Source of the DNA: an uncultured Myxococcales bacterium
GTDB taxonomy: Bacteria > Myxococcota_A > UBA9042 > DTJE01
NCBI GenBank assembly: GCA_903847405.1
Contig: CAINDP010000153.1
Span: 4,121-68,120 of the forward strand
Direction of reading: 5' to 3'
DNA: 64,000 nucleotides
The notes beneath the pieces are model-generated. The model searched no databases. It saw only the letters and a list, made by a program, of their open reading frames with translations, and was not told where the DNA came from. The number at the start of each line of letters is the position of its first letter. Within the stretch, counting starts at the first letter, position 1. The translations under genes and the position numbers were made by a program. This document shows positions 1 through 64,000 of the stretch, one piece after another.

Positions 1-745
1 GCACTGGGCCGCGATCAAGGGAACCATCGCGGACCTGCTGATGGGGCTGCGGGCGGGGAACGGGATGATCCGGCCGGACAGCAGCATCTGGGAGGTCCAC
101 TGGAACGGGCGGCAGAAGCAGTACACGTACACGTCGCTGGCGGCGGCGGCGGGCCTGTGCCAGGCGTCGCAGTTCGCCGCAACGCACGGGGCGGCCGCGG
201 ACGCGACAGCCTGGCGCGCGGCGGCCACCGAACTCGTCGGCAGCATCCGGGCGCACGCGGTGGACGGCGGCAACTTCCTGGCGCAGAGCGTCGAGGAACT
301 GGTCGGGGCCTCCGGCTACGTCGACGCGGCCGTCGTCGAGGCCTTCAACTGGGGCCTGCTGGACCCCGCCGGGGCGATCGCGGACGCGACGCTGGCCCGG
401 CTGTCCAGCGACCTCGCCGTGCCGAACGGGATGGGCCTGGCGCGCAACGACGACGGCGGCTGGTACGACCGGTCCGAGTGGGTGCTGATCGACCTGCGGA
501 CCGCGGACGCGTTGCGGCGATCGGGCCGAGCCGCGTCGATCGCCACCGCGGATCGGCGGCTGGACTGGATCACGGCGCAGGGCCTGGCGAACCTGGGCCT
601 GATCGCGGAGCTGCACGACCGCGACACGGCCGACTACGCCGGCGCGGTGCCGATGGTCGGGTTCGGGGCCGGGGCCTACGTGCTGGACCAGTGGCTCCGG
701 GCCGACCCGCCCGCGCCGCAGGCCGCATGCGGCATCAACTGGTAG
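1..745 (+). CDS. glycoside hydrolase family 15-like (glucoamylase/glucodextranase) protein, C-terminal portion; N-terminus outside window
   Basis: Open frame from window edge to stop at 745; GH15-like residues (SIWEVHWNGRQ, NWGLLDPAG, DGGWYDRSEW); heads an alpha-glucan locus. Confidence 0.5.
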   Translation, partial: HWAAIKGTIADLLMGLRAGNGMIRPDSSIWEVHWNGRQKQYTYTSLAAAAGLCQASQFAATHGAAADATAWRAAATELVGSIRAHAVDGGNFLAQSVEELVGASGYVDAAVVEAFNWGLLDPAGAIADATLARLSSDLAVPNGMGLARNDDGGWYDRSEWVLIDLRTADALRRSGRAASIATADRRLDWITAQGLANLGLIAELHDRDTADYAGAVPMVGFGAGAYVLDQWLRADPPAPQAACGINW

Positions 746-832
746 TGCCGGGGGGCGAACCGCTTGCGAAGCCCGGGGACACACACGGATCGGACGCGAC
801 GCCCCGGCCCGACCGCGGGGTGGGCGGGCCGC

Positions 833-2959
833 ATGGCGTGCCGTGTCGCCGTCCCGCTGCTGCTGGTGGCGTGCGGCGGCCAGGCGGCGCCCGGCCTGCC
901 CGTGCGCACCTGCAAGGTGGACTTCGCGGTGCATCCGGCGGCGACGGTCCGGGAGGTCGCGGTCGTAGGGGACTTCAACGACTGGGTCCCGGACGGGCAC
1001 CGGCTGGCCCGGGGGGACGACGGGACGTTCCGGGGCAGTTTCGTCGTGGGCCCGGGACGGCAGCCCTACCGCTTCCGGATCGACGGCGACGAGGTCCTGG
1101 ACGACGCCAATCCCCTGACGCTGTACGGGCGCGACGGGCGCGAGCACAGCGCGCTGGTCCAGCCCGACTGCACGCTGCCGGGCTGGGAGGTCGGGCGGTA
1201 CGAGGTTCGGGAAGGCCGGCTCCAGGCGCACCTGGACTGCCTGGCGGGCGCGGGCGGAAGTCCCTGCGACCCGGCATCCCTGGCGGTGCTGCTGGACGGG
1301 GCGCCGATCGCCGGCGGGGCGCTGCGGGACGGCGCGCTGGACCTGGACCTGGCCCCGCAGCCGTCCGGCAAGCACCGCGTCGAGGTCCGCATCGCCGACA
1401 CGACGGGCATCGCCGCCGAGCCACTGCTGCTCCCCTACTGGGTCCAGGCCGTTCCGTTCGCCTGGGAGGACGCCGTCATCTACCAGGTGATGGTGGACCG
1501 CTTCCGCCGGGGCGACGGCGCGCCGGACGCCGACGCGGGCATCACGATGCGCATGGGCGGCGACTGGGCGGGCGTGGCCGGGGCGATCGACGACGGCACC
1601 TTCGCCCGCCTGGGCGTGAACGTGCTGTGGATTTCGCCGGCGGTCCGCAACGCCGAGGGCACCTGGCCCGGCTTCGACGGGCGGCTGTACCAGTCCTACC
1701 ACGGCTACTGGCCGGTCGCGGCCCGGGAAGCCGAGCCCCGCTTCGGCGGCGCCGACGGCCTGGACGCGCTGGTCCGCACCGCCCACGACCACGGGATGCG
1801 CGTGATCCTGGACATCGTCCCGAACCACGTGCACCAGGACCACCCGTACTTCACGGACCACCGGCAGGAGTGGTTCAACCACCCCGACGGCGACTGCGTG
1901 TGCGGCCGGCAGTGCTCGTGGGCCACGGACATCGACGAGTGCTGGTTCATCGACTACCTGCCCGACCTGGACTGGCGCCGGCCCGAGGTCGTGGACACGA
2001 TGCTGGCGGACGTGTCCTGGTGGCTGACGCGGTTCGACGTGGACGGGCTGCGCGTCGACGCGGTCCCGATGATGCCGCGCCTGGTCACCCGCCACCTGCG
2101 CGACACGGTCACCCGCGCCTTCGCCCCGGGCGCGCCCCACGTGTACCTGGTGGGCGAGACCTTCACCGGGTCCCTGGGCCGCGACCAGATCCGCTGGTAC
2201 CTGGGCCCGTACGGGCTGACCGGGCAGTTCGACTTCCCGCTGATGTGGGCCCTGCGCACGGTGCTGGGCCAGGCGGGCGGCCGGATGACCGACCTCCTGG
2301 ACGAAATGGATCGCAGCCTGGACGCCTGGTCGGGTTCCGGCGCGGTGATGGGGCACATGATCGGGAACCACGACGTGCCCCGGTTCGCGTCGGTGGCCGC
2401 GGGCGATTCCCTGGACGTGCTGCTGCCGCCGCCCCAGCCGACCGCGCTGGAGCCGTATCGTCGCGCGGCGCTGGCGCTGGCCTTCGTGATGACCCAGCCC
2501 GGCGCGCCGGTCGTGTACCAGGGCGACGAACTGGGCCTGGCGGGCGCGGGCGATCCGGACAACCGGCGCCCGATGCCGGCCGAGGCCACCTGGACCGAAC
2601 CGCAGCGGTGGCTGTTCGGGCAGGCGGCCACGATGGGTCGCCTGCGCGGCACGGTGGCTGCGATGCGCGCCGGGGAACGGGTGGACCTGGTGCGGGCCCG
2701 GGACCACGTCGTGTACCGCATGCAGGGCGCCGCCGACGCCGCGCTGATCGGGCTGAACCGGGCCGCGGTCCCGGTCCGCGTCGAGGTGCCCGCCGGCGAC
2801 TGGCCGGAAGGGACCGGCCTGGTGGACTGCCTGGGGGCAGCCGTGAACCGCACCGGCGGATCGATCGAACTGGTGCTGCCCGCCCTGGGTGCGATGGTCG
2901 TGGTCCCCGCGGGCGGCTGCCCGCCCGGCGATCCGGCATCAACCGAACGAGGAGAGTGA
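833..2959 (+). CDS. alpha-amylase family lipoprotein (GH13) with N-terminal CBM48/isoamylase-N-like starch-binding module
   Basis: Lipobox MACRVAVPLLLVACGG at internal ATG 833 of ORF 764..2959; CBM48-like VAVVGDFNDWVPDGHRLARGDDGTFRGSF; GH13 catalytic regions (LWISP, GMRVILDIVPNHV, GLRVDAVPMM, YLVGETF, GNHDVPRF). Confidence 0.85.
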   Translation: MACRVAVPLLLVACGGQAAPGLPVRTCKVDFAVHPAATVREVAVVGDFNDWVPDGHRLARGDDGTFRGSFVVGPGRQPYRFRIDGDEVLDDANPLTLYGRDGREHSALVQPDCTLPGWEVGRYEVREGRLQAHLDCLAGAGGSPCDPASLAVLLDGAPIAGGALRDGALDLDLAPQPSGKHRVEVRIADTTGIAAEPLLLPYWVQAVPFAWEDAVIYQVMVDRFRRGDGAPDADAGITMRMGGDWAGVAGAIDDGTFARLGVNVLWISPAVRNAEGTWPGFDGRLYQSYHGYWPVAAREAEPRFGGADGLDALVRTAHDHGMRVILDIVPNHVHQDHPYFTDHRQEWFNHPDGDCVCGRQCSWATDIDECWFIDYLPDLDWRRPEVVDTMLADVSWWLTRFDVDGLRVDAVPMMPRLVTRHLRDTVTRAFAPGAPHVYLVGETFTGSLGRDQIRWYLGPYGLTGQFDFPLMWALRTVLGQAGGRMTDLLDEMDRSLDAWSGSGAVMGHMIGNHDVPRFASVAAGDSLDVLLPPPQPTALEPYRRAALALAFVMTQPGAPVVYQGDELGLAGAGDPDNRRPMPAEATWTEPQRWLFGQAATMGRLRGTVAAMRAGERVDLVRARDHVVYRMQGAADAALIGLNRAAVPVRVEVPAGDWPEGTGLVDCLGAAVNRTGGSIELVLPALGAMVVVPAGGCPPGDPASTERGE

Positions 2960-2963
2960 CCCG

Positions 2964-3479
2964 ATGCGAACCCGAATCGCCTTCCTGGTCGCCGCCTGTC
3001 TGGCGGGGGCCTCCTGCGCGGAGGACGGCACGAACACGGCTCTCCCGGACGACGGGGCGACCGATCCGGGGACCGGGCCGGACACCGCGGCGTGGGACCC
3101 CGGCAACCCGTCGGAAACCTGCGGAGGCTACGGGTACGGAACCGGGCCGGACTGCGTGCCGGACGGGGCGCTGGACTGCACCCAGGACCCGTGCATCTTC
3201 GGGACCTGTGAAACGGTCGACGGCCAGGGCGTCTGCCGCTGCGACGAAGGCTATGCGGGACGGATCTGCGGCGCGTGCGCGGACGGATGGGTCGAACGGG
3301 GCCTGCGGTGCGTGCGCCAGGAGGGCTGCGACACCTATCCGTGCGTGTTCGGGACCTGCCGCATCCTGAACCAGCAGCCCTATTGCGATTGCGACGCCGG
3401 GTACACCGGCGCAAACTGCGACGAATGCGCTGACGGATACCGGGCGCAGAACCTGCGCTGCGTGAAGGAGGGTGCATGA
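2964..3479 (+). CDS. small cysteine-rich lipoprotein with three EGF-like C-x-C-x-x-G-[YW] modules
   Basis: Internal ATG of ORF 2889..3479 gives signal/lipobox MRTRIAFLVAACLAGASC; repeated CRCDEGYAGRICGACADGW / CDCDAGYTGANCDECADGY motifs; stop overlaps maltoporin start (ATGA). Confidence 0.55.
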   Translation: MRTRIAFLVAACLAGASCAEDGTNTALPDDGATDPGTGPDTAAWDPGNPSETCGGYGYGTGPDCVPDGALDCTQDPCIFGTCETVDGQGVCRCDEGYAGRICGACADGWVERGLRCVRQEGCDTYPCVFGTCRILNQQPYCDCDAGYTGANCDECADGYRAQNLRCVKEGA

Positions 3480-4954
3480 CACCGGCCATGAGGGGGATCG
3501 TCTTGCTGTGCGCGCTGATGCTGGCGGGAATGCCGGTCGCCGCCACCGCCGAACCCGCCGCGGAACCCGCCGCCGTGCCCGCCGCCGCGCCCCTCGACGC
3601 GCCCCGGGCCGACGCGTCCTTCCCGACGGGCTTCCGCTTCGGAACGTACGGTCGCGTCGGGTTTTCCACCGATCTGAAGGGCGCACCCGGCCGCAGCACG
3701 AACCTGGTGACCCACGGCGCCCGCCTGATGGAGGGCTCGTACGCCGAAGTGGACCTGGGGTACGGGATCAAGCTGTCGGACGGGTTCAAGGTCCGCGTCC
3801 TGATGACCCTGGCGTTCTTCGACGAGTTCTTCCACTTCAGCGGCGAGGCGACCCAGGCCATCGCCCTGCGGAACCTCTATGCCGAGGCCTCCGGGTTCCT
3901 CAAGACCGACCTGAAGATCTGGGTCGGATCGCGCATGTACCGCGGCGACGACATCTACCTGCTGGACTGGTGGCCGATGGACGCCCTGAACACGCTGGGC
4001 GCGGGCCTGTCGTGGGACAGCAGCGACCAGGGCTGGCGCCTGCAGGCCCACGCGGGCGTCAACCGCCTGAAGGACACCAGTTCGCTGCGCCGCGTCAGCG
4101 TCCCGTCCACGTTCGGCGCCGACACCATCACGCTGATGGAGCGCCAGCGCGTGGTCGCGTCGGCCAAGGTGACGTGGTTCGGCCGGAAGCTGCTGGGCGA
4201 CCTGTCCCTGAAGGTGTCGCTGTACGGCGAATACCACCGGCTGCCCAAGGGGAACCTGCGCTACAGCGGCGAGTTCAAGGAATACTTCGAGGAATTCGCC
4301 ATCGCCCCGGACCCGAACCTGCTGGCCGAACTGCCCGCGGACGACGGCGGCGTGATCGGCGCGCAGGTGGGGCTGTGGGGCTTCGGGCCCGACTCGCACC
4401 TGAACCTGTTCGCCCGCTATGCCTGGGGCCTGGCCGCGTACGGCGAGTGGGGCGTGCCCTGGGGCGTCAGCCTGGGGCGCACGTCGTCGGGCGCGAAGGA
4501 ACTGGTCCTGGCCGCGTCGCTGAACTGGGAAAACCACGACGTCGGCGTGATGGCGGCGACCTATGGCCGGCTGTTCGTCGACGCCGATCGCAACCGCTAT
4601 GACCTGGACGACTACTGGGAAGGCATCACGGTGGTCCGCCCCGCCTGGTTCGCCACGGAACACTTCCACGTGGCGGCCGAGGTCAGCCACCAGTGGAAGG
4701 AGCCGCGCGGCATCGGGCCGAACGACAACCGGCACCATACGCCCCACGTCGTGCAGATGTCGGCGCTGCCGTCCTTGAGCCTGGGGCGCGGCATGTACCG
4801 GCGGCCGGAATTCCGGGTGGTCTACACGGCCAGTTGGCTGAACGCCGACGCCCGCAACCTGTTCCCGCAGTTCGACGAGCGGCGGGACCGGACGTGGCAG
4901 CACTACGTGGGCGTGCAGGTCGAATGGTGGCTGGACAGCTCCAGCTACCCATGA
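3476..4954 (+). CDS. maltoporin-like (LamB family) outer-membrane sugar porin
   Basis: Signal peptide MTPAMRGIVLLCALMLAGMPVAATA; LamB-like greasy-slide region IWVGSRMYRGDDIYLLDWWPMD (cf. E. coli [22 protein letters not shown]); C-terminal aromatic VQVEWW; positioned between amylases and MalK. Confidence 0.65.
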   Translation: MTPAMRGIVLLCALMLAGMPVAATAEPAAEPAAVPAAAPLDAPRADASFPTGFRFGTYGRVGFSTDLKGAPGRSTNLVTHGARLMEGSYAEVDLGYGIKLSDGFKVRVLMTLAFFDEFFHFSGEATQAIALRNLYAEASGFLKTDLKIWVGSRMYRGDDIYLLDWWPMDALNTLGAGLSWDSSDQGWRLQAHAGVNRLKDTSSLRRVSVPSTFGADTITLMERQRVVASAKVTWFGRKLLGDLSLKVSLYGEYHRLPKGNLRYSGEFKEYFEEFAIAPDPNLLAELPADDGGVIGAQVGLWGFGPDSHLNLFARYAWGLAAYGEWGVPWGVSLGRTSSGAKELVLAASLNWENHDVGVMAATYGRLFVDADRNRYDLDDYWEGITVVRPAWFATEHFHVAAEVSHQWKEPRGIGPNDNRHHTPHVVQMSALPSLSLGRGMYRRPEFRVVYTASWLNADARNLFPQFDERRDRTWQHYVGVQVEWWLDSSSYP

Positions 4955-4962
4955 GGTGCGTG

Positions 4963-6885
4963 ATGAACCGACACACGACGATCGCGCTGGCCACCCTGGC
5001 CCTGGGGGCGTGGGCAGGCTGCTTCGATGCGGGCAAGGAAGGACAACCTCCGAAGATCACCACGGTGGTCCAGGACTGGCGGGACGAGGTGGTCTACCAG
5101 GTCCTGATCGACCGCTTCGCGAACGGCGACGCCAACAACGACTTCAACGTGAAGCCCCTGGCGGCGGCGGCGTACCACGGCGGCGACTACCAGGGCCTGA
5201 TCGACCGCCTGGACTACCTGGCCGACCTGGGCGTCACGGCCCTGTGGATTTCGCCCGTCGTCAAGAACGTCGAGGAGGACGCCGGCGTCGGGGGGTACCA
5301 CGGGTACTGGGCGCAGGACTTCACCGAGGTCAACCCGCACTTCGGGGACATGCCCAAGCTGCGGGAACTGGTAGGAAAGGCACACGACCGCAACATGAAG
5401 GTCATCCTGGACATCGTGACCAACCACGTCGGGCAGTTGTTCTACTACGACATCAACCGCAACGGCGAGGCCGACGAGCAGGTGATGGGGTCGGGCACGT
5501 CGTCGCCCATCACGCGCACCACGGAATGGGACCCGGACTTCGACGAGCGCGGCGTCCAGTCGTTCACCTCCCTGGGGCCGTCGGGCCGGGCGCCGATCAA
5601 CTGGGTGTGGCAGCCCGAAATCAACCGCGTGCCGCCGTGGCCTGCGGAATTCGCGAATCCCGACTGGTACAACCGGATGGGTCGCGTCACGGTCTGGGGG
5701 CGCGAAAAGCAGGCGTGCTATGACGCAGGGCGGATCACGGCGGCGGAACGCGACTCCGGGACCGGGTGGGCCGGGCTGCCGGCGTGCCACGAATACGTGC
5801 GCATGCAGGAGGTCCTGGGCGACTTCCCCGGGGGGCTGAAGGACATCCGGACCGAACTGCCCGAGGTTCGGCAGGCGTTGATCAGCGCCTATGCGTACTG
5901 GGTTCAGCAGGCCGGGTTCGACGGGTTCCGCATCGACACGATCAAGCACGTCGAGGACGACTTCTGGCGCACCTTCTGCCCGGCAATCCGCCAGCAGGCC
6001 GCCGCGATGGGCAAGCACAACTTCCTGATGTTCGGCGAGGCGTTCGACGGCGACGACAAGCTGATCGGCGGCTATACCCGGGACGACATGCTGGATTCGG
6101 TGTTCTATTTTTCCCAGAAGTTCGTCATCGACGACGTGTTCAAGAACGGCGCGCCGACGCGACGCCTGGAGGACCTGTGGAAGGCCCGCATCCCGGGCCA
6201 GGGCGAGGGGCAGACCCTGAACTACGGCACGAACCCCCAGTCGGGAGGGGTCACGGACGCCGCCGGCACGCCGCTGCCGCCCTGGCGCCTGACGGTGAAC
6301 TTCCTGGACAACCACGATCTGCCCCGCTACCTGTACCAGAACCTGGACCGGCCCGGGCTGCACTCGGCGCTGGCGCTGCTGCTGACGATGGACGGGATCC
6401 CGTGCCTGTACTACGGGACCGAGCAGGACTTCGCGGGCGGCAACGATCCGGCGAACCGCGAGGATCTGTGGGCGTCGGGGTTCGCGACCGACGGCGACAC
6501 GTTCGCCTGGATCCGCCAACTGAGCGGGCTGCGGCGGCAACTGGCGCCGTTGCGCCGGGGGGACATGAAGGTCGTCTGGTCCAGCACGAACACCGGGACT
6601 GCCCAGGACGCAGGGATCCTGGCGTTCGAGCGGACGATCCCGGCGTCGGGCGGGTCGGCGGCGGACACCGTGCTGGTCGTCCTGAACACCAGCGCCACGA
6701 ACACGGCCGAAACCAGCGCGGGACTGTCGGGTGGCGGGGACATGATCACCTCGTTCGCGGCGGGAACGAAACTGGTCAACCTGCTGAATGAGCAGGACCC
6801 CACCGACGACGTCACGGTCGGGACGGACGGGGCGGTGCGGTTGAGGCTGCAGCCGCGGACGGCGAAGGTGTTCGTGGTGAGGTAG
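4963..6885 (+). CDS. alpha-amylase family lipoprotein (GH13)
   Basis: Internal ATG 4963 of ORF 4693..6885 gives lipobox MNRHTTIALATLALGAWAGC; GH13 motifs (YQVLIDRFANGD, LWISPV, GYHGYW, KVILDIVTNHVG, GFRIDTIKHV, MFGEAF, LDNHDLPR). Confidence 0.85.
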   Translation: MNRHTTIALATLALGAWAGCFDAGKEGQPPKITTVVQDWRDEVVYQVLIDRFANGDANNDFNVKPLAAAAYHGGDYQGLIDRLDYLADLGVTALWISPVVKNVEEDAGVGGYHGYWAQDFTEVNPHFGDMPKLRELVGKAHDRNMKVILDIVTNHVGQLFYYDINRNGEADEQVMGSGTSSPITRTTEWDPDFDERGVQSFTSLGPSGRAPINWVWQPEINRVPPWPAEFANPDWYNRMGRVTVWGREKQACYDAGRITAAERDSGTGWAGLPACHEYVRMQEVLGDFPGGLKDIRTELPEVRQALISAYAYWVQQAGFDGFRIDTIKHVEDDFWRTFCPAIRQQAAAMGKHNFLMFGEAFDGDDKLIGGYTRDDMLDSVFYFSQKFVIDDVFKNGAPTRRLEDLWKARIPGQGEGQTLNYGTNPQSGGVTDAAGTPLPPWRLTVNFLDNHDLPRYLYQNLDRPGLHSALALLLTMDGIPCLYYGTEQDFAGGNDPANREDLWASGFATDGDTFAWIRQLSGLRRQLAPLRRGDMKVVWSSTNTGTAQDAGILAFERTIPASGGSAADTVLVVLNTSATNTAETSAGLSGGGDMITSFAAGTKLVNLLNEQDPTDDVTVGTDGAVRLRLQPRTAKVFVVR

Positions 6886-6971
6886 GCGGGGGACGGGGCG
6901 GGGACAGGGCGGGGCGGGCACGGGTACGGGCTCGGGTACGGGTACGTGAGGCACTGGGAGCGGGGTGAGGA

Positions 6972-8060
6972 ATGGCGGGACTGAAGCTGCGTGGGATTGG
7001 AAAAGTCTATGACGGGGGCGTGCGGGTCCTGTCGGGGATCGACCTGGAAGTGGCCGACGGCGAATTCCTGGTGCTGGTCGGGCCCTCGGGGTGCGGCAAG
7101 TCCACGCTGCTGCGGATGATTGCGGGGCTGGAGGCGATCACGGAGGGCACGCTGTCGATCGACGGCCGCGTGGTCAACGACGTGCCGCCCAAGGACCGCG
7201 ACCTGGCGATGGTCTTCCAGTCCTACGCGCTGTACCCCCACATGACCGTGCGCGAAAACATGGGCTTTTCCCTGGGGATCCGGCGGGTGGCCCGGGACGT
7301 CATCGCGGCCAAGGTGGACGAGGCGGCGCGGATGCTGGAACTGACGGCCCTGCTGGACCGGCTGCCCAAGGAACTGTCGGGCGGGCAGCGCCAGCGCGTG
7401 GCGATCGGGCGCGCCATCGTGCGGCGGCCCCGCGTGTTCCTGTTCGACGAGCCCCTGTCGAACCTGGACGCGAACCTGCGCGGCCAGATGCGGGTGGAAC
7501 TGAAGACGCTGCACCGGGAACTGGGCACGACGATGGTCTACGTCACCCACGACCAGATCGAGGCGATGACGCTGGCCGACCGGATCTGCGTGCTGGAGGG
7601 CGGGCACGCCCGGCAGATCGACACGCCGACCGGTCTGTACGACGCGCCCGACTCGAAGTTCGTCGCGTCCTTCATCGGCTCGCCGCCCATGAACTTCCTG
7701 TCGCTGCGGCAGCACGAGGGCCGCCTGGCGGGCGACGGTGTGTCCCTGGCGATGCCCGGGACGCCGCAGGCACCGTCCCTGCCCGCGCAGATCGACGTCG
7801 GGCTGCGGCCCCACGAACTGGGCCTGGCGCCGACGGACGGCGGATCGATCGACGCGGTCGTGGACGTTGTGGAAACGGTCGGGTGGGACGTGCACATCCA
7901 CGCGCGTTGCGGCGAAACGCCGGTGCTGGCCCAGGTGGACGGGAAGCAGGCGCGGGGCCTGGACCACGGGGTTCCGGTTCGGTTGTGGGCGGCCACCGGG
8001 GCCGCGAAGCTGTTCGACCCGGCAACGGGAAAATCCCTCCGATTCGTGGGGGGCGTGTGA
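6972..8060 (+). CDS. malK: sugar ABC transporter ATP-binding protein (MalK/UgpC type) with C-terminal regulatory domain
   Basis: Walker A GPSGCGKST, Q-loop, signature LSGGQRQR, Walker B LFDEPLSNLD, H-loop; approx 360 aa with TOBE-like C-terminus. Confidence 0.9.
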   Translation: MAGLKLRGIGKVYDGGVRVLSGIDLEVADGEFLVLVGPSGCGKSTLLRMIAGLEAITEGTLSIDGRVVNDVPPKDRDLAMVFQSYALYPHMTVRENMGFSLGIRRVARDVIAAKVDEAARMLELTALLDRLPKELSGGQRQRVAIGRAIVRRPRVFLFDEPLSNLDANLRGQMRVELKTLHRELGTTMVYVTHDQIEAMTLADRICVLEGGHARQIDTPTGLYDAPDSKFVASFIGSPPMNFLSLRQHEGRLAGDGVSLAMPGTPQAPSLPAQIDVGLRPHELGLAPTDGGSIDAVVDVVETVGWDVHIHARCGETPVLAQVDGKQARGLDHGVPVRLWAATGAAKLFDPATGKSLRFVGGV

Positions 8061-10339
8061 AGGCGCCCGCAACGACATCCGCGTCCCGGACGCGTCCGGG
8101 CATCGCCTCCTGGCCGGGCCGCGCGGTCCTGCTGTGCTGCCTGATGCTGCCGGCGACGGCAATCGGCGAGGAGGGGGGACGCACCACCAGCGCCACCGAC
8201 GCCGCCCCCACCGCGTCCCCGGCCCAGCCCCCCCGCCCCCTGCGCCTGTGGCACGGCTACCGGGGCGCCGAGCGCGAAACGCTGGAGCGCCTGACCGCGG
8301 ACTTCACCCGCGACCACCCCCAGTGGCCCGTGGAACTGCTGGCCGTCCCCTACGAGGCCTATGCCAACAAGCTGACCTCCGCGATCCCGCGCGGCAACGG
8401 CCCGGACGTGTTCATCGCGGCCCACGAACGCCTGGGCGACTGGGCCGAAAGCGGCCTGATCGCGCCGCTGCCCGACGGCCCCGAATGGGACGCGTTCTTC
8501 CCGACGACCGTGGACGCCCTGACCTGGAGGGACCGCCGCTACGGACTTCCGCTGGCGTTCAAGTCGCTGGCCCTGTTCGTCCGCGACGACCTGCTGGCCG
8601 GCAATGTCGTCCCGGCGAACACCGACCAGTTGCTGGCCGCGTGCAAGAACCTGTCCGGCATGCGCAAGGACTCCTTCTGCCTGGCCTGGGAAGCCGGTTC
8701 CTTCTACCACCACGCGCCCTGGCTCTTCGGGTTCGGGGGGGGGATTTTTGATGCAAACCAGACCCCGCGCCTGGACCGCCCGGAAAACGCGGCGTCCATC
8801 GCCTTCGTCCGGGACCTGACCCGCGCCGGCTACCTGCCCGAGGAACCGACCGCGGCACTGGTCACGCAACTGTTCAACGAGGGCCGCGCCGTGATGGCGA
8901 TCAGCGGCCCCTGGTTCCTGGGGGAGATCGCGCCCGGCACCCCGTTTTCGGTTCACCCCCTGCCCCGCGTTTCCTCGACAGGGAAACTGGCGACGCCGTT
9001 CCTGACCGTGGAAGGCGCCCTGGTGTCGTCCCACGCCACGAACCCCGACGGCGCCCTGGCGCTGGCCCGTTTCCTGGCCGGCCCCGGTGCCCGCTCCCGC
9101 CTGGTGGATGGCCGCCAGGCGGTGGCCCTGGCCGCGGCCTACGAGGACCCGGCCCTGGAGGTCGATCCCGTCATCCGCCGCTTCCGTGAACTGGTGGGCT
9201 TCGCCATCCCCATGCCGAACCACCCCGTCATGCGCGCCGTCTGGGAACCCGCGTCCCAGGCCCTGCGCAAGGTGCTGCGCGGCGCCGCCGAACCCGCCGC
9301 CGCCCTGGAATCCGCCCAGCAGAGCATCCGCATCGCGACCCGTCCCCTGCCCCCGGCCTCCAGCCCCGTGTTCCTGCTGCTGGCCGTGGCCGCCGTGCTG
9401 ACCGCCGGCCTGTTCTATGCCCTGCGCCGCTTCCGTCGGGAGGACACGTGGGCACGGATGCGCGCGTCGTCCCACGCCTATGCGTTCCTGGGCCCGGCGG
9501 CCCTGGCCACCGGCATCCTGGTCTTCGTTCCGTTCACCGTCGGCACCGCCGTGTCGTTCTTTTCCCACCGCCAGGGCGACTTCACCTATGTCGGCCTGGC
9601 CAACTACGTCAGCATCCTGACCAGCGCCGACTATGCCGTCACCGACCCACTGTCGTTCTGGTTCACGCTGGTCGTCACCGTGATGTGGACCGCCGCCAAC
9701 ATCGTCCTGCACGTGTCGATCGGCGTGGCCCTGGCGCTGCTGCTGCGCGAGCCCTGGATGCGCCTGCGGGGCGTCTACCGGGTCCTGCTGATCATCCCGT
9801 GGGCGGTCCCGAACTACATCACGGCGCTGATCTGGAAGGGCATGTTCCACAAGCAGTTCGGCGCCATCAACGGCCTGCTGGTCTGGATGGGCCTGGAGCC
9901 CGTGTCCTGGTTCAGCCACTTCTGGACGTCCTTCGCCGCCAACGTCGCGACGAACACCTGGCTGGGCTTCCCGTTCATGATGGTCGTCACGCTGGGCGCG
10001 CTGCAGTCGATCCCCGCCGAGCTGGAGGAAGCCGCCGAGGTGGACGGCGCGACCCGCACGCAGCGCTTCTTCAACATCACCCTGCCCCTGCTGAAACCGG
10101 CCCTGCTGCCCGCCGTGGTCCTGGGCAGCGTCTGGACCTTCAACATGTTCAACATCATCTTCCTGGTCAGCGGCGGCGAGCCCGGCGGCTCCACGGAAAT
10201 CCTGATTTCCGAAGCCTACCGCTGGGCCTTCACCCGCCAGGAGCAGTACGGCTATGCGGCCGCCTATGCGACGCTGATCTTCCTGGTCCTGCTGGTCTGG
10301 GGCATGGGCGTGCGTCGCCTGGAACGGAGGCCCGCATGA
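8057..10339 (+). CDS. maltose/maltodextrin-binding periplasmic protein fused in-frame to MalF-type permease (no stop between the two modules)
   Basis: GTG 8057 overlaps malK stop (GTGA). SBP-like N-terminal half (signal/lipobox LLCCLMLPATAIG, WHGYRG, PYEAYANKLTSAIPRGNGPDVFIAAHERLGDWAESGLI, MalE-like C-terminal end ESAQQSI). This is followed without a stop by two TM helices and an ABC permease with EAA motif (IPAELEEAAEVDGATRTQRFFNITLP). Confidence 0.55.
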   Translation: MKAPATTSASRTRPGIASWPGRAVLLCCLMLPATAIGEEGGRTTSATDAAPTASPAQPPRPLRLWHGYRGAERETLERLTADFTRDHPQWPVELLAVPYEAYANKLTSAIPRGNGPDVFIAAHERLGDWAESGLIAPLPDGPEWDAFFPTTVDALTWRDRRYGLPLAFKSLALFVRDDLLAGNVVPANTDQLLAACKNLSGMRKDSFCLAWEAGSFYHHAPWLFGFGGGIFDANQTPRLDRPENAASIAFVRDLTRAGYLPEEPTAALVTQLFNEGRAVMAISGPWFLGEIAPGTPFSVHPLPRVSSTGKLATPFLTVEGALVSSHATNPDGALALARFLAGPGARSRLVDGRQAVALAAAYEDPALEVDPVIRRFRELVGFAIPMPNHPVMRAVWEPASQALRKVLRGAAEPAAALESAQQSIRIATRPLPPASSPVFLLLAVAAVLTAGLFYALRRFRREDTWARMRASSHAYAFLGPAALATGILVFVPFTVGTAVSFFSHRQGDFTYVGLANYVSILTSADYAVTDPLSFWFTLVVTVMWTAANIVLHVSIGVALALLLREPWMRLRGVYRVLLIIPWAVPNYITALIWKGMFHKQFGAINGLLVWMGLEPVSWFSHFWTSFAANVATNTWLGFPFMMVVTLGALQSIPAELEEAAEVDGATRTQRFFNITLPLLKPALLPAVVLGSVWTFNMFNIIFLVSGGEPGGSTEILISEAYRWAFTRQEQYGYAAAYATLIFLVLLVWGMGVRRLERRPA

Positions 10340-11187
10340 ACCGCCAACCCACGTGGCTGCGCGCGATGCTGCTGAACCTGGCCCTGATCGCCGCCTGCCT
10401 GGTCACGCTGTACCCGGTGCTGTGGGTCGTCAAGATGGCCCTGACCCCGTCCCAGGCGTTCTCGCTGTCCCCCAACCCCTTTCCCGACACCTTCAGCCTG
10501 TCCAACTTCCGGGACCTGGTCGGCGCCACCGACCTGGCCGGGCACTGGCTGTTCGGACGGTGGCTGCTGAACTCGGTCATCGTCGCCACCGCCACCACCG
10601 CCCTGGGCGTGGCCCTGGCGACCACCGCCGCCTATGCGTTCAGCCGTTTCGCCTTCCCCGGCAAGCGCCTGGGCATGACGCTGTTCCTGGTCACCCAGAT
10701 GTTCCCCGGCGTCGTGATGGCCATCCCGCTGTACCTGCTGCTGGACACGCTGGGCCTGCTGGACAGCATGGTGGGCCTGACGCTGGTCTATGCCACCACC
10801 GCGGTGCCCTTCTGCGTGTGGATGATGAAGGGCTACTTCGACACGATCCCGAAGGAGCTGGAGGAGGCCGCCCTGATGGACGGCGCCGGCCGCTGGACCC
10901 TGTTCACCCGCATCGTGCTGCCCCTGGCCCGGCCGGCGCTGGTCGTCACCGCGCTGTTTTCCTTCATGACGGCCTGGAACGAATTCATCCTGGCCGCCAC
11001 CTTCCTGTCCGACGAAACCTCCTTCACGCTGCCGGTCGCGCTGCAGCGCTATGTCGGCGACTACTCGACCGAGTGGGGCCGGTTCGCCGCGGGCGCCATC
11101 CTGGTCAGCACCCCCGTCATGGCCCTGTTCTTCGCGCTGCAGAAGCACCTGGTGGGCGGGTTGACGGCGGGCGGGGTCAAGGGGTAG
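10336..11187 (+). CDS. malG: maltose/maltodextrin ABC transporter permease
   Basis: ATG 10336 overlaps upstream stop (ATGA); 6-TM permease with EAA loop (IPKELEEAALMDGAGRWTLFTRIVLPLARPAL). Confidence 0.85.
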   Translation: MNRQPTWLRAMLLNLALIAACLVTLYPVLWVVKMALTPSQAFSLSPNPFPDTFSLSNFRDLVGATDLAGHWLFGRWLLNSVIVATATTALGVALATTAAYAFSRFAFPGKRLGMTLFLVTQMFPGVVMAIPLYLLLDTLGLLDSMVGLTLVYATTAVPFCVWMMKGYFDTIPKELEEAALMDGAGRWTLFTRIVLPLARPALVVTALFSFMTAWNEFILAATFLSDETSFTLPVALQRYVGDYSTEWGRFAAGAILVSTPVMALFFALQKHLVGGLTAGGVKG

Positions 11188-11201
11188 GTGCTCGGCGCAG
11201 G

Positions 11202-12296
11202 CTACCAGCCGTTCCCGATGTGGAACTTCCCGTGACAGGAACCGTTGCAGGTGTTCAGCACCATCGAGATCCCGGGCAGGGTGCGGTCCACGGCCCCGTT
11301 CACGTGAAGGTCCGGGTTCTGGATGGTCGTGCTGCCGGTCACGACGGCGCCGTGGCAGTCCCCGCACTCGAGGCCCTCGCCCAGGTGCTTCCTGTGGTCC
11401 CCGCTCATGCCTCCCCAACTGGCCTCGACGGCCTTGGACCCGTGGCAGCCGCCGCAGTCGGGCGCGGGATCCCGGTCGCCGATGGCGCCGTTGTCCCCCT
11501 GTCCGTTCCCGTGGCAATAGGCGGTCGCGCACCGGCCGGCCGCAGCATCCCGGACGGCCGCGTCGCTGATGTCGTGGAAGATCACTTCGCTGCGGCCGGG
11601 CGTGTCGTCCAGGATGTGCCCCGGGTCCAGCAGGGCCGCCGGCTTGACGTGGCATTCCTTGCAGTCGTAGGCCGGGTGGCGCGTGCGGGACACGTGGGCC
11701 GTGTGGGCCGGGTAGCGCAGTTCGGCGGCCGCGGTCGCGCCGGAAAGATCGCGTGGAGGCGCGCCGGTCGCGTTGTCCGTGCCGCCGTGACAGAAGGTGC
11801 AGTTCGTCCGCCACCCTTCCGAGTGGCAGTCGTCGCACCCCGGCGCGTTTCCCTTGCCCGACAGGGTGGTCCCGTGGCAGGTGCGACAGTCCTCCTGTCC
11901 GACCTTCAGGGCCGCTCCGTGGACGGCCGGGTCCGACCAGCCCTCCGGGTGATAGGCCGGTCCCGGGTCCGATGCGCCCGGGTCGGGAGTGCCCGGGTCG
12001 GAAGCGCCCGGGTCGTCCGGGGTTCCGGGGTCGGTGGACGCGTCGTCCGGGGCCGTCCCGGGGTCCACGACGGTCCCCGGATCCTCCCCGGGACCCGGGT
12101 CCTCGACGGCCGCATCCGGCGGCGGCGCGAGGTCGGTACGGTCGATGTCCGCGAATCCGGTGTCGCCCGGGTTCCCGGGATCCAGCCTCCCTTCATCCGT
12201 CACAGCGGGAGTGTCCGCCACGGTTCCGTCGCCGCCACCGCAGGCTCCGGCACCCAGCACACCAATCACCAGGATTCCCCATGCCGCCTGTCGCAT
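11202..12296 (-). CDS. multiheme c-type cytochrome lipoprotein (about six CxxCH motifs) with acidic Pro/Asp/Gly-rich linker
   Basis: Lipobox MRQAAWGILVIGVLGAGACGGG; heme-binding motifs CRTCH, CDDCH, CTFCH, CKECH, CGGCH, CGDCH (+ CNGSCH). Confidence 0.6.
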   Translation of the reverse strand: MRQAAWGILVIGVLGAGACGGGDGTVADTPAVTDEGRLDPGNPGDTGFADIDRTDLAPPPDAAVEDPGPGEDPGTVVDPGTAPDDASTDPGTPDDPGASDPGTPDPGASDPGPAYHPEGWSDPAVHGAALKVGQEDCRTCHGTTLSGKGNAPGCDDCHSEGWRTNCTFCHGGTDNATGAPPRDLSGATAAAELRYPAHTAHVSRTRHPAYDCKECHVKPAALLDPGHILDDTPGRSEVIFHDISDAAVRDAAAGRCATAYCHGNGQGDNGAIGDRDPAPDCGGCHGSKAVEASWGGMSGDHRKHLGEGLECGDCHGAVVTGSTTIQNPDLHVNGAVDRTLPGISMVLNTCNGSCHGKFHIGNGW

Positions 12297-12411
12297 CGCG
12301 CCTCCTCCTGCACCGGGCCGTCATGTCGGTCCGCCTGACGGGGATGGATCTTGTCCGATAACAGTCTGCGGCACAAGCCCCAGGCGCAGCAGGAGGAAAG
12401 GGTCCCGGGCG

Positions 12412-13062
12412 TCACGCCTTCGTGGCGTCCAACCCGGCCAGGATCACTTCGACGAAGCGGGCCAGGTCCCGTTCGGCGACGGGCCGGAACGACGCGAATT
12501 CGGGACGCGACAGGACCTCCACCGCGGCCTGCGAGGGGTGCGCGGCGGGCCACAGGCCGGCGACGTACAGCGCGATCGCCTGGACGGCCCAGGCGGCGTC
12601 CCCGGGGTCCAGCCAGGGCAGCACGCGCACCATCGCTGCGGCAGCCTGCCCGGTCAACGCGACGATGCGGATCTTCGATTCGGCGATGGCGTCCACGCTG
12701 AGGTTGTGCTCCAGGATCGACGTGACCATCCCCAGCAGTTGGCACAACAGGGGGCGTCCCAGCCAGGCCGCCACGAACCGCGCCGCCACGGTCGAACGCT
12801 TCAGGGGACGCCGACCCAGGCGCGCCTCCATGTCCTCCAGGAGTTCCTCCATTTCCGTCACCAGCAGGTGCAGCAGGATGTGCTCGCGGCTCTCGAAATA
12901 GCGGTAGATGTTCGGCTTGGACACACCGGAGCGCCGGCCGATCTCGTTCAACCCCAGTTCCATGGGGCCGACCTCGGATGCGATCTGACGGGCGGCCGCC
13001 AGGATGGCCTCACGGCGAACCTCCTTCTCCTCGGGTTTCCGGGCCCGCTGGAACGCCTTCAT
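12412..13062 (-). CDS. TetR/AcrR family transcriptional regulator
   Basis: N-terminal TetR HTH (EVGPMELGLNEIGRRSGVSKPNIYRYFESREHIL). Confidence 0.8.
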   Translation of the reverse strand: MKAFQRARKPEEKEVRREAILAAARQIASEVGPMELGLNEIGRRSGVSKPNIYRYFESREHILLHLLVTEMEELLEDMEARLGRRPLKRSTVAARFVAAWLGRPLLCQLLGMVTSILEHNLSVDAIAESKIRIVALTGQAAAAMVRVLPWLDPGDAAWAVQAIALYVAGLWPAAHPSQAAVEVLSRPEFASFRPVAERDLARFVEVILAGLDATKA

Positions 13063-13075
13063 GGTCCGCCCCCCG

Positions 13076-13909
13076 TCACTTCGCGTTCCGCAGCACGAAC
13101 CGCATCATCCTGTCGAAGCACCGATCCGGCAGCAGCCAGCGCAGGAACAGGCTGGTGGACGATGCCGCCCCGGCGTGGTACCGGGTTTTCGGCCGACGCG
13201 CCGTGATGCCCTTTTCGATGATTTTCGCGATGACCTCGGGAGGGGACGCCTGCTTTTCGCCCATGCCCAGCAGGTTCGCGCCGCGCTGCGCCTGGTCCCG
13301 ATACGCCGTGTTCCCCGAGACCTTCATCAGGTTTTCAGACGCGATCCCGCCCCACTCGGTGGCGATGCCGCCCGGCTCGATGATGACCACGGCGATCCCG
13401 AAACCCTCGACCTCCATGCGCAGACTGTCGCTCAGGCCTTCCAGCGCATGCTTCGTGGCGTGATACCAGCCGCCCAGGGGTTCGTAGATCTTTCCGGCGA
13501 TGGACGACACGTTCACGATTCGCCCGCAGCGCTGCTGCCTCATGGCCGGCAACACCAGTTGCGTCAGGCGCGCCAGTCCGAAGACGTTCACCTCGAACTG
13601 GTACCTGGCCTCGGACAGAGGCGTGTCCTCGAGGGCACCGAAGGACCCGTAGCCCGCGTTGTTCACCAGCGCGTCGATGCGCCCCTGCTCGGCCAGGATC
13701 TGCTGAACGACCGCCACCATCGAGGCCTCGTCCGTCACGTCCATCCTCAGCACGTGGATGCCCTTTTCGGCCAGCCCGGCCATGCGCTCCACCCGGCGCG
13801 CCGCCGCGTACACCACGTGGCCCGCGGCCTTCAACCGCAAGGCCGTCGCCTCGCCCATGCCCGACGAGGCACCCGTGATCAGCACCACACCCGCGTTCTT
13901 CCCGTTCAT
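13076..13909 (-). CDS. short-chain dehydrogenase/reductase (SDR) family oxidoreductase
   Basis: TGASSGMG Rossmann motif, NNAG, catalytic S-Y-K (SSIAGK..YHATKHA); internal ATG (MNGKNAGVVLITG) chosen. Confidence 0.85.
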   Translation of the reverse strand: MNGKNAGVVLITGASSGMGEATALRLKAAGHVVYAAARRVERMAGLAEKGIHVLRMDVTDEASMVAVVQQILAEQGRIDALVNNAGYGSFGALEDTPLSEARYQFEVNVFGLARLTQLVLPAMRQQRCGRIVNVSSIAGKIYEPLGGWYHATKHALEGLSDSLRMEVEGFGIAVVIIEPGGIATEWGGIASENLMKVSGNTAYRDQAQRGANLLGMGEKQASPPEVIAKIIEKGITARRPKTRYHAGAASSTSLFLRWLLPDRCFDRMMRFVLRNAK

Positions 13910-14067
13910 GTTCGTGAACCTCCAACCGCCTTTCCGGCGCAACAAGCAACCATCGGTCCGTTAAATAAGGAACCGATGGACGCTTGTCAAGGGGTGTGGC
14001 GCGTCACCGGTTGGAATCCACGATGTGGGTTGATATCGGCGGAAGGACCCGGCAGACGGGAACCGGC

Positions 14068-15693
14068 CTATCGCGCACCCGCGATTCCCGACAGCACCTC
14101 GATCAACGGCTGAAGGTCGCCGCAGACACCGACGGGAAGCCAGGCCGGGATCACGCCCCCGGGGCAGATCCGGTCGGACCAGTCGGCGATCTGGCACAGT
14201 TGCAGCGTCCCGGCGCAAGCGGCCCCTCCCAGGCACGGATGGGTGGCGTCGCAGGGGCACATCGGCGGAATCGGCGACGGCACCATCAGCGGCCAGCCCG
14301 GCTCGCCCTTCATCGCATCGGCCAGGGTGGCCACCAGGTCGGTGCAGGACTGCCCCGGGCCGCAGCACGCGGTCACGCCGTCGCACCGGCCCCGCGGGTC
14401 CAGGCAGACGCCGCCGGTCGCGTTGCTGCACACCAGGCTGCCGCCATCGGCGCCGGGCGGGCAGTCCGCGTCGGTCGAGCACATCGCGCCACAGTCGGGC
14501 GACCGGCAGGCGGTCCCGTCCGGGAACAGGCAGGTGTAGGTCGGGTCGCCGGTGCAGGTGCAGGTCGGATCGATCGCGGCACACCCCGCGTCGCTGAGGC
14601 AGCCATTGAACACGTCGCTCCAGCAACCGCTCCCGTCGGGCCGCCGGCACTCGAACGTCGGGGCGCCGGTACACGCGCAGGAGGGGTCGATGGAGGCGCA
14701 CTGGAGGTCGGTGTCGCACTGCACGCACTGGGGGACATGGTTGACGACCTTGAGCACAGGCAGCGGGAACACGCACTGGTTGCAGGATTCGCACGGTTCG
14801 TCGTAACTGCACGTGTGCGTATCGGGTCCGCAGGTCGGAGGGATGTCCGACGGCTCGGTGCAGTCCGCGTCCACGCAGCACTGGCCGCACCGGCCGTCCC
14901 CGCACTTCCTCAGGGCTCCGCAACTGCCCGGGAATTCGTTGCACACGTAGGGGACCACCGACAGGTCGCAGATCTTCGGCCAGGTGCAGTGGCTGTTGTT
15001 CAGGCACTCGTAGCAGGTCGTGCCCTCGGGCGACGGGAACGGTGTGGCGGCGTCGCACCCCCCGCACCGTTCGGGATCCAGCGGCTGGCAGAGTCGCGCC
15101 CCCTTGTCGGTGGTGACGCAGGTGAAATTCACGGAATCCGGGCACGGGGCCCAGTCCGAGCACGTGGCCACGCACGCTCCGGTCGCGGAGCCGCTGGTCT
15201 TGTAGCAGCGCGGGGCATCGGCCGTGCAATCGAAGTCGAAGGTGCACAGGTCACAGGCCGTGCGACCGTTCTTGCACGCACCGGTCACGAAGTCGCAGAC
15301 CATTCCGGCCTTGCACGGCGTCTCCGAGGCGCAGGCGACGCAGTTGTACGAAACCGGCAGGCAGGACTTGCTGGCCGACGAGGCGGCATAACAGACGTAC
15401 GACGGCGGGCAGTCCCCGTCATCGACGCAGTCCGCCAGGCAATACTTCGTCGCGCCTACCGGCAGGCACCGGGCGCCCGTCCCGCACTCCCCGTCCGCTT
15501 CGCACGGGGTGCAGTTCGTCACGGTCGTCGGCGGCGCCAGATCGGCAGGGACGTCCGCGATCGCGTCACCCGCGACGTCCTCGACCCCCGGGTCCGGAAC
15601 CTTCGACGCGTCGTCCGCGACCGGGGTTTCGAAGCACCCGGCCAGCAGCAGGATTCCCGCGGCGAGGACCGTCGTTCGATGCGTCATCAACAT
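14068..15693 (-). CDS. cysteine-rich secreted lipoprotein (disulfide-rich repeats, approx 90 Cys)
   Basis: Internal ATG gives lipobox MLMTHRTTVLAAGILLLAGC; dense CxxC/CxDxxC repeats throughout; acidic linker after signal. Confidence 0.5.
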   Translation of the reverse strand: MLMTHRTTVLAAGILLLAGCFETPVADDASKVPDPGVEDVAGDAIADVPADLAPPTTVTNCTPCEADGECGTGARCLPVGATKYCLADCVDDGDCPPSYVCYAASSASKSCLPVSYNCVACASETPCKAGMVCDFVTGACKNGRTACDLCTFDFDCTADAPRCYKTSGSATGACVATCSDWAPCPDSVNFTCVTTDKGARLCQPLDPERCGGCDAATPFPSPEGTTCYECLNNSHCTWPKICDLSVVPYVCNEFPGSCGALRKCGDGRCGQCCVDADCTEPSDIPPTCGPDTHTCSYDEPCESCNQCVFPLPVLKVVNHVPQCVQCDTDLQCASIDPSCACTGAPTFECRRPDGSGCWSDVFNGCLSDAGCAAIDPTCTCTGDPTYTCLFPDGTACRSPDCGAMCSTDADCPPGADGGSLVCSNATGGVCLDPRGRCDGVTACCGPGQSCTDLVATLADAMKGEPGWPLMVPSPIPPMCPCDATHPCLGGAACAGTLQLCQIADWSDRICPGGVIPAWLPVGVCGDLQPLIEVLSGIAGAR

Positions 15694-15742
15694 CCCCTTC
15701 CAGAACGTGTGAAGGCATCGTACGGAATTCGACCGGGGGGGA

Positions 15743-17431
15743 TCAAGGGGCCGGCCAGATCGTGTCCAGTGCCCGGACCTCCAGCGGCTCGAAGGTCGCG
15801 GCGGCTCCGATGGTGAACAGGCCCATCCGATCGGCGGCGGGATCGGGGAAGACCAGCGCGGTGATCGTGACGTCGCCGGAAAACACTTCGACGGACGAGC
15901 GGTCGGCGATGACCCGGAACGTGATGCCGCCATCGACATCGGCGGGTCGGGCCGCCGCGAAGCGCCCCCCGAACAGGGTGTCCACGCCCGTTCCCAGGGC
16001 TCCGCTGCGGTCCAGGAAGACCTCGCCCCGGTCGCGGTCGTATCCCACCAGGACGGCTCCGGCCTCGGGGTCCACCGGGAAGGCGTCGCCCGCAACCGCC
16101 CCCGCCCCACCGCCCACGAACAGGCGCAGGCCCGCCCGCGACCAGGTCCCCGGCGCCAGGCGGAACGTCACGTCCAGCGGGTAGCCGCCCACGGGACCCG
16201 ACAGGTCGGCCGCCCCGTCCACGTCGAAGCGCCCCGCCCGGGCCAGCACGCCCAGGTCCAGGGACGCCAGGTCCACCGGGGCCTGGACCAGCACGGGCAC
16301 GCCCCCCCGATCCACCAGGCGCAGGTCCCGCGGCAGGGTCAGTGCACCACGCCACGCCTCGGTCGGCGTGATCAGCGCATAGGACCAGTGATCCATCCAG
16401 GCGATCCAGGTCCGGCGCCCGGCCGGTGCGTCGGACCAGGACTGGGCGGCGTAGAAATCGGGGCCGTGATCGATGATCCGCGGCTGCGGGGCGGCCGGGG
16501 CGAACACCTTGCCGTCGAAGGTCCCCGTGAACGCCCAGGAATCGGGCCGGGCGGCGGCCAGGCCCCGGTTCGTGTCAATCTTGAACACCCACGCCGTCTT
16601 CAGCGGATCGCCGTCGATCGGCAGTTCGAACAGGTCCGGGCACTCCCAGGTTCCCTCCAGGCCCTCGACGGGCCCGAAGGTCCCCGAGGGCGTCCAGTCC
16701 AGGAGGTCCGGGCTGCTGTAGAAGCGCGCGCGATCCCCGGCCGCCGCGACCAGGACCCAGCCCTCCTCAACGCGGAACACCTTGGGATCCCGGAAATCCG
16801 TCAGGTCGGGCTGGCGCAGCACCGGGCTGCGGGGATGCAGGACCCAGGTCCGCCCCCGGTCGATGCTGACGGCCAGGCTCTGCTTTTCGGTGCCGTCGGA
16901 ACCGCCGTGGTGCGTGAACATGACGGCCAGGCAGGAATCGGGCGCCCCGGGTCCCGTCGCGCACGCCGCCCTGGCGGCCCCATCGACCACGAACCCGGAT
17001 CCCGAGAACGGCTGGCCCAGGTCCGCATCGGGGACCAGGGCCGGCGCCAGGGACGTCCAGCGCAGCAGGTCCGTTCCGACCTGGTGGCCCCACTGCAACT
17101 CGCCCCAGAACGGCACCTCGGGGTTGGCCTGCTGGAACAGGTGGTACTCGCCCTCTGCGTAGACCAGGCCGACCGGGTCGTTGATCCAGCCCGCCTCCGG
17201 GCTGTAATGCACCTGGGGACGCCAGGGCTCCGCGCGGGCGGTGGGCGGCCGGGGCACGTCGAAGGTCACCAGGCCGGGGTTGTCGGCCCCGTCGGCCCCG
17301 TCGGCGGCGTCCAGGGCGTCGCCCTCGGCGGAGTCCTCGACGACATCGACCGCAGGATCCCCCTTGGACCCGCACCCGGCCGCCAGCAGCACGATCACGA
17401 CAGGGACGCAGGAGGCAAATCGCGTTTTCAT
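15743..17431 (-). CDS. glycoside hydrolase family 32 (beta-fructofuranosidase/levanase-like) lipoprotein
   Basis: Lipobox MKTRFASCVPVVIVLLAAGC; GH32 motifs WINDPVGLVYAEGEYHLFQQ (catalytic nucleophile block), FRDPKVF (RDP), WECPDLF (EC). Confidence 0.8.
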   Translation of the reverse strand: MKTRFASCVPVVIVLLAAGCGSKGDPAVDVVEDSAEGDALDAADGADGADNPGLVTFDVPRPPTARAEPWRPQVHYSPEAGWINDPVGLVYAEGEYHLFQQANPEVPFWGELQWGHQVGTDLLRWTSLAPALVPDADLGQPFSGSGFVVDGAARAACATGPGAPDSCLAVMFTHHGGSDGTEKQSLAVSIDRGRTWVLHPRSPVLRQPDLTDFRDPKVFRVEEGWVLVAAAGDRARFYSSPDLLDWTPSGTFGPVEGLEGTWECPDLFELPIDGDPLKTAWVFKIDTNRGLAAARPDSWAFTGTFDGKVFAPAAPQPRIIDHGPDFYAAQSWSDAPAGRRTWIAWMDHWSYALITPTEAWRGALTLPRDLRLVDRGGVPVLVQAPVDLASLDLGVLARAGRFDVDGAADLSGPVGGYPLDVTFRLAPGTWSRAGLRLFVGGGAGAVAGDAFPVDPEAGAVLVGYDRDRGEVFLDRSGALGTGVDTLFGGRFAAARPADVDGGITFRVIADRSSVEVFSGDVTITALVFPDPAADRMGLFTIGAAATFEPLEVRALDTIWPAP

Positions 17432-17518
17432 GGCGCGATGGTAGCGCGCGCGGGCCGAATCAACCACTGTCTCGTTCGACACGGTAGAATCCCCCCGTCT
17501 CCCCAACGGAGCCTCCCC

Positions 17519-18481
17519 ATGGCCGGATTCCGCTTCGCGGTCCTCGCGTGCCTGGTCCCCCTGGCAGCCGCCCAGGCCTGCGACTCCGGATCGCCCGCCG
17601 TGAACGTGCTGTCGTGGGACACGCCCGACGCCGCCACCGGCGCCGACCAGGCAACCGACGGCCACGGGGGCGCCGATGTGAACCGCGACGTCCCGCCGTG
17701 GGATCCGGGCTTCGACGTTCCGCCCTTCGATGTCGCAAACGATCCGGCCGGCGACGAATCGCCGCCCGACGGCGTCGTCGAGGACGTTCCAGCGGATGCC
17801 CCGGCCGACCCGTCCCCGGTGGACGTCGCGCCCGACGTGCAGCCCGACACGCACCCCGACGTCGCGCAGGACACGATGCTGGACATGCCGGCCGACTACG
17901 GCCCCATCGAACTGTCCTGCAGCCAGATCCTGGACTGCGCCGTCACCTGCGACTACGCGATGGGGTGCGTGCAGCAGTGCATCGCCCGGGGCGGACCGTC
18001 GGCGCGGGCCGCGGCCCAGGCCCTCCTGTCATGCACGATGGACGCGTGCTCCCAGTTCCTGCAGGACGGCCAGGCCCTGCAGACCTGCGTCATCCAGTAT
18101 TGCCGTGACGAGGGGTTGAACTGCCTGAACGACGCCTGCCAGCCGTCCTGCGACGGGAAGGAATGCGGTCCCGACGGATGCGGCGCCGACTGCGGCACCT
18201 GCGGCCCCGGCATGACCTGCGACGGCGGCGGCACGTGCGTCGTGGGCCAGGGGCTGTCGTGCCTGGAGGTCGTCGATTGCGCCCTCACCTGCGGCCCCGG
18301 CGACTTCAACTGCATCCAGGCGTGCCAGGCCCAGGGCGCCCCGCCCGCCCGGACCGCCTTCCAGGCCCTCTTCGGGTGCATCGTGCAGAAGTGCGCGCAG
18401 TCCGCCCAGACCCCGGCGCAACTGGAGGCCTGCGCGCTGCAGCAGTGTCCCGTGGAGTACGCGGACTGCCAGGCGAACTGA
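17519..18481 (+). CDS. cysteine-rich secreted protein with acidic Pro/Asp linker
   Basis: Signal peptide MAGFRFAVLACLVPLAAAQA; C-terminal half densely Cys-rich (CGPDGCGADCGTCGPGMTCDGGGTC). Confidence 0.5.
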   Translation: MAGFRFAVLACLVPLAAAQACDSGSPAVNVLSWDTPDAATGADQATDGHGGADVNRDVPPWDPGFDVPPFDVANDPAGDESPPDGVVEDVPADAPADPSPVDVAPDVQPDTHPDVAQDTMLDMPADYGPIELSCSQILDCAVTCDYAMGCVQQCIARGGPSARAAAQALLSCTMDACSQFLQDGQALQTCVIQYCRDEGLNCLNDACQPSCDGKECGPDGCGADCGTCGPGMTCDGGGTCVVGQGLSCLEVVDCALTCGPGDFNCIQACQAQGAPPARTAFQALFGCIVQKCAQSAQTPAQLEACALQQCPVEYADCQAN

Positions 18482-18510
18482 CACACCCGCGCCGTACCGT
18501 CAGTCGGAAA

Positions 18511-19764
18511 TCATTCCCAGAAGGTCTTCAGCTTGCTGGTGTGGGAGGGGTTCCGCAGCTTGTGCAGGGCCTTGCCCTCGATCTGCCGGATGCGTTCGCG
18601 GGTGACCTTGAACTCCTGCCCGACTTCCTCCAGCGTGTGGTCCCGGTCCTCGCCGATGCCGAAACGCATCCGCAGGACCTTTTCCTCACGCGGCGGCAGC
18701 CTGCACAGGACCTTGCGGGTCTGCTCGGACAGGTCGGCGTTCGCCACCCACTCGGGCGGGCTGGGCGCCGTGTGGTCCTCGATGAAGTCCCCGAGGTGGC
18801 TGTCGCCCTCGTCGCCGATGGGAGTTTCCAGCGAAATCGGGGTCCGCGCGATCTTCTGGATCATGCGCACCCGCTCGACGCTGCACTCCATCCGCTTGGC
18901 GATCTCCTCGGGCGTCGGCTCCCGGCCCAGCACCTGCACCAGTTCCCGGCTGGTCCGGACCAGTTTGCTGAGGTGCTCGATCATGTGGACCGGAATGCGG
19001 ATCGTCCGGGCCTGATCCGCCACGGCACGCGTGATCGCCTGCCGGATCCACCAGGTTGCGTACGTGCTGAACTTGTAGCCGCGACGGTACTCGAACTTTT
19101 CCACGGCCCGGATGAGCCCGAGGTTGCCTTCCTGGATCAGGTCCAGGAACTGCAACCCCCGGTTCGCGTATTTCTTGGCGATGGACACGACCAGGCGAAG
19201 GTTCGCCTTGATCATTTCGCCACGGGCCCGTTCGGCTCGGCGCTCGGCGGCCGCGACACGCACCAGTCGTTCCCGCAGCGCGGTGACTTCCTTCGACGGG
19301 GTGTCCCCCGAGGCGTCGGCCTCGATCAGGCGCTTCTTCCACCCGGTGACCACCGTCTGCACCGCGGGACGGTTCAGGCGCATGGTCGAAACGCGGTCAC
19401 GAGGAAGGCCGTCCTCGGCCGGCGGGAGGTCCGGAAAGACCATCCCGGTGCCCAGGACGAGGTCGTAGACCTCCATCTCGCCGTCCTCGATTCGCCGGGC
19501 GATGTCCACCTCGGCGTCACGGGTCAGCAGGGGCACTTCGCTCATCTGCCGCAGGTAGAGATGGACGGGATCGACGGACGTGCTGCGTACTTCACTGGCC
19601 CCGTCCTTGGGGGATCCGGGCCGCGGAGGGCTGGAGTCTTCGCTGTCTTCGGACGCGACAGGAGCCGCATCCCGCATCAGCGCGTCATCAAGGTCCGAAA
19701 GCGAGAGGGATCCCTCACGCTTCCTTCCTGCATCCTCACGGCGCCCGATGTCCGAGGAGTCCAT
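18511..19764 (-). CDS. RNA polymerase sigma-70 family factor (RpoD/RpoS-like, group 1/2)
   Basis: Regions 1.2-4 recognisable: [69 protein letters not shown], region 4 [26 protein letters not shown]. Confidence 0.85.
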
Positions 19765-19945
19765 GCGTTCGCCCCGAGCAGGAGGCTTGGTGCGGGACTG
19801 CCGGGGACGTCGGCGACGCGGCCACTTTCGTGGTCACGCCGCGCGACGCCCCGGCATGCCGCCGATTCGAAAGCCCCGCGGGCCGGCCAACCGCCGATGC
19901 CCGAAGGACCTCACGCTAGAACGGATATCCTGAAGCCGGAGAGGC

Positions 19946-20251
19946 TCAGAAGCGGCGCGGGCCGCGGTCGTAACCGCCGCCACCACCGCCACCGCCACGC
20001 TCTTCGCGCTCACGGGGGTAATCGATCTTCACGGCGCGGCCGTCGATGATCTGACCGTCCATTTCGGTCTTGCACTTCGCGGCGGCCTCGTCGGTCGCAA
20101 ACGTCACGAAGCCGAACCCCTTCGACCGGCCGGTCTCGCGGTCCATGATCACCTTGACGTCCTCGATTTCACCGAAGCGCTCGCACGCCTCGCGAAGAGT
20201 CGATTCCGTCGTTCCCCAGGCCAGACCACCCATGAACAGCTTGTTCTTCAT
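19946..20251 (-). CDS. glycine-rich RNA-binding protein (single RRM domain)
   Basis: RNP2 KLFMGGL and RNP1 KGFGFVTF; Gly-rich RGGGGGGGGYDRG tail; internal ATG MKNK chosen. Confidence 0.8.
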   Translation of the reverse strand: MKNKLFMGGLAWGTTESTLREACERFGEIEDVKVIMDRETGRSKGFGFVTFATDEAAAKCKTEMDGQIIDGRAVKIDYPREREERGGGGGGGGYDRGPRRF

Positions 20252-20675
20252 TCCGAACTCCCGATACGCAGGCTTCACGCCCGCACTGGCACACGCCCGA
20301 TACCCGGGCACGAAGGACCGCCACCCTGCTGCGCGCGACCTTCACCGAATGTCTGGTGCGCGACCTCGCGCACCGTTGATTCATGCCGTGTCAGCGGGCT
20401 CTTGACGAATCCGGTAGACTCGGTGGCGAAACGACTCGCGGCAGGAGGACCCCCTCCGTTCATCGGGAAGGTAGGCCTTCTCAAGTCGAATTGCAAGGAA
20501 TTTTCAGGAACTTGAGTCCCCACGCAGGCCTGACGGCGCTTCGGGCCTGTGCGCGAGGGCGGGAATCCGGATTCGGAACGTGCTATCTTCGTCGACACGC
20601 TTCTCTCGAATCCATGGGTGTCCACAGAATGGCAGGGCCGGTCGTGCGCGATCCCCAGGCCACCCGAGGGCGGAC

Positions 20676-22805
20676 ATGACTGCGACGCAGACGGACCGCG
20701 GAATACCTCCCGAACTGCGCAGGGACTACGAGGCGGAACGGCGCCGGAAGACGTTCCGTGCCGTCTGGGGCGTCACGATCATCGCGTTGCTGATGTACCC
20801 GGCCACGACGCTGCTGGACTGGGTCATCGCGCGCGACCACTACCGGGAACTCTCCATCGCCCGGTTTTCGGAAACGGGCGCGCTGCTCCTGCTGCTGCTG
20901 GTCCTTCGCTGGATGGAGAAAAGCGGCCGCGCCGAGCGCCTGGCCCACGTCATGGCCTGGGTGCTGGCCGGGGTGATCGCCGTCAGCCTGGACGCGTTCG
21001 TCCTGATCCTCGGCGGACCGTCCTCACCTTACTACGGCGGACTGACCCTGCTGCTGACCGCCGTCCTCGTGGCGTACCCCTGGGAGATCGCGCGCACGGC
21101 CTGGCTGGTCCTGGCCATCGTGGCCCAGTTCAACCTGGTGATGGTGCTGGCGGATCCGGGGTGGCCCTGGATCGGGTACTTCATCGCGAACTACTTCTAC
21201 GTCGGGACGATCTTCATCGGCCTCGTCTGGAGGATCACCTCGGAAAAGCTCAACCGGGAGGAGTTCCTGCAGCGAAAGAGCGCGCAGGCCGAGCAGTCCA
21301 ACCTTGCGGCGACCCTCCTGGGCATCGCGGATGGGGTCATCACCACGGATACGATGGGCAATGTCGTCCTGATGAACCGCGTCGCCCAGGAACTGACGGG
21401 GTGGAGCCGGGACGAGGCCCTGGGACGGCCGCTGGAGGACGTCTTCCGGATCTCGGGTCGGGACGACGCGAACCCGGACGACCACCCGGTGGCGAGGGTC
21501 CTCGCAGCCGGCCAGATCTTCGCCAATCCCCGACCGGTGTCGCTGGTTTCGCGGCAGGGACGCGAGCGGTTCATCGAGGAAAGCGCCGGGCCCATCCAGG
21601 ACGGCGACGGGGGCGTCACCGGGGTGGTCCTGGTGTTCCGGGACGTCACTCTCCGGCGGCGCATGGAGGAAGAACTCCAGCGGGCGCACAAACTTGAGTC
21701 GGTGGGCCTCCTGGCCGGGGGCATCGCGCACGACTTCAACAACCTGCTGACCGGGATCTGGGGCAGCGTTTCCCTGGCCCGGTCCGACGTTCCTGCCGAC
21801 GGCGAGGCGAACACCTGGCTGGCGGAAGCCGAAAAGGGCGTCATGCGGGCGCGGGACCTGACCCAGCAACTCCTCACCTTCTCGAAGGGGGGCGCCCCGA
21901 TCCGCAGGACCGCCCGCATCGGCGACCTGATCGCCGACTCGGCCCGGTTCTCGCTGCGCGGTTCGAACGTGCGCTGCGAAGTGTCGATCCCGGACGACCT
22001 CTGGTCGGTCGAGGTCGACGAAAGCCAGATGAGCCAGGTCATCAGCAACCTCGTCATCAACGCGGACGAAGCCATGCCTGCCGGAGGCCGGATCCGGGTT
22101 TCCGCACGCAACCTCCCGAACGGCGCCGCCCTGCCCCCTTCGCTGCCCGCCGGACGGTACATCGAGGTCGCGGTCGAGGACGAGGGGATCGGCATCGCCC
22201 CGGAGCACCTGGCCCGGGTGTTCGACCCCTATTTCACGACGAAGAAGAAGGGAAGCGGGCTGGGCCTGGCGATCTGCTTCGGCATCCTCCAGAAGCACGA
22301 GGGCCTCATCACCGTGGATTCCGAACTCGGCAAGGGCTCCACCTTCCGGATCCATCTGCCCGCGTCCACGAAGGCGCCGACACCCAGGGTGGATGACGAA
22401 CCGCACCCCCTGTCGGGCCGGGGCCGCGCCCTCGTCATGGACGACGACCCCTCGATTCGCGACGTCAGCAGCATGATGCTCAGCCGGTTGGGATACGAAG
22501 TGCAGACCGCCGCCGACGGTGCGGAGGCCGTCGAGGCCTATCTGCGCGCGATGGAATCCGGCCGCCCCTTCACGTTCGCCATCATGGACCTGACGGTGCC
22601 CGGGGGCATGGGCGGCCTGGAGGCGGCACGGGCGGTCCTGGCAATCGACCCGGACGCCAGGCTCATCGTGTCCAGCGGCTATTCGAACGATCCCATCATG
22701 TCCGAGTACCGCGACCACGGGTTCCGCGGCGTGATTCCCAAACCCTACGAACCCGCCCTCCTGGGAAGAACCGTGCAGGACGCCCTCTCGAAGACCGATT
22801 GCTAG
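20676..22805 (+). CDS. hybrid sensor histidine kinase/response regulator with membrane N-terminus and PAS domain
   Basis: Multi-TM N-term, PAS, HisKA H-box (LAGGIAHDFNNLLTGI), HATPase (GSGLGLAI), C-terminal receiver (LVMDDDPSIRD...MDLTVPGGMGG). Confidence 0.8.
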   Translation: MTATQTDRGIPPELRRDYEAERRRKTFRAVWGVTIIALLMYPATTLLDWVIARDHYRELSIARFSETGALLLLLLVLRWMEKSGRAERLAHVMAWVLAGVIAVSLDAFVLILGGPSSPYYGGLTLLLTAVLVAYPWEIARTAWLVLAIVAQFNLVMVLADPGWPWIGYFIANYFYVGTIFIGLVWRITSEKLNREEFLQRKSAQAEQSNLAATLLGIADGVITTDTMGNVVLMNRVAQELTGWSRDEALGRPLEDVFRISGRDDANPDDHPVARVLAAGQIFANPRPVSLVSRQGRERFIEESAGPIQDGDGGVTGVVLVFRDVTLRRRMEEELQRAHKLESVGLLAGGIAHDFNNLLTGIWGSVSLARSDVPADGEANTWLAEAEKGVMRARDLTQQLLTFSKGGAPIRRTARIGDLIADSARFSLRGSNVRCEVSIPDDLWSVEVDESQMSQVISNLVINADEAMPAGGRIRVSARNLPNGAALPPSLPAGRYIEVAVEDEGIGIAPEHLARVFDPYFTTKKKGSGLGLAICFGILQKHEGLITVDSELGKGSTFRIHLPASTKAPTPRVDDEPHPLSGRGRALVMDDDPSIRDVSSMMLSRLGYEVQTAADGAEAVEAYLRAMESGRPFTFAIMDLTVPGGMGGLEAARAVLAIDPDARLIVSSGYSNDPIMSEYRDHGFRGVIPKPYEPALLGRTVQDALSKTDC

Positions 22806-22951
22806 CCTCGGGCCGCGGGGACCTGCATCCGGATACTCCGGGTCCGCTTGACTGGTTCCGGGGGCGGCCGGATACTGCCATAAGAGCGGATGTTTCCGTG
22901 AGGTTCCGACACATCCAGCATCGCAACCGGGGACTGAGGAGCGCCGTGGGA

Positions 22952-25095
<2,144 letters not shown>

Positions 25096-25099
<4 letters not shown>

Positions 25100-26901
25100 T
25101 CGCAGGTCACGTGGATGTCGAACCGGTTCCCGTACCAGATCTCCTCGGACACGATGTAGTACGGTCGTCCGGCCTCCGCCGTGAACGTCACCTCGGCATA
25201 CCAGCCATAGTCCCCGGCGATGCACGTCGCAGGGTTGCAGGCGCCCGACAGGACGTAGACCGACACAGGATCGCCACCGGAGTCCGAATAGTCGATCCGC
25301 GCCGTCACCTGCCGGGTCACCGGGCTGACGAACTTCCAGATCGTTTCGTCCCCGGACAGGTCGTCGTTGCCGCAGGCCGCGCCGGCCGTGCCCGTCAGGT
25401 TGTTGTCGTAGGCCACCAGCCAGTACTTCGTCATGCCGCAGGTCGCGTCCCCATCCACCTTGGTGCACGTGTCGGGCGTGCAGGGCGGAATGCCCTGGCA
25501 ATCCGTGTCCGCGCAGTCCGTGGCGCCGTCCAGGTCGTCGTCCCAGCCGTCGGCGCACAGGGTTTCGCGGGTCGGGCAGGCGCCGCCGCAATCGACCGGG
25601 CAGGTGGCGCAGGTTTCGGCGGGCCGTGCGCAGGTGCCATCGCCGCACCGCGGGCCGGGCACGCACGCCTCCAGCGCGCACCGGTCGCCCAGGGTCGCCG
25701 GGTCGCCGTCCTCGCAGGGCGCCGTGTTGGCCGCATGCGCGCAGGCGTTGGCCGGGCACGTGTCGTCCGTGCAGGGATTGCCGTCGCCGCACTCGGACGC
25801 GTCCACGCACTCGCAGACCCGCAACCCGGGGACGCAGGCCCCCGCGGTGCAGGCGTCCGGCGCGGTGCAGGGGTTCCCGTCGTCGCAGGACGTGCCGTCC
25901 ATCACGTCGCTGTAGTCGTCGGTCGCGATGTCGGGCGCGCAGACCCGGCAGGTGTTCCCGGGCGCGGTCGCGGTCGCCGGGACGCAGGCCCCGGCCACCA
26001 GGCAGGTCCCGGCATCCAGCACGTGGGTGCAGGTCCCGTCGACGCACCGGTCGGCCGTGCAGGCAATCCCGTCGTCGCACCGGGCGTCGCCGTCGCACTG
26101 GCAGACGCGCGGTCCCGGGACGCAGGCCCCGTCGGCGCAGGCGTCACCGGCGGTGCACCCGTCCCCGTCGGCGCAGGGCGCGGTGTTGAACGGGTGCTGG
26201 CAGTGCCCTTCCAGGCAGAAATCGTCGGTGCAGGGATCCGCGTCGGGGCATTCGGCGTCGGTCCGGCACTCGCAGTCCAGCGTGCCGCCGGTGCAATTCC
26301 CCTTGTGGCAGACTTCGCCGCTGGTGCAGAAGTCCCCGTCGTCGCATTCCTGGCCTTCCAGGAAACCCGAGTCCAGCACGCAGTGCCCGGTGGCCGGATT
26401 GCAGCGGTTGGGTCGGCAGGCCAGGCCGTAGATCGGGTCGCACTGCGTTTCGTCCGTGCACCAGCAGGTCAGCGAACCGGGTGCGCAGAGGGATGCGACG
26501 GCGTCCGTGCCGGAATCCGTGGCGCCCGGGTCGGCAGGCGTGTCGCCCGGTGCATCGGTCGGGGGGAGGTCGGTTGCCGTTGCGTCGGCAACATCCGGGG
26601 CCGGATCGGTCCCGTCGCCGGGATCGGCCAGGTCCCGCGGGACCGGCAGGTCGGTGGGTTCCCAGGCGTCGGCGCCGTCGTCCGTCGGGCCGGGATCGGT
26701 CGCGGCGTCCGCCGGCACGTCCCGCGCAGCCACGTCCCGGAGCGTCGCGTCCCCGTCATCCCGGGCGCCCGGGTCCTGGCCGGCGTCCCGCCCGTTGATG
26801 ATCACGATTTCCCCCAGAACGTCCGTGGACGTCCCGGCCCCGCCCGAACACCCTGCTGCCAGCAGCACCAGGACGATCGCTCCCGCCTGTCCCCTGCGCA
26901 T
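25096..26901 (-). CDS. lipoprotein with Myxococcus-type cysteine-rich repeats (TIGR02232-like) and C-terminal pre-peptidase-C-like domain
   Basis: Lipobox MRRGQAGAIVLVLLAAGCSG; roughly 40-aa modules repeated about five times, e.g. CDDGNPCTAPDACTAGACVPGLRVC and CGDGNPCTDDTC; acidic DPG linker. Confidence 0.6.
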
Positions 26902-26977
26902 CGAAACCCCCTCGCGGCGCGGGTAGCATAACCGAACCGCGCGTGTCCTTGTCATCCGGGTTTCGGGGGTCGAAAAC

Positions 26978-28072
26978 TCAGTACTGAAGGCCGACATTCA
27001 GGCCCACCAGGTGCGCCTGCGTGTCGTAGTCCGCGGCGTTGGACCATTGCCGGATGTAGGAGTAGGAGGCCGTCACGGTCAGTTCGATCGCCCCGAAGGC
27101 GTGCGTGTATCCCAGGGAGGCCATCGGGATCAATTTCCGGTCCTGGCGGCTGGACGCCACGACGGTTCCCCCCAGATCGGTCGCAGGCCAACCCGGGAAC
27201 TCCAGGGTCCGGAATTCCAGCCCGGCCGTGAGCGACCACCCCCGGGGCAGCATCTGCTTGTACTTCAGGTAGGCCCGATGGCCCCCGGCCAGGAAGTCCG
27301 ACGTCAGGAACGCGAACTGCGTCTGGGTCAGTTTCCGCGCCAGGGCCTGGCTGGACGACAGGAGGTATCGATACGAGTAGTCCGCCTGCAGCCCGCCCTG
27401 GGCCCACAGGCCCTGGCTGATGTGCAGACCGACGTCCATCTGGTGGTCGTCGCGATCGACCCGTCCCTGCCCCTGCCCCTTCAGACCCAGGTTGTACCGG
27501 AAGCCGTAGCCCACGCGCGGGGTCAGCGTGGTCCGGGACGGCAGCGTGAACCGGACCTCGGTGGTCGCCAGCGCGTCCAGGGCGTCCGACGCACGATCGT
27601 CGTAGAAGCCGCGGTACCGGATCGTCACGCCGGCCTGCCACGCGGCCCAGGTCGTGGGCTCCAGGCTGACCGCGGCGTTCAGCGTCCCTCCGACGAAGTT
27701 CAGGCCGTCGTAGGCCGCCTGGTTCCGCAGGGTCTCGACCGCCAGGGCCACCAGGAACTCGTTCCTCCCGTCGGGACCGAAGGCGGGGTTCACCTGCAGC
27801 CGCAAGGCGTGGTCGTGGGAGGTCAGGTCCGTGTGGGACGTGAAGATTTCGGCGGCCCCGTCATACTGCAGCGTCCAGGCGGTTCCGAAGTCCATGCCCG
27901 CCTTCAGGCTGGGCAGGATCGACACGTCCCATTCGGGGGTGTGCATCAGGAACACGTTGTCGGTCCAGACGCTGCCGACGGCGCCCGCCGCGCTGAATTC
28001 CTGCGCCCGGGCCGGGCCCGCAACCAGGCCGGTTGTCACAGCGCACAGCAGGGCCAGCGTCGCAACCTTCAT
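26978..28072 (-). CDS. putative outer-membrane beta-barrel protein
   Basis: Signal peptide MKVATLALLCAVTTGLVAGPARAQE; alternating amphipathic strands; C-terminal LNVGLQY aromatic end; start overlaps upstream small gene (ATGA). Confidence 0.5.
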   Translation of the reverse strand: MKVATLALLCAVTTGLVAGPARAQEFSAAGAVGSVWTDNVFLMHTPEWDVSILPSLKAGMDFGTAWTLQYDGAAEIFTSHTDLTSHDHALRLQVNPAFGPDGRNEFLVALAVETLRNQAAYDGLNFVGGTLNAAVSLEPTTWAAWQAGVTIRYRGFYDDRASDALDALATTEVRFTLPSRTTLTPRVGYGFRYNLGLKGQGQGRVDRDDHQMDVGLHISQGLWAQGGLQADYSYRYLLSSSQALARKLTQTQFAFLTSDFLAGGHRAYLKYKQMLPRGWSLTAGLEFRTLEFPGWPATDLGGTVVASSRQDRKLIPMASLGYTHAFGAIELTVTASYSYIRQWSNAADYDTQAHLVGLNVGLQY

Positions 28073-28455
28073 TTCCCGCCATCCTGGCACGAACCATTGC
28101 CGTCCGCGCCGCCTCGGAACCGCCGCATCGTGCCGGACCCGGTGCCCGCCCCTGCGGCCCCGTGGCCCATGACTCCCTTCCCGTGCTTCCGGAACCGGTG
28201 CTCCTGCCCGTCCTGGATGCCGTCGCCGTCGCGGTCCACGAACCCTGCACCCGCGTCCGACGCGGCGTTCGAGGCTGGAACCACCGCCGGCACAACCGCG
28301 GCAGGGGGCGTCACGACAGGTTCCGGAGTACCTGCCGCACCCGGTGCCGCCTGGACGGCCGCAGCCCTTGCGGGCTCGACCGCCGCCTGGGCCACCGCCA
28401 TCCGCGGCAGCACCGACGCACCGACCAGCACCAGCAACGTCATCCGGATGTTCAT
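28069..28455 (-). CDS. small secreted protein with DxDGDGxxD (TSP3/EF-hand-like) motif, Ala/Pro-rich
   Basis: Signal peptide MNIRMTLLVLVGASVLPRMAVAQA; GFVDRDGDGIQDGQEH motif; Gly/His-rich tail. Confidence 0.5.
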   Translation of the reverse strand: MNIRMTLLVLVGASVLPRMAVAQAAVEPARAAAVQAAPGAAGTPEPVVTPPAAVVPAVVPASNAASDAGAGFVDRDGDGIQDGQEHRFRKHGKGVMGHGAAGAGTGSGTMRRFRGGADGNGSCQDGGK

Positions 28456-28514
28456 GATGCCTCCGCGGCCCGGGGGGAGCGTGTCCCCCCGGGCCGTCCA
28501 GGTCGCACCCTGCC

Positions 28515-28919
28515 CTACTGGGCCTTTCCCTTGCCGCTCTTGGCGTTGTCGCACACGCCGTCGCCGTTCGCGTCGACGAAGCCGGCGCCGTGCACGCCCT
28601 TGCCCATGCCCTGGCCCTTGCCCTGGCCCTTGCCCTGGCCCTTGCCCTTGGACATGCCCTTGCCCTGGCCGCCGGTTCCCTTCTTGTCACAGATCCCGTC
28701 GCCGTCGGCGTCCACGAAAGCCGCGCCCGTGCCGTCCTTGGCCTGGATCTGGGTCTGGTCCTTGGCCTGGACCTGGGTCTGGTCCTGGGCCTGCGTCGCC
28801 TGGCCCGCCTGGGCTCCCTGGCCCTTCCCCTTCACCGGGTCCGCGTCGTCCGCGAACGCCACCGAGGGCAGGCCCGCCATCACCACCACCAGGAACAGGT
28901 TCTTCATGTTCGTCTTCAT
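28515..28919 (-). CDS. small secreted Lys/Gln/Gly-rich protein with two DxDGDGxCD putative Ca-binding motifs (paralog of 39670..40086)
   Basis: Signal peptide MKTNMKNLFLVVVMAGLPSVAFA; GFVDADGDGICDKKG and GFVDANGDGVCDN; (GKGQ)n repeats; sigma-54 promoter upstream. Confidence 0.6.
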   Translation of the reverse strand: MKTNMKNLFLVVVMAGLPSVAFADDADPVKGKGQGAQAGQATQAQDQTQVQAKDQTQIQAKDGTGAAFVDADGDGICDKKGTGGQGKGMSKGKGQGKGQGKGQGMGKGVHGAGFVDANGDGVCDNAKSGKGKAQ

Positions 28920-28976
28920 CACCGGACCTCCTGGGCTGCAAGTACCAGCCCCCCACGGGCCGGCAAGGATTGTTGA

Positions 28977-28994
28977 TTGCGAGCGCCGTGCCAC
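28977..28994 (-). promoter_or_regulatory. sigma-54 (-24/-12) promoter TGGCAC-N5-TCGCA reading toward 28919
   Basis: Minus-strand sequence TGGCACggcgcTCGCAA; GG and GC spaced as in consensus TGGCAC-N5-TTGCA; about 55 nt upstream of start codon; NtrC-type activator gene immediately upstream. Confidence 0.55.
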
Positions 28995-29078
28995 GGGGAA
29001 AAGTATTTCACAAACACCCGTAGTCCTTGCGGTATCGCGATTTTCAGCCCGGGATGTCTGCCCGGCGCCCCCGGAACC

Positions 29079-29117
29079 TCGACGTTTTCGTCGAAGCCTC
29101 TCGACGTCCCGGTCGAA
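29079..29117. promoter_or_regulatory. two adjacent inverted repeats (TCGACG-TTTT-CGTCGA and TCGAC-N6-GTCGA), candidate enhancer (UAS) for the sigma-54 promoter about 100-130 nt downstream on minus strand
   Basis: Perfect palindromes read directly; same pair conserved upstream of second promoter copy near 40247..40285. Confidence 0.4.
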
Positions 29118-29124
29118 CCGGCCG

Positions 29125-30492
29125 TCAGCCCAGGCCCAGTTTCTGCATCTTGTAGCGGATCGCCCGCTCGCCCAGGCCCAGGTCCCGGGCCGCGGCGCTC
29201 TGGTTCCCCCCGTGGCGCTCCAGCGCCCGGCGGATCAGGTCCCGCTCAAGGTCGGCCACCTGTTCCTCCAGGCCGCCCGTCGCCGGTTCCGAACGCGCGC
29301 CGGCCGGCGCCTGCCCCCCGGCCGGCGGGAAGTCCCCCGCCTCCAGGACCGGCCCGTCCGCCAGCACCAGGGCCCGCTCCACCATGTTTTCCAGTTCCCG
29401 GATGTTCCCCGGAAACGGCTGGCGGGCCAGTGCGTCCAGGGCCTCGTCCGACACGCCGGCGATCCCCGTCGTGGAAAGGTCCGCATGCTTCCCGACGAAG
29501 TGCGCCACCAGGGCGGGGATGTCCCCCGTCCGCTCCCGGAGGGCCGGCATCCGCAACGTCACGACGTTCAGGCGGTAGAACAGGTCCGCCCGGAACTCAC
29601 CCGTCCCGATCCGCGCCTCCAGGTCCCGGTGGGTGGCCGCGATCACCCGGGCGTCGGTTTCCAGCGGCTGGGTTCCCCCGACCCTCTCGAACCGCCCGGT
29701 CTGCAGCACGTTCAACAGTTTCACCTGGACCGACAGGGGGATGTCCCCGACCTCGTCCAGGAACAGGGTCCCGCCCTTGGCCAGTTCCAGACGCCCCTTC
29801 TTCTGCGCCGAGGCGCCCGTGAACGCCCCCTTCTCGTGTCCGAACAGTTCCGACTCGACCAGGGTTTCGCTGAGGACCGCGCAGTTCAGCGTCACGAAGG
29901 GCCCGTCCCGGCGGCTGGACAGGCGGTGCAGCGCCCGGGCCACCACCTCCTTCCCCGTCCCCGACTCGCCCAGGATCAGCACGGACGCACGGCTGGGCGC
30001 GACCTTGACCGCCAGTTCCTTGACCTGGCGCACGGCCGCACTGTCCCCCACCCAGTCCCCGAAGGCATCCGCCACCACGACCGCCTGGCGCAGCGACCGG
30101 TTCTCGCGGGACAGCCCCACCTTTTCCAGGGCCTTGGCCACCAGGGCCTCCAGGCGGGCCAGGTCCACCGGCTTGCCCAGGAAATCGTAGGCCCCGGCCC
30201 GCATGGACCGGACCGCATCCTCGACGGTTCCGTAGGCGGTCACCACGATGGCCTGCAGATCCGGATGGATCCGCCGCAGGTCGCCCAGCAGTTCGATGCC
30301 GTCGGGCCCGCCCAGCCGAAGGTCGGTGATCAGCAGGTCGATCGCCCGGTCCCGGGCCCGCTCCTGCGCCTCCGCTGCCGACCCGGCCTCCTCGACGTCA
30401 TAGCCCGCCTTCCGCAGGAAGCCCGCCAGCATCCGCCGCTGGGCCGCGTCGTCCTCGGCCACCAACAGGGTTCCCTTGTCACGTGCATTCAT
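29125..30492 (-). CDS. sigma-54-dependent response regulator (NtrC family: receiver + AAA+ + Fis-type HTH)
   Basis: Receiver (LLVAEDDAAQRRM...DLLITDLRLGG), Walker A GESGTGKE, GAFTGA motif, ESELFGHEKGAFTGA, C-terminal HTH; internal ATG MNARDKG overlaps HK stop (ATGA). Confidence 0.9.
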   Translation of the reverse strand: MNARDKGTLLVAEDDAAQRRMLAGFLRKAGYDVEEAGSAAEAQERARDRAIDLLITDLRLGGPDGIELLGDLRRIHPDLQAIVVTAYGTVEDAVRSMRAGAYDFLGKPVDLARLEALVAKALEKVGLSRENRSLRQAVVVADAFGDWVGDSAAVRQVKELAVKVAPSRASVLILGESGTGKEVVARALHRLSSRRDGPFVTLNCAVLSETLVESELFGHEKGAFTGASAQKKGRLELAKGGTLFLDEVGDIPLSVQVKLLNVLQTGRFERVGGTQPLETDARVIAATHRDLEARIGTGEFRADLFYRLNVVTLRMPALRERTGDIPALVAHFVGKHADLSTTGIAGVSDEALDALARQPFPGNIRELENMVERALVLADGPVLEAGDFPPAGGQAPAGARSEPATGGLEEQVADLERDLIRRALERHGGNQSAAARDLGLGERAIRYKMQKLGLG

Positions 30493-32297
30493 CGTTGCAT
30501 TCCTTCCGCCTGCCCCTGCGGGCCGCCCTGCGTCCCCGATACGGGCAGCGTCACCGTCGCCCGTGTACCGCTGCCCGGAATCGAGTCCAGGACCAGGGTT
30601 CCCCCGTGCGCCTCGGCCAGACGCCGGGCCAGGGGCAGGCCCAGGCCCGTCCCGTGGGCCTTCGTCGTCACGAAGGGCGCCTGCACGCGCTCCAGCGTCG
30701 CGGCGTCCATCCCCGGGCCGTCGTCGGACACCACCAGCCGGAACGCGCCCCGGTCGCAGTCCGCCGCGACCGTGACACGACCTGCCGGTCCCACCGCATC
30801 CAGGGCGTTCGCGACCAGGTTGGCCACGATCTGCCCGAACCGCTGCCTGTCCACCAGGACCTCGCCCGGGCAGTCGCACCGGACGTCCAGCCCCTTCCCC
30901 TCGGACGCGGCCCTCATCCCCAGCGACGCCAGGGCCTCGTGCACCAGTCCGGCGGCAGGATACGCGCGCCGGTCCAGTTCCAGCGGCTTGCCCAGCTCCA
31001 GGAACTCCGCCACGACCCGCTCGACCCGGTCCGAGGCGTCCGCCGACAGCATCAGCAGTTCGCGGAAGCCCTCCTCGTCAGCAGGGTCCACCCGGACCTC
31101 CCGGGACAGGCGCTGCAGGGCCATGCCGATGGTGTTCAGAGGGTTGCGCACCTCGTGGGCCACGGTGGCCGCCATCAGGCCCAGGGATCGCCAGTGGCGC
31201 CCCTCCTCCTCGCGATGGCGCATCGCGGCCAGGAACTCGGTCCGTCGGCGGGCGCCCCGGCCCAGCACCCAGGCCAGCGCCAGGCTCAACAGCACCGCCG
31301 CTGCCAGCACCCCGAACATGACCGCCTGCCGCAGGGCGATCCGCCGGCCGAAGCTGACCAGTTCCCCGGCATCCAGGGCCGTCCGCACCACCGCGCGGGT
31401 CCCGTCGGCCAGGTCCAGGGGCCCGATCACCTCGTACACCGACTGGCCGTCCCGCTCCAGCATCCGCCCCTGCAACCCGTCCGGCGCCCCGTCCCGGGCC
31501 TGGGCCAGCACCGGATCCTGCAGCCAGGTCGACATCTGCCCCGGCGCGGGCGAGGCCGCCAGGATCCCCCCGGGATCCTGGACCACGACGTATTCCAGGT
31601 CCTGGTCCTTCAGGTCGGCCAGAAGGGGTCCCAGGCCGACCTCCCGGCGCATCCCGTCCAGGTCGTCCCGATCCAGGCACACCACGGTCGCGACGCCGTC
31701 CCCCCGGGCCCAGGCACAGAAGACCCCCAGGTCGCGGGTTCGTTTGTCGTCCACGAAATCGCCCTCGGGCACGGCCAGGACCCCATCCACGAAGGCGACA
31801 CGCCCGGCGACAGGCACCCGATCCAGGCATCCCCGCACCCCGTCCGCATCGCGACGGGCCCAGATCGCCAGGTCCGGAACCCGCGCCTGCAGGGCGACGC
31901 AGTCCTCGCGGTCACCGGGCGGTCCCAGCAACTCCAGCAGCAGGGCCGCGGCTTCCGCCGACATCGAGTACACAAGGCCCGTGGACCACGTGGCTTCCTG
32001 GGCCGCTTCCCGAACCAGGTGGCCTGCGGAACGGGCATGGGATTCGTAGACCTGGCGCAACGCGTCGACCTGCCGGTCCTGCTCCACCCGGGTGGCGATC
32101 ACCAGGACGGCAGACAGGCCCGCCACGACCAGCGGGATCAGTCCGAATCGCAGATGGGGGTGATGCACCGTGTCCGCCCTCAAAATCGAACCATTGTAGC
32201 CTACGCGATATATTTCTTTCTTGCCATACTTGACACCTCCACCTCCGATTTCCACTCTTTGCCCGTCAGGCTCATGGCGGCATGCCGTGCAGCCCAA
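30489..32297 (-). CDS. sensor histidine kinase with large periplasmic sensor domain between two TM helices
   Basis: TM1 LIPLVVAGLSAVLVIAT, approx 270-aa periplasmic region, TM2, H-box HEVRNPLNTIGMALQRL, HATPase (GTGLGLPLARRLAEAHGG); true start probably internal (GTG near aa 44), 5' end uncertain. Confidence 0.75.
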   Translation of the reverse strand: MGCTACRHEPDGQRVEIGGGGVKYGKKEIYRVGYNGSILRADTVHHPHLRFGLIPLVVAGLSAVLVIATRVEQDRQVDALRQVYESHARSAGHLVREAAQEATWSTGLVYSMSAEAAALLLELLGPPGDREDCVALQARVPDLAIWARRDADGVRGCLDRVPVAGRVAFVDGVLAVPEGDFVDDKRTRDLGVFCAWARGDGVATVVCLDRDDLDGMRREVGLGPLLADLKDQDLEYVVVQDPGGILAASPAPGQMSTWLQDPVLAQARDGAPDGLQGRMLERDGQSVYEVIGPLDLADGTRAVVRTALDAGELVSFGRRIALRQAVMFGVLAAAVLLSLALAWVLGRGARRRTEFLAAMRHREEEGRHWRSLGLMAATVAHEVRNPLNTIGMALQRLSREVRVDPADEEGFRELLMLSADASDRVERVVAEFLELGKPLELDRRAYPAAGLVHEALASLGMRAASEGKGLDVRCDCPGEVLVDRQRFGQIVANLVANALDAVGPAGRVTVAADCDRGAFRLVVSDDGPGMDAATLERVQAPFVTTKAHGTGLGLPLARRLAEAHGGTLVLDSIPGSGTRATVTLPVSGTQGGPQGQAEGMQR

Positions 32298-32319
32298 GGG
32301 CTTTCAACAGGAGGTTCCC

Positions 32320-32721
32320 GTGAACAGTTCTTCCCGTGATACCCAGTCCCCGGCTGCAAGCGGCAGTCCCGTCATTGCCCTGACCGACGACACCTTCGAG
32401 GCCGAGGTCCTGCAGTCGACCCTGCCCGTCTTCGTTGACTTCTGGGCCCCCTGGTGCGGCCCCTGCCGCATGGTCGCGCCCATGGTCGAGGAACTGGCCC
32501 GCGAGTACGCGGGGCGCATCAAGTTCACCAAGCTGGACACCGACAAGAACCCGGGCGTGTCGTCCGCCCTGGGCATCCAGTCGATCCCCACGCTGGTCCT
32601 GTTCCAGGGCAACCAGGCGCTGGACTACCGCATCGGCGCGGTCCCGAAGGACGACCTCCGCCGCATGTTCGACGCCGCGCTGGCCAAGGGGGCCGCTGCG
32701 GCGACCGACGACCAGGCGTAG
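32320..32721 (+). CDS. trxA: thioredoxin
   Basis: GTG start preceded by AGGAGG SD; active site WAPWCGPC; thioredoxin fold length. Confidence 0.85.
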   Translation: MNSSSRDTQSPAASGSPVIALTDDTFEAEVLQSTLPVFVDFWAPWCGPCRMVAPMVEELAREYAGRIKFTKLDTDKNPGVSSALGIQSIPTLVLFQGNQALDYRIGAVPKDDLRRMFDAALAKGAAAATDDQA

Positions 32722-32793
32722 GCCGGGAACAGGAACGTGCCCGCCCCTCCGAGATCGCGGATCCGCACCCGTCAAGCCAGACAAGGAATCCCT

Positions 32794-34122
32794 TCAGGGA
32801 AAGCGGATCGCGAACCGCCGCATCTTCCGCATCAAGGTGGCCTTGTGGATTCCCAGGGCCTGGGCCGTCCGCACGCGGTGTCCGCCATTTTCCGCCAGCG
32901 CGGCACGGATGACCACCGCCTGGGCCTGGTCGAAGGCGTCGGAGGTCGCGGGCCCGGGAGGCAGGTCCGGAAGCGGCCCCCGGGCGATTTCCGGCGGAAG
33001 GCAGCACACGTCGATGTTCGGCCCGCGGCACAGCACGAACGCGTGCTCGATCGCGTGTTCCAGTTCGCGGATGTTCCCGGGAAAGTCGTATCGCAGCAGG
33101 GCGTCCAGCGCGTTCGGCGTCACCCCCCGGATCTCCCGGCCGGTCTGGGCAGCGAACAACTGAATGAAGTGGCGGACCAGCAGGGGGATGTCTTCCTTGC
33201 GGTCCCGCAACGCCGGCAGTTCGATCCGCACGACGTTCAGGCGATAGAACAGGTCGTCCCGGAACCGGCCCTCGGCCATCAACTGCCGCAGGTCCCGGTT
33301 CGTCGCGGTGACGACCCGTGCATCCGCCTTCACCGTTCGCGAGGACCCCAGGGGCTGGTATTCCTTCTCCTGCAGCACCCTCAGCAGTTTCACCTGCAGG
33401 GCCGTCGAGATATCCCCGATTTCGTCCAGGAACAGGGTCCCCCCCTGGGCCGCCGCGAACCGCCCGATCCGATCGTGCCGGGCGTCGGTGAAGGCACCGG
33501 CCTTGTGGCCGAACAGTTCGGATTCCAGCAGCGTGTCCGGCAGGGCGGCGCAGTTCAGGGCAACGAAAGGCCGATCCCGACGAGGGCTGCCGTCGTGGAT
33601 CGCCCGGGCGAACAGTTCCTTGCCCGAACCGCTGGGTCCCTGGATCAGCACCGTGCTGCCGGCCGCTGCGATATCCGGCAGGACGCGCAGGATTTCCTGG
33701 ATCCGGTGGCTCTTGCTGACGATGTCGCCCACCCGGAACCGTTCGCGCAACTGGCGCCGCAACAGTTCCAGTTCGGACAGGTCGCGAAAGGTTTCGACCC
33801 CGCCCACGGCCCGTCCCGAGGCGTCCTTCAACACCGCCGTCGAGATGCTGAGGGGCTTTTCCGTACCATCCCGCGCGCGCATCGTCACCCGAACGTCCAC
33901 GGCCTCACGCCCCGAACCCATCGTCGATCGAAGGGCGCAGCGCCGCGCGCAGGCGTCCGTCCGAAAGACCTCGCTGCACTGCCGCCCGAGGGCCTCGTCG
34001 CGCGTGAAGCCGGTGATGGCGTGGGCGGCCCGGTTCCAGGACGTGATCCGCCACTGGTCATCCACGGTGAAGACGCCGTCGGCGATGGAGTCCAGGATGG
34101 GATCGGTGCGGTCAGTCGGCAT
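32794..34122 (-). CDS. sigma-54-dependent transcriptional activator with N-terminal PAS domain
   Basis: PAS (ILDSIADGVFTVDDQWRITSWNRAAHAITGF), AAA+ Walker A GPSGSGKE, ESELFGHKAGAFTDA, GAFTGA-like, C-terminal Fis HTH; divergent from mrp paralog. Confidence 0.85.
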   Translation of the reverse strand: MPTDRTDPILDSIADGVFTVDDQWRITSWNRAAHAITGFTRDEALGRQCSEVFRTDACARRCALRSTMGSGREAVDVRVTMRARDGTEKPLSISTAVLKDASGRAVGGVETFRDLSELELLRRQLRERFRVGDIVSKSHRIQEILRVLPDIAAAGSTVLIQGPSGSGKELFARAIHDGSPRRDRPFVALNCAALPDTLLESELFGHKAGAFTDARHDRIGRFAAAQGGTLFLDEIGDISTALQVKLLRVLQEKEYQPLGSSRTVKADARVVTATNRDLRQLMAEGRFRDDLFYRLNVVRIELPALRDRKEDIPLLVRHFIQLFAAQTGREIRGVTPNALDALLRYDFPGNIRELEHAIEHAFVLCRGPNIDVCCLPPEIARGPLPDLPPGPATSDAFDQAQAVVIRAALAENGGHRVRTAQALGIHKATLMRKMRRFAIRFP

Positions 34123-34229
34123 CGGAACCTCCGGCCACGGGCATGGTCGCAAAATCGCGACCACGCTTCAAGGATTGCTTTGATGCACGGATGCGAATAA
34201 CTTGCAGCCGCGGATAGCGGAGGCCCCCC

Positions 34230-35168
34230 ATGGGATGCGGTTGCGGCGACGGGCAGGACACAGGCGGGTGCGGCGGACACGAGCACGGACAGACCTTCCA
34301 GCCCGATGACATGGCCCGCGCGGCGATGCGGCGGATCCCCCACAAGATCCTGGTGATGAGCGGCAAGGGAGGCGTCGGCAAGACCACCGTGGCCGTCAAC
34401 CTGGCCTACGCACTGGCGGCCGCCGGCCACAAGGTCGGGATCGTGGACGCGGACCTGCACGGGCCCGACGTCCCGCTGATGACCGGGGTCGAGGGACTGC
34501 GGGCCCAGGCCAGCGACGAGGGGCTGATCCCCATCGACGCGCCGGGCGGCGTCCGCATCCTCTCGGTGTCGTCGTTCCTGGCCTCCCCTGACGCCCCGGT
34601 GATCTGGCGCGGCCCGGCCAAGGCCGGCGTCATCGCCCAGTTCCTGGGCCTGGCCGACTGGAAGGGCACCGACGTCCTGATCGTGGACTGCCCCCCCGGA
34701 ACCGGGGACGAACCCCTGTCCGTGGCCCAGATGATCCCGGATGCCGACGGCGTCGTGATCGTCACGTCGCCCCAGGGCGTGTCGCTGCTGGACAGCCGCA
34801 AGTGCGTGGGCTTCGCGCGCCAGATGGACCTGCCGGTGCTGGGGATCGTCGAGAATTTCTCGGGGTTCGAATGCCCCGGTTGCGGGCGCCGCATCGACCT
34901 GTTCAAGCGGGGCGGAGGCCGTCAGGCGGCGACCGACCTGGGCGTCCGTTTCCTGGGCAGCATCCCGATCACCGAGGCGATGGTCGAAGCGGGCGATTCG
35001 GGTCGGCCCCTGGTGGTTTCGACCCCCGACGATCCGGCGTCCCTGGTACTGACCGCGATGGCACAGGAACTGGTCGCGGACTGGGTGTCCGGCAGCGTCG
35101 GCGCGCCGATCGGCGAAGGGTGTTGCGGCAGTTGCGCGTGCCACGAACCGGTTCCCGGTCAGGACTGA
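34230..35168 (+). CDS. Mrp/ApbC/NBP35 family Fe-S cluster carrier ATPase with Cys/His-rich N- and C-termini
   Basis: Deviant Walker A SGKGGVGKTT, CPxC-type motif CPGCGRR; N-term MGCGCGDGQDTGGCGGHEHG and C-term CCGSCACHEP; SD GGAGG upstream. Confidence 0.85.
   Translation: MGCGCGDGQDTGGCGGHEHGQTFQPDDMARAAMRRIPHKILVMSGKGGVGKTTVAVNLAYALAAAGHKVGIVDADLHGPDVPLMTGVEGLRAQASDEGLIPIDAPGGVRILSVSSFLASPDAPVIWRGPAKAGVIAQFLGLADWKGTDVLIVDCPPGTGDEPLSVAQMIPDADGVVIVTSPQGVSLLDSRKCVGFARQMDLPVLGIVENFSGFECPGCGRRIDLFKRGGGRQAATDLGVRFLGSIPITEAMVEAGDSGRPLVVSTPDDPASLVLTAMAQELVADWVSGSVGAPIGEGCCGSCACHEPVPGQD
34305..35040. repeat. approx 740-bp segment about 90% identical to 46655..47395 (mrp paralog core)
   Basis: Direct nucleotide comparison of both mrp genes. 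Confidence 0.8.
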
Positions 35169-35198
35169 TCGCGCATCCGCATGGACCCGGCTCGCGGC

Positions 35199-36362
35199 TC
35201 AGCCGGGCGCCCCCGACTGCAACCCCGGCACTTCCCGGTACGCGGGACATTCCTCGCCGCTCACCACCTCCGCTGCCTGCCGCAAGGCGTCCAGCGTCTG
35301 GTACCCGACCAGCCGCGCGACCTCCTTCCGGTCCCGATCCAGGTACACGAAGACCGGGATGCCGCCGATACCGAACGACCGCGCCAGAGGCTTGCCTTCA
35401 GGGCTGGTCACGTCCACCTGGCGGATTTCCAGGGGATGCCCGTCGCACTGGTTCCGAAGGACGTTCACGGCCGGCATCATCTGCCGGCAGATCGGACAGT
35501 TGGGGGAGTAGAACTCGTACAGCACCGGCAGCGGGTCCTGGGCTGCGCCGCATTGGATGTCGACAGCGTGTTCGTCCCCACCGCCGCACGTGGCGCCTTG
35601 TGCCGGGTTCGGCGTGGCCGCGGCAGACAAATCCGGGGGCTCCGCCGCCGACGCCGATACCGGCGCCTCGGGTGGCTGGGCCAGCGCGTAGTCCAGCAGC
35701 CCCAGGCGATCGGTGGCCAGAAGGAACCCGACCACCACCAGCAGCAACCCGGTGGACTTTTCGAATACCGGAATGAACCGCCGCACCTTGCGCAGCGCCG
35801 CCAGGGCCGGCCCCGCCACCAGGGCCACCAGGACCAGCGGCACCGCGAACCCCAGCGAGTACAGGGACAGGTAGCCCATGCCCACCAGGGGATCCGAGGT
35901 CTTCAGGGAGGTGTAGGTCAGGACCGCGCCCAGGACGGATCCGATGCAGGGGCTCCAGGCGAAGGCGAAGAACAGCCCCAGCACGAAGGAATTCAGGTGG
36001 TGGAACCGCGTCTTGAACCGGCCCGCATCCAGGCCGCCGCCACCGTCCAGGCCGGGCAGTTTCAGGTAGCCCATGAACCGCAGGCCCAGCAGCAGCACCA
36101 CGAATCCGCCCAACTGCTGGAACAGCACCTTGTGGTCGACCAGCGCCCGCCCCAGGACGGTTGCCGACAGGCCCAGCAACGAGAACACCAGCGTGAACCC
36201 GGCGGCGAAGGCCAGGCTGGACACGAAGCCCCTGAAGCGGCCGCCCCCCTCCCCGCCCCCGCCCGAAAGGATCGACAGATAGATTGGGATCAGGGGCAGG
36301 ACGCACGGGGAAACGAACGTCAGCAGCCCCGCCACGAACACCGCTGCAGCGGACATCACCAT
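35199..36362 (-). CDS. CcdA/DsbD-family thiol:disulfide interchange membrane protein fused to C-terminal thioredoxin-like domain
   Basis: DsbD-beta-like TM core with conserved Cys pairs (SPCVLPLIP; AWSPCIG) and C-terminal CPICR thioredoxin-fold domain. Confidence 0.8.
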   Translation of the reverse strand: MVMSAAAVFVAGLLTFVSPCVLPLIPIYLSILSGGGGEGGGRFRGFVSSLAFAAGFTLVFSLLGLSATVLGRALVDHKVLFQQLGGFVVLLLGLRFMGYLKLPGLDGGGGLDAGRFKTRFHHLNSFVLGLFFAFAWSPCIGSVLGAVLTYTSLKTSDPLVGMGYLSLYSLGFAVPLVLVALVAGPALAALRKVRRFIPVFEKSTGLLLVVVGFLLATDRLGLLDYALAQPPEAPVSASAAEPPDLSAAATPNPAQGATCGGGDEHAVDIQCGAAQDPLPVLYEFYSPNCPICRQMMPAVNVLRNQCDGHPLEIRQVDVTSPEGKPLARSFGIGGIPVFVYLDRDRKEVARLVGYQTLDALRQAAEVVSGEECPAYREVPGLQSGAPG

Positions 36363-36399
36363 ACCGTCCTCCCTGGGACAGGGCCGATGCACCCGGGCA

Positions 36400-36612
36400 T
36401 CAGGCTTCGTCCTTCACGGCGCAAGTCCCGGCCCCACAGAGGCGGGACAGGGGACAACTGCCGACCAGGCCCGTGACGATCGGGATGATCCCCAGGGCTC
36501 CCCAGGGCGTCTGGGGACCGACGAACACCAGGCTGATCATGCCCAGGCCAGCCAGGACGCGCACCACGCGCTCGACGTTGTGGACGTTGCGGGGAAGAAG
36601 TTTCCGGAACAT
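36400..36612 (-). CDS. DUF2892 (YgaP-C-terminal-like) small membrane protein
   Basis: 70-aa product MFRKLLPRNVHNVERVVRVLAGLGMISLVFVGPQTPWGALGIIPIVTGLVGSCP matches the small 2-TM proteins usually linked to rhodanese. Confidence 0.5.
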   Translation of the reverse strand: MFRKLLPRNVHNVERVVRVLAGLGMISLVFVGPQTPWGALGIIPIVTGLVGSCPLSRLCGAGTCAVKDEA

Positions 36613-36862
36613 CGGGACCTCCAGGTTGTTGGCCACCTGCGCAGGTTGCAACGGGGCAGGCACGACCCGCGCTTCGGGTCGCACCTCGGCAAGCCTCGCC
36701 GGGACCTGACCTCCAAACATTACCTCATGGATATATTTCGCGCAAGCGATATTTAGAAATTCTTTCCACCTTCCTTCATCGGAAGACCGCCTTGACATCC
36801 GCATCGCTCTCCTTACTTTCCATTCACGACATATGCCGCCCGTGGCATCATGGAGGTGCGGA

Positions 36863-37480
36863 ATGGTTCGGACAGTCGCGAACTTCGACGATCTGACGGC
36901 GGCGACCGGCGGACTGAAGGGCCCCTCGGTGGTGGCGTTCTTCGGCGACTTTTCGGAAAAGTCGCGCCGGGCCTGGCCGGTATTCGAGGCCTTCTGCAAG
37001 GCACACCCGGAACTGGATGTGCACCTCGTCGACCTTGACAGGGTCCGGGACGTGCACCGGCGCCTCGGCGTCACGCTGGCCCCGACGGTCCTGCTGATGC
37101 GCGACGGCGCCGTTCATCAGCAACTCGTGGGTGTGCAGACGGACGCGGACTACCAGGCGGCCCTGCTGCCTCACACCAGACCGGCGCCCGGGCCGCAGGC
37201 GGGCGCAACCGCACACCCGTCCCACCGGGTACTGGTGTACACGGGCCCGGGCTGCTCCTGGTGCACCCGCGTGAAGGCCTACCTGCGCCAGCGCAACGTG
37301 TCCTTCACCGAGATCGACGTGTCCCTGGAACCGGCCCAGGCCCAGGCCCTGGTGCGAAAGACCGGCCAGACCGGGGTTCCCCAGTTGGACATCGACGGCC
37401 GCTACGTCGTCGGCTTCGACAAGGCCCGGATCGACGCCCTGCTGGGACTGGCGCCGCAGGCTTCCGCAGGCACCCACTGA
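36863..37480 (+). CDS. thioredoxin-like domain fused to glutaredoxin-like (YruB-type) domain protein
   Basis: N-terminal Trx-like region then glutaredoxin fold with CSWC active site (VLVYTGPGCSWCTRVKAYL...GVPQLDIDGRYVVGFD). Confidence 0.65.
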   Translation: MVRTVANFDDLTAATGGLKGPSVVAFFGDFSEKSRRAWPVFEAFCKAHPELDVHLVDLDRVRDVHRRLGVTLAPTVLLMRDGAVHQQLVGVQTDADYQAALLPHTRPAPGPQAGATAHPSHRVLVYTGPGCSWCTRVKAYLRQRNVSFTEIDVSLEPAQAQALVRKTGQTGVPQLDIDGRYVVGFDKARIDALLGLAPQASAGTH

Positions 37481-37620
37481 CCTCCGAGGATGGAACGACC
37501 ATCGGGCGCTCGATTGGGAAATGCTGCCAGTTCACGTTTGTGAGCGATACCTGCGCTTGACCGAACCGGATGGATACGGGAATATGCCCACCATTCCACC
37601 CGGACGCAGGAGGTTCGGCC

Positions 37621-39081
37621 ATGCGCATCGCCTTCATCCAGGACTCCGGCATGAACGAGTCCGCGGCGCTGCTGATCCTGTCGGGCCTGCTGAAACTGGG
37701 GGGGCATTCGACCCGGCTGTTCATCGACCACGACGAACGGGATCTGTTCGGCGCGCTGCGCCGGTTCGACCCCTGCCTGATCCTGGTCGCGATCGACATC
37801 GGCGGCCACCACTGGGGCCTGGGCATGGCATCGCGGGTGGCCCATGAAATGCGCGCGCCCCTGGTGGTCGTGGGCACGTACCCGACCCTCGAACTGGAAA
37901 CCGTGCTGGGCCGCCCCGAGTTCCGGTACGTCATCCCGGGGGAATGCGACGTCGCGGTGCCGGCCCTGGTGGACGCCCTGACGTCGAAAACCCCCGATTT
38001 CGGCGCAGTCCCGGGCCTGCACTGGCGCGATATCGGCGGGGAATGGCGTCGGAACGCGCTGCCGCCGTACCTCCAGGACCTCGACACCCTTCCCGCGCCG
38101 GATGTGTCCCTCTTCGAACCCTACCCCTACCTCCTCCAATTCGGGGTTCGCCGGTTCGTTTCGGGACGGGGATGTGCCAATCGCTGCAGTTACTGCTACA
38201 ACAACGACCTCAGCCGGCGGACCCGATCCCAGGGCCGGTACGTCCGACGCAAGAGCGCGGCGCCGTTCGTGGCCGAAATCGCTGCATCCCTGTCGAAGTA
38301 CCCGGCCCACCACGTCCACATGGGCGACGACCTCTTCACGCATGATCCCGCCTGGCTGCGCGCATTCGCCCCCCTTTACCGCCGCACCGTCGGCGTGCCC
38401 TTCACCTGCAACGCCACGCCCATGAGCCTCACGTCCGAAACGGTGTCCCTGCTGGCCGAGGCGGGCTGTCACGGCGTGGCCGTCGGCGTCGAGTCGGGTG
38501 ACCAGGTCCTCCGCGAACGGATCCTGGAACGGCCCGCCCGCGACGAAGACCTCCGGGCCGGGTGCGAACGTGTCCGCAAGTCGGGCATCCTGCTGGCCGC
38601 TTTCAACATGATCGCCATGCCCGGGGAAACCGTGGACCAGGCCCTTGCGACGATCCGGTTGAACCGGGAACTGGGCGTGCAGGTCCCCCGCATCAATTTC
38701 ACGTTCCCACTGCGGGGCACCCGCCTGACGGATCGCGCCATCGAGGAAGGATTCCTGACGAAGGAGGAACAGGCCGAAATCGAGCGCGAGGTCACCGCGG
38801 GACGGTTCAAACTGCGCCCCTGCTTCCGGTCCCCGGACAACGCCCTCCTCGAACGCCTGTTCCGGGTTTTCCAGTTTTCGATCATGACAGGCCTTGGCGA
38901 GTTCCAGATTCGCCAGTTGATCCGCAGCGATCTGGCGACACGGGCAATCCCCTTCCGGATGCTGATGCTGTACATGGAACGTTCCTTCTTCCGGGTACAG
39001 TGGCTGCCGGGCCTGCAGATGTACCTGCACGCGGGCCATCCGCTGGGGCGCACCAAGAACTTCAACAACTTCATCCCGTGA
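37621..39081 (+). CDS. B12-binding domain-containing radical SAM protein
   Basis: AGGAGG SD before ATG 37621; N-terminal cobalamin-binding-like domain; radical SAM CANRCSYC (CxxxCxxC). Confidence 0.8.
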   Translation: MRIAFIQDSGMNESAALLILSGLLKLGGHSTRLFIDHDERDLFGALRRFDPCLILVAIDIGGHHWGLGMASRVAHEMRAPLVVVGTYPTLELETVLGRPEFRYVIPGECDVAVPALVDALTSKTPDFGAVPGLHWRDIGGEWRRNALPPYLQDLDTLPAPDVSLFEPYPYLLQFGVRRFVSGRGCANRCSYCYNNDLSRRTRSQGRYVRRKSAAPFVAEIAASLSKYPAHHVHMGDDLFTHDPAWLRAFAPLYRRTVGVPFTCNATPMSLTSETVSLLAEAGCHGVAVGVESGDQVLRERILERPARDEDLRAGCERVRKSGILLAAFNMIAMPGETVDQALATIRLNRELGVQVPRINFTFPLRGTRLTDRAIEEGFLTKEEQAEIEREVTAGRFKLRPCFRSPDNALLERLFRVFQFSIMTGLGEFQIRQLIRSDLATRAIPFRMLMLYMERSFFRVQWLPGLQMYLHAGHPLGRTKNFNNFIP

Positions 39082-39136
39082 GGAATGGACGTCCGGATGG
39101 CGCGACACCCGCCCGGCCGGTTATGATGCCGCCTGC

Positions 39137-39379
39137 GTGAACGCGAGGAGCCCCATGAGCGAGTGCGCTGCGATCGAGTTCCTGGTGGAGCAGTTGCCCG
39201 GCGGCAGGTACGTCGCCCGATCCGTCGGCGCCTGCGTGACCACCGAAGCCGACACTCTGGACGAACTCCGCGTCGCCGTCCGGGAAGCCGTGTGCTGCCA
39301 CTTCGACGAAGGCTGCCAGCCTGGCGCGATCCGACTCCGGTTCATCACCGTGGTTCGCGAGGAAGTGGTCCCCGTATGA
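39137..39379 (+). CDS. hicB: HicB-family antitoxin-like protein
   Basis: Small protein with HicB_lk-type N-terminus (AIEFLVEQLPGGRYVARSVGACVTTEADTLDELRVAVREAV); immediately upstream of and overlapping hicA. Confidence 0.5.
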   Translation: MNARSPMSECAAIEFLVEQLPGGRYVARSVGACVTTEADTLDELRVAVREAVCCHFDEGCQPGAIRLRFITVVREEVVPV

Positions 39380-39618
39380 AACATCCGCGGGATCTGTCCG
39401 CCGACGAACTGGTGCACCGGCTGAAACCCCTGGGCTATCGCGTGACCCGACAGGTCGGAAGTCATATGCGACTGACCACCGAGCAAGGCGGGCAGCACCA
39501 CATCACGATCCCGGCCCACAAGCAGGTGACTATCGGCAAGATCAACGCGTTGCTGTGGGATCTGGTGCAGCACTTCGGGATGGACCGGAAGGAACTGATG
39601 GTGCTGCTTTTCGGTTGA
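39376..39618 (+). CDS. hicA: HicA-family mRNA interferase toxin
   Basis: 80 aa; YcfA/HicA pattern LKPLGYRVTRQVGSHMRLTTEQGGQHHITIPAHKQVTIGKIN. Confidence 0.65.
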   Translation: MKHPRDLSADELVHRLKPLGYRVTRQVGSHMRLTTEQGGQHHITIPAHKQVTIGKINALLWDLVQHFGMDRKELMVLLFG

Positions 39619-39669
39619 CGGTGGCCCGGGGGAAGCGGGTTCCCCCGGGCCATCCAGGTCGGCCCCCGC

Positions 39670-40086
39670 CTACTGGGCCTTCCCCTTGCGGATCTGGGCG
39701 TTGTCGCACACCCCGTCGCCGTCCGCGTCGACGAAGCCGGCGCCGTGCAGCCCCTTGCCCTTGCCTGCCGCCTGGCCGGCGCCCTTGCCCTGGCCCTTGC
39801 CCTTGGACATGCCCTTGCCCTGGCCGCCGGTACCCTTCTTGTCGCAGATCCCGTCGCCATCGGCGTCCACGAAGCCCGCGCCCGAGCCGTCCTTGAGCTG
39901 GACCTGGGCCTGGTCCTTGGCCTGGACCTGGGTCTGGTCCTTGGCCTGATCCTGGGCCTGGGTCGCCGTGCCCGACTGGACGCCCTGCCCCTTCCCCTTC
40001 ACCGCGTCCGCGTCATCCGCGAGCGCCACCGCGGGCAGGCCCGCCATTGCCACCACCAGGAACAGGCTCTTCAAGTTCGTCTTCAT
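39670..40086 (-). CDS. small secreted Lys/Gln/Gly-rich protein with two DxDGDGxCD motifs (paralog of 28515..28919)
   Basis: Signal MMKTNLKSLFLVVAMAGLPAVALA; GFVDADGDGICDKKG and GFVDADGDGVCDN. Confidence 0.6.
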   Translation of the reverse strand: MKTNLKSLFLVVAMAGLPAVALADDADAVKGKGQGVQSGTATQAQDQAKDQTQVQAKDQAQVQLKDGSGAGFVDADGDGICDKKGTGGQGKGMSKGKGQGKGAGQAAGKGKGLHGAGFVDADGDGVCDNAQIRKGKAQ

Positions 40087-40143
40087 CACCGGACCTCCTG
40101 GGTTTCAAGCACCAGCCCCCCACGGGCCGGCAAGGAATGTCCA

Positions 40144-40161
40144 TTGCGAGCGCCGTGCCAA
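40144..40161 (-). promoter_or_regulatory. sigma-54 promoter TGGCACggcgcTCGCAA (second copy)
   Basis: Identical -24/-12 elements to copy at 28977; UAS palindromes at approx 40247..40285. Confidence 0.55.
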
Positions 40162-40341
40162 CTGGATGCATATTTCGTAAGCGTTGGTTATGTCTGCTGT
40201 ATGCGCCCTTGCGACCACCGGCTGTCGTCCGGTCGCCTCCGGGTTCCCGACGTTTTCGTCGAAGACCCTCGACGTCCCGGTCGACCCGACGATCACCCAA
40301 GGCCCGGCTTCCGGATCTGGTCGGAAACTTCAGGCCGCGCG

Positions 40342-41670
40342 CTATCCGCATCCGCCCTTGGTCACGGTCTTCTTCTGCAACCTGACCCGCTTCGTGTAGG
40401 TCGGGGCGGCGCCGTGGCCTGCCTCGTGTACCGGGTCATAGCCAGTACCCGTGGCGTCCGTCGCAAGCGCGCAGGCCGGCACGTATTCCTTTCGGGCCCG
40501 GTCGGGGTGAGCCGACGGGTTCCTGTCACCGACTGCGGCAACGAAGCGCCAGGCCAGGCGCTCCCCTCCCGTTTCCCCGGACAGTTTCTGCGCCACGCAC
40601 GGACTCGGCTGGTAGCGGTCCAGCCAGCCGTCGATCCCGCCCTCGATGACGTACAGGTTCAGGACCCCCTGGGCCCTCAGGTCCTTCCAGGCCTGCGTCG
40701 CAACCGCCTCGCCGTTGGACACGACGAACACGATGGTGTTTTCGCTGGCGCCCAGCAGCGTCCTGACGAACGCCGGGTCCCGCGCATCGCCCGGTTCGAT
40801 CCGTCGCGCACCGGACAGGTGGAACTGGTTGAAGTCCGCCTCCCCGCGCACGTCCAGCACATCCACCTTCAGCGTGAAGTCCTTCTTCAGGTCGACGACC
40901 TCGGCGGGGTCCACGAAGATTTCGCGCTCGCCCAGTTGCCGGTCCCCCTCCGACGCCACCCAGCCCCACCGGTCCTCGACCGTGGGCTGCCCCAGGACGG
41001 CCGTGGCGACCGCCAGGGCGACCAGGGTCCCTCCCCCCGCGATCCGCGCCCGGCTGCGCGGGACCAGCGGGATGTCCTTCCAGGATGTGCCCGCGCCGAA
41101 GTAGGCTTCCGCGATTTCCGCACCCCAGAACATCACCAGCGCCATCAGGACCAGCAGGACCACGACCACGCCGTAAGGGAGGCCCAGCCAGTCCGGCACG
41201 GTGAACCGACCCAGGAACGTGGACTGGAAGAACGGCTCGAAGGACTGCACGGTTTCGCCGAACGCATAGACGCCGCCGAACACGCCCAGGACGAAGAACA
41301 CCCCGTCCAGCTTCAGCGTCGAGGCCGCCACCAGGGAGGTTCCCGGGCAGAACCCGCCGACGATGAACCCGACGCCCATGATCAGCCCGCCGACGATCCC
41401 CGGCACAAGGTACGTCGGGTTGACCCACACGTGGCTGAAGTCCAGCAGGCCCAGCGCCGAGGACAGGAAAATCAGGACGGCCGCGACCACGATGCCGGTG
41501 AACATGACCTTCAGCACGGTCATTTCGCGCAGGTAGAACTGCGCCGCCAATTTGCGGGAGTCGCCGAAGCCCGACACCTCGAGGGCCGCGCCGAAGCCCA
41601 CGCCGATCAGCAGAAAGACGAGGTCGTATGCAAGGGTGCCGGCCAGCGGCGCCAGGTTGAACGGAGCCAT
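40342..41670 (-). CDS. YeeE/YedE family sulfur-compound transporter half fused to C-terminal rhodanese-like domain
   Basis: Internal ATG MAPFNLAPLAG; multi-TM PF04143-like region with GxxxGxCPG-type motif (GGFCPGTSL); C-terminal rhodanese-like fold (active-site Cys position appears to be Ser). Confidence 0.7.
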   Translation of the reverse strand: MAPFNLAPLAGTLAYDLVFLLIGVGFGAALEVSGFGDSRKLAAQFYLREMTVLKVMFTGIVVAAVLIFLSSALGLLDFSHVWVNPTYLVPGIVGGLIMGVGFIVGGFCPGTSLVAASTLKLDGVFFVLGVFGGVYAFGETVQSFEPFFQSTFLGRFTVPDWLGLPYGVVVVLLVLMALVMFWGAEIAEAYFGAGTSWKDIPLVPRSRARIAGGGTLVALAVATAVLGQPTVEDRWGWVASEGDRQLGEREIFVDPAEVVDLKKDFTLKVDVLDVRGEADFNQFHLSGARRIEPGDARDPAFVRTLLGASENTIVFVVSNGEAVATQAWKDLRAQGVLNLYVIEGGIDGWLDRYQPSPCVAQKLSGETGGERLAWRFVAAVGDRNPSAHPDRARKEYVPACALATDATGTGYDPVHEAGHGAAPTYTKRVRLQKKTVTKGGCG

Positions 41671-41681
41671 GTCGCCACCTC

Positions 41682-42203
41682 CTAGTTCCACAACCGGCGC
41701 ACGAAGTACGCCAGGGCATACCCGCCACCGAAGACCGCGAACATGAACGCGAAACTGCCGACCGACAGCACGGCGCCGCCGCTGAGGGCCTGGCCGGACG
41801 TGCAGCCGCGGGCCAGGCGGGCGCCGTACCCCATGACTGCGCCGCCCAGGAGGGCGTAGGCCCAACGCGCACGATTCGTGATGTGGGGCCCGCGACGGGT
41901 TTCCACCCGGAACCGTCGGTTCGCGATCCCGGAAATCATCCCGCCCAGGAAGGTCCCCAGCAGCATGAACACACCCGCGTTGTCCAGCGCGTTGCGGCTG
42001 CCGCCGCCGACCTCGGCGAAGTAGGCCACGCGGTCGACGTGCTCCGGGACGAACAGGTTCAGGATCGCGACCTGCACGTGGCCGATGGCCCCGGAAGCGC
42101 CCAGCCCGTTGCCGGTGATGTAGAAGGACAGGAACAGCACGACGCCCAGCAGGGCGCCGCCCACGTAGGGGTTGACGTAGGGACGCGGGGGCTTGCTAGT
42201 CAT
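41682..42203 (-). CDS. YeeE/YedE family sulfur-compound transporter half
   Basis: 4-TM protein with conserved ARLARGCTSG motif typical of YedE/YeeE (TsuA-like) repeats. Confidence 0.75.
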   Translation of the reverse strand: MTSKPPRPYVNPYVGGALLGVVLFLSFYITGNGLGASGAIGHVQVAILNLFVPEHVDRVAYFAEVGGGSRNALDNAGVFMLLGTFLGGMISGIANRRFRVETRRGPHITNRARWAYALLGGAVMGYGARLARGCTSGQALSGGAVLSVGSFAFMFAVFGGGYALAYFVRRLWN

Positions 42204-44460
42204 GGGACCCTCCCTCGGCGGACGGGACGTCGATGTCCTCCCACCCGTCGATCATCGCGCTGACATTCGAGAACACGGTCCGTCCGGTCGTCGTCAGGTA
42301 CAGGTGCAGCACGAAGAAGGACAGGAACAGCCAGGAACCCAGGTTGTGCAGGGGCGCGACCACGGTCAGCCCGCCGATGGAAGACGCAAAGTCGGGCCAG
42401 CGCGAGGCCCCCCAGATCAGCACGCCGGTGACCACCTGGAAGGGGAACAGCACGTTCAGCAGCCCCAGGTACGTGATCTGCTGCAGCGGGTTCATCTTGC
42501 GGTCGGCGGTCTTCGCGGGGTGCGGCTGGCCCACGAAGATGCCCTGCAGGTAGTACTGGGCCTGCGCCGCCACCCGCCCGGGCAGGTCGTGACGCCCGGG
42601 GACGAACTGCCGGATCGCATCGCTGGCCAGGTGGTAGAACAGCGACAGGAAGGCGTTGACGATCATCACGACGGCAACGATGTTGTGAAGCTTCACCGCC
42701 AGCGGCAGGCCCACCAGCGTCCAGTTGCCGCCGAAATGGACCTCGACCCCCGTGACCATCAGCACCAGGATGCTGGAGGCCATCAGCCAGTGCCAGACGC
42801 GCTCATAGGCGGTGTACAGGTAGGCCTTGCGCGTCGGACGATGGCCATGGGCAAAGCGGCCGCGCGCCCGGAGCCGCAGCCCGCCGTGCACCGCGACCCC
42901 GGCCAGGACGCCAGCGAACGCCAGGAAGCCGAGGCGGTCGGTCCAGGTGCCTTGCGAGTGGCCGAAGACGTGGAAGGACGCTCCCGAATCCCGCTGCAGG
43001 ACCAGGCCATGGCCGTCCGGCGACGCCACGACGCCTCCGAAGGCCAGGCCGCCTCCCTCGGGAACCGTCGGGACGACGCCGCCGGGATAGGGAGCGGAGG
43101 CCAGGGGAATCGCCGCGTTCAGACGGGAATCCTCGGCGTGACAACCGGTGCAGTCCCTCTGCACCGCGGGACCGGACACGACGTCGTGGTTCACGGGCCG
43201 CGGAACGATCGCGGTCCGGATTTGCGGATCCGCGACGCCTCCAGCCGCCAGGCGTGACCGGAGAACCGCGACCTTTGCCGGTGTGTCCAGGCGCACCTCC
43301 GCGACGTCCAGGCGGCCATCGCCGTTGCCATCCAACGCGCGCACCACCTCGTTCGCGTAGGTGTCACCCTCGAACCATGCCGCCCGGACGGCGGCAAACG
43401 GAATCTCGTCACCGGCAGGACCCGACGCCCAGAACCACCGGGTGACCAGGTTGAAGGGTGCGATGCGCATCCCCTCGGCAGGGTCCGTGCGGGCCAAAAG
43501 GAACGGCGCGTACCCCGTGGCGAAGGCCGTGTTCAGCGACTGGTCGTCGGCGCGGTCCAGGCCGCGGTACTCCACGCGCGGACCGCCACCGGGCAGCATC
43601 ACCGTGGCGTCCACCGAGCGCGCCGCCGGGCCCGCGAGGGTCGGCACGTGGCAGGCACGGCAGTCCAGCGTGTCCATGTGGCGTTTCGTGTAGGGCAGGA
43701 ACGCGTGGACCTTCAGGGGGTCGTGGCAGGACCGGCAGGTCGCGGCGACGAGTTCATGGTCCGGCCGACGCAGGAACTGGGACAGGGCAATCTTGCGCGG
43801 ATCGTTCAGCAGGAAGTCCAGCGCCGTGTGCTTCACGTCGGCCTTCGCCGGGTTGTTCCGGGCGAAGTGGCAGTCCGTGCACGCGACCAGGCGTCGCGAA
43901 TGGACGTCCCAAGGATTGGTCCGCGCCGCCTTGTCCTTCAGATTCAGCCACGAATCGCCGACGGCCTGGGGCGACAGGATTTCGCCGGTGTCGCGGGTCA
44001 GGGCGTAGGTGTGCCCACCGGACGCACCCGGGACCGCCGACTCGAAGTCGTCAGGAATCGTCAGGGGCTCCGTCCCGCCGTGGACGATCCCGTGGCAGAA
44101 GGCGCAGTTTTCGTCCCGCGGGGCCCGGATGCGGATCGCCTCCCGGCGCAGCAGGCCCGTTTCGTCGAAGACCGTCGGGTCGGTCGGCAGGCGACTGCCC
44201 TCGAAGTGGCACTCGGCGCACGTCGCCTGCCGCCCGTCCCGGGAGTGCGGGTTGTGGGCGTCGATGTAGGCGGCGTCATGGCAGGCGCCACAGGTCTTTC
44301 CCGACGACGGGGCGCCGCCGGACACCGCGATTCGCTGCCCCGCCTCGTCCAGGATCGGGAACGCCGGGTGCATCGGGTTCGCGGGCCCCTGGGCACGGGC
44401 CTCCGGCGCGAAGATGGTACCGACCACTGCCGCAAGAATGACCGCAGGAATCCGTCTCAT
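42196..44460 (-). CDS. heptaheme c-type cytochrome fused to C-terminal membrane di-heme cytochrome b-like domain
   Basis: Signal MRRIPAVILAAVVGTIFAPEARAQG; CGACH, CAECH, CAFCH, CTDCH, CRSCH, CRACH, CTGCH; C-terminal approx 230 aa with 5-6 TM helices and conserved His (cytochrome b561/NrfH-partner-like). Confidence 0.7.
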   Translation of the reverse strand: MRRIPAVILAAVVGTIFAPEARAQGPANPMHPAFPILDEAGQRIAVSGGAPSSGKTCGACHDAAYIDAHNPHSRDGRQATCAECHFEGSRLPTDPTVFDETGLLRREAIRIRAPRDENCAFCHGIVHGGTEPLTIPDDFESAVPGASGGHTYALTRDTGEILSPQAVGDSWLNLKDKAARTNPWDVHSRRLVACTDCHFARNNPAKADVKHTALDFLLNDPRKIALSQFLRRPDHELVAATCRSCHDPLKVHAFLPYTKRHMDTLDCRACHVPTLAGPAARSVDATVMLPGGGPRVEYRGLDRADDQSLNTAFATGYAPFLLARTDPAEGMRIAPFNLVTRWFWASGPAGDEIPFAAVRAAWFEGDTYANEVVRALDGNGDGRLDVAEVRLDTPAKVAVLRSRLAAGGVADPQIRTAIVPRPVNHDVVSGPAVQRDCTGCHAEDSRLNAAIPLASAPYPGGVVPTVPEGGGLAFGGVVASPDGHGLVLQRDSGASFHVFGHSQGTWTDRLGFLAFAGVLAGVAVHGGLRLRARGRFAHGHRPTRKAYLYTAYERVWHWLMASSILVLMVTGVEVHFGGNWTLVGLPLAVKLHNIVAVVMIVNAFLSLFYHLASDAIRQFVPGRHDLPGRVAAQAQYYLQGIFVGQPHPAKTADRKMNPLQQITYLGLLNVLFPFQVVTGVLIWGASRWPDFASSIGGLTVVAPLHNLGSWLFLSFFVLHLYLTTTGRTVFSNVSAMIDGWEDIDVPSAEGGSHD

Positions 44461-45929
44461 CGGCGACCTCCCGTCGTCAGCGGGTCGCCGTCGTAGCCCA
44501 GGGCCTTCCAGTCCATTCGTGTCGTCCTTTCATCGAGGTTGCCCGAGGCGGCTGCGCCTGTGCGCTCGGGCAGGCCGTGGCAATCGGTGCACTGCAGCGC
44601 GGCTTCCTTCGGCGCGACCATGTGTGACAGCGGCCAGTGCATCGCCGTCTGCGCGAAGCCATACTCGCCGCTGTACTGGATCCCCGAAGCATCCGCGCCC
44701 AGCCGCAACGCCTTCTCCCAGTCGAAGTCGTGCCAGAAGCCGCCCGCACCGCTGGTCACGGGGGGCAACAGGATGTCCCGTTTCCGGTCGTAGGGTTGCA
44801 GGGCCCGGTGGACCTTGAACGGCCAGATTTTCGCCGTGCGATCGTGGATGTTCCCGCGGGGCCGATTGATGGTTGTCGTCGTCGCCGGATCCATCGGGTC
44901 GCCCAGCAGGTATCGGTCCACGGTGCCGTTGAACCAGTCGTACTCGGGCACGATGTCGTGGTCGTACACGAACTCGCCCTTGATCTTCAGGTAGGTGTGC
45001 GGGTCGTCGGGACGGTTCGGGTCGCCGCCCTTGCTCCAGTCCCAGAACGTCTTGGTGGGCAGGCGGCGGGCGTAGGTCGGGACATGGCAGGTGGTGCAGG
45101 CGACGCTGTCAAGGTGCGTGTTGATCCGCGCATCCTGGTGCGGAGGCGCCTTGTGGCAGTCGACGCAGCCGATGCCGCCCTCGTCCGTGACGCTGACCGA
45201 AAACGCGCGGCCACGAATGAGGTGCTTTTCCGTCCGATGGCAGTCGATGCAAAGGAACCCGCTCTGCCCCATGTGGACGTCGTCGTCCCGGGTCGGGTTT
45301 TCCAGGCTGCTGTCCAGATCGCCGTGCTTCACCCCCTGGCCACCGCCGCCGTAACTGTGGCACACCGAGCAGTTTTCCCGTTTCGGGAAGCCCACCGATT
45401 TCGCCACGGCCAGCAGGTCCACACCCTTGGCCGGGAGGCCCTCGTCACCCTTCACGTAGGAACCCGAACGCTCGTGGCAGACCAGGCAGTCGACCGACTC
45501 GGCGCGGTTGAAGTCGAACTTCTCGTCCTTCCAGCCGTACCCCGCGTGGCACTTCGTGCACGAGGCCCAGTTGCCGGTGATGTTGATGCAGAAGTTGTTC
45601 AGCAGGTTCTTCTTGCCGATTCGCATCGTCCCGTCGTGTCCCGGGACCGTGACAGGATCGCCCAGCCACTGCCAGTGCGCCGTCTGCATCAGGTCCGAGG
45701 CGGCCTGGGGGTGGCAGTTCAGGCAGGCCTTCGTGACTTCCTGCGGCGTCCCGAAGGCCTCCGTGAAGAAGGGCGCGTGGTCCAGATGGGTGCGGACCCG
45801 CTTCCGGAAATCCGCCCGCGCGGCCGCGTCGGCCGGGGGATGGACGGGCGACGCGACGACCCAGGCGACGACTCCCGCAATCACCAGTGCCAGGACCACG
45901 ACCCACATCTGCTTGAACCGGCCAGTCAT
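44457..45929 (-). CDS. octaheme c-type cytochrome, tetrathionate reductase (OTR) family-like
   Basis: Signal anchor MTGRFKQMWVVVLALVIAGVVAWVVA; eight CxxCH (CLNCH, CTKCH, CLVCH, CSVCH, CIDCH, CVDCH, CTTCH, CTDCH); size about 490 aa as in Shewanella Otr. Confidence 0.65.
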   Translation of the reverse strand: MTGRFKQMWVVVLALVIAGVVAWVVASPVHPPADAAARADFRKRVRTHLDHAPFFTEAFGTPQEVTKACLNCHPQAASDLMQTAHWQWLGDPVTVPGHDGTMRIGKKNLLNNFCINITGNWASCTKCHAGYGWKDEKFDFNRAESVDCLVCHERSGSYVKGDEGLPAKGVDLLAVAKSVGFPKRENCSVCHSYGGGGQGVKHGDLDSSLENPTRDDDVHMGQSGFLCIDCHRTEKHLIRGRAFSVSVTDEGGIGCVDCHKAPPHQDARINTHLDSVACTTCHVPTYARRLPTKTFWDWSKGGDPNRPDDPHTYLKIKGEFVYDHDIVPEYDWFNGTVDRYLLGDPMDPATTTTINRPRGNIHDRTAKIWPFKVHRALQPYDRKRDILLPPVTSGAGGFWHDFDWEKALRLGADASGIQYSGEYGFAQTAMHWPLSHMVAPKEAALQCTDCHGLPERTGAAASGNLDERTTRMDWKALGYDGDPLTTGGRR

Positions 45930-46255
45930 CACGACGCCTCCTGTATGCGAATCTCGGCGGTGATCGCATCGCCCGACAGGCATTTCAGGACTTCGCCGAG
46001 TCGTTCGAGGTTCAACCTGTACCAGGCGAAGCCGCTGGCCCGCCGCACCTCGACCAGGCCGTTCATCCGCAGAATGGCCAGTTGGCCGGAAACGACGGCC
46101 TGGGGGGTTTTCAGGACCTCGGTCAACTGGCTGACGTTGGCCTCGCCTTCCCGCAGCACGGCCAGCAGTTCCAGCCGTATCGGGTGCGCCACGGCGCGCA
46201 GCAGGGTCGCCATCCGAACCGCCTTCGTCGGGTCCAGGGCCAGGGATCCCGTCAT
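45929..46255 (-). CDS. ArsR/SmtB family transcriptional regulator
   Basis: Winged HTH (LLRAVAHPIRLELLAVLREGEANVSQLTEVLKTPQAVVSGQLAILRMNGLVEV); stop overlaps cytochrome start. Confidence 0.8.
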   Translation of the reverse strand: MTGSLALDPTKAVRMATLLRAVAHPIRLELLAVLREGEANVSQLTEVLKTPQAVVSGQLAILRMNGLVEVRRASGFAWYRLNLERLGEVLKCLSGDAITAEIRIQEAS

Positions 46256-46393
46256 GGTCCACCTCCTTGCTCACCCAGCCGAGCGCAAAGCCGCCTCGGG
46301 TGCTTCCGACAGCCCCGAGCGCATCGCACGGGGTCCGGGACGGCACGGGGGTGAAGCAGGAGACGTGCCATGGACCGGCGATGTATCGAGATA

Positions 46394-46405
46394 TTGATAT
46401 ATCAG
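46394..46405. promoter_or_regulatory. perfect AT-rich palindrome TGATATATCA in arsR/mrp divergent intergenic region (candidate ArsR operator/-10)
   Basis: 10-bp perfect palindrome inside a 25-nt AT-rich island in 70% GC DNA, about 130-150 nt upstream of arsR start. Confidence 0.35.
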
Positions 46406-46579
46406 CGACTTGCGCAGAGCAGCGTCCGACAGGGGCGCTCGCCAGAGGTCGCACCGATGCCTCCTCAGGTTGCAGTTCTGCGACCTTGATGGGAGTAAAC
46501 GCTGCGTTCCCGGTTGAAGGCTTGCGTTAGTGGGCAGATGCTAATAACTTCCCCTGGGTCAAACGGTGGAGGCTACCCC

Positions 46580-47938
46580 ATGGGCTGCGGTTTTCGAAAC
46601 GATCAAGGCGCGGACGGCATTGACGGAAACGGGCCCGAGGCGTTGGCCAAGCCCGACGACCTGGCCCGCGCTGCGATGCGTCTGATTCCCCATAAGGTGC
46701 TGGTGATGAGCGGGAAAGGGGGCGTCGGCAAGACGACGGTCGCCGTCAACCTCGCGTACGCCCTGGCTGCCGCCGGCCACAAGGTCGGGATCGTGGACGC
46801 GGACATGCACGGTCCCGATGTACCGCTGATGACCGGGATCGAGGGACTGCGGGCCGAGGCCAGCGACGAGGGGTTGATCCCCATCGAGGCTCCCGGCGGG
46901 GTCCGCGTCCTGTCGGTGTCCTCGTTCCTGACCTCCCCCGACGCCCCGGTGATCTGGCGCGGTCCGGCCAAGACCGGCGTCATCGCCCAGTTCCTGGGCC
47001 TGGCCGACTGGGAAGGCACCGAGGTGCTGATCGTGGACTGCCCCCCCGGAACCGGGGACGAACCCCTGTCCGTGGCCCAGATGATCCCGGACGCCGACGG
47101 CGTCGTGATCGTGACCTCCCCGCAAGGCGTGTCGCTGCTGGACAGCCGGAAGTGCGTCGGCTTCGCCCGCCAACTGGACCTGCCTGTGCTGGGCATCGTC
47201 GAAAACTTCTCGGGGTTCGCATGCCCGGGTTGCGGCCGCCGCATCGACCTGTTCAAGCGGGGCGGGGGCCAGCGCGCGGCGGCGGAACTGGGCATCCGCT
47301 TCCTGGGCAGCATTCCCATCACCGAGGCGATGGTCGAGGCAGGCGATTCGGGGCACCCCCTGGTGGCTTCGACCCCTGACGACCCCGCATCCCAGGCCTT
47401 GGCGGCCATCGCCCTGGCGATAACGGCCGACTGGGCGACCTCGGACGCCGTCGCGGCGGACTCCGATGCGGACCGGGCTCTTCCGCCGAAAGCCCTGGGC
47501 ACCCTGCGCCTCGGCGTGACGGCCGAGGACGACGCGGGCCTCGACGCCGTGATTTCCGGCCACTTCGGCCACGCTCCGGTCGTGATGGTGGTCGAGGTCC
47601 AGGACGGGAAGGTCCTGTCGGTGAAGCCGGTGGTCAACCCCGGCGCGACCAACCACCAGCCGGGCCAGATGCCCCGATTCCTGAAGAGCCTGGACGTGGA
47701 CGTGGTGCTGACGGGAACGATGGGCGAGCACGCGAAGTCCATGTTCGACGCCTTCGGGATCAAGGTCGTAGGCGGAGCGGACGGCACGGTGGGCCAGGCC
47801 CTGAACGCCTGGATACGTGGGGATCTGGCTGTGTGGGTCCCCTGCGGAGCCCACGGACACCACGGCGGCGGGTGCGGCGGCCACGGGCATGATCACGCTG
47901 GCGGCGGTTGCGGAGGCCACACCTCCGGACAGGACTGA
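46580..47938 (+). CDS. Mrp/NBP35 family ATPase fused to C-terminal NifX/NifB-type (FeMo-cofactor-binding-like) domain and His/Gly/Cys-rich tail
   Basis: SGKGGVGKTT, CPGCGRR; C-terminal domain GHFGHAPVVMVVEVQDGKV...VDVVLTGTMGEHA; tail CGAHGHHGGGCGGHGHDHAGGGCGGH. Confidence 0.85.
   Translation: MGCGFRNDQGADGIDGNGPEALAKPDDLARAAMRLIPHKVLVMSGKGGVGKTTVAVNLAYALAAAGHKVGIVDADMHGPDVPLMTGIEGLRAEASDEGLIPIEAPGGVRVLSVSSFLTSPDAPVIWRGPAKTGVIAQFLGLADWEGTEVLIVDCPPGTGDEPLSVAQMIPDADGVVIVTSPQGVSLLDSRKCVGFARQLDLPVLGIVENFSGFACPGCGRRIDLFKRGGGQRAAAELGIRFLGSIPITEAMVEAGDSGHPLVASTPDDPASQALAAIALAITADWATSDAVAADSDADRALPPKALGTLRLGVTAEDDAGLDAVISGHFGHAPVVMVVEVQDGKVLSVKPVVNPGATNHQPGQMPRFLKSLDVDVVLTGTMGEHAKSMFDAFGIKVVGGADGTVGQALNAWIRGDLAVWVPCGAHGHHGGGCGGHGHDHAGGGCGGHTSGQD
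46655..47395. repeat. approx 740-bp segment about 90% identical to 34305..35040
   Basis: Direct nucleotide comparison. Confidence 0.8.
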
Positions 47939-47982
47939 AGCGGGCGACTCGCCCGCCGGACCTGCCCGCCAGGCCCCTCCCT

Positions 47983-48012
47983 CTTGACGCGCCATCATGG
48001 ACCATTCATATT
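47983..48012 (+). promoter_or_regulatory. candidate sigma-70-type promoter TTGACG-N17-CATATT upstream of SQR-like gene, embedded in direct repeat CATATTTC(x2)
   Basis: -35/-10-like hexamers with 17-nt spacer about 60 nt before ATG 48077; AT-rich island. Confidence 0.35.
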
Positions 48013-48076
48013 TCGCATGTGGCATATTTCTAGCGCGCCACGTGTCCAACGGTTCCATCGGGCCAAGGGGGGGTTC

Positions 48077-49246
48077 ATGAAAGCGCTGATCCTGGGAGGC
48101 GGCATCGGGGGCATCGAGGCGGCGATCGCGTTCCGCAAGGAGGGTTTCGAGGTCGAACTGGTGTCGGACCGGGAGTACCTTTTCGTCTACCCGATCGCCA
48201 TCTGGATCCCGGTCGGCACGGCGCGATTCGAGGATGTGGCCGTACCGCTGGACGATCTGGCACGCCGGCACGGTTTTTCCTGGACCCTGGACCGCGTCAC
48301 GGCCATCACCCCCGACACGGGAAGCATCACCCTGGAAAAGGCGGGGGAGCGCAGGGACTTCGACATCCTGGTCCTGGCCCTGGGTGCGGGCAAGATGAAG
48401 CACGAGGGGATGCAGAACACGCTGTCGATCTGCGGCGCACCCCAGCAGTCCCTGGCGCTGAAGGCGCGCATCGACGCGTTGATCCTGCAGGGCGGCGGCC
48501 GCATCGCCGTGGGTTTCGGCGGCAACCCGAAGGACCCCAGCGCGGTTCGCGGCGGGCCGGGCTTCGAGTTCGTCTTCAACCTGCACCACGTCCTGAAGAA
48601 GCGTGGTATCCGGGACCGCTTCACCCTGACGTTCTTCGCACCCATGGCCGAACCGGGCGCCCGGATGGGGCCGAAGGCGCTGGGGATGCTGGGGAAGATG
48701 TTCACCCGGTGCGGCATCCAGACACATTTCGGCAGCAAGATCCTAGGGTTCGACCCGGACGGCGTGCGCTTCGAGGATGGCAGCAAGGTCGACAGCGACC
48801 TGACGATGTTCATCGCGGCCGGCGACGGGCACCCCGTGATCAAGGCCTCGACGCTGCCCGTCAACGACGCCGGGTTCGTCCGGACCAACGACTTCCTGGA
48901 GGTGGAGGGCCGGCCGGGCTGGTACGCCGTGGGCGACACGGCTGCCCTGGAGGGCCCCGACTGGAAGGCGAAGCAGGGGCACGTGGCCGAGGTCATGGCA
49001 CGTCAGGCCGCCCACAACGCAGCCGTCACGCACCTGGGCCGAAGCGGCACCCGGCGCGGCTACCAGGCGCACCTCAGCATCCTGTGCGTGATGGACATGG
49101 GCAACGGCGCGGGCTTCGTGCACCGGGACGACCGGAAGGCCCGCCTGTGGTCGCTGCCGTTCGTGGGCCACTGGATGAAGAAGGGCTGGGGCTGGTACTA
49201 CCGGAACAGCAAGATGCGCTATTTCCCCCGACTGCCCGGAATGTGA
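48077..49246 (+). CDS. FAD-dependent pyridine nucleotide-disulfide oxidoreductase, sulfide:quinone oxidoreductase (SQR)/NDH-2-like
   Basis: N-terminal dinucleotide fold MKALILGGGIGGIEAA; second Rossmann; size and architecture of SQR/FCSD flavoproteins. Confidence 0.7.
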   Translation: MKALILGGGIGGIEAAIAFRKEGFEVELVSDREYLFVYPIAIWIPVGTARFEDVAVPLDDLARRHGFSWTLDRVTAITPDTGSITLEKAGERRDFDILVLALGAGKMKHEGMQNTLSICGAPQQSLALKARIDALILQGGGRIAVGFGGNPKDPSAVRGGPGFEFVFNLHHVLKKRGIRDRFTLTFFAPMAEPGARMGPKALGMLGKMFTRCGIQTHFGSKILGFDPDGVRFEDGSKVDSDLTMFIAAGDGHPVIKASTLPVNDAGFVRTNDFLEVEGRPGWYAVGDTAALEGPDWKAKQGHVAEVMARQAAHNAAVTHLGRSGTRRGYQAHLSILCVMDMGNGAGFVHRDDRKARLWSLPFVGHWMKKGWGWYYRNSKMRYFPRLPGM

Positions 49247-49389
49247 TCCCCCCCAGGCCGGCGAACCTGCGATCCACGATCCCGTGCGATTCGATGTTCC
49301 GCTTGGCGGACGTCCGCGCTAGCATGCCGCAGCGGCAACCTGGGAACGGCTGACCGCCAGGCCGTCAGCAGCAGGGACTTCAACGGGGC

Positions 49390-51099
49390 ATGACCGTGGG
49401 TGGAACGGGGGGCGGTACCGCCGCGAAACTGGCGGCCTGCGGCCTGGTGCTGCTGCTGCTGCCGGTGGGTGGATGCATCCGCGAGCGGTGCTACCGGGAC
49501 CTGGATTGCCCGGCGCCGAAGGTATGCGGGGCTCAGGGAACCTGCGCCTGGCGGTGCGTCACGGCGGAGGATTGCGGATCCGGCTTCGACTGCGTCGCCC
49601 ACGCCTGCGAACCGCTGTCGGTGATCCCGGATTCGGGCCGGGAGGTCGGTGACGACGTCCCGGTGTCCGAACCCGAGTGCCCTGATGACATGGTGCTGGT
49701 ATCGAAGTCCTATTGCCTGGACCGCTACGAGGCGTCGCGAACGGACGCAACGGCGACCGGGCCCGGGGCCGATGGTTCCCGGGCCACGTCCCGGATGGGG
49801 GTGCTGCCCTGGCAGGTGGTGGACAACGCGACGGCCGCGGCGGCCTGCGTTGCGGCGGGCAAACGATTGTGCTCGCCGGCCGAGTGGGAGTACGCCTGCC
49901 ACGGTCCCGACGGGACCGAGTACGCCTATGGCAACGCCTACGCATCGACTGCCTGCAACGGGATCGACGCCTTTGGCGAGGGGGGCTTCCACCTGGCGCC
50001 CACCGGCTCGTTCCCGGGGTGCACGAATGGGTACGGCGCCTTCGACCTCAGCGGCAACCTGTGGGAGCACGTGGGGGAAGGCAGCGACATGACGGTCCGG
50101 GGCGGGGCCTTCAACTGCCGGGACTCGGCAGCATTGCACCGTTGCGGCTACGTGCCCGGCACCTGGACCCCTTCGGCGCGCGGATTCCGGTGCTGTGCTG
50201 CGCCCACCTTCCCGGCGGGCCCGCCCGAGGTCCCCGACGAGCCCCTCCTGCAGGACCTGCCGGTCCCGGTTGACGCCGCCGACATCCCGGACGTGCCGTC
50301 GCCGATCGATGCGGGGCCGGACGGTGACGGCGGAGGCTGCCTGGATCCCGACACGCCCCCGGATGCCCCCCGCGACGTGGACGCCGGGCCGTCCGATCCG
50401 GGCGCCGTCGATCCCGGCCCCACGGACTCCGGCGCGACGGACCCCGGTTCCGTGCCCCGTTGCCCCGCAGACATGGTCCCGGTGTCACCCGCCGGTGTCG
50501 CGGCCTGGTGCCTGGATCGATACGAAGCCAGTCGGGACGACGCGACGGGTTCCTCGACCGGAACCTCCTCCCGCCCGGCCAGCCGTCCCGGGGTCCTCCC
50601 CTGGCAATCCGTCACGCTGGACGCCGCGCGGACGGCCTGCGCGTCGGCGGGCAAGCGCCTGTGCACGCCGGCCGAGTGGATCAGTTCCTGCGCCGGGCCG
50701 GCCGCGACCGCCTACAGCTACGGCAACACGTATGTGGCCGACACCTGCAACGGCATCGATGCCTTCTGCGATTGTGCGGGAGCCTGCGCCGCCGTGGCCG
50801 CCTGCCCCTACCCGCACTGCCGTGTCCAGGCGTCGCCTGCCCTGGACGGGGGCCCCTGCGGGGCGTCCTTCCACGTGGTCCCCACCGGCGCCTTCCCGGC
50901 CTGCACCAACGAATGGGGCGCCTTCGACCTGAACGGGAACGTGTGGGAGATCGTGGAGCACGGGGACGGCGTCGAACACTTCCACGGCGGGGCGTACAAC
51001 TGCTCGGACTCCGAGGCTCTGCACCGCTGCGACTACGACGCCACGTGGGGACCATCCGCAAGGGGATTCCGCTGCTGCGCCGACACGGAGCCGCCGTGA
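49390..51099 (+). CDS. lipoprotein with two tandem formylglycine-generating-enzyme (FGE/SUMF1)-family domains
   Basis: Lipobox LVLLLLPVGGC; repeated FGE-like blocks CLDRYEASR...GVLPWQ...GKRLC(S/T)PAEWE...GNLWEHV/GNVWEIV...GGAFNC/GGAYNC...RGFRCC twice. Confidence 0.75.
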   Translation: MTVGGTGGGTAAKLAACGLVLLLLPVGGCIRERCYRDLDCPAPKVCGAQGTCAWRCVTAEDCGSGFDCVAHACEPLSVIPDSGREVGDDVPVSEPECPDDMVLVSKSYCLDRYEASRTDATATGPGADGSRATSRMGVLPWQVVDNATAAAACVAAGKRLCSPAEWEYACHGPDGTEYAYGNAYASTACNGIDAFGEGGFHLAPTGSFPGCTNGYGAFDLSGNLWEHVGEGSDMTVRGGAFNCRDSAALHRCGYVPGTWTPSARGFRCCAAPTFPAGPPEVPDEPLLQDLPVPVDAADIPDVPSPIDAGPDGDGGGCLDPDTPPDAPRDVDAGPSDPGAVDPGPTDSGATDPGSVPRCPADMVPVSPAGVAAWCLDRYEASRDDATGSSTGTSSRPASRPGVLPWQSVTLDAARTACASAGKRLCTPAEWISSCAGPAATAYSYGNTYVADTCNGIDAFCDCAGACAAVAACPYPHCRVQASPALDGGPCGASFHVVPTGAFPACTNEWGAFDLNGNVWEIVEHGDGVEHFHGGAYNCSDSEALHRCDYDATWGPSARGFRCCADTEPP

Positions 51100-51113
51100 A
51101 CGCCATCGGGAAA

Positions 51114-52691
51114 GCGATGGTCGCGGCCCTCCTCGGGGGTCTGCTGCTGGGGCCGACGGGACCCGTGCTGGCCGGGGAGGCGCCCCTCCCCTGTCCGGAT
51201 GCCGCCTGCGCAACCACCCGGGCCGCCGACCTCCTGGACGCCGGGCAGGCCGCGGAGGCCCTGGCGTACCTGAAGGCAACGCGGCAAGCCTGGCACGAAG
51301 ACACGGGTCTGCGACGCCTGCTGGGCATCGCCTACCTGCGCGTCGGCAACGGCATCTGGGCCCTTCGGACCCTGGAGGCCGTGGTGGTCGATCATCCCGA
51401 CGACTGTGAGTCCCGTGCCTGGCTGGCCCGGGCGCACCTGGAGCGCGCCTCCCTTCCGGGCCTGGACGCGGCCCTGGACGCCCCCGCATGCAGCATGCGG
51501 GGCCCCGCCGCCACCCGGATGGACCTGCTGCGAACCCTGGCCGAGGGAACTCGAGGCGGGGACGCCGGGGCCGCCCTGGACGCCGCACGACGGCGCCTGG
51601 TCGCCTGGCCGGAGGACCGGGACGCGTTCGCCCCCGTCGCCCACCGGGCGGCTCCCGATGCCCTCCCGGACCTGGCCTGGCGCGTGGAGGTGTCCGGCGG
51701 CTGGACCTCCAATGCCTGGATGGCGTCGGCAACCGAGGACCCCGCCATCGCGGGCCGGGACGGCCGAAGCCCCTTCGTCGCCACGGACCTGCTGCTGCGG
51801 ACCACGCCCTTCACCGGCGCGATTGTCAGGCCCCTGGTGGAGGCACAGGTCCGGGGAATCCTCTTCACCGATGGCGACGTCCGGAACCAGTCCTGGCTGG
51901 ATTTGTCGGGACGCGCCGGCCTGGTCTTCCGGGACGCCCTCCCGCGCGTGACGGTGGCCTACCGGCCCGACGCGCTGCTGCTGGGCCGCGGTGACCGCTA
52001 CGACCCCGCGCCCGTGTGGTACCTGGTGGCACACCGGGGCGAGGTGGAAGTCGAGGTCCGCCCCTGGATGACCGTTTTCGCAGGTGCCGGGCGCCGGGGC
52101 TTCCGGGAGGAGGCCCGCTCGCGCGTCGAGGCCGACCTGGGCATGGCCGGGCGGGCCGGCACCGGACGGTGGATCACCGTGATGTGGGCCGCCTCGGGAA
52201 GGTCCTTTCACGCAGTGCGCCCGGCCTGGAACCTCTGGGGAGGCAGTGCCCTGCTGGGGATCCATGCCCGCCTGCCGAAGGGCTTTTCGGCCCGGGTGAC
52301 CGCCTCGGGAGGCCTGGATGCCTACCCTGACTCCGGCGGCGACCCGGGGGGCGGTGTCTTCGGGACGTCCAGGGACCGTCGTGATCTCTTCGGACGGGTC
52401 GCGGCCGCGGTCTGGAGCCCCGCCTTGTCCGGAGTCCGTGTGGGTCTTTCGTACGAGTTCGCGGGGCGCGACAGTACGGCTCCGCTTTTCGGCTACACGG
52501 ACCACCGGGTGGCTCTGCGGCTGGCCTGGTCCGGCGAAGCCCTCCTGATCCGCCCCGCGGCCACGACGACGAATCCTCGGCCGGCCTGGGGCTGGGGAGC
52601 GGACGGCGCGACCGGGGCCGCGGACGATCGGGTTCAGGACCTTCTGCGGCAGGACGAGCAGTCCCAGCGCTCGTCGTCGTGCGTGCAGTGA
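51114..52691 (+). CDS. hypothetical secreted protein (TPR-like N-terminal region)
   Basis: Signal MVAALLGGLLLGPTGPVLAG; Ala/Leu-rich helical repeats; no confident family assignment; start could be GTG 51096. Confidence 0.35.
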   Translation, partial: AMVAALLGGLLLGPTGPVLAGEAPLPCPDAACATTRAADLLDAGQAAEALAYLKATRQAWHEDTGLRRLLGIAYLRVGNGIWALRTLEAVVVDHPDDCESRAWLARAHLERASLPGLDAALDAPACSMRGPAATRMDLLRTLAEGTRGGDAGAALDAARRRLVAWPEDRDAFAPVAHRAAPDALPDLAWRVEVSGGWTSNAWMASATEDPAIAGRDGRSPFVATDLLLRTTPFTGAIVRPLVEAQVRGILFTDGDVRNQSWLDLSGRAGLVFRDALPRVTVAYRPDALLLGRGDRYDPAPVWYLVAHRGEVEVEVRPWMTVFAGAGRRGFREEARSRVEADLGMAGRAGTGRWITVMWAASGRSFHAVRPAWNLWGGSALLGIHARLPKGFSARVTASGGLDAYPDSGGDPGGGVFGTSRDRRDLFGRVAAAVWSPALSGVRVGLSYEFAGRDSTAPLFGYTDHRVALRLAWSGEALLIRPAATTTNPRPAWGWGADGATGAADDRVQDLLRQDEQSQRSSSCVQ

Positions 52692-52734
52692 CCGGCGCGG
52701 TGGGAGGCGGACGACAGCCTCCCGGGAGGACGGC

Positions 52735-53241
52735 ATGACCCTGCGGGACCTCCTCGTCGCGACCCGGGACGCCACCCTGGTCGCCGTCCTCGCGGTTGCA
52801 GCCGCGGCTGCGACAAACGCGCTCCGGGACGCCCCCTTCCCCTGGATTGCCGTCGCTGCCTACGACCTTTTCGTGCCCTGCCCTGAACCTCTGGGGGACG
52901 CGAAGGCCGTTTCCCCGATGGAGCCCATCGTACGCGCGGAGCGGACGCTGGTCGTCGATGCCCGGGACAGGGCGGCACACTCCGACTGGCACCTCTCTGG
53001 AGCAATGCACGTCCCCTTCGACTGGATCGACGCGGTCCCCGACGAGGCGGTGCGCCGGGTGGCGGCCTCGGGCGCAGCCGCGGTGGTCGTCTACGGCGAC
53101 GGAGGCGACCCCGACAGCGGCCGCGAACTGGCACGGGAACTGTCGGGACGCGGGGTCCGGAACGTCCACTACGTGGAGGGCGGCGCCCCTGCCCTGCGCG
53201 GCGACGGGCACCCCCCGGGCGCCGGGGAGGTTGCGCCATGA
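52735..53241 (+). CDS. rhodanese-like domain protein (no obvious active-site Cys)
   Basis: Rhodanese fold signatures (LVVDARDRAAHSDWHLSGAMHVP...VVVYGDGGD); signal/TM N-terminus. Confidence 0.55.
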   Translation: MTLRDLLVATRDATLVAVLAVAAAAATNALRDAPFPWIAVAAYDLFVPCPEPLGDAKAVSPMEPIVRAERTLVVDARDRAAHSDWHLSGAMHVPFDWIDAVPDEAVRRVAASGAAAVVVYGDGGDPDSGRELARELSGRGVRNVHYVEGGAPALRGDGHPPGAGEVAP

Positions 53242-53726
53242 CGTCCTTTTCGCGCTGCGCCGCCTGGCGCGGTCACGCGTACCTGGCGCTGGCGGCCCGC
53301 CTGTACCTGGCATGGGTCTTTCTGGCCGCCTGCGCGCACAAGATCGCGGACCCGGCGGCCTTCGCCGTGGACGTGGCCACCTACGGCATCCTGCCCCTCT
53401 GGGGCGTCAACGCCGTTGCCCACGTGCTGCCCTGGATCGAGGCCTTCGCCGCGGCGATGCTGATCCTGGGCCTGCGGGTCCGCGCCGCGGCCCTGCTGGT
53501 GGCTGGCATGATGGCGACGTTCCTGGTGGCGCTGTCCGTCGCGCTGGCCAAGGGGCTGGACATGTCCTGCGGATGCTTCGCGTCCACCGGGGCCGCCGAG
53601 GATCCCATCTCGTCCCTGACCCTGCTCCGGGACGGCGCCTGGATGGCCCTGGCACTGTACGTGTTGATCCTGGACCGGCGGCCCCTGGGACTGGACCGGA
53701 TCCTGGACCGAAGGAGGATTCCATGA
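53238..53726 (+). CDS. MauE/DoxX family membrane protein
   Basis: 4-TM protein YLAWVFLAACAHKIADPAAFAVDVATYGILP... typical of MauE/DoxX clan; ATGA overlap with upstream gene. Confidence 0.65.
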   Translation: MTSFSRCAAWRGHAYLALAARLYLAWVFLAACAHKIADPAAFAVDVATYGILPLWGVNAVAHVLPWIEAFAAAMLILGLRVRAAALLVAGMMATFLVALSVALAKGLDMSCGCFASTGAAEDPISSLTLLRDGAWMALALYVLILDRRPLGLDRILDRRRIP

Positions 53727-54562
53727 ACGCCCGTGCCGCCTTCGCCGCAGCCGTGGCATCCCTGCTGGTGGCCTTGCCGGCCCGCGCCCAGACGCCGGCC
53801 TGCGACGCCCTGTCCGCCCAGGCCGGGGAGGTGGCACGCCAGGTCCTGGAAAGCCAACCCCCCTACGAGGGGTGTGACCAGCCGATCGCGACGTGCCTGA
53901 AGAACAACCCCTCCGACCGACTGGCCCTGCGCCTGGCGGATTTCGTTTGCCGCCGGGCCGCATCCAGGCAGGATCGCGCCACGATCGAACGGTCCCTGGA
54001 ACGCCGGGCCCTTTCGATGATGCGCCCGGGCCGCCGCTACACCATCGAGGACGCCGCCTGGCCCATCGCGGGCTGCACCGCCGCGAAGGTGAAGGTTGTC
54101 GCCTACGTCTGTGCCCGGTGTCCCTTCTGCTCGAAACTGCTGCCCGATCTGCACCGGGAAATCACGGCCGGCCGCCTGGCGGGCCGGGTGGCCCTGACCG
54201 TGCGCCCCTTTCCCATCAAGTCCCACGCCAACTCCACAGAAGCCAACCTGGCCGTTGCAGCCGCCGCCGGCCTCGGCAAGGCCTGGGAGTACCTGCTGCA
54301 CGCCTACCGCCACTTCGACCGGTTCACGCCGGACGCCCCCGCGCGCTGGGCCGCAGACCTGGGCCTGGACGCAGCGGCCTTCGCCGCCGCCGCCGCCGGC
54401 CCCGCCGCCCGGGATTTCGTGGTGGCTGCCAAGAAGGAGGGGCTGAGGAACGGCGTTGAGGCGACCCCGACCCTGTTCATCAACGGGCGACGCTACGTAG
54501 GCGACCTGGACGTCGAAACCCTTGTCGATGTGCTGGAAGAGGAAGCCGAGGCCGCCCGCTGA
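53723..54562 (+). CDS. DsbA-family thiol:disulfide oxidoreductase (periplasmic)
   Basis: Signal MNARAAFAAAVASLLVALPARA; active site CARCPFC; AGGAGG SD; overlaps upstream stop. Confidence 0.75.
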   Translation: MNARAAFAAAVASLLVALPARAQTPACDALSAQAGEVARQVLESQPPYEGCDQPIATCLKNNPSDRLALRLADFVCRRAASRQDRATIERSLERRALSMMRPGRRYTIEDAAWPIAGCTAAKVKVVAYVCARCPFCSKLLPDLHREITAGRLAGRVALTVRPFPIKSHANSTEANLAVAAAAGLGKAWEYLLHAYRHFDRFTPDAPARWAADLGLDAAAFAAAAAGPAARDFVVAAKKEGLRNGVEATPTLFINGRRYVGDLDVETLVDVLEEEAEAAR

Positions 54563-54600
54563 AGTACACCACCGGTCCCATCGACGGATCGGAATGCCCG

Positions 54601-55011
54601 TCAACCGACCGCCGGATCTTCCTCGGATTCGCCTTCGCACTTCGGGCAGGCCTCCGGCGCCTCGCCCGGAGTCGCGTGGATCCAGACGTCCCGACATCGT
54701 GGGCAATGGTAGTTGCGGCCGTCTGCGTTCGGGTCCAATCCCTCGATCCGCAACGCCTTGCCGTGGACCAGCGCGTCGGCCACCTTCCTGCGGGCGATCT
54801 CGACAACACGGGCGAACGTCTGGCGGGACACACCCATGATCTCGGACGCCTGCTGCTGGTACATCCCCTCCAGGTCCGCCAGGCGGATCGCCTCGAACTC
54901 ATCCAGTTCCAGCACCACTTCGTCGAGGGCCGACATCGGGATTCCGCGAGGCTTGTAGTACGTCGCGACGGGGGCGGCTCCCACGCGTCGGGGACACTTG
55001 GGTCTGGCCAT
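54601..55011 (-). CDS. DUF134 (UPF0251) DNA-binding protein with C-terminal CxxC...CxxC zinc ribbon
   Basis: MARPKCPRRV...YYKPRGIP...EAIRLADLEGMYQQQASEIMGVSRQTFARVVEIARRKVADAL matches DUF134; CPRCRD...CPKCEG ribbon. Confidence 0.7.
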   Translation of the reverse strand: MARPKCPRRVGAAPVATYYKPRGIPMSALDEVVLELDEFEAIRLADLEGMYQQQASEIMGVSRQTFARVVEIARRKVADALVHGKALRIEGLDPNADGRNYHCPRCRDVWIHATPGEAPEACPKCEGESEEDPAVG

Positions 55012-55016
55012 CGTAT

Positions 55017-55508
55017 TCACGCTCCTGGCGGACCGGCATCCGCGTCGCCGGCATTCTCGCCAGTCGCCGATGCGGTGTCCAGTTCGCTCCTGCACTGCCC
55101 TTCCCGATCCACGAAAACTCCCCGTCCCGTCGCCATGATCCGCTGGCCCTGCCGGGCCTCGGAACGCAGGCGATACAGCGGCGGGGCAGACTCCACGATC
55201 CACGCCTGCACCTGCGTCGGAACCTCCAGCGCCACCGGATGCCGGAACCGGACCTGCAGATCGCCCGTCACCGCGGCAATCCCGCGCGCCATCAGGCACT
55301 GCGCCATGGCGGAATCCAGGAGGGTCGCAACCACTCCACCCTGGGCCATTCCCGGGTAGCCCTCGAAGCGTGAATCCAGGTTCGCCCGTCCTGCCACCGT
55401 TCCATCCGGCCGAACGCCGCACAGGAATCCCAGGCCGTCCGCCCGGTCCGGCGAGCAGGCAAAGCAGTGGGGATGCAATGTCTCCCGCTTCCGGACGATG
55501 TTCTCCAA
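55017..55508 (-). CDS. PaaI/hotdog-fold thioesterase family protein
   Basis: LHPHCFACSP...GYPGMAQGGVVATLLDSAMAQC hotdog thioesterase pattern; start tentatively TTG 55506-55508. Confidence 0.5.
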   Translation of the reverse strand: MENIVRKRETLHPHCFACSPDRADGLGFLCGVRPDGTVAGRANLDSRFEGYPGMAQGGVVATLLDSAMAQCLMARGIAAVTGDLQVRFRHPVALEVPTQVQAWIVESAPPLYRLRSEARQGQRIMATGRGVFVDREGQCRSELDTASATGENAGDADAGPPGA

Positions 55509-55539
55509 CGGCGCCCTCCTTGAACACGCCCTGAAATTA

Positions 55540-55553
55540 TGGGCAAATGCCCC
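55540..55553. promoter_or_regulatory. palindromic motif GGGCA-AA-TGCCC (instance 1 of 3)
   Basis: Read directly; about 90 nt upstream of DUF1847 ATG 55644 and just upstream of divergent thioesterase start. Confidence 0.4.
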
Positions 55554-55643
55554 GCATTGTGCAACGATCAGGCACCGGGGCGCCCGTCGCCGGAGGAGGT
55601 TTTCTTCCGCCGGATGCCGGCCCCATCGCCGCACGGAGGTTCC

Positions 55644-56255
55644 ATGGCCCCGGATCCCATCGACCCGGTCCCGTTCGGTTGCCGCCACTGCGTGACGCGA
55701 GGCAGTTTCGTCGGCGGGAACGCCCGGACTCCCAGGGATTGCCCCACCACCACGCACCCGGAAACGTCGAAAGACGTGTCGGCATATCTGTCCCCGGAGC
55801 GCCAGGCCTTGATGCGGGTGGCGAACGACGCTCCCTTCGCCCCCGACGGCCGCCTGCGGAACCGGGTGGAGGAACTGGTCTTCTTCGCCCGGTCGCAGGG
55901 GATGCGACGCATCGGCGTGGCCTTCTGCGTTTCCCTTCTGAAGGAGGCCCAGGAACTGGGCCGGATCCTGGTCGCCGAGGGACTGGAGGTGGAACTGGTC
56001 TGCTGCCGCGTCGGGGCGGTGGACCATGACGAAATCGGCCTGCCCAAGGCGAACCCCGAAAAGTTCGCTGCCATCTGCAATCCCGTGGCCCAGGCACGCC
56101 TGCTGGACGAACGCGGGGTGGATCTGATCGTCCAGATGGGGCTGTGCATCGGCCACGACTTGATCCTGCAGCAGGAGGCCCGGGCGCCGGTCACGACCCT
56201 GGTGGTCAAGGACCGGGTGCTGGATCACCACACGATCCGGGCGTTGCGCCCATGA
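55644..56255 (+). CDS. DUF1847 family metal-binding protein
   Basis: Cys-containing N-terminus (FGCRHCV...), conserved DUF1847-like core; internal ATG (MAPDPIDP) preferred because GGGCAAATGCCC palindrome overlaps the longer ORF start at 55539. Confidence 0.5.
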   Translation: MAPDPIDPVPFGCRHCVTRGSFVGGNARTPRDCPTTTHPETSKDVSAYLSPERQALMRVANDAPFAPDGRLRNRVEELVFFARSQGMRRIGVAFCVSLLKEAQELGRILVAEGLEVELVCCRVGAVDHDEIGLPKANPEKFAAICNPVAQARLLDERGVDLIVQMGLCIGHDLILQQEARAPVTTLVVKDRVLDHHTIRALRP

Positions 56256-56284
56256 CGAGGCCCCACCCAACGGAGGATGATTCC

Positions 56285-57274
56285 ATGCGATTCCGAATCC
56301 ATCCCGCCTGGTGGCCGGTCCTGGCCCTGGCCAGCCCGGCATTGGTCCCCTGGCTGGCCATTCAGACAGGCCGCTTCGCCACGGGCAGAACTCGCGCGTT
56401 GCAGGTCAACAAGGACCGGGTGTCATCGGCCCTCCCCCTGGCGCTGCCCGTCCTGGACGACCTTCGGCTGACCGTGCTGGTCGATCACGCGCACGAAACG
56501 GGGTTCCTGGGTGACGCAGGCGTCTCGTACGTGATGGCCACTCCGTCCGGCACGACCTTGATGGACGTGGGTTTCGGTCCCGGAACCCCCAGCCTTGCAC
56601 ACAACGCGTCCAGGCTGGGGTTCCAGGCTGCAGGCATCGACAGTGTCGTCATCACGCACCTGCACCTGGATCACATGGGCGGGCTGCGTGCCGCGCGGGC
56701 GCATCGGGTCGAGTGGCCGGAGGGCTTCGTTCCAAGGCCCGGGACCCCCTGCTTCCTGCCGGCTCCGGCGGACGCGCCTGGGCTGGACGCGACGCTGGTC
56801 GAAGGTCCCCGCCTGCTGCCGGGTGGCCTGGCAACCACGGGTCCCCTGGCGCGCATGCTCTGTCTGACGGGGTGGATCGAGGAGCAGGCGCTGGTCGCGA
56901 AGCGGAGGGATGGCGGTCTGGTCGTGGTCACGGGATGCGGTCACCCCACGCTCGAAACCATCCTGGCCATGGTGCGCCGAATGGATCCGGCGAAAGTCCA
57001 CACGGTGGTGGGCGGGCTGCATTTCCCGATCACCGGGTCCCGGATCAAGCGGCTGGGAATCCAGTTCCAGCAGGTCATCGGGACCGGAAAGTGCTGGTGG
57101 GCGGGTGTCACCGACGCGGACCTGACCGCCACGATCGCGACCCTGAACGCCGCCGGCGTGCAACGGCTGCTCCTGTCGGCGCACGACACGTGCGACCACG
57201 CCATCGAACGCCTGCGACGCGAGACACATGCCGAGGTCGAGGTGGTGCAAGCGGGTGCCAGTTATATCCTCTGA
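56285..57274 (+). CDS. MBL-fold metallo-hydrolase
   Basis: Signal-like N-terminus; metallo-beta-lactamase HxHxDH motif ITHLHLDHMGG. Confidence 0.75.
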   Translation: MRFRIHPAWWPVLALASPALVPWLAIQTGRFATGRTRALQVNKDRVSSALPLALPVLDDLRLTVLVDHAHETGFLGDAGVSYVMATPSGTTLMDVGFGPGTPSLAHNASRLGFQAAGIDSVVITHLHLDHMGGLRAARAHRVEWPEGFVPRPGTPCFLPAPADAPGLDATLVEGPRLLPGGLATTGPLARMLCLTGWIEEQALVAKRRDGGLVVVTGCGHPTLETILAMVRRMDPAKVHTVVGGLHFPITGSRIKRLGIQFQQVIGTGKCWWAGVTDADLTATIATLNAAGVQRLLLSAHDTCDHAIERLRRETHAEVEVVQAGASYIL

Positions 57275-57335
57275 CGTGAGTTCCCCAGGGACCGTGGGCG
57301 ACTTCACGGAACCATCCAGCCGTTGACTTCTTTTT

Positions 57336-57348
57336 GGGCAAATGCCAA
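57336..57348. promoter_or_regulatory. palindromic motif GGGCA-AA-TGCCA (instance 2 of 3)
   Basis: TTTTGGGCAAATGCCAATATCC about 200 nt upstream of nifX-like operon start. Confidence 0.35.
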
Positions 57349-57538
57349 TATCCATCCCCGAGACCGGAGCCTGGGCAACGGCGTTACGAGGGCCCGGTCG
57401 ATCGAGGGTTCCGGATAGAGGGAGGCAGACATGCCAGGTCATGATGGAACAGGTCCCCTGGGGCAGGGACCGGGCGCAGGGCGCGGCAGGTGGCGTCACG
57501 GGCAGGCAAGGCCGGCCGTTGAAGATGGAGAAATCCCG

Positions 57539-57958
57539 ATGAGCAATCGAACGATCATCGCGCTCCCGGTCGAGGACGACGCCGGCCTGGAATCCGACGT
57601 CTGCCAGCATTTCGGCCATGCGGCGGGGTTCGCCCTCGTCGAAGTCGATGGTGCGCAGATTGCCTCCTGCCGCGTGGTCAGGAACCCAATGGCGGAAGAC
57701 CACCAACCGGGGATGCTGCCGGGGTTCGTCCATTCCACCGGCGCGAACGTCCTGCTGGCGGGCGGCATGGGCCCGCGGGCCGTTGACCTGCTGCATGGAT
57801 TCGGGATCGACGTGGCCACCGGCGCCCAGGGGCGCGTGCGCGACGTCGTCACCGCGTACCTGGCCGGGAACCTCACCGGCATCACGCCCTGCGACCACAG
57901 CCACGACCATGGCGGCGGATGCGGCGATCACACGCGCCATCACGGAGGTCCGACATGA
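57539..57958 (+). CDS. NifX/NifB-C-terminal-type dinitrogenase FeMo-cofactor-binding family protein (COG1433-like) with His/Cys-rich tail
   Basis: MSNRTIIALPVEDDAGLESDVCQHFGHAAGFALVEV...VLLAGGMGPRAVDLL; tail CDHSHDHGGGCGDH. Confidence 0.7.
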   Translation: MSNRTIIALPVEDDAGLESDVCQHFGHAAGFALVEVDGAQIASCRVVRNPMAEDHQPGMLPGFVHSTGANVLLAGGMGPRAVDLLHGFGIDVATGAQGRVRDVVTAYLAGNLTGITPCDHSHDHGGGCGDHTRHHGGPT

Positions 57959-58299
57959 AGGTGGCCGTTTCGATCGAGGAAGGAAAGGGCATGACCGCCC
58001 CGGTGTGCCAGACCTTTGGCCGTGCCCCGTGGTTCGTCGTGGTCGATGACACGACCGGCGGAATGACCTTCGTGGCCAATACGGCCGCATCAGGGGCCCA
58101 CGGCGCCGGTACAGGCGCCGCGTCCTTGATGGCCCGGCACGGCGTCGACGCGGTCATCTCCGGCCGCTTCGGACCCAACGCCTTCGAAGCCCTCCACCTT
58201 GCCCAGATCCGGATGTTCGTCTGCCTTACCGACCCGACGGCCCAGGAGGCCCTGGAACAGTTCCGTGCAGGCGCGCTGCAGGAAGTCGCTGCAACCTGA
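57955..58299 (+). CDS. NifX/NifB-C-terminal-type family protein (second copy)
   Basis: MKVAVSIEEGKGMTAPVCQTFGRAPWFVVVD...VDAVISGRFGPNAFEAL; ATGA overlap with upstream gene. Confidence 0.7.
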   Translation: MKVAVSIEEGKGMTAPVCQTFGRAPWFVVVDDTTGGMTFVANTAASGAHGAGTGAASLMARHGVDAVISGRFGPNAFEALHLAQIRMFVCLTDPTAQEALEQFRAGALQEVAAT

Positions 58300-58316
58300 C
58301 GGCGTGAAGGAGTCCC

Positions 58317-59165
58317 ATGCGGATCGTGGTCGCCAGCGGAAAGGGAGGCACCGGGAAGACGCTGGTTTCGACGTCGCTGGCACTGCACTGGGCCAGGCAG
58401 GGCCAGGAATCCTGCTACATCGATGCCGACGTCGAGGAGCCGAACGGCCACCTGTTCCTGCAACCCGCAATTGATGCAACGCGCCGCTTCACCATGCCGG
58501 TGCCCCGCCTGGAGGGGACGTGCGAGGCGTGCGGGCGCTGCCAGGAACTCTGCGCCTTCCACGCGATCCTGGCGATCAAGGGACGCGTACTGGTCTTCCC
58601 CGAACTGTGCCATTCCTGCGGCGCATGCGTCCTGGCCTGCCTTCCGGGGGTGCTGCACCTGGCACCCCGCGAGATCGGCACGATCCGCGAAGGCCGCGTC
58701 GGAAGCCTGCGCTTCATCGACGGCACCCTGGACGTGGGCGAGGCCCGCGCCGCGCGCCTGACGGAAGGCGTGGCCTCCACGCCTTGCGGGGGACGGGTCA
58801 TCGTGGATGCACCGCCGGGGACCTCCTGTCCCGCAGTGGCGACACTCCGCGGCGCGGACATCGCCGTACTGGTCACCGAACCGACGCCGTTCGGCTTGCA
58901 TGACCTGGGCCTTGCGATCCGCATGTGCCGTTCCCTGGGAGTCCCCCCCGTCGTCGTGGTCAACCGGTCCGACCTCGGAGGCGACGTGGAAGCCGCCCTG
59001 GCCGAGTTCGGCGCCCCGGTGGTCGGGCGGATTCCCTTCGACCCCAGGATTGCCGTGGCGACCGCGAAAGGGGAAATCGCGATCGATGTCGTCCCGCGAT
59101 TCGCGGAAACCGTGGCCGGGATTGCCCTGGCCGTGGAGCGCGCCGCCCTGGAGGCCCGCTCATGA
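58317..59165 (+). CDS. MinD/ParA-superfamily P-loop ATPase with inserted double 4Fe-4S ferredoxin domain (COG1149-like)
   Basis: ASGKGGTGKT deviant Walker A; ferredoxin cysteines CEACGRCQELCAFHAI and CHSCGACVLACLPGV. Confidence 0.8.
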   Translation: MRIVVASGKGGTGKTLVSTSLALHWARQGQESCYIDADVEEPNGHLFLQPAIDATRRFTMPVPRLEGTCEACGRCQELCAFHAILAIKGRVLVFPELCHSCGACVLACLPGVLHLAPREIGTIREGRVGSLRFIDGTLDVGEARAARLTEGVASTPCGGRVIVDAPPGTSCPAVATLRGADIAVLVTEPTPFGLHDLGLAIRMCRSLGVPPVVVVNRSDLGGDVEAALAEFGAPVVGRIPFDPRIAVATAKGEIAIDVVPRFAETVAGIALAVERAALEARS

Positions 59166-60073
59166 AACAGGTCGTCGTACTGAGTGGCAAGGGGGGCACG
59201 GGAAAGACGTCGCTGACGGCGGCACTGGTTCGCCTGGCCGGCCGATGCGTGGCGGTGGATGCCGACGTCGATGCGGCGAACCTTGCCCTGCTGATGCCCG
59301 GCCAGGACGACCCGTGGAGGACGTTCACGGCGGGGCGCCGGGCCCGGATCGACCCGGACCTTTGTGTCGGGTGCATGCGCTGCTCCGAGGAATGTCCGTT
59401 CAAGGCCATTCGCATGGGAGCGGCCTGGATTCCGGTTGTCGACCCGTTGGCCTGCGAGGGCTGTGGCATCTGCAAGCAGTGGTGCACACCGGGTGCCATC
59501 CGGTTCGAGGGCCATGAAGCCGGGGTCTGGACCGTGCGCAGGACCGTCTGGGGCCCGTTGGTGCACGCGGCCCTCCATGTCGGCGAGGACAACTCGGGGA
59601 AACTGGTGGCCCAGGTCCGGAAGGAAGGCGCCCGCCTGGGGTCCGCCGAGAACATCGACCTCGTTCTCGTCGACGGCCCCCCCGGAATCGGCTGCCCCGT
59701 CCATGCGGCGATCGGCGGCGCGGACCTGGTCGTGGCGATCACGGAACCCGGCGTTGCGGCGGCCCACGACCTGGAACGCCTGCTGGACCTGGCGCGCTGG
59801 TTCCACGTACCGGCGGCCATCGTGCTGAACAAGGCGGACCTGCATCCAGCGGCCTCTGCGGACCTGCGGTTCATGGCGGCCGCCCGGGGCGTCCCGGTCC
59901 TGGTGGATCTGCCGTTCCTGCCCGCGGTTCCACGCGCCCTGGCCCGGGGACGGTGTCTTCTGGAGGTGGAGGGCCTGCAGGAACCCCTGGACGCCTGCTG
60001 GGCCGGCATCCAGCGAATGCTGGCCGGGGCGCCGGCCCCAGCGGAAGAGTGCAGACCCGCGGAGCCGACATGA
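59162..60073 (+). CDS. MinD/ParA-superfamily P-loop ATPase with inserted 4Fe-4S ferredoxin domain (second copy)
   Basis: LSGKGGTGKT; CVGCMRCSEECPFKAI and CEGCGICKQWCTPGAI; ATGA overlap with upstream gene. Confidence 0.8.
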   Translation: MKQVVVLSGKGGTGKTSLTAALVRLAGRCVAVDADVDAANLALLMPGQDDPWRTFTAGRRARIDPDLCVGCMRCSEECPFKAIRMGAAWIPVVDPLACEGCGICKQWCTPGAIRFEGHEAGVWTVRRTVWGPLVHAALHVGEDNSGKLVAQVRKEGARLGSAENIDLVLVDGPPGIGCPVHAAIGGADLVVAITEPGVAAAHDLERLLDLARWFHVPAAIVLNKADLHPAASADLRFMAAARGVPVLVDLPFLPAVPRALARGRCLLEVEGLQEPLDACWAGIQRMLAGAPAPAEECRPAEPT

Positions 60074-60250
60074 GTCGTCATGTCTTCGGTCCCGTACCCT
60101 CCCGCCGCCGGGGTCGGCCACGACGCCCGTCCTGGACATTGCGGCTCCTTCCCCAAGGGTCGTGTGGCGTAACGAGCATATGCTACCCTGTGTACCGGTC
60201 GGGCCCCAGGGTGCCTGCAGTGGGTCATGGACGGCGCAGGGAGGTACGGG

Positions 60251-60727
60251 ATGAGTGACAAGGCGTTCCAGGATTTCTACCCGGACGATGTGGCCTGGTG
60301 CTACGGCTGCGGGCGCCTGAACCCGCCCGGCCTGCACGTGCGCAGTTTCTGGGACGGGGACGAAGCCGTATGCCGGTACACGCCGGGTCCGCAGCATATC
60401 GCGATCCCCGGGTACGTGTATGGCGGGCTGATCGCATCGCTGATCGACTGCCACGGCACCGGGACTGCCGCCGCCGCCGCGTACCGTGCCCAGGGGCGGC
60501 CCATGGACAGCGAGCCGCCGCTGCGCTTCGTGACGGCTTCGCTGCATGTCGACTACCTGCGCCCGACGCCCATGGGAGTGACGCTGGAAATCCGGGCACG
60601 GGTCAAGGAGATCAAGGGCCGCAAGGTGGTCGTCGAGGAGCGGCTCCTGGCCGATGGCGAGGTCTGCGCCCGGGGCGAGGTCGTCGCCGTCCAGGCTCCG
60701 AAGGAACTCTTCGCAGCGAAAGCGTGA
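60251..60727 (+). CDS. hotdog-fold thioesterase-like protein
   Basis: GYVYGGLIASLIDCHGTGTAAAAAY...ASLHVDYLRPTPMG pattern of PaaI/4HBT-like proteins; start MSDKAF preferred (ORF from 60227). Confidence 0.55.
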   Translation: MSDKAFQDFYPDDVAWCYGCGRLNPPGLHVRSFWDGDEAVCRYTPGPQHIAIPGYVYGGLIASLIDCHGTGTAAAAAYRAQGRPMDSEPPLRFVTASLHVDYLRPTPMGVTLEIRARVKEIKGRKVVVEERLLADGEVCARGEVVAVQAPKELFAAKA

Positions 60728-60748
60728 GGACCTGAACCCGGAGCATCG

Positions 60749-61291
60749 TCAGGGCACCGGATCCTGCAGCAGCGCCAGGGCCTCGTCCGGGATTGCCTTC
60801 TCGAACAGGCGTCCTCCGATCCGGAAGGTTGGAGTGACCCGGATGCCCAGTTCCCGGGCCTCCGTGGTATCCCGTGCCAGGATCTCGTGCACGCCGGGGT
60901 CCTCCATGCAGCAATGGAACGCATCCTCGTCCAGGTCCAGCGCCCGGGCCACTGCAACCGCACACCGGCGTGCCGCGCATACCGCATCGGCGTTCAGCAG
61001 AAGGTAGTCGTGGGCCTCCCAGAAGCGGCCTTGCCTGGCGGCGCAGACGGAGACGCGCGCGAGTTCGCATGCCCGCGCATGGAACGGCTGCATCGCATCG
61101 GGATTGCAGGACGGGTCCATGGGGAGGTTCCTGTACACGACCTTGATCCGCCCCGGGAACAGGGACAGCAGGCGGCGCACCTTGAGGTGTGCGCGGCGAC
61201 AGTCGGGGCACCGATAGTCCGTGAACTCCTGGACTTCGAGGACGGTGGTCGGGGAGCCCATCCAGGGCTGGCCGTCGGTGGTCATTCCCAC
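60749..61291 (-). CDS. DsbA-like thioredoxin-fold protein lacking a recognisable signal peptide
   Basis: CPDC active site in EFTDYRCPDCRRAH; DsbA-like C-terminal helices; N-terminus abrupt (MGMTTDGQPW). Confidence 0.55.
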   Translation of the reverse strand: MGMTTDGQPWMGSPTTVLEVQEFTDYRCPDCRRAHLKVRRLLSLFPGRIKVVYRNLPMDPSCNPDAMQPFHARACELARVSVCAARQGRFWEAHDYLLLNADAVCAARRCAVAVARALDLDEDAFHCCMEDPGVHEILARDTTEARELGIRVTPTFRIGGRLFEKAIPDEALALLQDPVP

Positions 61292-61496
61292 GGGATGGTT
61301 CTTCCTGTCTGCGGCCCGCGATGCCGGTCCCTACCTTCTGTCCGTGGCTGCGGCCGGTTTCCTATACGTGGCGCTGGCCGACCTGGTGCCGTCGCTGCGG
61401 GGCCGGATGACATGGAAGGGCGCGCTTCTCGACCTGTTGTTGATGGCACTCGGCCTTGCCACCGCGTGGCTGGCCACCCACAGCCACGGGGAGTAG
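61221..61496 (+). pseudogene. possible remnant of a ZIP (ZupT-like) metal transporter C-terminus
   Basis: 91-aa ORF with two TM helices resembling ZIP C-terminal TMs (LLSVAAAGFLYVALADLVPSL); too short for intact gene; overlaps dsbA-like 5' end on opposite strand. Confidence 0.25.
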
Positions 61497-61516
61497 CCTT
61501 CCGACCCCGGCAACGG

Positions 61517-62305
61517 TCAGGCACGCGCCGCAGCACGAACGCGCGACCGTGACGCCAGCAGCGCTGCCAACAGCAGCAGCAACCCCAGCGCGACCTGCGC
61601 TGCGGCGACCAGGTGCGCATCCCGGAGGCCGAACAGACGATCCGGCCGCTCATCGGGGCGACGGATGTACTCAATCAGGAAGCGAAGCACCCCCGAACCC
61701 ACCAGGTACAGGGCGAACAGGACCCCTGGCGCGACGCGTGCACGGAGCCGCCACAGTACGCCGAACAGCAGGAAGTTCACCGCCGCCTCGTACAGCGGCG
61801 TAGGGTGAACCGCCAGTTCCGTCGGGACGATCCCCTGGGGGAACGGCATGCACAGGGCCTCGTCCAGGTCGCCCGGTTTGCAGGGCAACCCATAGCAACC
61901 GTCGCCCGACAGGAAGCACCCCAGCCGGCCGAATGCGTACCCCGACGCCAGCATGGGAGCAACGGCGTCGGTCATGGCGCGCAGCGGAAGTCGTTTCCAC
62001 AGGAAGAACCCGATGTTCAGGGCCGCCGCCAGAATCAGGCCCCCGTGCCACGTCAACCCGGAACCGGAAAAAAAGTCCGACCAGGAAAATGACGGCGTCT
62101 CGGTGAGAACGTAGGCCAGTTTCGCACCCAGAAAGCCACCCAGCACGCTCAACAGGACGATCGTATCGGCGTGGCGACGATCGAAGCCGCGCCGGCCCAG
62201 TTCCCTGGCAAGCAGCCATTGTGCTGTGAAGAACCCGAGGGCCGCCATGAGGCCGTAGGTCCCGATCGGGAAGGGTTCACGCATCAAGTAAGGCCACATC
62301 GCCAT
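61517..62305 (-). CDS. lgt: prolipoprotein diacylglyceryl transferase
   Basis: Lgt signature regions (GxxxYGLMxxLGF, HGGL, GRLGCF, RxxxYEA); start uncertain (alternative ATG 62299 or TTG 62335). Confidence 0.8.
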   Translation of the reverse strand: MAMWPYLMREPFPIGTYGLMAALGFFTAQWLLARELGRRGFDRRHADTIVLLSVLGGFLGAKLAYVLTETPSFSWSDFFSGSGLTWHGGLILAAALNIGFFLWKRLPLRAMTDAVAPMLASGYAFGRLGCFLSGDGCYGLPCKPGDLDEALCMPFPQGIVPTELAVHPTPLYEAAVNFLLFGVLWRLRARVAPGVLFALYLVGSGVLRFLIEYIRRPDERPDRLFGLRDAHLVAAAQVALGLLLLLAALLASRSRVRAAARA

Positions 62306-62369
62306 CTCCCAACCGGTGAAGAAACGGTCAACCAACCGGCAACAGACCGCGGCGACGATAGCAGTTTAC

Positions 62370-62383
62370 AGGGCATATGCCCA
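62370..62383. promoter_or_regulatory. perfect palindrome GGGCATATGCCC (instance 3 of 3 of GGGCA-N2-TGCCC motif)
   Basis: Read directly; 40-70 nt upstream of lgt start. Confidence 0.4.
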
Positions 62384-62450
62384 TTACAAATTGATCATGC
62401 CGATTTGCCGCGGCCGACACGAAAGCCCGTGCCGGCGGGCACGCCCCCCG

Positions 62451-63476
62451 TCATCCCATCCACACGCCGTTGCGGATCCTCCACAACAGCGCGGGACCGG
62501 CCCCGAGGACAAGGAAGACCAGGACGGCCAATGCCACGCGCAAGGCCGCGCCGCGCACCCGGTCTGCCACGGGCCGGGCCAGTTGCGGGAACCGTCGGCC
62601 GATCGTCCCCGCCAGCGCGGCCCCACCGGCGTCCAGGGCCACCACGGCCAGGGCGCCGAACAGCGGGTAGCCGACGGCGCCGTGCCTGCCCGCAAACAGG
62701 CACCAGGGGCAGTGATGGGCCAGGACGCCGTAGTGGTAGGACGATAGATCGCGAACCAGGACAACGGCCGCTGCGGGGATCCATCCGGCCGCCAGGATCG
62801 CCAGCGCCTGCGCCGTGAAGGGCCGGCGTGCGACGCGTGGGACCGCCGCCATCGCCCCTCCCAGAGCGACCAGGATCGCCGCACCGACCAGTACCGCAGG
62901 CAGCAGCCAGGTCCCGTCCGGCTCGGCGCTCGTCCCGGCGTTCCGGACACCGTCGTACACGACGGAGCAGCAGTCCACCGGGCCCTGCCCTTCCAGGCCC
63001 CTCAGCGCATCCAGGGTGCGCCAGACCGCCATGGTCACCAGGGGAATCGCCAGCAGAATCGCCCGGCCGGACACCGTGATCAGCGGCGCCTCCGGCCGGG
63101 TCCGATCCAGCCGATCCAGGAGGTGCCACGCGCCCAGCACGCCGACCGAAGCCATCCGCAACGCGAATGCCTGCGGGCCGTCCCCCCCCATGGCCTGGAG
63201 GACCCCCGTTCCGCACATGGCGCCCGGCACGATTCCCGGAAGAACCGAGGCCACGGCCAGGACAAAGGCCAGGGTCGACGCCAGGAACAGGAACGTCGCG
63301 ACCCGGGCCCGCAGGGCCGCGGATTCGGCCCGGCGCTCCAGGCGGACCTGCCGGGCGGTGGGGGAGGCGGGCGCCCACGACAGGACGACGGCCAGCGCAT
63401 CCAGGCCCGCCGCCAGGATCAGCAGGACCGACAGGCTGTCCAGGACCACCACGGCCAGCACGATCGGATGCGGCAT
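62451..63476 (-). CDS. hypothetical polytopic membrane protein, possibly permease partner of downstream ABC ATPase
   Basis: Approx 8 predicted TM helices; no confident family; start ATG (MPHPIVLAVV) overlaps ABC ATPase stop. Confidence 0.35.
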   Translation of the reverse strand: MPHPIVLAVVVLDSLSVLLILAAGLDALAVVLSWAPASPTARQVRLERRAESAALRARVATFLFLASTLAFVLAVASVLPGIVPGAMCGTGVLQAMGGDGPQAFALRMASVGVLGAWHLLDRLDRTRPEAPLITVSGRAILLAIPLVTMAVWRTLDALRGLEGQGPVDCCSVVYDGVRNAGTSAEPDGTWLLPAVLVGAAILVALGGAMAAVPRVARRPFTAQALAILAAGWIPAAAVVLVRDLSSYHYGVLAHHCPWCLFAGRHGAVGYPLFGALAVVALDAGGAALAGTIGRRFPQLARPVADRVRGAALRVALAVLVFLVLGAGPALLWRIRNGVWMG

Positions 63477-64000
63477 CAGCGCGCCTCCGCCAACCGGCCG
63501 TCGTCCAGGCGCCACCCCAGGTCCGTCGCGCCGGAAAGGCGAGCGTCATGCGTGGCCACAACGACGACGGCCCCCCTGCGCGCCGCAGCCTGGACCGCGT
63601 CCACGACGCGCATCACCCCCGCGTCGTCCTGGTGCGCAGTCGGCTCGTCCAGCAGCAGGTACCTCGGCGCCCCGACCAGCGCCCGGGCAAGGCCGACACG
63701 CTGGCGCTCGCCGCCGGAAATCGACGACGGGTGCCGGTCGGCGACATGCGCCGCCCCGGCGGCCTCCAGGGCCGCGTGCGCCTGTTCCACCGCCGCACGG
63801 ATGTCGCGTTCCAGGGGGATGCGCGGGGCCATGACGTTTTCCAGAACCGTCAGGCCCTCCAGGAACACCGGCACCTGGAGCCCCAGGCCGACCTGCCGGC
63901 GCCAGCGATCGCGATGCGCCGCGATCCACGACGACACCGGCTGGCCCTCCGCGAGGACCCGTCCCTCGTCCGGCCGCAGCAGCGACGCCAGCACGTGGAG
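63476..64000 (-). CDS. ABC transporter ATP-binding protein, C-terminal part (N-terminus beyond window end)
   Basis: ABC signature ISGGERQRVGLARAL, Walker B LLLDEPTAHQD, H-loop VVVATHD. Confidence 0.75.
   Translation of the reverse strand, partial: LHVLASLLRPDEGRVLAEGQPVSSWIAAHRDRWRRQVGLGLQVPVFLEGLTVLENVMAPRIPLERDIRAAVEQAHAALEAAGAAHVADRHPSSISGGERQRVGLARALVGAPRYLLLDEPTAHQDDAGVMRVVDAVQAAARRGAVVVVATHDARLSGATDLGWRLDDGRLAEAR

Follow-up and report, generated by a model that had tools for sequence, protein, structure and literature searches.

Several described systems resemble parts of the locus analysed in the present study. The genes pcoE and silE encode small disordered periplasmic metal 'sponges', and their expression starts from a separate promoter that is activated in trans by a two-component regulator encoded elsewhere; these regulators are of the OmpR type, the promoters are sigma-70 promoters, and the proteins have a high Met and His content. 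Among the calcium-binding loops of the Dx[DN]xDG type (EF-hand-like, Excalibur, and thrombospondin type 3 [TSP-3]), a Cys follows the loop in Excalibur (DxDxDGxxCE) and in TSP-3 repeats. The linear Dx[DN]xDG calcium-binding motif, including the choice of D or N at position 3, has been described previously (PMC3123361). In E. coli and Salmonella, the ZraPSR system (HydHG/ZraP) combines a periplasm-sensing kinase with an NtrC-type sigma-54 activator, and its main target is an adjacent gene for a small periplasmic protein (PMC4987338). In the window, i.e. the whole 64-kb stretch of DNA analysed herein, a sensor histidine kinase (HK) with a periplasmic domain and an NtrC-type response regulator (RR) are likewise encoded beside the gene for a small secreted protein (small1, copy A), and a second copy of this gene, with regulatory sequences of its own, is present as copy B. 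Herein, we propose that copy B is probably an orphaned, intact sigma-54 gene, left as the relic of an entire second locus, an old duplicate or xenolog, after reciprocal gene loss, and that it depends on the RR in trans.

Both copies lie on the minus strand and share the same layout in the 5' to 3' direction, comprising twin palindromes (UAS), a ~85-nt spacer, a sigma-54 core, a 5'UTR of ~48 nt that ends with GGAGG, the open reading frame (ORF), and a hairpin. The following features were assigned.

40285-40321, minus strand: non-coding fossil of the 3' end of the RR gene, with TGA in register
40269-40284, no strand: promoter-distal UAS palindrome TCGACCGGGACGTCGA, an exact match centred at ~-142
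40247-40262, no strand: promoter-proximal UAS TCGACGAAAACGTCGG, with the last base changed from A to G, centred at ~-120
40161-40246, minus strand: spacer between UAS and promoter, the presumed looping DNA, unconserved across lineages
40145-40160, minus strand: sigma-54 promoter TGGCACGGCGCTCGCA, with GG at -24 and GC at -12, the same as at 28978-28993 in copy A
40112-40130, minus strand: 5'UTR stem-loop CCGGCCC/GGGCUGG
39670-40086, minus strand: small1-B CDS, encoding a 138-aa secreted protein rich in G, K, and Q, with a signal peptide that ends in AVALA before DD and two FVDADGDG(I/V)CD motifs
39620-39655, minus strand: GC-rich 3' hairpin of 13 bp without a U tract (-34.8 kcal/mol, z -2.5), at which the duplicated segment ends
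28467-29153, minus strand: copy A module, with the RR 3' end, twin UAS, promoter, small1-A CDS (28515-28919, 134 aa), and hairpin (28465-28498)
26978-28455, minus strand: rest of the copy A operon, missing from copy B, with a second small protein (small2, 28069-28455) and an outer-membrane barrel (26978-28072)

The original prediction held that a second copy of the module could be aligned with the segment near 28515-29120, and this was confirmed: copy B (39623-40321) and copy A (28467-29153) are 83.0% identical over 701 nt (blastn). Calling the copies near-identical was an overstatement, since even the mean column identity obtained using MAFFT is 89% and the conservation is patchy. The sigma-54 core is the same at 16 of 16 positions (100%), the twin UAS at 35 of 38 (92%), the 5'UTR at 52 of 58 (90%), the small1 CDS at 361 of 417 columns (87%), and the 3' hairpin region at 41 of 48 (85%); for the spacer between UAS and promoter, the value is 48 of 86 (56%), with one indel. 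Thus, the similarity is not limited to the CDS, and the cis-regulatory region has been kept, as initially proposed. The small1-A and small1-B proteins are identical at 110 of 134 aligned residues (82%), with a Ks of 0.17 and a Ka/Ks of 0.56. Homology ends directly past the hairpin on one side and ~37 nt upstream of the UAS on the other. The hairpin of copy A matches that of copy B, with a compensatory change from G-C to A-U, and the copy B hairpin adjoins the stop codon of a convergent HicA gene. The 5'UTR stem-loop was observed at the same position, with paired changes, in 5 of 5 aligned loci, and its fold z-score alone was not significant. As judged from these alignments, the two copies are clearly paralogous and have conserved regulatory parts. 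Copy B was recovered in the same context from several independent metagenome assemblies (L127-L130), and its sequence is present in at least eight contigs from different samples.

The TGGCAC-N5-TCGCA element ascribed to the second copy was found to be exact in A and B, with GG and GC doublets 10 nt apart, consistent with the consensus TGGCAC-N5-TTGCW; transcription of copy B would start near 40134, and that of copy A near 28967. Each copy has twin 16-bp TCGAC-N6-GTCGA palindromes spaced 22 nt apart, which in copy B form an enhancer-like pair within the range of ~100-150 nt upstream of the start. In copy A, both palindromes (29079-29094 and 29101-29116, the twin UAS spanning 29079-29116) are perfect. 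Both had also been quoted for copy B, which is correct for the perfect site at 40269-40284 and needs amendment for 40247-40262, which reads CCGACGTTTTCGTCGA (CCGAC...) and has one mismatch to the perfect palindrome. In a five-way promoter alignment of copy A (winA), copy B (winB), L213, L211, and L003, the proximal 16-mer TCGACGAAAACGTCGA is the same in winA, L213, L211, and L003, and copy B carries the sole substitution; the proximal site of L217, compared apart from this alignment, differs in the central bases. The proximal site of copy B may bind the activator more weakly. The distal half-sites, TGGCAC, and the GC doublet are invariant in the five aligned loci, and the spacer varies. When up to 3 mismatches and a distance of 18-24 nt were allowed, such site pairs were found in the 64 kb only at copies A and B, with 0.03 expected by chance.

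The same arrangement was observed in other lineages. The stop codon of an RR gene, two TCGAC-N6-GTCGA sites, TGGCAC-N5-YYGC, and the small-protein gene follow one another in L003, L211, L213, L217, and L219. Variant twin sites with a sigma-54 promoter also precede family members in L152 (GC 47%), L187 (56%), and L193 (31%), where a bEBP gene lies directly upstream, and in L168 (GC 72%), where the site lies at a contig edge; the contigs carrying twin-site variants range from 31 to 72% GC. In a scan of genome contigs with the twin-UAS pattern, the matches listed were mostly chance ones in high-GC actinobacteria. A sigma-54-like promoter near the twin UAS was found in only two of the matches listed (L045 and L117), and these were rejected, as both are without the small protein.

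Candidate activators and the operon upstream of copy B were assigned as follows.

29125-30492, minus strand: NtrC-type RR with REC (PF00072), AAA+ (PF00158), and HTH_8 (PF02954) domains according to Pfam, and GAFTGA at residue 222
30489-32168, minus strand: HK with two TM segments and a periplasmic domain of ~255 aa that has four invariant Cys
40342-46255, minus strand: B-unit operon upstream of copy B, from ArsR to YedE+rhodanese
45929-46255, minus strand: ArsR, the first gene of this operon
44457-45929, minus strand: octaheme tetrathionate-reductase-family cytochrome (OTR; TIGR04315, 540.7 bits versus a cut-off of 375)
42196-44460, minus strand: multiheme/cytochrome b
41682-42203, minus strand: YedE
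40342-41670, minus strand: YedE (Sulf_transp)+rhodanese, immediately upstream of copy B

The RR has the features of the NtrC family of bEBPs (REC, AAA+ with GAFTGA, and HTH_8). Its gene is preceded by that of the HK, and copy A starts right behind its stop codon. The RR is 76-95% identical to the RRs preceding the same UAS in L003, L211, L213, L217, and L219, and an HTH signature, ER-x-[IL]-RY[KR] (ERAIRYK in the window), is common to the RRs of these loci, including L152, L187, and L193. The PAS-bEBP (32794-34122) shares 39% identity with the RR, and the recognition helices of the two differ. Another palindrome, GGTCGC-N6-GCGACC, was observed at 34145-34162, upstream of the PAS-bEBP gene, and again ~100-120 nt upstream of a sigma-54-type promoter (46355-46370) before the ArsR operon, and no such site was found near copy B. 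This palindrome is likely the PAS-bEBP site, and the ArsR-OTR-YedE operon apparently depends on sigma-54 and the PAS-bEBP. Because the orthologous RR gene of five related lineages ends directly before the same palindromes and promoter, the RR is considered the cognate activator; it is most likely the activator of both small-protein promoters, and would act on copy B in trans from ~11 kb away. Copy B was initially described as having no adjacent activator gene, consistent with the YedE/rhodanese gene found as its upstream neighbour, and trans-activation by either the RR or the PAS-bEBP was suggested. The first of these is the best reading, since an orthologous RR precedes the same sites, whereas the PAS-bEBP, with 39% identity, another helix, and another palindrome, is disfavoured. 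Beyond the visible 64 kb, the genome could encode a further RR paralog that shares the HTH of the RR.

The surroundings of the two copies revealed that each belongs to a larger unit. The RR fossil upstream of the copy B palindromes is identical to 29117-29153 (ending in YKMQKLGLG and the stop codon) at 26 of 37 positions without gaps, a value reached by 6 of 200000 random 37-mer pairs, true repeats included; further upstream, the identity to the RR gene falls to 26%. A second segment has been duplicated together with the small1 module:

46511-47396, plus strand: MrpB/NUBPL with the upstream 66 nt, 85% identical over 891 nt to 34164-35046

The two segments are colinear, with the same order and orientation, at offsets of 11.16 kb (small1 module) and 12.35 kb (Mrp). 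Unit A (~36.4 to 25.1 kb) contains DsbD, MrpA, PAS-bEBP, Trx, HK, RR, small1-A, small2, the outer-membrane protein (OMP), and a lipoprotein, and unit B (~49.2 to 39.6 kb) contains Pyr_redox, MrpB, the operon from ArsR to YedE/Rhd, the RR fossil, and small1-B. Each gene of the ancestral unit is retained in one copy alone, save Mrp and small1, and the two bEBP genes, for the RR and the PAS-bEBP, are both in unit A. An undivided unit was found in L217, in the order DsbD, Pyr_redox(r), Mrp(r), PAS-bEBP, ArsR, OTR, multiheme/cytochrome b, YedE, YedE/rhodanese, Trx(r), HK, RR, and small1; this view of L217 is of one 18.7-kb contig, and a B unit might lie elsewhere in its genome. The P0122 contig has part of the undivided unit, reading cytochrome b-YedE-YedE/Rhd-523aa-OsmC-HK-RR-small1-small2-OMP, and then HicAB. 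In two relatives (L217 and the P0122 contig), HK-RR-small1 follows directly on the sulfur/cytochrome operon. On the B side, the intergenic region 46256-46579 aligns to both of the L217 intergenic regions that border the PAS-bEBP gene. No transposase or integrase was found among the genes called between 25.1 and 49.2 kb, consistent with the absence of a transposase noted earlier, and Rfam and tRNA scans of the 64-kb window gave no matches.

The divergence of the two units differs. Compared with L217, the A-unit genes have a Ks of 0.08-0.29 (92-95% aa identity), and the B-unit genes a Ks of 0.34-0.52, which is ~2x the A-unit divergence. The Ks is 0.43 between MrpA and MrpB, 0.08 between small1-A and the L217 small1, and 0.23 between small1-B and the L217 small1, giving paralog-to-ortholog Ks ratios of 2-3 for small1 and 2 for Mrp. 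By identity, the small1 proteins group as ((winA,L217),winB), within a clade excluding L219 and L213. These values suggest that unit B split from the A-type lineage ~2x earlier than the window split from L217. The Ks values of the unit genes are bimodal, as would be predicted for a shared depth, yet two genes disagree on the nearest lineage: YedE/Rhd is 87% identical to the P0122-contig protein versus 81% to that of L217, and the OMP is 94% identical to the L217-sample protein versus 82% to that of P0122. Because of this conflict, both duplication within the genome and horizontal acquisition of unit B are compatible with the results. The ORF of copy B is intact, and its Ka/Ks (0.45-0.56, compared with 0.33 for small1-A versus its ortholog) is fairly relaxed at the upper value. 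Gene conversion between the small1 CDSs, considered for the small1 Ks of 0.17 versus a spacer divergence of 0.66, was dropped, as the Ks to the ortholog is also low (0.08); small1 has a low Ks in all comparisons, and therefore codon bias suffices as an explanation and gene conversion is not needed.

Other explanations for copy B have been weighed against these results. According to the original prediction, a module was duplicated and set beside the operon, and such an event would have copied ~700 bp, from the last RR codons to the hairpin, inserted this piece past YedE/rhodanese, and preserved it for dosage. We regard this as unlikely, despite homology that is restricted to 28467-29153 and 39623-40321. 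The presence of the operon directly upstream of HK-RR-small1 in relatives suggests that the adjacency is ancestral, and HicAB genes are found behind copy B as well as behind the region of the small1 operon in the P0122 contig. The RR fossil, which accords with loss of a whole unit, would be equally expected if the copied piece had begun within the RR gene; however, the co-duplication of Mrp, with order and orientation kept, and the ~2x divergence of the B unit speak against a short copy. The smaller Ks of small1 (0.17) relative to that of Mrp (0.43) might speak for a copy of the module alone, but small1 Ks is always low, the ratio of 2-3 agrees with the 2 of Mrp, and small1-B falls outside the pair of winA and L217.

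It has also been considered that copy B is expressed mainly by read-through from the ArsR-OTR-YedE operon, or by direct activation through the PAS-bEBP, with its own UAS being vestigial. The 256 nt separating small1-B from YedE/Rhd were found to contain no terminator-like structure, and, since no terminator intervenes, read-through may contribute to the expression of copy B. A sigma-54-type promoter (46355-46370) lies upstream of ArsR, and the one substitution in the proximal UAS would fit a site falling out of use. As the main route, this seems quite improbable, since the UAS and promoter are much better kept than the spacer, which is unexpected for vestigial DNA of this age, since GGTCGC-N6-GCGACC is lacking near copy B, and since the HTH of the PAS-bEBP is unlike that of the RR. 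That copy B is merely the decaying, functionally irrelevant remnant of a lost locus copy is very improbable, although its partner genes for the HK, RR, small2, and OMP are gone and its Ka/Ks exceeds that of small1-A: the ORF, signal peptide, both motifs, Shine-Dalgarno sequence, promoter, and UAS are intact beside neutral DNA at 56-70% identity, and the same sequence recurs across samples.

We therefore favour copy B as an orphaned sigma-54 gene that answers to the RR in trans, and, from the observed conservation, synteny, and divergence pattern, we infer the following course of binding and trans-activation. The periplasm-sensing HK, for which the gene context suggests metals, tetrathionate, thiosulfate, polysulfide, and thiol oxidants as candidate signals, would phosphorylate the RR, and RR dimers would bind both TCGAC-N6-GTCGA palindromes, in cis at copy A and in trans at copy B. 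The bound RR would oligomerise, loop across the unconserved spacer, and remodel the sigma-54 RNA polymerase at TGGCAC-N5-TCGCA. The output of copy A would be small1, small2, and the outer-membrane barrel, and copy B would yield a monocistronic transcript that terminates at the GC hairpin. In evolutionary terms, a second, older copy of the whole unit (paralog or xenolog) would have arisen and complementary genes would then have been lost: unit B lost the PAS-bEBP and Trx-HK-RR, leaving the 37-nt RR fossil, and unit A lost the sulfur operon and Pyr_redox. As a result of this complementary loss, the ArsR operon and small1-B would be orphan sigma-54 targets in unit B, with both activators being encoded in unit A. 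The continued use of copy B is suggested because its sites and promoter are intact while identity has dropped to 70% in the RR fossil and 56% in the spacer. Dosage or context-specific expression is a possible benefit of copy B.

The small protein belongs to a large family. Mature small1 has ~111-115 aa with two Cys and ~24% Gly, and is rich in Lys, Gln, and Asp. Its motifs, DADGDG and DA[DN]GDG, fit the Dx[DN]xDG rule, position 3 being just D or N across the family, and 11 sequences show no variation at D74, D76, G79, C81, D82, or the equivalent residues of motif 2. At E ≤ 0.001, 2155 clusters (50% identity), mostly of 110-250 aa, match this family. Among named homologues, the nearest (70%) comes from a Myxococcota bacterium. 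No Pfam or NCBIfam family was found for small1, small2, the OMP, or the lipoprotein, the scans of these proteins giving at most a faint precomputed match to PF27309 (MJ0753_N). Matches of small1 to the Excalibur (PF05901), EF-hand, and TSP_3 profiles were sub-threshold (EF-hand_1, E 0.97; FG-GAP_3, E 0.017), as was that of one relative to Excalibur (E 0.098). A PDB sequence search with small1 gave low-complexity noise and no solved relative, and small1 is predicted to be disordered (AlphaFold pLDDT 44). The small2 protein has one FVDRDGDGIQD motif, and the OMP is confidently modelled as a 16-strand barrel, for which a fold search revealed generic porins alone (TM ~0.45-0.55). The trio of small1, small2, and OMP is also present in L211, L213, and L219, and remotely in L175; the case for L175 as an orphan module was weakened by a kinase-like ORF that begins 1.5 kb downstream, at the contig end. 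By analogy with ZraP, our best guess, and a weak one, is that small1 might act in the periplasm as a buffer linked to metals or redox, or as an accessory protein of the two-component system. A literature search with the motif strings DGDGVCD and DGDGICD yielded nothing relevant.

The mechanism proposed herein is covered by known concepts (enhancers of the NtrC type, and gene loss after duplication), and as an evolutionary event, the duplication is ordinary in itself; the system appears to be undescribed in the literature searched. More tentatively, and with considerable doubt, the HK, the RR, the two secreted Dx[DN]xDG proteins, and the 16-strand barrel might constitute a previously undescribed envelope system, found in bacteria of 31% to 75% GC with the enhancer TCGAC-N6-GTCGA, in which the small proteins would be metal-binding (Ca2+ or a thiophilic metal) or thiol-reactive buffers or co-sensors, and which would have been rewired here through duplication and reciprocal loss for a respiratory operon of the tetrathionate/thiosulfate type. 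The locus would represent a natural example of regulon rewiring, in which cis-linked pairs of activator and target became trans-acting after the doubling of a locus and the binding sites were kept intact while the adjoining neutral DNA decayed. For the small secreted proteins of this large family, which has no annotation, it also defines a triad of regulator, site, and target, and it connects them with an outer-membrane barrel and a conserved two-component system.

Among the described systems, ZraS is the best NCBIfam resemblance of the HK, and ZraR is among the top matches of the RR, but neither reaches the equivalog level (168 versus a cut-off of 479 bits for ZraS, and 393 versus 760 for ZraR). 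Unlike ZraP, small1 has no domain of the ZraP/LTxxQ type, is predicted to be disordered, and carries Dx[DN]xDG-x-C-D motifs; moreover, the HK, RR, and target lie on one strand and not divergently, and the operon also includes the genes for small2 and the outer-membrane barrel. Both small1 motifs resemble the calcium-binding loops in reading D-x-[DN]-x-D-G with an acidic residue next to it, and a Cys comes after the loop, as in Excalibur and TSP-3, although the spacing is one residue shorter than in Excalibur; small1 is set apart from these loops in that it gave no significant Pfam match and no predicted fold, and metal binding is putative. Like the products of pcoE and silE, small1-B is a small disordered secreted protein with a promoter of its own and probable activation in trans, an analogy of design, as small1 shares no sequence relationship with them and an NtrC-type RR and sigma-54 are used here. 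Finally, the window resembles the outcome of segmental duplication with reciprocal loss, in that an ancestral unit is represented by two partial, colinear copies, and the special feature of the present locus is that the regulators, in unit A, have been parted from two sigma-54 targets, in unit B.

In addition to copy B of the gene for the small secreted protein small1, the ArsR-OTR-YedE operon looks like a second sigma-54 target that has been orphaned from its regulator. This reading of the sequence is based on a sigma-54-type promoter before ArsR, palindromes shared with the region upstream of the PAS-bEBP gene, and the gene order in L217, a contig carrying the undivided unit, where the operon lies directly downstream of PAS-bEBP. 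The elements concerned are as follows.

46355-46370, minus strand: sigma-54-type promoter TGGCACGTCTCCTGCT, about 100 nt upstream of ArsR
46383-46406: AT-rich near-palindrome TATCGAGATATTGATATATCAGCGA, between this promoter and the GGTCGC-N6-GCGACC-like palindromes; kept in L217
46447-46485: GGTCGC-N6-GCGACC-like palindromes, about 100-120 nt further upstream than the promoter
34145-34162: perfect GGTCGC-N6-GCGACC palindrome, upstream of the PAS-bEBP gene

Possible roles for the AT-rich near-palindrome are an operator bound by ArsR or a site for IHF. A second paralogous pair in the window (85% nucleotide identity, Ks 0.43) comprises an Mrp/NUBPL-type P-loop ATPase gene and the 66 nt upstream of it.

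34164-35046: Mrp/NUBPL-type ATPase gene with upstream segment, copy A
46511-47396: the same, copy B

The B copy of Mrp (46580-47938) carries an additional Nitro_FeMo-Co domain at its C-terminus, which is absent from copy A and from the L217 ortholog. Further diverged direct repeats (72-85%; repeat families D5, D6, and D11) were observed at 21654-24042 and 49836-51080, inside or between large ORFs.

Both small1 modules contain a stem-loop in the 5'UTR, CCGGCCC/GGGCUGG, whose position does not change among the five loci of the alignment.

28945-28963, minus strand: 5'UTR stem-loop, copy A
40112-40130, minus strand: 5'UTR stem-loop, copy B

Paired changes in the stem were observed among these loci, with CCGGCCCG/CGGGCCGG in the related contig L003, and the fold z-scores of the small1 5'UTR stem-loops were not significant on their own. 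The same sequence could instead act as a DNA operator. The pattern of the upstream activator site (UAS) also occurs, with one mismatch, inside the small1 coding sequence (28561-28576 and 39716-39731), and these matches are probably coincidental, arising from the codons for VD..GD.

Further genes of the region are as follows.

39155-39618, plus strand: HicA (80 aa) and HicB-like (74 aa) pair, convergent with copy B, its stop 4 nt from the copy B hairpin
25096-26901, minus strand: lipoprotein of 601 aa, last gene of the copy-A operon

In contig P0122, the small1 operon region is followed downstream by a HicAB pair of equal lengths. The lipoprotein, which matched no family in Pfam and NCBIfam scans, contains many Cys-rich repeats of the C-x-D-G-x-x-C-T-x-D-x-C type and internal DNA repeats (25649-26351).

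In L003, a 151aa-HK-RR operon is preceded by two elements.

L003 5857-5892: second twin TCGAC-N6-GTCGA site
L003 approximately 5957-5972: sigma-54-like promoter CGGCGC-N5-TTGCA

Together, these elements suggest autoregulation of the operon in this lineage; in the window, a pattern scan of the 64 kb found no twin TCGAC-N6-GTCGA site upstream of the kinase gene. In L175 (43% GC; 4763-6785), a peroxiredoxin and a membrane protein, rather than an RR, are followed by the UAS, the sigma-54 promoter, and the small1-small2-OMP operon. The gene order is thus permuted, since a kinase-like ORF (8271-8765) begins downstream of this operon, at the contig end.

With regard to the regulatory proteins, C90, C114, C151, and C164 in the periplasmic domain of the sensor kinase HK (30489-32168, minus strand) are invariant across five orthologs sharing 58-93% identity, and these four cysteines hint at redox or metal sensing. 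In PAS-bEBP (32794-34122, minus strand), the sigma-54 contact loop reads GAFTDA, compared with the canonical GAFTGA.

Follow-up and report, generated by a model that had tools for sequence, protein, structure and literature searches.

What does the octaheme cytochrome Otr do in the cell? In metagenomics, Otr serves widely as a marker of tetrathionate respiration. According to a 2026 study, no physiological function has ever been established for it: it shows very little activity on free tetrathionate, its highest in vitro activities are the reduction of nitrite and hydroxylamine, and a Shewanella ttr otr double mutant is almost indistinguishable from the ttr single mutant in its handling of tetrathionate (PMC12949373). 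In sediment microcosms, an otr gene from Acidobacteriota was induced 36-fold by tetrathionate (PMC8528874), and in lucinid symbionts an otr gene adjoins a gene for a SoxY-type carrier (PMC11237559). We analysed an otr gene of an uncultured Myxococcales bacterium together with its surroundings (the window, the whole 64-kb stretch of DNA analysed) and with related loci.

An operon of five genes

The otr gene is the second of five minus-strand open reading frames, the others encoding ArsR, a multiheme cytochrome c fused to a cytochrome b (MHC::cyt b), a first YedE half and a second YedE half extended by a rhodanese-like domain. This layout had been proposed in a sequence-only reading of the window, and all five frames were recovered where that reading had placed them:

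45929..46255, minus strand: ArsR/SmtB-family regulator, 108 aa, arsR (PF01022, E=2.2e-10, 40.7 bits)
44457..45929, minus strand: Otr-family octaheme c-type cytochrome, 490 aa; hydrophobic segment at the N-terminus for export or anchoring
42196..44460, minus strand: MHC::cyt b, 754 aa; signal peptide, periplasmic heptaheme c domain and 5-TM cytochrome b561/PhsC-like domain (residues ~506-740)
41682..42203, minus strand: YedE/YeeE half-transporter of the PmpA/C-terminal-half type, 173 aa (PF04143 profile positions 177-309)
40342-41670, minus strand: yedE half 2 + rhodanese gene, 442 aa, one ORF, with the following four parts
40981..41670, minus strand: YedE/YeeE half of the PmpB/N-terminal-half type with two additional TM helices, residues 1-230 (PF04143 profile positions 11-200)
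40615..40908, minus strand: Cys-less rhodanese-like domain, residues 255-352, predicted periplasmic (PF00581, E=4.5e-11)
40396..40614, minus strand: linker with the Cys358/Cys400 pair, residues 353-425 (Cys co-occurrence)
40345..40395, minus strand: basic C-terminal arm Y-T-K-R-V-R-L-Q-K-K-T-V-T-K-G-G-C-G-COOH with an invariant terminal Cys441

The gene borders, read from the sequence, were also as described: arsR and otr share one nucleotide at 45929 (TGATG), otr and MHC::cyt b share four (ATGA, 44457-44460), MHC::cyt b and the first yedE half overlap by 8 nt (42196-42203), and 11 nt (41671-41681) separate the two yedE halves. A GGAGG-type Shine-Dalgarno sequence lies 5' of each of the five starts. 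Scanning for sigma70 promoters and terminators, which is of little informative value in this region of 68% G+C, revealed no terminator-like site within the operon, and the sole promoter-like match, inside the MHC::cyt b gene, was at the level of shuffled sequence. Pfam and NCBIfam searches confirmed the domain assignments of the operon.

A small secreted protein encoded downstream (39670-40089) was considered as a sixth gene and rejected, its homologue being found in one locus only, far from the module. The MrpORP-like, SQR-like flavoprotein and FGE-sulfatase-like neighbours are specific to the window and lie outside the conserved flanking clusters.

The four genes after arsR form a conserved module

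The four genes that follow arsR are colinear in 63/63 related loci with enough contig, from at least six phyla, so the arrangement is far beyond chance; the sequence-only reading had named such recurrence as a check on its proposal. Hosts include Myxococcota, Eisenbacteria, Spirochaetota, Syntrophobacteraceae, Aminicenantes and Acidobacteria. One locus (L026) belongs to the cultured Anaeromyxobacter oryzae Red232.

The fusions seen in the window are not universal. MHC and cyt b are two separate genes in L088, L090, L092 and L093, and a fully unfused six-gene version (Otr, MHC, cyt b, YedE, YedE, Rhd-arm) was found in 5/5 contexts of the short form of the arm protein. By Rosetta-stone reasoning, the coexistence of fused and split forms indicates a working partnership between MHC and cyt b and another between YedE2 and Rhd-arm. 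The arm family is small, with 412 representatives among 1.84e9, and Otr was present in every context sampled. The sequence-only reading had not recognised the combination as a described system, and our searches of the open-access literature turned up no account of the operon or its GGCG arm.

An Otr clade with its own partners

The window Otr scores 540.7 bits against TIGR04315 (cutoff 375), covering model positions 2-432 of 440, and matches Shewanella oneidensis Otr (PDB 1SP3) over its full length with E=1e-134 and 51% identity. The eight CxxCH motifs counted in 44457-45929 are all invariant in our alignment (A1). Its GKKN motif aligns to residues 55-58 of 1SP3, and K106, at the position of Lys56, is invariant in A1; C114, aligned to the neighbouring free C64 of 1SP3, is invariant as well. 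Judging from the alignment, K106, which is remote from any CxxCH, would be the heme-2 ligand. Membership of the OTR family, for which a Lys-ligated heme 2 had been suggested as a check, thus holds on the model score, the match to 1SP3 and the retained lysine.

Despite this likeness, the window Otr falls in a clade separate from that of the S. oneidensis protein, with fixed substitutions and indels. The Shewanella-type otr adjoins genes for a monoheme cytochrome c and a DUF3373 protein, whereas the window-type gene always comes with MHC::cyt b, split YedE and Rhd-arm; these partner genes are absent beside the other sampled members of the Shewanella-type clade. A context common to all Otr genes was rejected, since the partner genes are missing from Shewanella algae, Malonomonas, Desulfuromonas and two further genomes. 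P0311, a protein on the Shewanella-like list, was considered as an operon-type Otr and discarded when the tree placed it in the other clade; that its contig is as long as that of L079 is taken for a coincidence or the sign of a paralogue. Because Otr proteins of the other clade have no arm, Otr chemistry does not generally require one. The sulfur-linked role that had been suggested for OTR is indicated for this Otr by the recurring synteny; the module itself belongs to particular clades and not to Otr in general.

A heptaheme cytochrome c fused to a cytochrome b

In MHC::cyt b (42196-44460), seven CxxCH motifs precede a multi-TM, His-rich domain, as had been counted in the sequence-only reading. 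The seven motifs are conserved (71 homologues), residues 549-739 match PF01292 (E=4.8e-23), and seven TM histidines are conserved (H525, H557, H575, H592, H610, H705 and H719), so that the proposed heptaheme c::cytochrome b fusion is real. The best model for the cyt b domain is the PhsC equivalog NF011582, at 118.3 bits against a cutoff of 204. A sequence search of the PDB with MHC::cyt b returned no solved relative, only a spurious match to a DnaJ zinc finger.

In architecture, the protein resembles CbcL of Geobacter sulfurreducens, in which a periplasmic multiheme c domain is also fused to a b-type membrane cytochrome, with the presumed role of connecting partners in the periplasm with the quinone pool (PMC9129911). 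However, CbcL has 9 c-hemes and 6 TM helices against 7 and about 5 predicted TM helices in the window protein, and the window-type protein is dedicated to the Otr operon and encoded by two genes in other lineages. In view of the different heme and helix counts, MHC::cyt b was rejected as a CbcL orthologue.

A split YedE pair of the PmpAB type

Pfam confirmed a split YedE/YeeE pair with a rhodanese-like domain. The first half carries an invariant Cys133 in ARGCTSGQALSGG (73 homologues), and its K+R-rich termini indicate that it would lie N-in/C-in. The second half carries an invariant Cys108 in GGFCPGTS, and helices span residues 7-32, 51-72, 88-105, 121-143, 166-192 and 207-226 of its AF2 model.

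The pair had been taken for a TsuA-type importer of a sulfur oxyanion, which is not what we found. NCBIfam TsuA models scored 28-37 bits against cutoffs of 400-645, and TsuA/YeeE is a single polypeptide with nine TM helices and three conserved Cys, whereas here two genes encode one conserved Cys each. The pair rather has the features described for PmpAB/YedE1E2: adjacent half-size PF04143 proteins, matching the C- and the N-terminal half respectively, with one conserved Cys each (PMC11582611). In both systems these Cys correspond to TsuA Cys91 or Cys293, and an ArsR regulator often adjoins YedE1E2/PmpAB (PMC11582611, PMC10812762). YeeE-family proteins import thiosulfate (PMC7449682), whereas split YedE1E2 imports zero-valent sulfur via one essential Cys per half (PMC10812762, PMC11582611); an oxyanion is thus not the best-supported substrate for halves of this type.

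The window pair differs from these systems in several respects. It sits in a multiheme cytochrome operon, unlike YedE1E2 and TsuA. Compared with YedE1E2/PmpAB, its second half adds two TM helices, a predicted periplasmic Cys-less rhodanese-like domain and a Cys arm, and this partner would be periplasmic rather than cytoplasmic like the TusA-like TsuB that accompanies TsuA. An NCBIfam lead to "TsoR" was dropped: the score was 37.8 bits against a cutoff of 115, and the name was not found in the open-access literature.

An invariant Cys at the end of a basic arm

The rhodanese domain had been recognised correctly as to its fold, as shown by PF00581 and by a Foldseek search of the AF2 model against the PDB, in which the best matches were all rhodanese-like (the search gave no information on the tail). 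It is not of the sulfurtransferase type: the active-site loop reads [LV]xSNGExxA[TL] and has a Cys in 0/64 homologues, with a mean Cys count of 0.05 within the domain.

What the sequence-only reading overlooked is the end of the protein. A basic tail of the pattern KVKLQKK…GGCG-COOH is invariant, GGCG being the C-terminus in 64/64 locus homologues. Across the arm family, 102/149 representatives end in GGCG and 18/149 in GGC plus one or two residues (e.g. GGCGG). AF2 confidence is low across the last residues.

The rhodanese-arm domain is predicted to be periplasmic, because the N-terminal half of YeeE is N-out (PMC7449682) and the AF2 model shows two extra TM helices. Three observations agree with this placement: the TM5-TM6 loop of the second YedE half has a net charge of +2.6, the unfused Rhd-arm proteins begin with a classic signal anchor, and, among 64 sequences, Cys358 and Cys400 occur both in 51, neither in 13 and singly in 0. 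The all-or-none pattern of this pair fits a disulfide in an oxidising compartment.

Two known carriers offer comparisons. The rhodanese-like Sud of Wolinella succinogenes is a periplasmic polysulfide carrier that feeds the quinol-linked reductase PsrABC. The proposed system would share with it a periplasmic rhodanese-fold carrier that hands bound sulfur to a membrane-linked respiratory reductase. However, Sud is soluble and uses its rhodanese active-site Cys, and its reductase is a molybdoenzyme, whereas the window system has a Cys-less rhodanese loop and an arm Cys, with a multiheme cytochrome as the proposed catalyst. In SoxYZ, SoxY bears a C-terminal GGCGG swinging arm that is serviced by SoxXA, SoxB and SoxCD. 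Like SoxY, the arm has an invariant Cys in a Gly-rich extreme C-terminus (see also PMC5336275, PMC11237559), a periplasmic location (predicted for the arm) and a co-encoded c-type cytochrome potentially able to make or break S-S bonds. Unlike SoxY, it is built on a rhodanese-like fold, is membrane-tethered or channel-fused, and follows a strongly basic stretch rich in K/R. Neither the last 90 nor the last 215 residues matched Pfam SoxY, even with E allowed to reach 10; we therefore take the resemblance for analogy, not homology. Nor are genes for SoxZ, SoxB and SoxXA linked to the module: no sox genes were among the identified recurrent flanking clusters (regulators, DUF4382 and FadL-type proteins), several other recurrent clusters consisting of spurious-looking ORFs or having no identification.

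Regulators and upstream sites

Three further features of the window may bear on the control of the operon:

46384..46403, minus strand: AT-rich palindromic operator-like site GATATATCAATATCTCGATA upstream of arsR, putative function
46355..46370, minus strand: sigma54-type promoter-like site TGGCACGTCTCCTGCT, ~100 nt upstream of arsR, putative function
32794..34164, minus strand: PAS-sigma54 AAA+-HTH_8 enhancer-binding protein (Pfam domains)

A motif related to the palindrome, ATATnnCAATAT, lies upstream of arsR in L021, L007, L032, L043 and L047. The sigma54-type site is the only TGGCAY-N5-YTGCW match on either strand of the window and is conserved in L021. In that same locus, the activator encoded directly upstream of arsR-otr is 90% identical to the enhancer-binding protein, which makes the latter a candidate activator of the operon; the link within the window is presumed from this resemblance.

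ArsR scores above the cutoff of an NCBIfam subfamily (NF033788, 68.4 against 55). It has one Cys only, C92, near the C-terminus and none in alpha2; a C-terminal Cys is common to most, not all, module-linked ArsR homologues. It is not a BigR/SoxR-type persulfide sensor, as the two-Cys pair (alpha2 and C-terminal) is absent and the BigR model gives 54.6 against a cutoff of 155. Still, the sulfite-sensing BigR is the closest NCBIfam model for this ArsR type, if a weak match.

The operon had been described as ArsR-headed, which is true of this locus and not a general feature: ArsR is directly upstream in 8/80 loci and present in ~10 overall. Among the same 80 loci, other regulators replace it, with Rrf2 proteins in 12 and a flanking sigma54 activator in 27. 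The Rrf2 regulators could respond to non-sulfur signals.

A possible mechanism and its alternatives

From these elements we propose that the four genes and arsR form a co-transcribed, periplasm-facing module for sulfur redox chemistry and transfer. The cytochrome b domain would exchange electrons with the (mena)quinone pool, and the fused heptaheme c domain would pass them to periplasmic Otr. The substrate of Otr would be mainly not a free anion but a sulfur species covalently held on the C-terminal Cys of the flexible basic arm, itself kept at the membrane by the Cys-less rhodanese-like domain fused to one YedE half. The arm would swing back and forth between the active site of Otr and the periplasmic opening of the YedE1/YedE2 heterodimer, a channel that, with one invariant Cys per half, would relay sulfane sulfur or thiosulfate into the cytoplasm. 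The direction is most likely reductive: the arm thiolate would capture tetrathionate or polysulfide as an adduct of the form Cys-S-S-SO3- or Cys-S-Sn-, and Otr would cleave the S-S bond with quinol-derived electrons.

In favour of a reaction on the arm we count the colinear core, the fused and split forms, the Otr-only arm family, the invariant GGCG, the Cys-less rhodanese loop, the predicted periplasmic location, the heme-2 Lys and free Cys of Otr, and the Cys-based import by relatives of the channel. The lucinid otr beside a SoxY-type gene (PMC11237559) and the weak activity on free tetrathionate (PMC12949373) were counted as well. Against it speak the armless Otr proteins of the other clade, the lack of homology between the tail and SoxY, the low AF2 confidence at the tail and the Rrf2 regulators of 12 loci. 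The genes, their motifs and conservation and the fused and split forms are observations, whereas topology, catalysis on the arm, substrate and direction are inferred from sequence. Considering all this, a periplasm-facing, quinol-linked module whose Otr has sulfur on the arm Cys as its substrate, next to a Cys-relay channel, seems to us about evenly poised between right and wrong. More tentatively, and as something that we would sooner doubt than assert, we propose that in the cell this Otr clade acts not on a free anion but on sulfur held as an adduct by a carrier Cys that is dedicated to it and tethered to the membrane.

The simpler model of the sequence-only reading is unlikely, though it deserves serious attention. 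Otr would reduce free periplasmic tetrathionate with quinol electrons delivered by MHC::cyt b, YedE would import thiosulfate, and the rhodanese-arm would be a channel accessory for capture or gating that never visits Otr. Indeed, the arm is fused to the channel and not to Otr, and it could instead gate or feed the channel. Reduction of tetrathionate by Otr in vitro, the 36-fold induction of otr by tetrathionate (PMC8528874) and thiosulfate import by the YeeE family (PMC7449682) all agree with that model. However, the activity of Otr is very low and the ttr otr mutant of Shewanella almost equals the ttr mutant (PMC12949373), the YedE pair belongs with PmpAB/YedE1E2 and not with TsuA (PMC11582611), and the Otr-only contexts of the arm family are left unexplained.

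The same architecture might also run in the oxidative direction, which we regard as rather improbable. Like SoxXA acting on SoxY, Otr would then couple sulfide or thiosulfate to the arm Cys, and electrons would flow via the heptaheme domain and cytochrome b to quinone, the sulfane sulfur being imported via YedE for cytoplasmic oxidation or assimilation. The SoxY-like terminal motif of the arm and the SQR-like flavoprotein nearby in the window would suit this direction, and cytochromes b of the FdnI/HydC type, members of PF01292, normally reduce quinone. Import of carrier-bound sulfur by SoxT/YeeE-type proteins has been proposed (PMC11582611). Yet the hosts, which mainly respire anaerobically (Anaeromyxobacter, Syntrophobacteraceae, Spirochaetota), are not known as sulfur oxidisers, no cytoplasmic sulfur-oxidation genes are conserved beside the module, and the potential of the thiosulfate/tetrathionate couple, +198 mV (PMC8528874), is too positive for menaquinone reduction.

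A nitrogen-oxide enzyme, with Otr reducing nitrite, hydroxylamine or NO on electrons from MHC::cyt b and YedE/rhodanese in an unrelated or indirect role, is very improbable. Nitrite and hydroxylamine do give the highest in vitro activities of Otr (PMC12949373), and the Rrf2 family, members of which head 12 loci, includes NsrR; however, the sulfur channel and Cys arm are linked, fused or split, in every locus examined, and the ArsR type is closest, if weakly, to the sulfite-sensing BigR model. Least credible is a selenium/tellurium module, with selenite or tellurite reduced by Otr, Se bound to the arm Cys and its import left to the YedE pair: YedE is tied to selenium metabolism, selen_YedE_FdhT is the best NCBIfam match of the first half (40 bits), and there are weak matches to ExtN/ExtO of a selenite/tellurite operon and of the neighbouring flavoprotein to a SelD-associated family, but these scores are far below cutoffs (40 vs 350, 21 vs 200, 71 vs 310), and no selD or other selenium-utilisation gene is conserved near the module.

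Implications

The module supplies Otr with fixed partners in many anaerobic phyla: an electron wire linked to quinone, a sulfur channel with a Cys relay, and a Cys on a carrier arm. The question of what Otr does thus becomes testable through a defined set of partners. If the proposal that Otr acts on arm-bound sulfur is true, it would explain the feeble tetrathionate activity of isolated Otr and the absence of a clear phenotype over twenty years. The module would then be the second sulfur redox system with a "swinging arm" and would owe nothing to Sox, having the quinone pool on one side and a Cys-relay channel on the other. Its confirmation would change how otr counts in sulfur-cycle surveys are read, and carrier-arm sulfur chemistry would reach beyond Sox.

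Organization of the operon

ORF reading of the window (G+C ~68%) bore out the layout proposed from the sequence alone, in which five minus-strand genes lie between 40342 and 46255:

45929-46255, minus strand: arsR, 108 aa
44457-45929, minus strand: octaheme cytochrome (otr), 490 aa
42196-44460, minus strand: multiheme c::cytochrome b fusion, 754 aa
41682-42203, minus strand: YedE half 1, 173 aa
40342-41670, minus strand: YedE half 2 with rhodanese-like domain, 442 aa

Their junctions also match the description: overlaps of 1 nt (TGATG), 4 nt (ATGA) and 8 nt, then a gap of 11 nt. A GGAGG-type ribosome-binding site precedes each of the five starts. A promoter/terminator scan found no terminator-like sites within the operon, and its single promoter-like match there was no better than shuffled sequence gives. 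The CxxCH counts agreed as well, with eight in the octaheme protein and seven in the fusion, followed by a His-rich membrane domain.

The octaheme cytochrome and the c::cytochrome b fusion

The octaheme protein had been assigned to the octaheme tetrathionate reductase (Otr) family, and it scores 540.7 bits with TIGR04315 (cutoff 375). Shewanella Otr (PDB 1SP3) matches it from end to end (E=1e-134, 51% identity). A Lys-ligated heme 2 was looked for in the alignment: the lysine of a GKKN motif, invariant among relatives, aligns with the heme-2 ligand Lys56, and a free cysteine eight residues further on is also invariant.

All operon-type Otr proteins form one clade in an NJ tree, marked by fixed substitutions and indels. 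No module partner genes were found in the otr regions of Malonomonas, Desulfuromonas and two further genomes; a Desulfuromonas MAG (locus L084, 6001-9028, plus strand) carries a tandem pair of otr paralogues without any module partner. The neighbourhood differs in Shewanella algae (locus L081), 5814-9401, plus strand, with 1439-5244, minus strand: otr follows genes for a DUF3373 protein and a monoheme cytochrome c, and it lies beside a PsrABC-like molybdoenzyme operon and a TauE gene. This is a different context for the type enzyme, and possibly also a sulfur-linked one. In lucinid symbionts, otr adjoins a divergent soxY (PMC11237559), which hints independently at Otr working together with carrier arms. 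Where otr serves as a marker in published work, it is handled as a stand-alone gene.

The presence of heptaheme c and cytochrome b in one protein was confirmed by the seven CxxCH motifs together with a PF01292 cytochrome b domain (E=4.8e-23). The protein has a Sec signal peptide and an additional transmembrane helix before the PF01292 domain, and the seven motifs are kept in 71/71 homologues. Its transmembrane histidines are conserved, and the spacing of H705 and H719 fits two ligands on a single helix. Among NCBIfam models PhsC fits best, with 118 bits under a cutoff of 204. In architecture the fusion is similar to Geobacter CbcL (nine c-hemes, six transmembrane helices; PMC9129911), of which it is not an orthologue.

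A YedE pair ending in a carrier-like arm

The two YedE proteins cover the halves of PF04143, the 173-aa protein the C-terminal and the 442-aa protein the N-terminal one, and each half has one invariant cysteine (Cys133 in ARGCTSG and Cys108 in GGFCPG, respectively). The sequence-only reading had taken them for a TsuA-type transporter. This assignment did not hold: TsuA models scored well under their cutoffs, and the arrangement is that of PmpA/PmpB (YedE1E2) as described in PMC11582611. YedE1E2 has been characterised as importing zero-valent sulfur, each half having a single essential Cys (PMC10812762).

The rhodanese domain recognized in the second half is present (residues 255-352), but it lacks the cysteine of the active-site loop: the loop consensus is [LV]xSNGExxA[TL], with cysteine in 0/64 homologues. 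Overlooked in the sequence-only reading was the strongly basic tail that follows, hereafter the arm, with the consensus Y/F-x-K-K-V-K-L-Q-x-K-x-x-x-K-G-G-C-G-COOH; GGCG forms the final four residues in 64/64 homologues from several phyla. SoxY carrier arms are typified by a Gly-flanked Cys at the extreme C-terminus (GGCGG), and more distant homologues of the arm family do terminate in GGCGG. The Pfam SoxY model does not match the tail, and we therefore regard the resemblance as analogy, not homology. The chemistry of the SoxYZ carrier is described in PMC5336275. No description of the GGCG arm was found in the open-access literature text.

Four independent lines predict that the rhodanese-like domain and the arm are periplasmic. 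In the YeeE crystal structure the N-terminus is outside, the N-terminal half has four transmembrane helices and H7 crosses inward (PMC7449682); the 442-aa protein, as modelled by AF2 (mean pLDDT 72), has the YeeE helix set plus a transmembrane helix (207-226) preceding the rhodanese domain. Across the 64 homologues, the TM5-TM6 loop averages 3.9 K+R (net +2.6) and the predicted outer loops are net negative. The linker cysteines C358 and C400 occur both together in 51 homologues, neither in 13 and singly in 0, an all-or-none pattern that fits the expectation for a disulfide. Finally, some lineages encode the domain as a stand-alone protein of ~210 aa, which begins with a classic signal anchor (for example MKxxxxGAxxLLLxxAGLxxxGQPT). 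Otr and the heptaheme domain are likewise exported, which puts the redox partners in the same predicted compartment as the arm.

Conservation of the module in fused and split forms

Scanning one genome per GTDB species with an Otr alignment yielded 369 relatives, of which the best 80 (57-90% identity) were retrieved. Recurrence of the synteny was evident: in 63/63 loci with at least 5.65 kb past the otr start, the downstream set was colinear and on one strand, in the order Otr, heptaheme, cytochrome b, YedE1, YedE2, rhodanese-like domain with arm (Rhd-arm). The remaining 17/80 loci end at a contig edge, with every part up to the cut present. Among the hosts, going by the names of the sequence records, are Myxococcota/Anaeromyxobacter (with the cultured A. 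oryzae Red232, locus L026 at NZ_AP025591.1, about 1.563-1.585 Mb), Eisenbacteria, Spirochaetota, Syntrophobacteraceae, Aminicenantes and Acidobacteria.

A HMMER search of 1.84 billion representatives with the periplasmic part of the 442-aa protein gave 412 relatives (E≤1e-3), in a long form fused to YedE and a short, stand-alone form. The contexts of six short forms were looked up; one was on a 1-kb contig without usable context, and 5/5 of the others lay in an unfused six-gene version of the module, encoding Otr, a 7-heme cytochrome, a separate PF01292 cytochrome b, YedE, YedE and Rhd-arm, each homologous to the corresponding segment of the window proteins. That one lineage has fused what another keeps as separate adjacent genes argues that the parts act together.

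At one such locus only (L090; 399-2312, plus strand), a DsbD-like thiol:disulfide transporter (DsbD_TM plus thioredoxin) lies immediately upstream on the same strand, which fits a periplasmic cysteine that needs to be kept reduced. The search also returned a 244-aa protein (P0499) with an Otr-like start (…TPQAVTRACLTCH…) and an arm-tail end (…KRVKLQNKAAVKGGCG); this is probably a chimeric or mis-assembled contig, not a real fusion.

Regulators and neighbouring genes

The operon is headed by arsR in the window, as proposed, but this does not extend to the family: among the best 80 of the 369 relatives, arsR is the gene immediately upstream in 8 and occurs in about 10 altogether, while Rrf2 regulators are encoded in 12 and sigma54 activators, for the most part divergent, in 27. 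The window ArsR scores above the cutoff of the generic ArsR/SmtB model and below that of the BigR equivalog (54.6 bits vs 155). Its single Cys, near the C-terminus, is in a position common to most, not all, module-linked ArsR proteins. At locus L040 (15464-16300, plus strand), two ArsR paralogues, both with a C-terminal CxxxC, lie downstream, not upstream, of the module. Candidate regulatory features in the window are:

46384-46403: AT-rich palindrome
46355-46370: sigma54-type promoter match upstream of arsR, the sole match in 64 kb
32794-34164: PAS-sigma54 activator, 90% orthologue of the activator adjoining arsR-otr in the closest relative (L021)

Divergent from arsR are two plus-strand genes (46514-47938 and 47984-49246), encoding a MrpORP-like Fe-S carrier ATPase with a NifX-like domain and His/Gly-rich tail (388 bits vs cutoff 450) and a flavoprotein weakly matching SQR-like or SelD-associated types; the MrpORP-like and SQR-like genes are not conserved beside the module in other loci. 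Further on, 49390-51099 (plus strand) encodes two FGE-sulfatase (PF03781) domains joined by a Pro/Asp-rich linker. On the other side, 39670-40089 (minus strand) encodes a small secreted Gly/Lys/Gln-rich protein (139 aa) with two GAGFVDADGDG[IV]CD repeats and no match in Pfam or NCBIfam; upstream of it, TTGGCACGGCGCTCGCAAT around 40130-40150 resembles a sigma54 -24/-12 element, and its homologue was seen in L021 only, not adjoining the module there. A YgaP-like transmembrane (PF11127) ORF overlaps a thioredoxin-glutaredoxin fusion ORF on the opposite strand (36400-37480), followed by a B12-binding-type radical SAM protein (37570-39081).

Just upstream of the module, Anaeromyxobacter-type loci recurrently encode a DUF4382 lipoprotein (in 17 loci) and an outer-membrane channel of the FadL/TodX type (in 9), for example at L050 (5604-8163, minus strand); both are absent from the window. 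The FadL-type channel could be an entry route for a hydrophobic substrate such as elemental sulfur.

Discussion

Gene composition, motifs, their conservation and the existence of fused and split forms are direct observations, and the topology, substrate and direction of the module are predictions from sequence. The cytochrome b domain would exchange electrons with the quinone pool, and the seven c-hemes would connect it to Otr. The arm cysteine would bear a sulfur adduct whose S-S bond Otr would form or cleave, and the arm would then pass the product on for import through the Cys relay of YedE1/YedE2. We favour the reductive direction, because the hosts are mainly anaerobic respirers and because thiols capture tetrathionate and polysulfide unaided, both reacting spontaneously. 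It is also favoured because the tetrathionate/thiosulfate couple, with a potential of +198 mV (PMC8528874), is much more positive than menaquinol.

Isolated Otr has very low activity on free tetrathionate, and adding an otr deletion to ttr leaves tetrathionate turnover nearly unaltered (PMC12949373); a substrate carried on the arm would account for both. A scheme along the lines of the sequence-only reading, in which tetrathionate is reduced as a free anion, thiosulfate is imported and the arm serves as an accessory of the channel alone, is plausible, but does not account for the exclusive association of the arm family with Otr in the contexts sampled. The same architecture run in an oxidative, SoxXA-like direction seems unlikely to us. 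N-oxide reduction by Otr, suggested by its in vitro activities and by the Rrf2 regulators, would leave the invariant sulfur-type partners unexplained and is very improbable. A selenium role, whose sole basis is scores far under cutoffs, is slighter still.

All parts of the module come from known families. Their combination had not been recognized as a described system, and none was found in open-access literature text. What is new, at the level of sequence, is the conserved module itself and a membrane-tethered, Cys-less rhodanese domain with a SoxY-like arm. The high interest of the module lies in opening the Otr question to direct test.

Follow-up and report, generated by a model that had tools for sequence, protein, structure and literature searches.

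A cytochrome c–cytochrome b fusion protein encoded beside an Otr-family octahaem cytochrome: a candidate link to the quinone pool

Gene content of the cassette

The window, which is the whole 64,000-nucleotide stretch of DNA that was analysed, carries a cassette with the gene order ArsR/SmtB-family regulator, Otr, cytochrome c–cytochrome b fusion, YeeE/YedE half-protein and second YeeE/YedE half with a rhodanese-like domain (Table 1). The gene upstream of the fusion, previously described as encoding an octahaem enzyme, scored 539 bits against TIGR04315 (cut-off 375) and therefore encodes a true octahaem Otr-family protein. Its product has eight CxxCH motifs as well as a Lys ligand and a Cys at the active site, and the G-K-x-N-x-x-N-N-F-C signature that contains both residues was invariant in all 53 cassette Otrs compared. 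An ATGA contains both the Otr stop and the fusion start and is accompanied by a GGGAGG ribosome-binding site; the start of the first YeeE/YedE half overlaps the fusion stop by 8 nt. Based on these codon overlaps with both neighbours and the ribosome-binding site, the fusion gene is assigned to an operon and predicted to be translationally coupled within the cassette. The stop of the regulator gene (68 bits against NF033788, cut-off 55) likewise overlaps the Otr start. Only 13 of 75 loci had the regulator immediately 5' of Otr, and 73 of 74 had the first YeeE/YedE half directly 3' of the fusion. A scan for promoters and terminators was uninformative in this 68% GC DNA.

The last protein of the cassette (identical to P0255) has a confirmed rhodanese fold in which the catalytic Cys is replaced by Ser (active-site loop FLVSNGE). 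It ends in a tail whose G439, G440 and C441 are invariant, and a tail of the (G/S)GC(G/S) type was present in 62 of the 64 complete orthologues. No SoxY domain was detected in the tail region, and it is the terminal motif alone that resembles SoxY. This GGCG arm probably faces the periplasm. Next to the cassette, the window also contains an SQR-like gene. The cassette contained neither porin-cytochrome nor Mtr genes, no rnf genes were found near the fusion, and a literature search for an Otr/c-b/YeeE cassette returned no description.

Table 1 Features of the fusion gene and its neighbours (positions in the window)
Feature	Position	Strand	Basis
Fusion gene (heptahaem cytochrome c/predicted dihaem cytochrome b, 754 aa)	42196..44460	-	ORF, Pfam and NCBIfam, homologues, AlphaFold2
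Sec signal peptide, residues 1-23 (MRRIPAVILAAVVGTIFAPEARA)	44392..44460	-	Read from sequence; A-x-A cleavage site
Periplasmic heptahaem c domain, residues 24-500	42961..44391	-	CxxCH motifs, hhalign, Foldseek
EF-hand-type DxDxDG loop, residues 377-389 (DGNGDGRLDVAEV), putative structural Ca2+ site	43294..43332	-	Translation, PS00018
Linker helix TM0, residues 506-533, carries H525	42862..42945	-	AlphaFold2, hydropathy
Four-helix cytochrome b domain, predicted dihaem (PF01292; PhsC/FdnI/HydC type), residues 549-739	42244..42816	-	Pfam, Foldseek, profiles
Otr-family octahaem cytochrome c, 490 aa	44457..45929	-	TIGR04315, eight CxxCH, junction
ArsR/SmtB-family regulator, weakly BigR/TsoR-like	45929..46255	-	Pfam HTH_5, NCBIfam, junction
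YeeE/YedE (Sulf_transp) half-protein, 173 aa	41682..42203	-	PF04143 E 3.9e-21, junction
Second YeeE/YedE half with extra TM helix, rhodanese-like domain and GGCG tail, 442 aa	40342..41670	-	PF04143, PF00581

Integrity of the fusion gene

The preliminary description of this DNA had proposed a single polypeptide combining haem c and haem b domains, which was borne out. The ORF list of the window gives one intact ORF spanning exactly the coordinates in Table 1, its C-terminal part matches PF01292, and AlphaFold2 modelled it as a single continuous chain (pLDDT 88.9, pTM 0.85) with TM0 joining the two domains. Residues 1-21 form a hydrophobic segment; covalent attachment of haem c requires export. 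A frameshift or assembly error merging separate cytochrome c and cytochrome b genes could in principle produce such an ORF, and in high-GC DNA the other frames do yield numerous long ORFs that are spurious. Nothing was found in favour of such an error here, and its probability is negligible: the identical protein recurs on independent contigs, 91 homologues (38-100% identity) match 86-100% of the fusion and have a similar length and the same domain order, approximately 85 of the 150 nearest b-domain representatives are fusions with seven CxxCH motifs, and the modelled chain is unbroken through TM0. As the homologue set keeps full length, an artefact was rejected.

The periplasmic domain is related to Otr

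Seven CxxCH motifs (CGACH to CTGCH, in agreement with the earlier count) lie at residues 57, 81, 119, 194, 242, 267 and 437, compared with 0.011 expected from the composition of the fusion alone; they use all 14 cysteines and leave none free. All seven motifs were kept in 63 of 68 fusion homologues, and seven histidines outside the motifs (H31, H72, H187, H235, H252, H261 and H425) were invariant or nearly so across the 68 sequences. Sixth ligands are thus to hand for seven c haems, all of which are probably bis-His ligated.

Searching the single fusion protein directly against the sequences of solved structures gave nothing useful, and profiles were needed. Using hhalign, the c domain matched the Otr family with a probability of 98-99.5% (E 4e-14 and 2.6e-21), its best Foldseek match was the Otr structure 1sp3, and the A1 profile recovered the same structure at E 6.4e-8. 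Nevertheless, the domain scored only 27 bits against the Otr model TIGR04315 (cut-off 375) and 42.7 bits against the MmcA model TIGR04314 (cut-off 250), the latter still being its best NCBIfam match. It is a homologue of Otr that lies outside the Otr family proper and is built on a pruned Otr scaffold. Motif spacing (24-38-75-48-25-170 in the fusion versus 55-24-39-40-28-23-169 in Otr) agrees with a shift by one haem (24/38 ... 25/170 versus 24/39 ... 23/169) and, together with local hhalign, assigns fusion haems 1-7 to Otr haems 2-8. Global hhalign aligned the first haems of the two proteins with each other, a pairing that was dropped in favour of this register. Accordingly numbered, Otr haem 1 has no counterpart in the c domain, and fusion haem 1 sits where Otr has its catalytic haem 2. 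The Lys/Cys active-site signature of Otr is absent from the c domain, which lacks both a free Cys and a conserved Lys ahead of haem 1.

An EF-hand-like loop noted earlier in this domain was also confirmed as a sequence pattern, as DGNGDGRLDVAEV matches the PROSITE pattern PS00018, which was matched by 61 of 68 family members. Loop positions 1, 3, 5, 6, 8 and 12 were conserved in 64-68 of the 68 sequences, and AlphaFold2 places the loop between a helix (370-376) and a short second helix. No Pfam EF-hand match was obtained for the fusion, and calbindin matched only at E 0.52.

The membrane part contains an FdnI/HydC/PhsC-type cytochrome b domain

Where five to six hydrophobic helices had been anticipated, AlphaFold2 shows five transmembrane helices (506-533, 551-576, 585-613, 658-687 and 698-723). 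The first of these, TM0, has its hydropathy peak at 510-528, is followed by a loop with 4 K+R and zero acidic residues, and leads the polypeptide from the periplasmic side into the cytoplasm. It is missing from stand-alone relatives, and its H525 was kept in 68 of 68 fusion sequences. Further along, loops 534-550 and 614-657 contain 4 and 6 K+R, and loops 577-584 and 688-697 none, a distribution that obeys the positive-inside rule and places both the N and C termini of the b domain in the cytoplasm.

The b domain matches PF01292 (prokaryotic cytochrome b561/Ni_hydr_CYTB) over profile positions 2-179 of 179, at 82.3 bits (cut-off 30.1, E 4.8e-23). Of the b561/NarI-like assignment made in the preliminary description, the b561 part therefore stood, whereas a NarI-type domain was ruled out: PF02665 gave no match, and Foldseek aligned the domain to 1y5i_C at E 0.29 (TM 0.34) versus E 1.4e-4 for FdnI (1kqf_C; TM 0.66, rmsd 3.7 Å). 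Structures 4gd3 and 6g94 were matched with TM 0.60-0.64, and the A3 profile recovered HyaC at E 7.6e-11 and FdnI at E 2.9e-6. Among named models, PhsC (NF011582) scored best, at E 3.9e-34 and 118-122 bits, which is below its curated cut-off of 204. With this score and no PhsA/B genes within the cassette, PhsC orthology was ruled out, and the JGI label of the fusion as "thiosulfate reductase cytochrome b subunit" is a misleading over-annotation. More generally, since scores fell under the equivalog cut-offs, the domain is classed as an orthologue of none of PhsC, FdnI, HydC and HyaC.

The conserved histidine pairs that had been pointed out in this domain correspond to H557, H592, H705 and H719, invariant in 68 of 68 sequences. 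They line up with haem ligands of FdnI and HyaC: all four align with HyaC histidines, H557, H705 and H719 also align with FdnI H18, H155 and H169, and H592 falls within 5 residues of FdnI H57. The TM4 pair H705/H719 is spaced by 14 residues, the same as FdnI H155/H169, and the invariant N657 aligns with N110 of the FdnI quinone site. From these alignments we infer two b haems, ligated by H592/H705 on the periplasm side and by H557/H719 on the cytoplasm side.

Distribution and gene partnership

The same fusion was sought in other genomes, as had been suggested, and was found in approximately 90 clusters of full-length homologues, with at least 573 matches in species genomes from several phyla. 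The best 80 genome matches were all MAGs, and no cultured host was present among the named cluster members. In 76 of 77 loci, Otr is the gene directly upstream of the fusion and has the same orientation; these loci come from Myxococcota, Eisenbacteria, Chloroflexota, Spirochaetes, Gammaproteobacteria and others. The one fusion gene without Otr is at locus L049. One related locus (L086) additionally carries an SQR-like flavoprotein, DsrC and DsrE.

Natural gene fusions were also observed. P0252 (3 contigs) consists of a complete Otr with the same PhsC-like b domain attached directly to it; in P0138 and P0189, Otr, c domain and b domain form one ORF. By Rosetta-stone reasoning, these proteins support a physical partnership.

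Proposed function and alternatives

To our knowledge, neither the physiological function nor the electron donor of the Otr family has ever been established. On balance, we favour the fusion as a membrane-anchored electron module that joins the menaquinone pool to the upstream Otr. A link to the adjacent octahaem enzyme had been proposed before and is strengthened here by synteny (76/77 loci), the ATGA overlap and the natural Otr-b and Otr-c-b fusions. Once exported by Sec and loaded with haem, the N-terminal domain would act as a periplasmic seven-haem wire, and TM0 would bring the chain back to the cytoplasm, where it would enter a four-helix bundle of the FdnI/HydC/PhsC type with two stacked b haems. 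As FdnI N110 is kept as N657 and H169 as H719, quinol would be oxidized at a site beside the cytoplasm-side haem; electrons would then cross the membrane via the two b haems to the seven c haems and on to Otr, which would reduce a periplasmic sulfur compound. Placing the quinone site at the cytoplasmic face would let the membrane potential assist this transfer, a mechanism that has been proposed for PhsC.

FdnI and HydC reduce quinone and PhsC oxidizes quinol, and because the b-domain superfamily works both ways, the sequence leaves the direction of flow unfixed. Quinol oxidation is nevertheless the most likely direction. The opposite arrangement, which we consider rather unlikely, is an energy-conserving redox loop like that of formate dehydrogenase-N/FdnI, in which Otr would oxidize reduced sulfur in the periplasm (free or on the GGCG Cys) and the fusion would reduce menaquinone at the cytoplasm-side site. 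It is consistent with the alignment of the b domain to a quinone reductase, including N110 (N657) and H169 (H719), with the presence of the similarly built MtoC, a proposed quinone reductase, in Fe(II) oxidizers (PMC6295460), and with the SoxY-like C-terminal arm in the cassette, as SoxY presents substrates for oxidation (PMC6067878); the sulfur genes of L086 and the SQR-like gene adjoining the window cassette also fit. However, the tetrathionate/thiosulfate couple (+198 mV, cited in PMC8528874) cannot reduce menaquinone, and the nearest named b-domain family, PhsC, is a quinol oxidase. Further evidence for reduction comes from a 36-fold rise in otr transcripts after tetrathionate addition to sediment microcosms (PMC8528874) and from the mainly reductive in-vitro activities of Otr, notably nitrite and hydroxylamine reduction (PMC12949373). 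Deletion of Otr in Shewanella gave no tetrathionate phenotype (PMC12949373). If tetrathionate were the substrate, menaquinol would need no help from the membrane potential at this redox value (PMC8528874).

The assignment of fusion haem 1 to the catalytic haem 2 of Otr, by spacing and local hhalign, and a profile match to 1sp3 across the haem 1 region raise the prospect that the fusion is itself a quinol-linked reductase, binding substrate at haem 1 and acting alongside Otr, not as its electron donor. This is improbable given that the c domain has no counterpart of the G-K-x-N-x-x-N-N-F-C signature, neither its Cys nor its Lys, and that the invariant H31 is to hand as a sixth ligand, with seven conserved non-motif histidines for seven haems. 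We attach even less weight to the fusion being a general CbcL-like outlet from quinol to extracellular or assorted periplasmic acceptors with Otr next to it by chance: the shared architecture (PMC9129911) and the orphan copy at L049 would agree with this, but it is at odds with Otr adjacency in all other loci, across several phyla and with overlapping codons, with the natural Otr-b fusions, and with a cassette devoid of porin-cytochrome or Mtr genes.

Returning to the favoured reading of the fusion as the quinone-pool module of Otr, the family provides Otr with a dedicated partner of this kind in uncultured genomes that number in the hundreds and include Myxococcota, Chloroflexota and Eisenbacteria. 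Otr is accompanied there by a sulfur-transporter-like pair ending in a carrier-type Cys arm, which suggests a testable complex and a sulfur-trafficking context, and the SoxY-like GGCG tail may help to reveal what Otr does. As a speculative extension that we hold to be doubtful, the four conserved genes could form one machine, with a sulfur or selenium species bound covalently to the GGCG Cys of the YeeE/rhodanese protein as substrate, Otr reducing or oxidizing the carried species and the c7-b2 fusion coupling this reaction to the quinone pool. If true, this would give the Otr family a physiological role in a pathway that resembles Sox in using a carrier and is linked to menaquinone.

Comparison with known systems

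In outline, the proposed role is that of NrfH, CymA and NapC, i.e., a membrane quinol dehydrogenase feeding a periplasmic multihaem reductase, and CymA is the presumed Otr donor in Shewanella (PMC12949373). NrfH and CymA differ in that they have one N-terminal helix and four c haems, with the quinol site located at a c haem, and lack b haems; TIGR03153 gave only a weak partial match to the fusion (29-32 bits, cut-off 134). Closer to the membrane part are PhsC, FdnI and HydC/HyaC, which share with the fusion the four-helix fold, the helix positions of the four His ligands and an N that is conserved in the TM2-TM3 loop. These proteins serve as individual subunits within molybdo-enzyme or hydrogenase complexes and dock an Fe-S subunit, whereas the fusion b domain has an extra TM0 with H525 and a covalently joined haem c wire. 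For the c domain, the nearest parallel is MmcA of Methanosarcina, likewise a seven-haem, non-catalytic-looking offshoot of Otr (bioRxiv 10.1101/2023.04.20.537704). MmcA reportedly lacks the Otr haem 2 motif, whereas the fusion lacks haem 1 and keeps haem 2; MmcA is also archaeal, stand-alone and encoded with Rnf, in contrast to the bacterial c domain joined to a cytochrome b.

The overall architecture is not new in kind. The preliminary description had stated that multihaem cytochromes c normally pair with a separate membrane subunit, which overlooks CbcL, MtoC and MtrH, in which an N-terminal multihaem c domain precedes a C-terminal dihaem b domain and which are reported from 15 phyla (PMC6295460, PMC9129911). 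CbcL homologues reportedly carry 3-23 CxxCH motifs at 28.6-100% identity, and CbcL is a genetically established quinol oxidase of Geobacter (PMC9129911, PMC6295460). The CbcL of Geobacter sulfurreducens is an inner-membrane quinol/quinone oxidoreductase with the same c-then-b order in one polypeptide and a b domain described as HydC/FdnI-like. It has nine haems, a poorly structured c domain of ~29 kDa and six predicted TM helices, in contrast to the seven haems, ~480-residue Otr-like c domain, EF-hand-type loop and five TM helices of the fusion; furthermore, CbcL serves extracellular electron transfer, whereas the fusion family is tied to Otr. No CbcL-like protein was found among the 150 nearest b-domain representatives. 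CbcL-like b-domain fragments, which stand as proxies for CbcL (56-94% identical to garbled supplement text), scored under threshold against PF01292 (15.7 bits) and aligned to the fusion b domain by hhalign with a probability of only 0.5% (E 0.11). Judging from these proxies, the fusion probably arose independently of CbcL. Overall, the fusion family and its cassette appear to be undescribed and would represent a second, apparently independent design of the CbcL type with multihaem c and dihaem b parts, in which the wire derives by pruning from the very enzyme that it serves, a clear illustration of how multihaem cytochromes evolve through pruning and fusion.

Identification and distribution of the fusion

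The fusion, a single polypeptide with an N-terminal haem c domain and a C-terminal cytochrome b domain, contains seven CxxCH motifs (at residues 57, 81, 119, 194, 242, 267 and 437), which use all 14 of its cysteines; 0.011 motifs would be expected from composition alone. The heptahaem c and membrane b domains that the preliminary description had placed in one ORF were thus observed there, far beyond chance. The identical protein was found on further metagenome contigs, and 91 full-length homologues (38-100% identity, 650-930 aa) were retrieved in a database search. When one genome was scanned for each species, at least 573 stretches encoding a relative were detected. The best 80 of these came from MAGs of Myxococcota/Anaeromyxobacter, Eisenbacteria, Chloroflexota (Anaerolineae), Spirochaetes, Xanthomonadales/Lysobacterales, Bdellovibrionales, Oligoflexales and Syntrophobacteraceae, and all homologues examined were of metagenome or MAG origin. 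When the b domain by itself served as query in an exhaustive search, about 85 of the nearest 150 cluster representatives were seven-CxxCH fusions. A frameshift or assembly artefact, which we hold to be next to impossible as an account of this ORF, is excluded by the identical copies on other contigs, the full-length homologues and the fused representatives. Chloroflexota orthologues are generally 100-170 residues longer, and a few differ in CxxCH spacing (127-71-66-65-25-168). Databases name the protein "cytochrome b/b6 domain-containing protein" or "thiosulfate reductase cytochrome b subunit", and no description of the fusion family or its cassette was found in the literature.

Coordinates of the cassette, neighboring genes and related loci (window positions unless a locus, L002 to L086, or a residue range is given)
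Feature	Position	Strand	Remarks
ArsR-family regulator	45929-46255	-	
Otr	44457-45929	-	
Fusion ORF	42196-44460	-	754 residues
Sec signal peptide	fusion residues 1-23		ends A-R-A
Haem c domain	fusion residues 24-500		
Linker helix TM0 of fusion	42862-42945	-	
YeeE/YedE half	41682-42203	-	
Second YeeE/YedE half with rhodanese-like domain	40342-41670	-	
GGCG tail	40342-40356	-	end of gene 40342-41670; orthologues L002-L083
Orphan fusion gene	L049 6992-9661		889 aa, Anaerolineaceae MAG
Natural Otr fusions	L084/L085 6001-8151; L086 6001-9285		
CcdA/DsbD-like membrane protein fused to thioredoxin	35199-36392	-	
Thioredoxin-glutaredoxin fusion	36833-37480	+	adjoins CcdA/DsbD-like gene
Two small overlapping ORFs	39137-39618	+	putative HicB/HicA-type toxin-antitoxin
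Small secreted Gly/Lys-rich protein	39670-40089	-	139 aa, two GFVDADGDG(I/V)CD repeats
MrpORP-like Fe-S carrier ATPase with NifX-like domain	46514-47938	+	388 bits, below cut-off of 450
SQR-like pyridine-nucleotide-disulfide oxidoreductase	47984-49246	+	similar flavoprotein after L086 cassette
Secreted protein, two FGE-sulfatase (SUMF1-like) domains	49390-51099	+	Cys-rich linkers

Domain architecture and topology

An AlphaFold2 model built from a 68-sequence alignment (pLDDT 88.9, pTM 0.85) contained five membrane helices, in keeping with the five to six hydrophobic helices proposed in the preliminary description: the linker helix TM0 (506-533), followed by a bundle of four (551-576, 585-613, 658-687 and 698-723). 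Four Lys and Arg residues occur in the loop after TM0 and six between bundle helices two and three, while the two short loops on the opposite membrane side have zero. From the helix positions and this charge distribution, the c domain is predicted to lie outside, with TM0 running inward and both ends of the bundle cytoplasmic, as in FdnI. The EF-hand-like loop suspected earlier was also recovered, as DGNGDGRLDVAEV (residues 377-389) fits the PROSITE EF-hand pattern, with all six diagnostic positions conserved in 64-68 of 68 sequences. No such loop was found at the aligned place in Otr (global hhalign), and a structural Ca2+ site is its likely role.

The haem c domain is related to Otr

Matches of the c domain to the MmcA (E 3e-11) and Otr (E 1.5e-6) models were weak, and family profiles were therefore compared, with Otr (the octahaem "tetrathionate reductase" family, TIGR04315) represented by the cassette members. 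The c-domain family and the cassette Otr family aligned with an hhalign probability of 98-99.5% (E 4e-14 local, 2.6e-21 global), and Shewanella Otr (1sp3) ranked first among PDB entries in the fold search as well as in the profile search. The CxxCH spacing (24-38-75-48-25-170 in the fusion versus 55-24-39-40-28-23-169 in Otr) indicates that fusion haems 1-7 correspond to Otr haems 2-8 and that Otr haem 1 has been lost. The catalytic signature G-K-x-N-x-x-N-N-F-C, which provides a Lys ligand and a Cys (bioRxiv 10.1101/2023.04.20.537704), was invariant in all 53 cassette Otrs. No counterpart was found in the fusion, whose cysteines all belong to haem motifs and which lacks a conserved lysine ahead of haem 1. 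Outside the motifs, the fusion alignment has seven histidines (H31, H72, H187, H235, H252, H261 and H425) that are invariant or nearly so, which would suffice for seven bis-His haems. We read the c domain as a putative electron wire derived by pruning of an Otr copy. Archaeal MmcA is a parallel case, yet a distinct one because it reportedly lacks the second haem motif (bioRxiv 10.1101/2023.04.20.537704).

The C-terminal domain resembles FdnI, HydC and PhsC

Residues 549-739 matched the whole PF01292 model (prokaryotic cytochrome b561 / Ni_hydr_CYTB; E 4.8e-23), and the conserved b-haem histidines, whose absence would have spoken against a cytochrome b, are present as H557, H592, H705 and H719, all invariant in the 68-sequence alignment. 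A profile combining the fusion b domain with its stand-alone relatives matched E. coli HyaC (E 7.6e-11) and FdnI (E 2.9e-6). H557, H705 and H719 align to FdnI H18, H155 and H169, and H592 aligns to a HyaC histidine, no more than five residues from FdnI H57. Invariant N657 (KMNPLQQ) aligns to FdnI N110 (KYNAGQK). In the FdnI-HQNO structure, N110 and H169 border the quinone site, next to the haem on the cytoplasmic side. The best named model was PhsC (E 3.9e-34), with a score below its cut-off. Foldseek with the fusion model retrieved FdnI (TM 0.66, rmsd 3.7 A) and then HyaC, whereas the match to NarI reached only E 0.29. Of the b561/NarI-like domain initially described, the cytochrome b identity was upheld and the NarI type ruled out; these alignments place the domain squarely among the dihaem cytochromes b of FdnI/HydC/PhsC type.

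Further conserved histidines were observed. H525 of TM0 is invariant (68/68 fused proteins), although the four canonical b-haem ligands are already assigned elsewhere, and H575, H610 and H647 are kept in 63/68 fusions. These four might contribute to a quinone site, contact a haem propionate or bind a third cofactor.

Cassette organization and natural Otr fusions

All five cassette genes lie on the minus strand in head-to-tail order. Stop and start codons overlap between ArsR and Otr, ATGA holds both the stop of Otr and the start of the fusion (with GGGAGG 5' of it), and the fusion stop and YeeE start have 8 nt in common. Among 80 related loci, counting those with enough flank, Otr lies directly upstream of the fusion on the same strand in 76/77, a YeeE half follows 3' in 73/74 and the YeeE-rhodanese gene is next in 60/61; ArsR was found in 13/75 only. 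The sole exception of the 77 was L049, an orphan fusion copy lacking Otr or YeeE neighbors.

Otr and b domains are also joined naturally in homologous proteins. In P0252 (716 aa, three contigs), a full-scoring Otr is joined directly to a PhsC-like b domain, and single ORFs comprising Otr, c domain and b domain encode P0138 (1180 aa, 15 CxxCH) and P0189 (1094 aa). The gene for P0189 lies in the same kind of cassette, after which come an SQR-like flavoprotein, DsrC and DsrE. Taken with the synteny and the overlapping codons, these Rosetta-stone fusions are most economically explained if Otr and the fusion form a physical complex.

Several other genes were noted nearby. The MrpORP-like ATPase and SQR-like genes adjoin the cassette divergently, and locus L086 has a CoADR-rhodanese gene upstream, with the SQR-like flavoprotein, DsrC and DsrE after its cassette. 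The cassette ArsR regulator weakly matches "TsoR" and the CcdA/DsbD-like protein the "TsoB" selenoprotein model; a possible related module is the "Tso" system of NCBIfam. The 139-aa secreted protein matched no family in Pfam or NCBIfam (best E about 1).

A GGCG tail on the YeeE/rhodanese protein

The last residues of the fourth cassette protein are ...KKTVTKGGCG. Across phyla, 62/64 complete orthologues have a (G/S)GC(G/S)-type tail after K-V-K-L-x-x-K, and the cysteine is invariant. The tail is reminiscent of the GGCGG arm at the C-terminus of SoxY, which carries sulfur intermediates (PMC6067878). The rhodanese fold was confirmed, but serine occupies the catalytic cysteine position family-wide (loop at residues ~310-320, FVVSNGE; family consensus FLVSNGE), so the domain probably lacks sulfurtransferase activity. 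An extra TM helix (207-226) between RSRAR and an acidic stretch suggests that the domain and tail face the periplasm. An independent study recorded soxY copies beside otr in lucinid symbionts (PMC11237559). By one published account the physiological role of Otr has never been established (PMC12949373), and in that light these features leave room for the rather unlikely idea that Otr acts on carrier-bound sulfur.

Direction of electron transfer

In the proposed mechanism, two b haems would be stacked across the membrane, the outer held by H592/H705 and the inner by H557/H719 (pairs assigned from alignment), with quinone bound next to the inner haem, and electrons would pass between the quinone pool and Otr via the seven c haems. 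With the quinol site on the inner side, membrane potential would assist outward electron transfer. Such assistance was reportedly proposed for PhsC by Stoffels et al. in 2012 and, if it operates here, would suit a low-potential acceptor.

On balance, we lean toward quinol oxidation by the fusion as the supply of Otr, because PhsC is the nearest named b family, CbcL shares the build and functions as a quinol oxidase (PMC9129911), the reported in-vitro activities of Otr are mainly reductive (PMC12949373) and otr transcripts increase with tetrathionate in sediments (PMC8528874). The main rival is reverse flow, in which Otr would act as an oxidase and quinone would be reduced by the fusion in the manner of FdnI; it would draw on the same FdnI resemblance and run against the mainly reductive activities, and we consider it distinctly less probable. 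Catalysis at fusion haem 1 itself, in a domain of Otr descent where the Otr signature was not found, seems improbable. A general CbcL-like electron outlet would share CbcL's build and leave the near-constant Otr neighbor aside, and is more improbable still.

Comparison with CbcL and other c-b fusions

The preliminary description held that multihaem c modules normally pair with a separate membrane subunit, but c-b fusions of this architecture were already known. In G. sulfurreducens, CbcL carries nine N-terminal c haems and a C-terminal six-helix dihaem b domain, and CbcL/MtoC/MtrH homologues have 3-23 haem motifs and span 15 phyla (PMC9129911, PMC6295460). The order of an N-terminal multihaem c and a C-terminal dihaem b domain is the same in the fusion. 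CbcL-like fragments, recovered by way of the supplement text of the paper as stand-ins for authentic CbcL, scored below the PF01292 threshold and reached E 0.11 in hhalign against the fusion b domain, and no CbcL-like protein was found among the 150 nearest b-domain cluster representatives. In contrast to CbcL, the fusion joins an Otr-type wire to a PhsC-type b domain, and because both domains differ in origin from those of CbcL, as represented by these fragments, it probably arose independently. Further c-b fusions share this b type, among them a 553-aa seven-haem protein of Desulfobaculum bizertense, which is named PhsC by NCBI.
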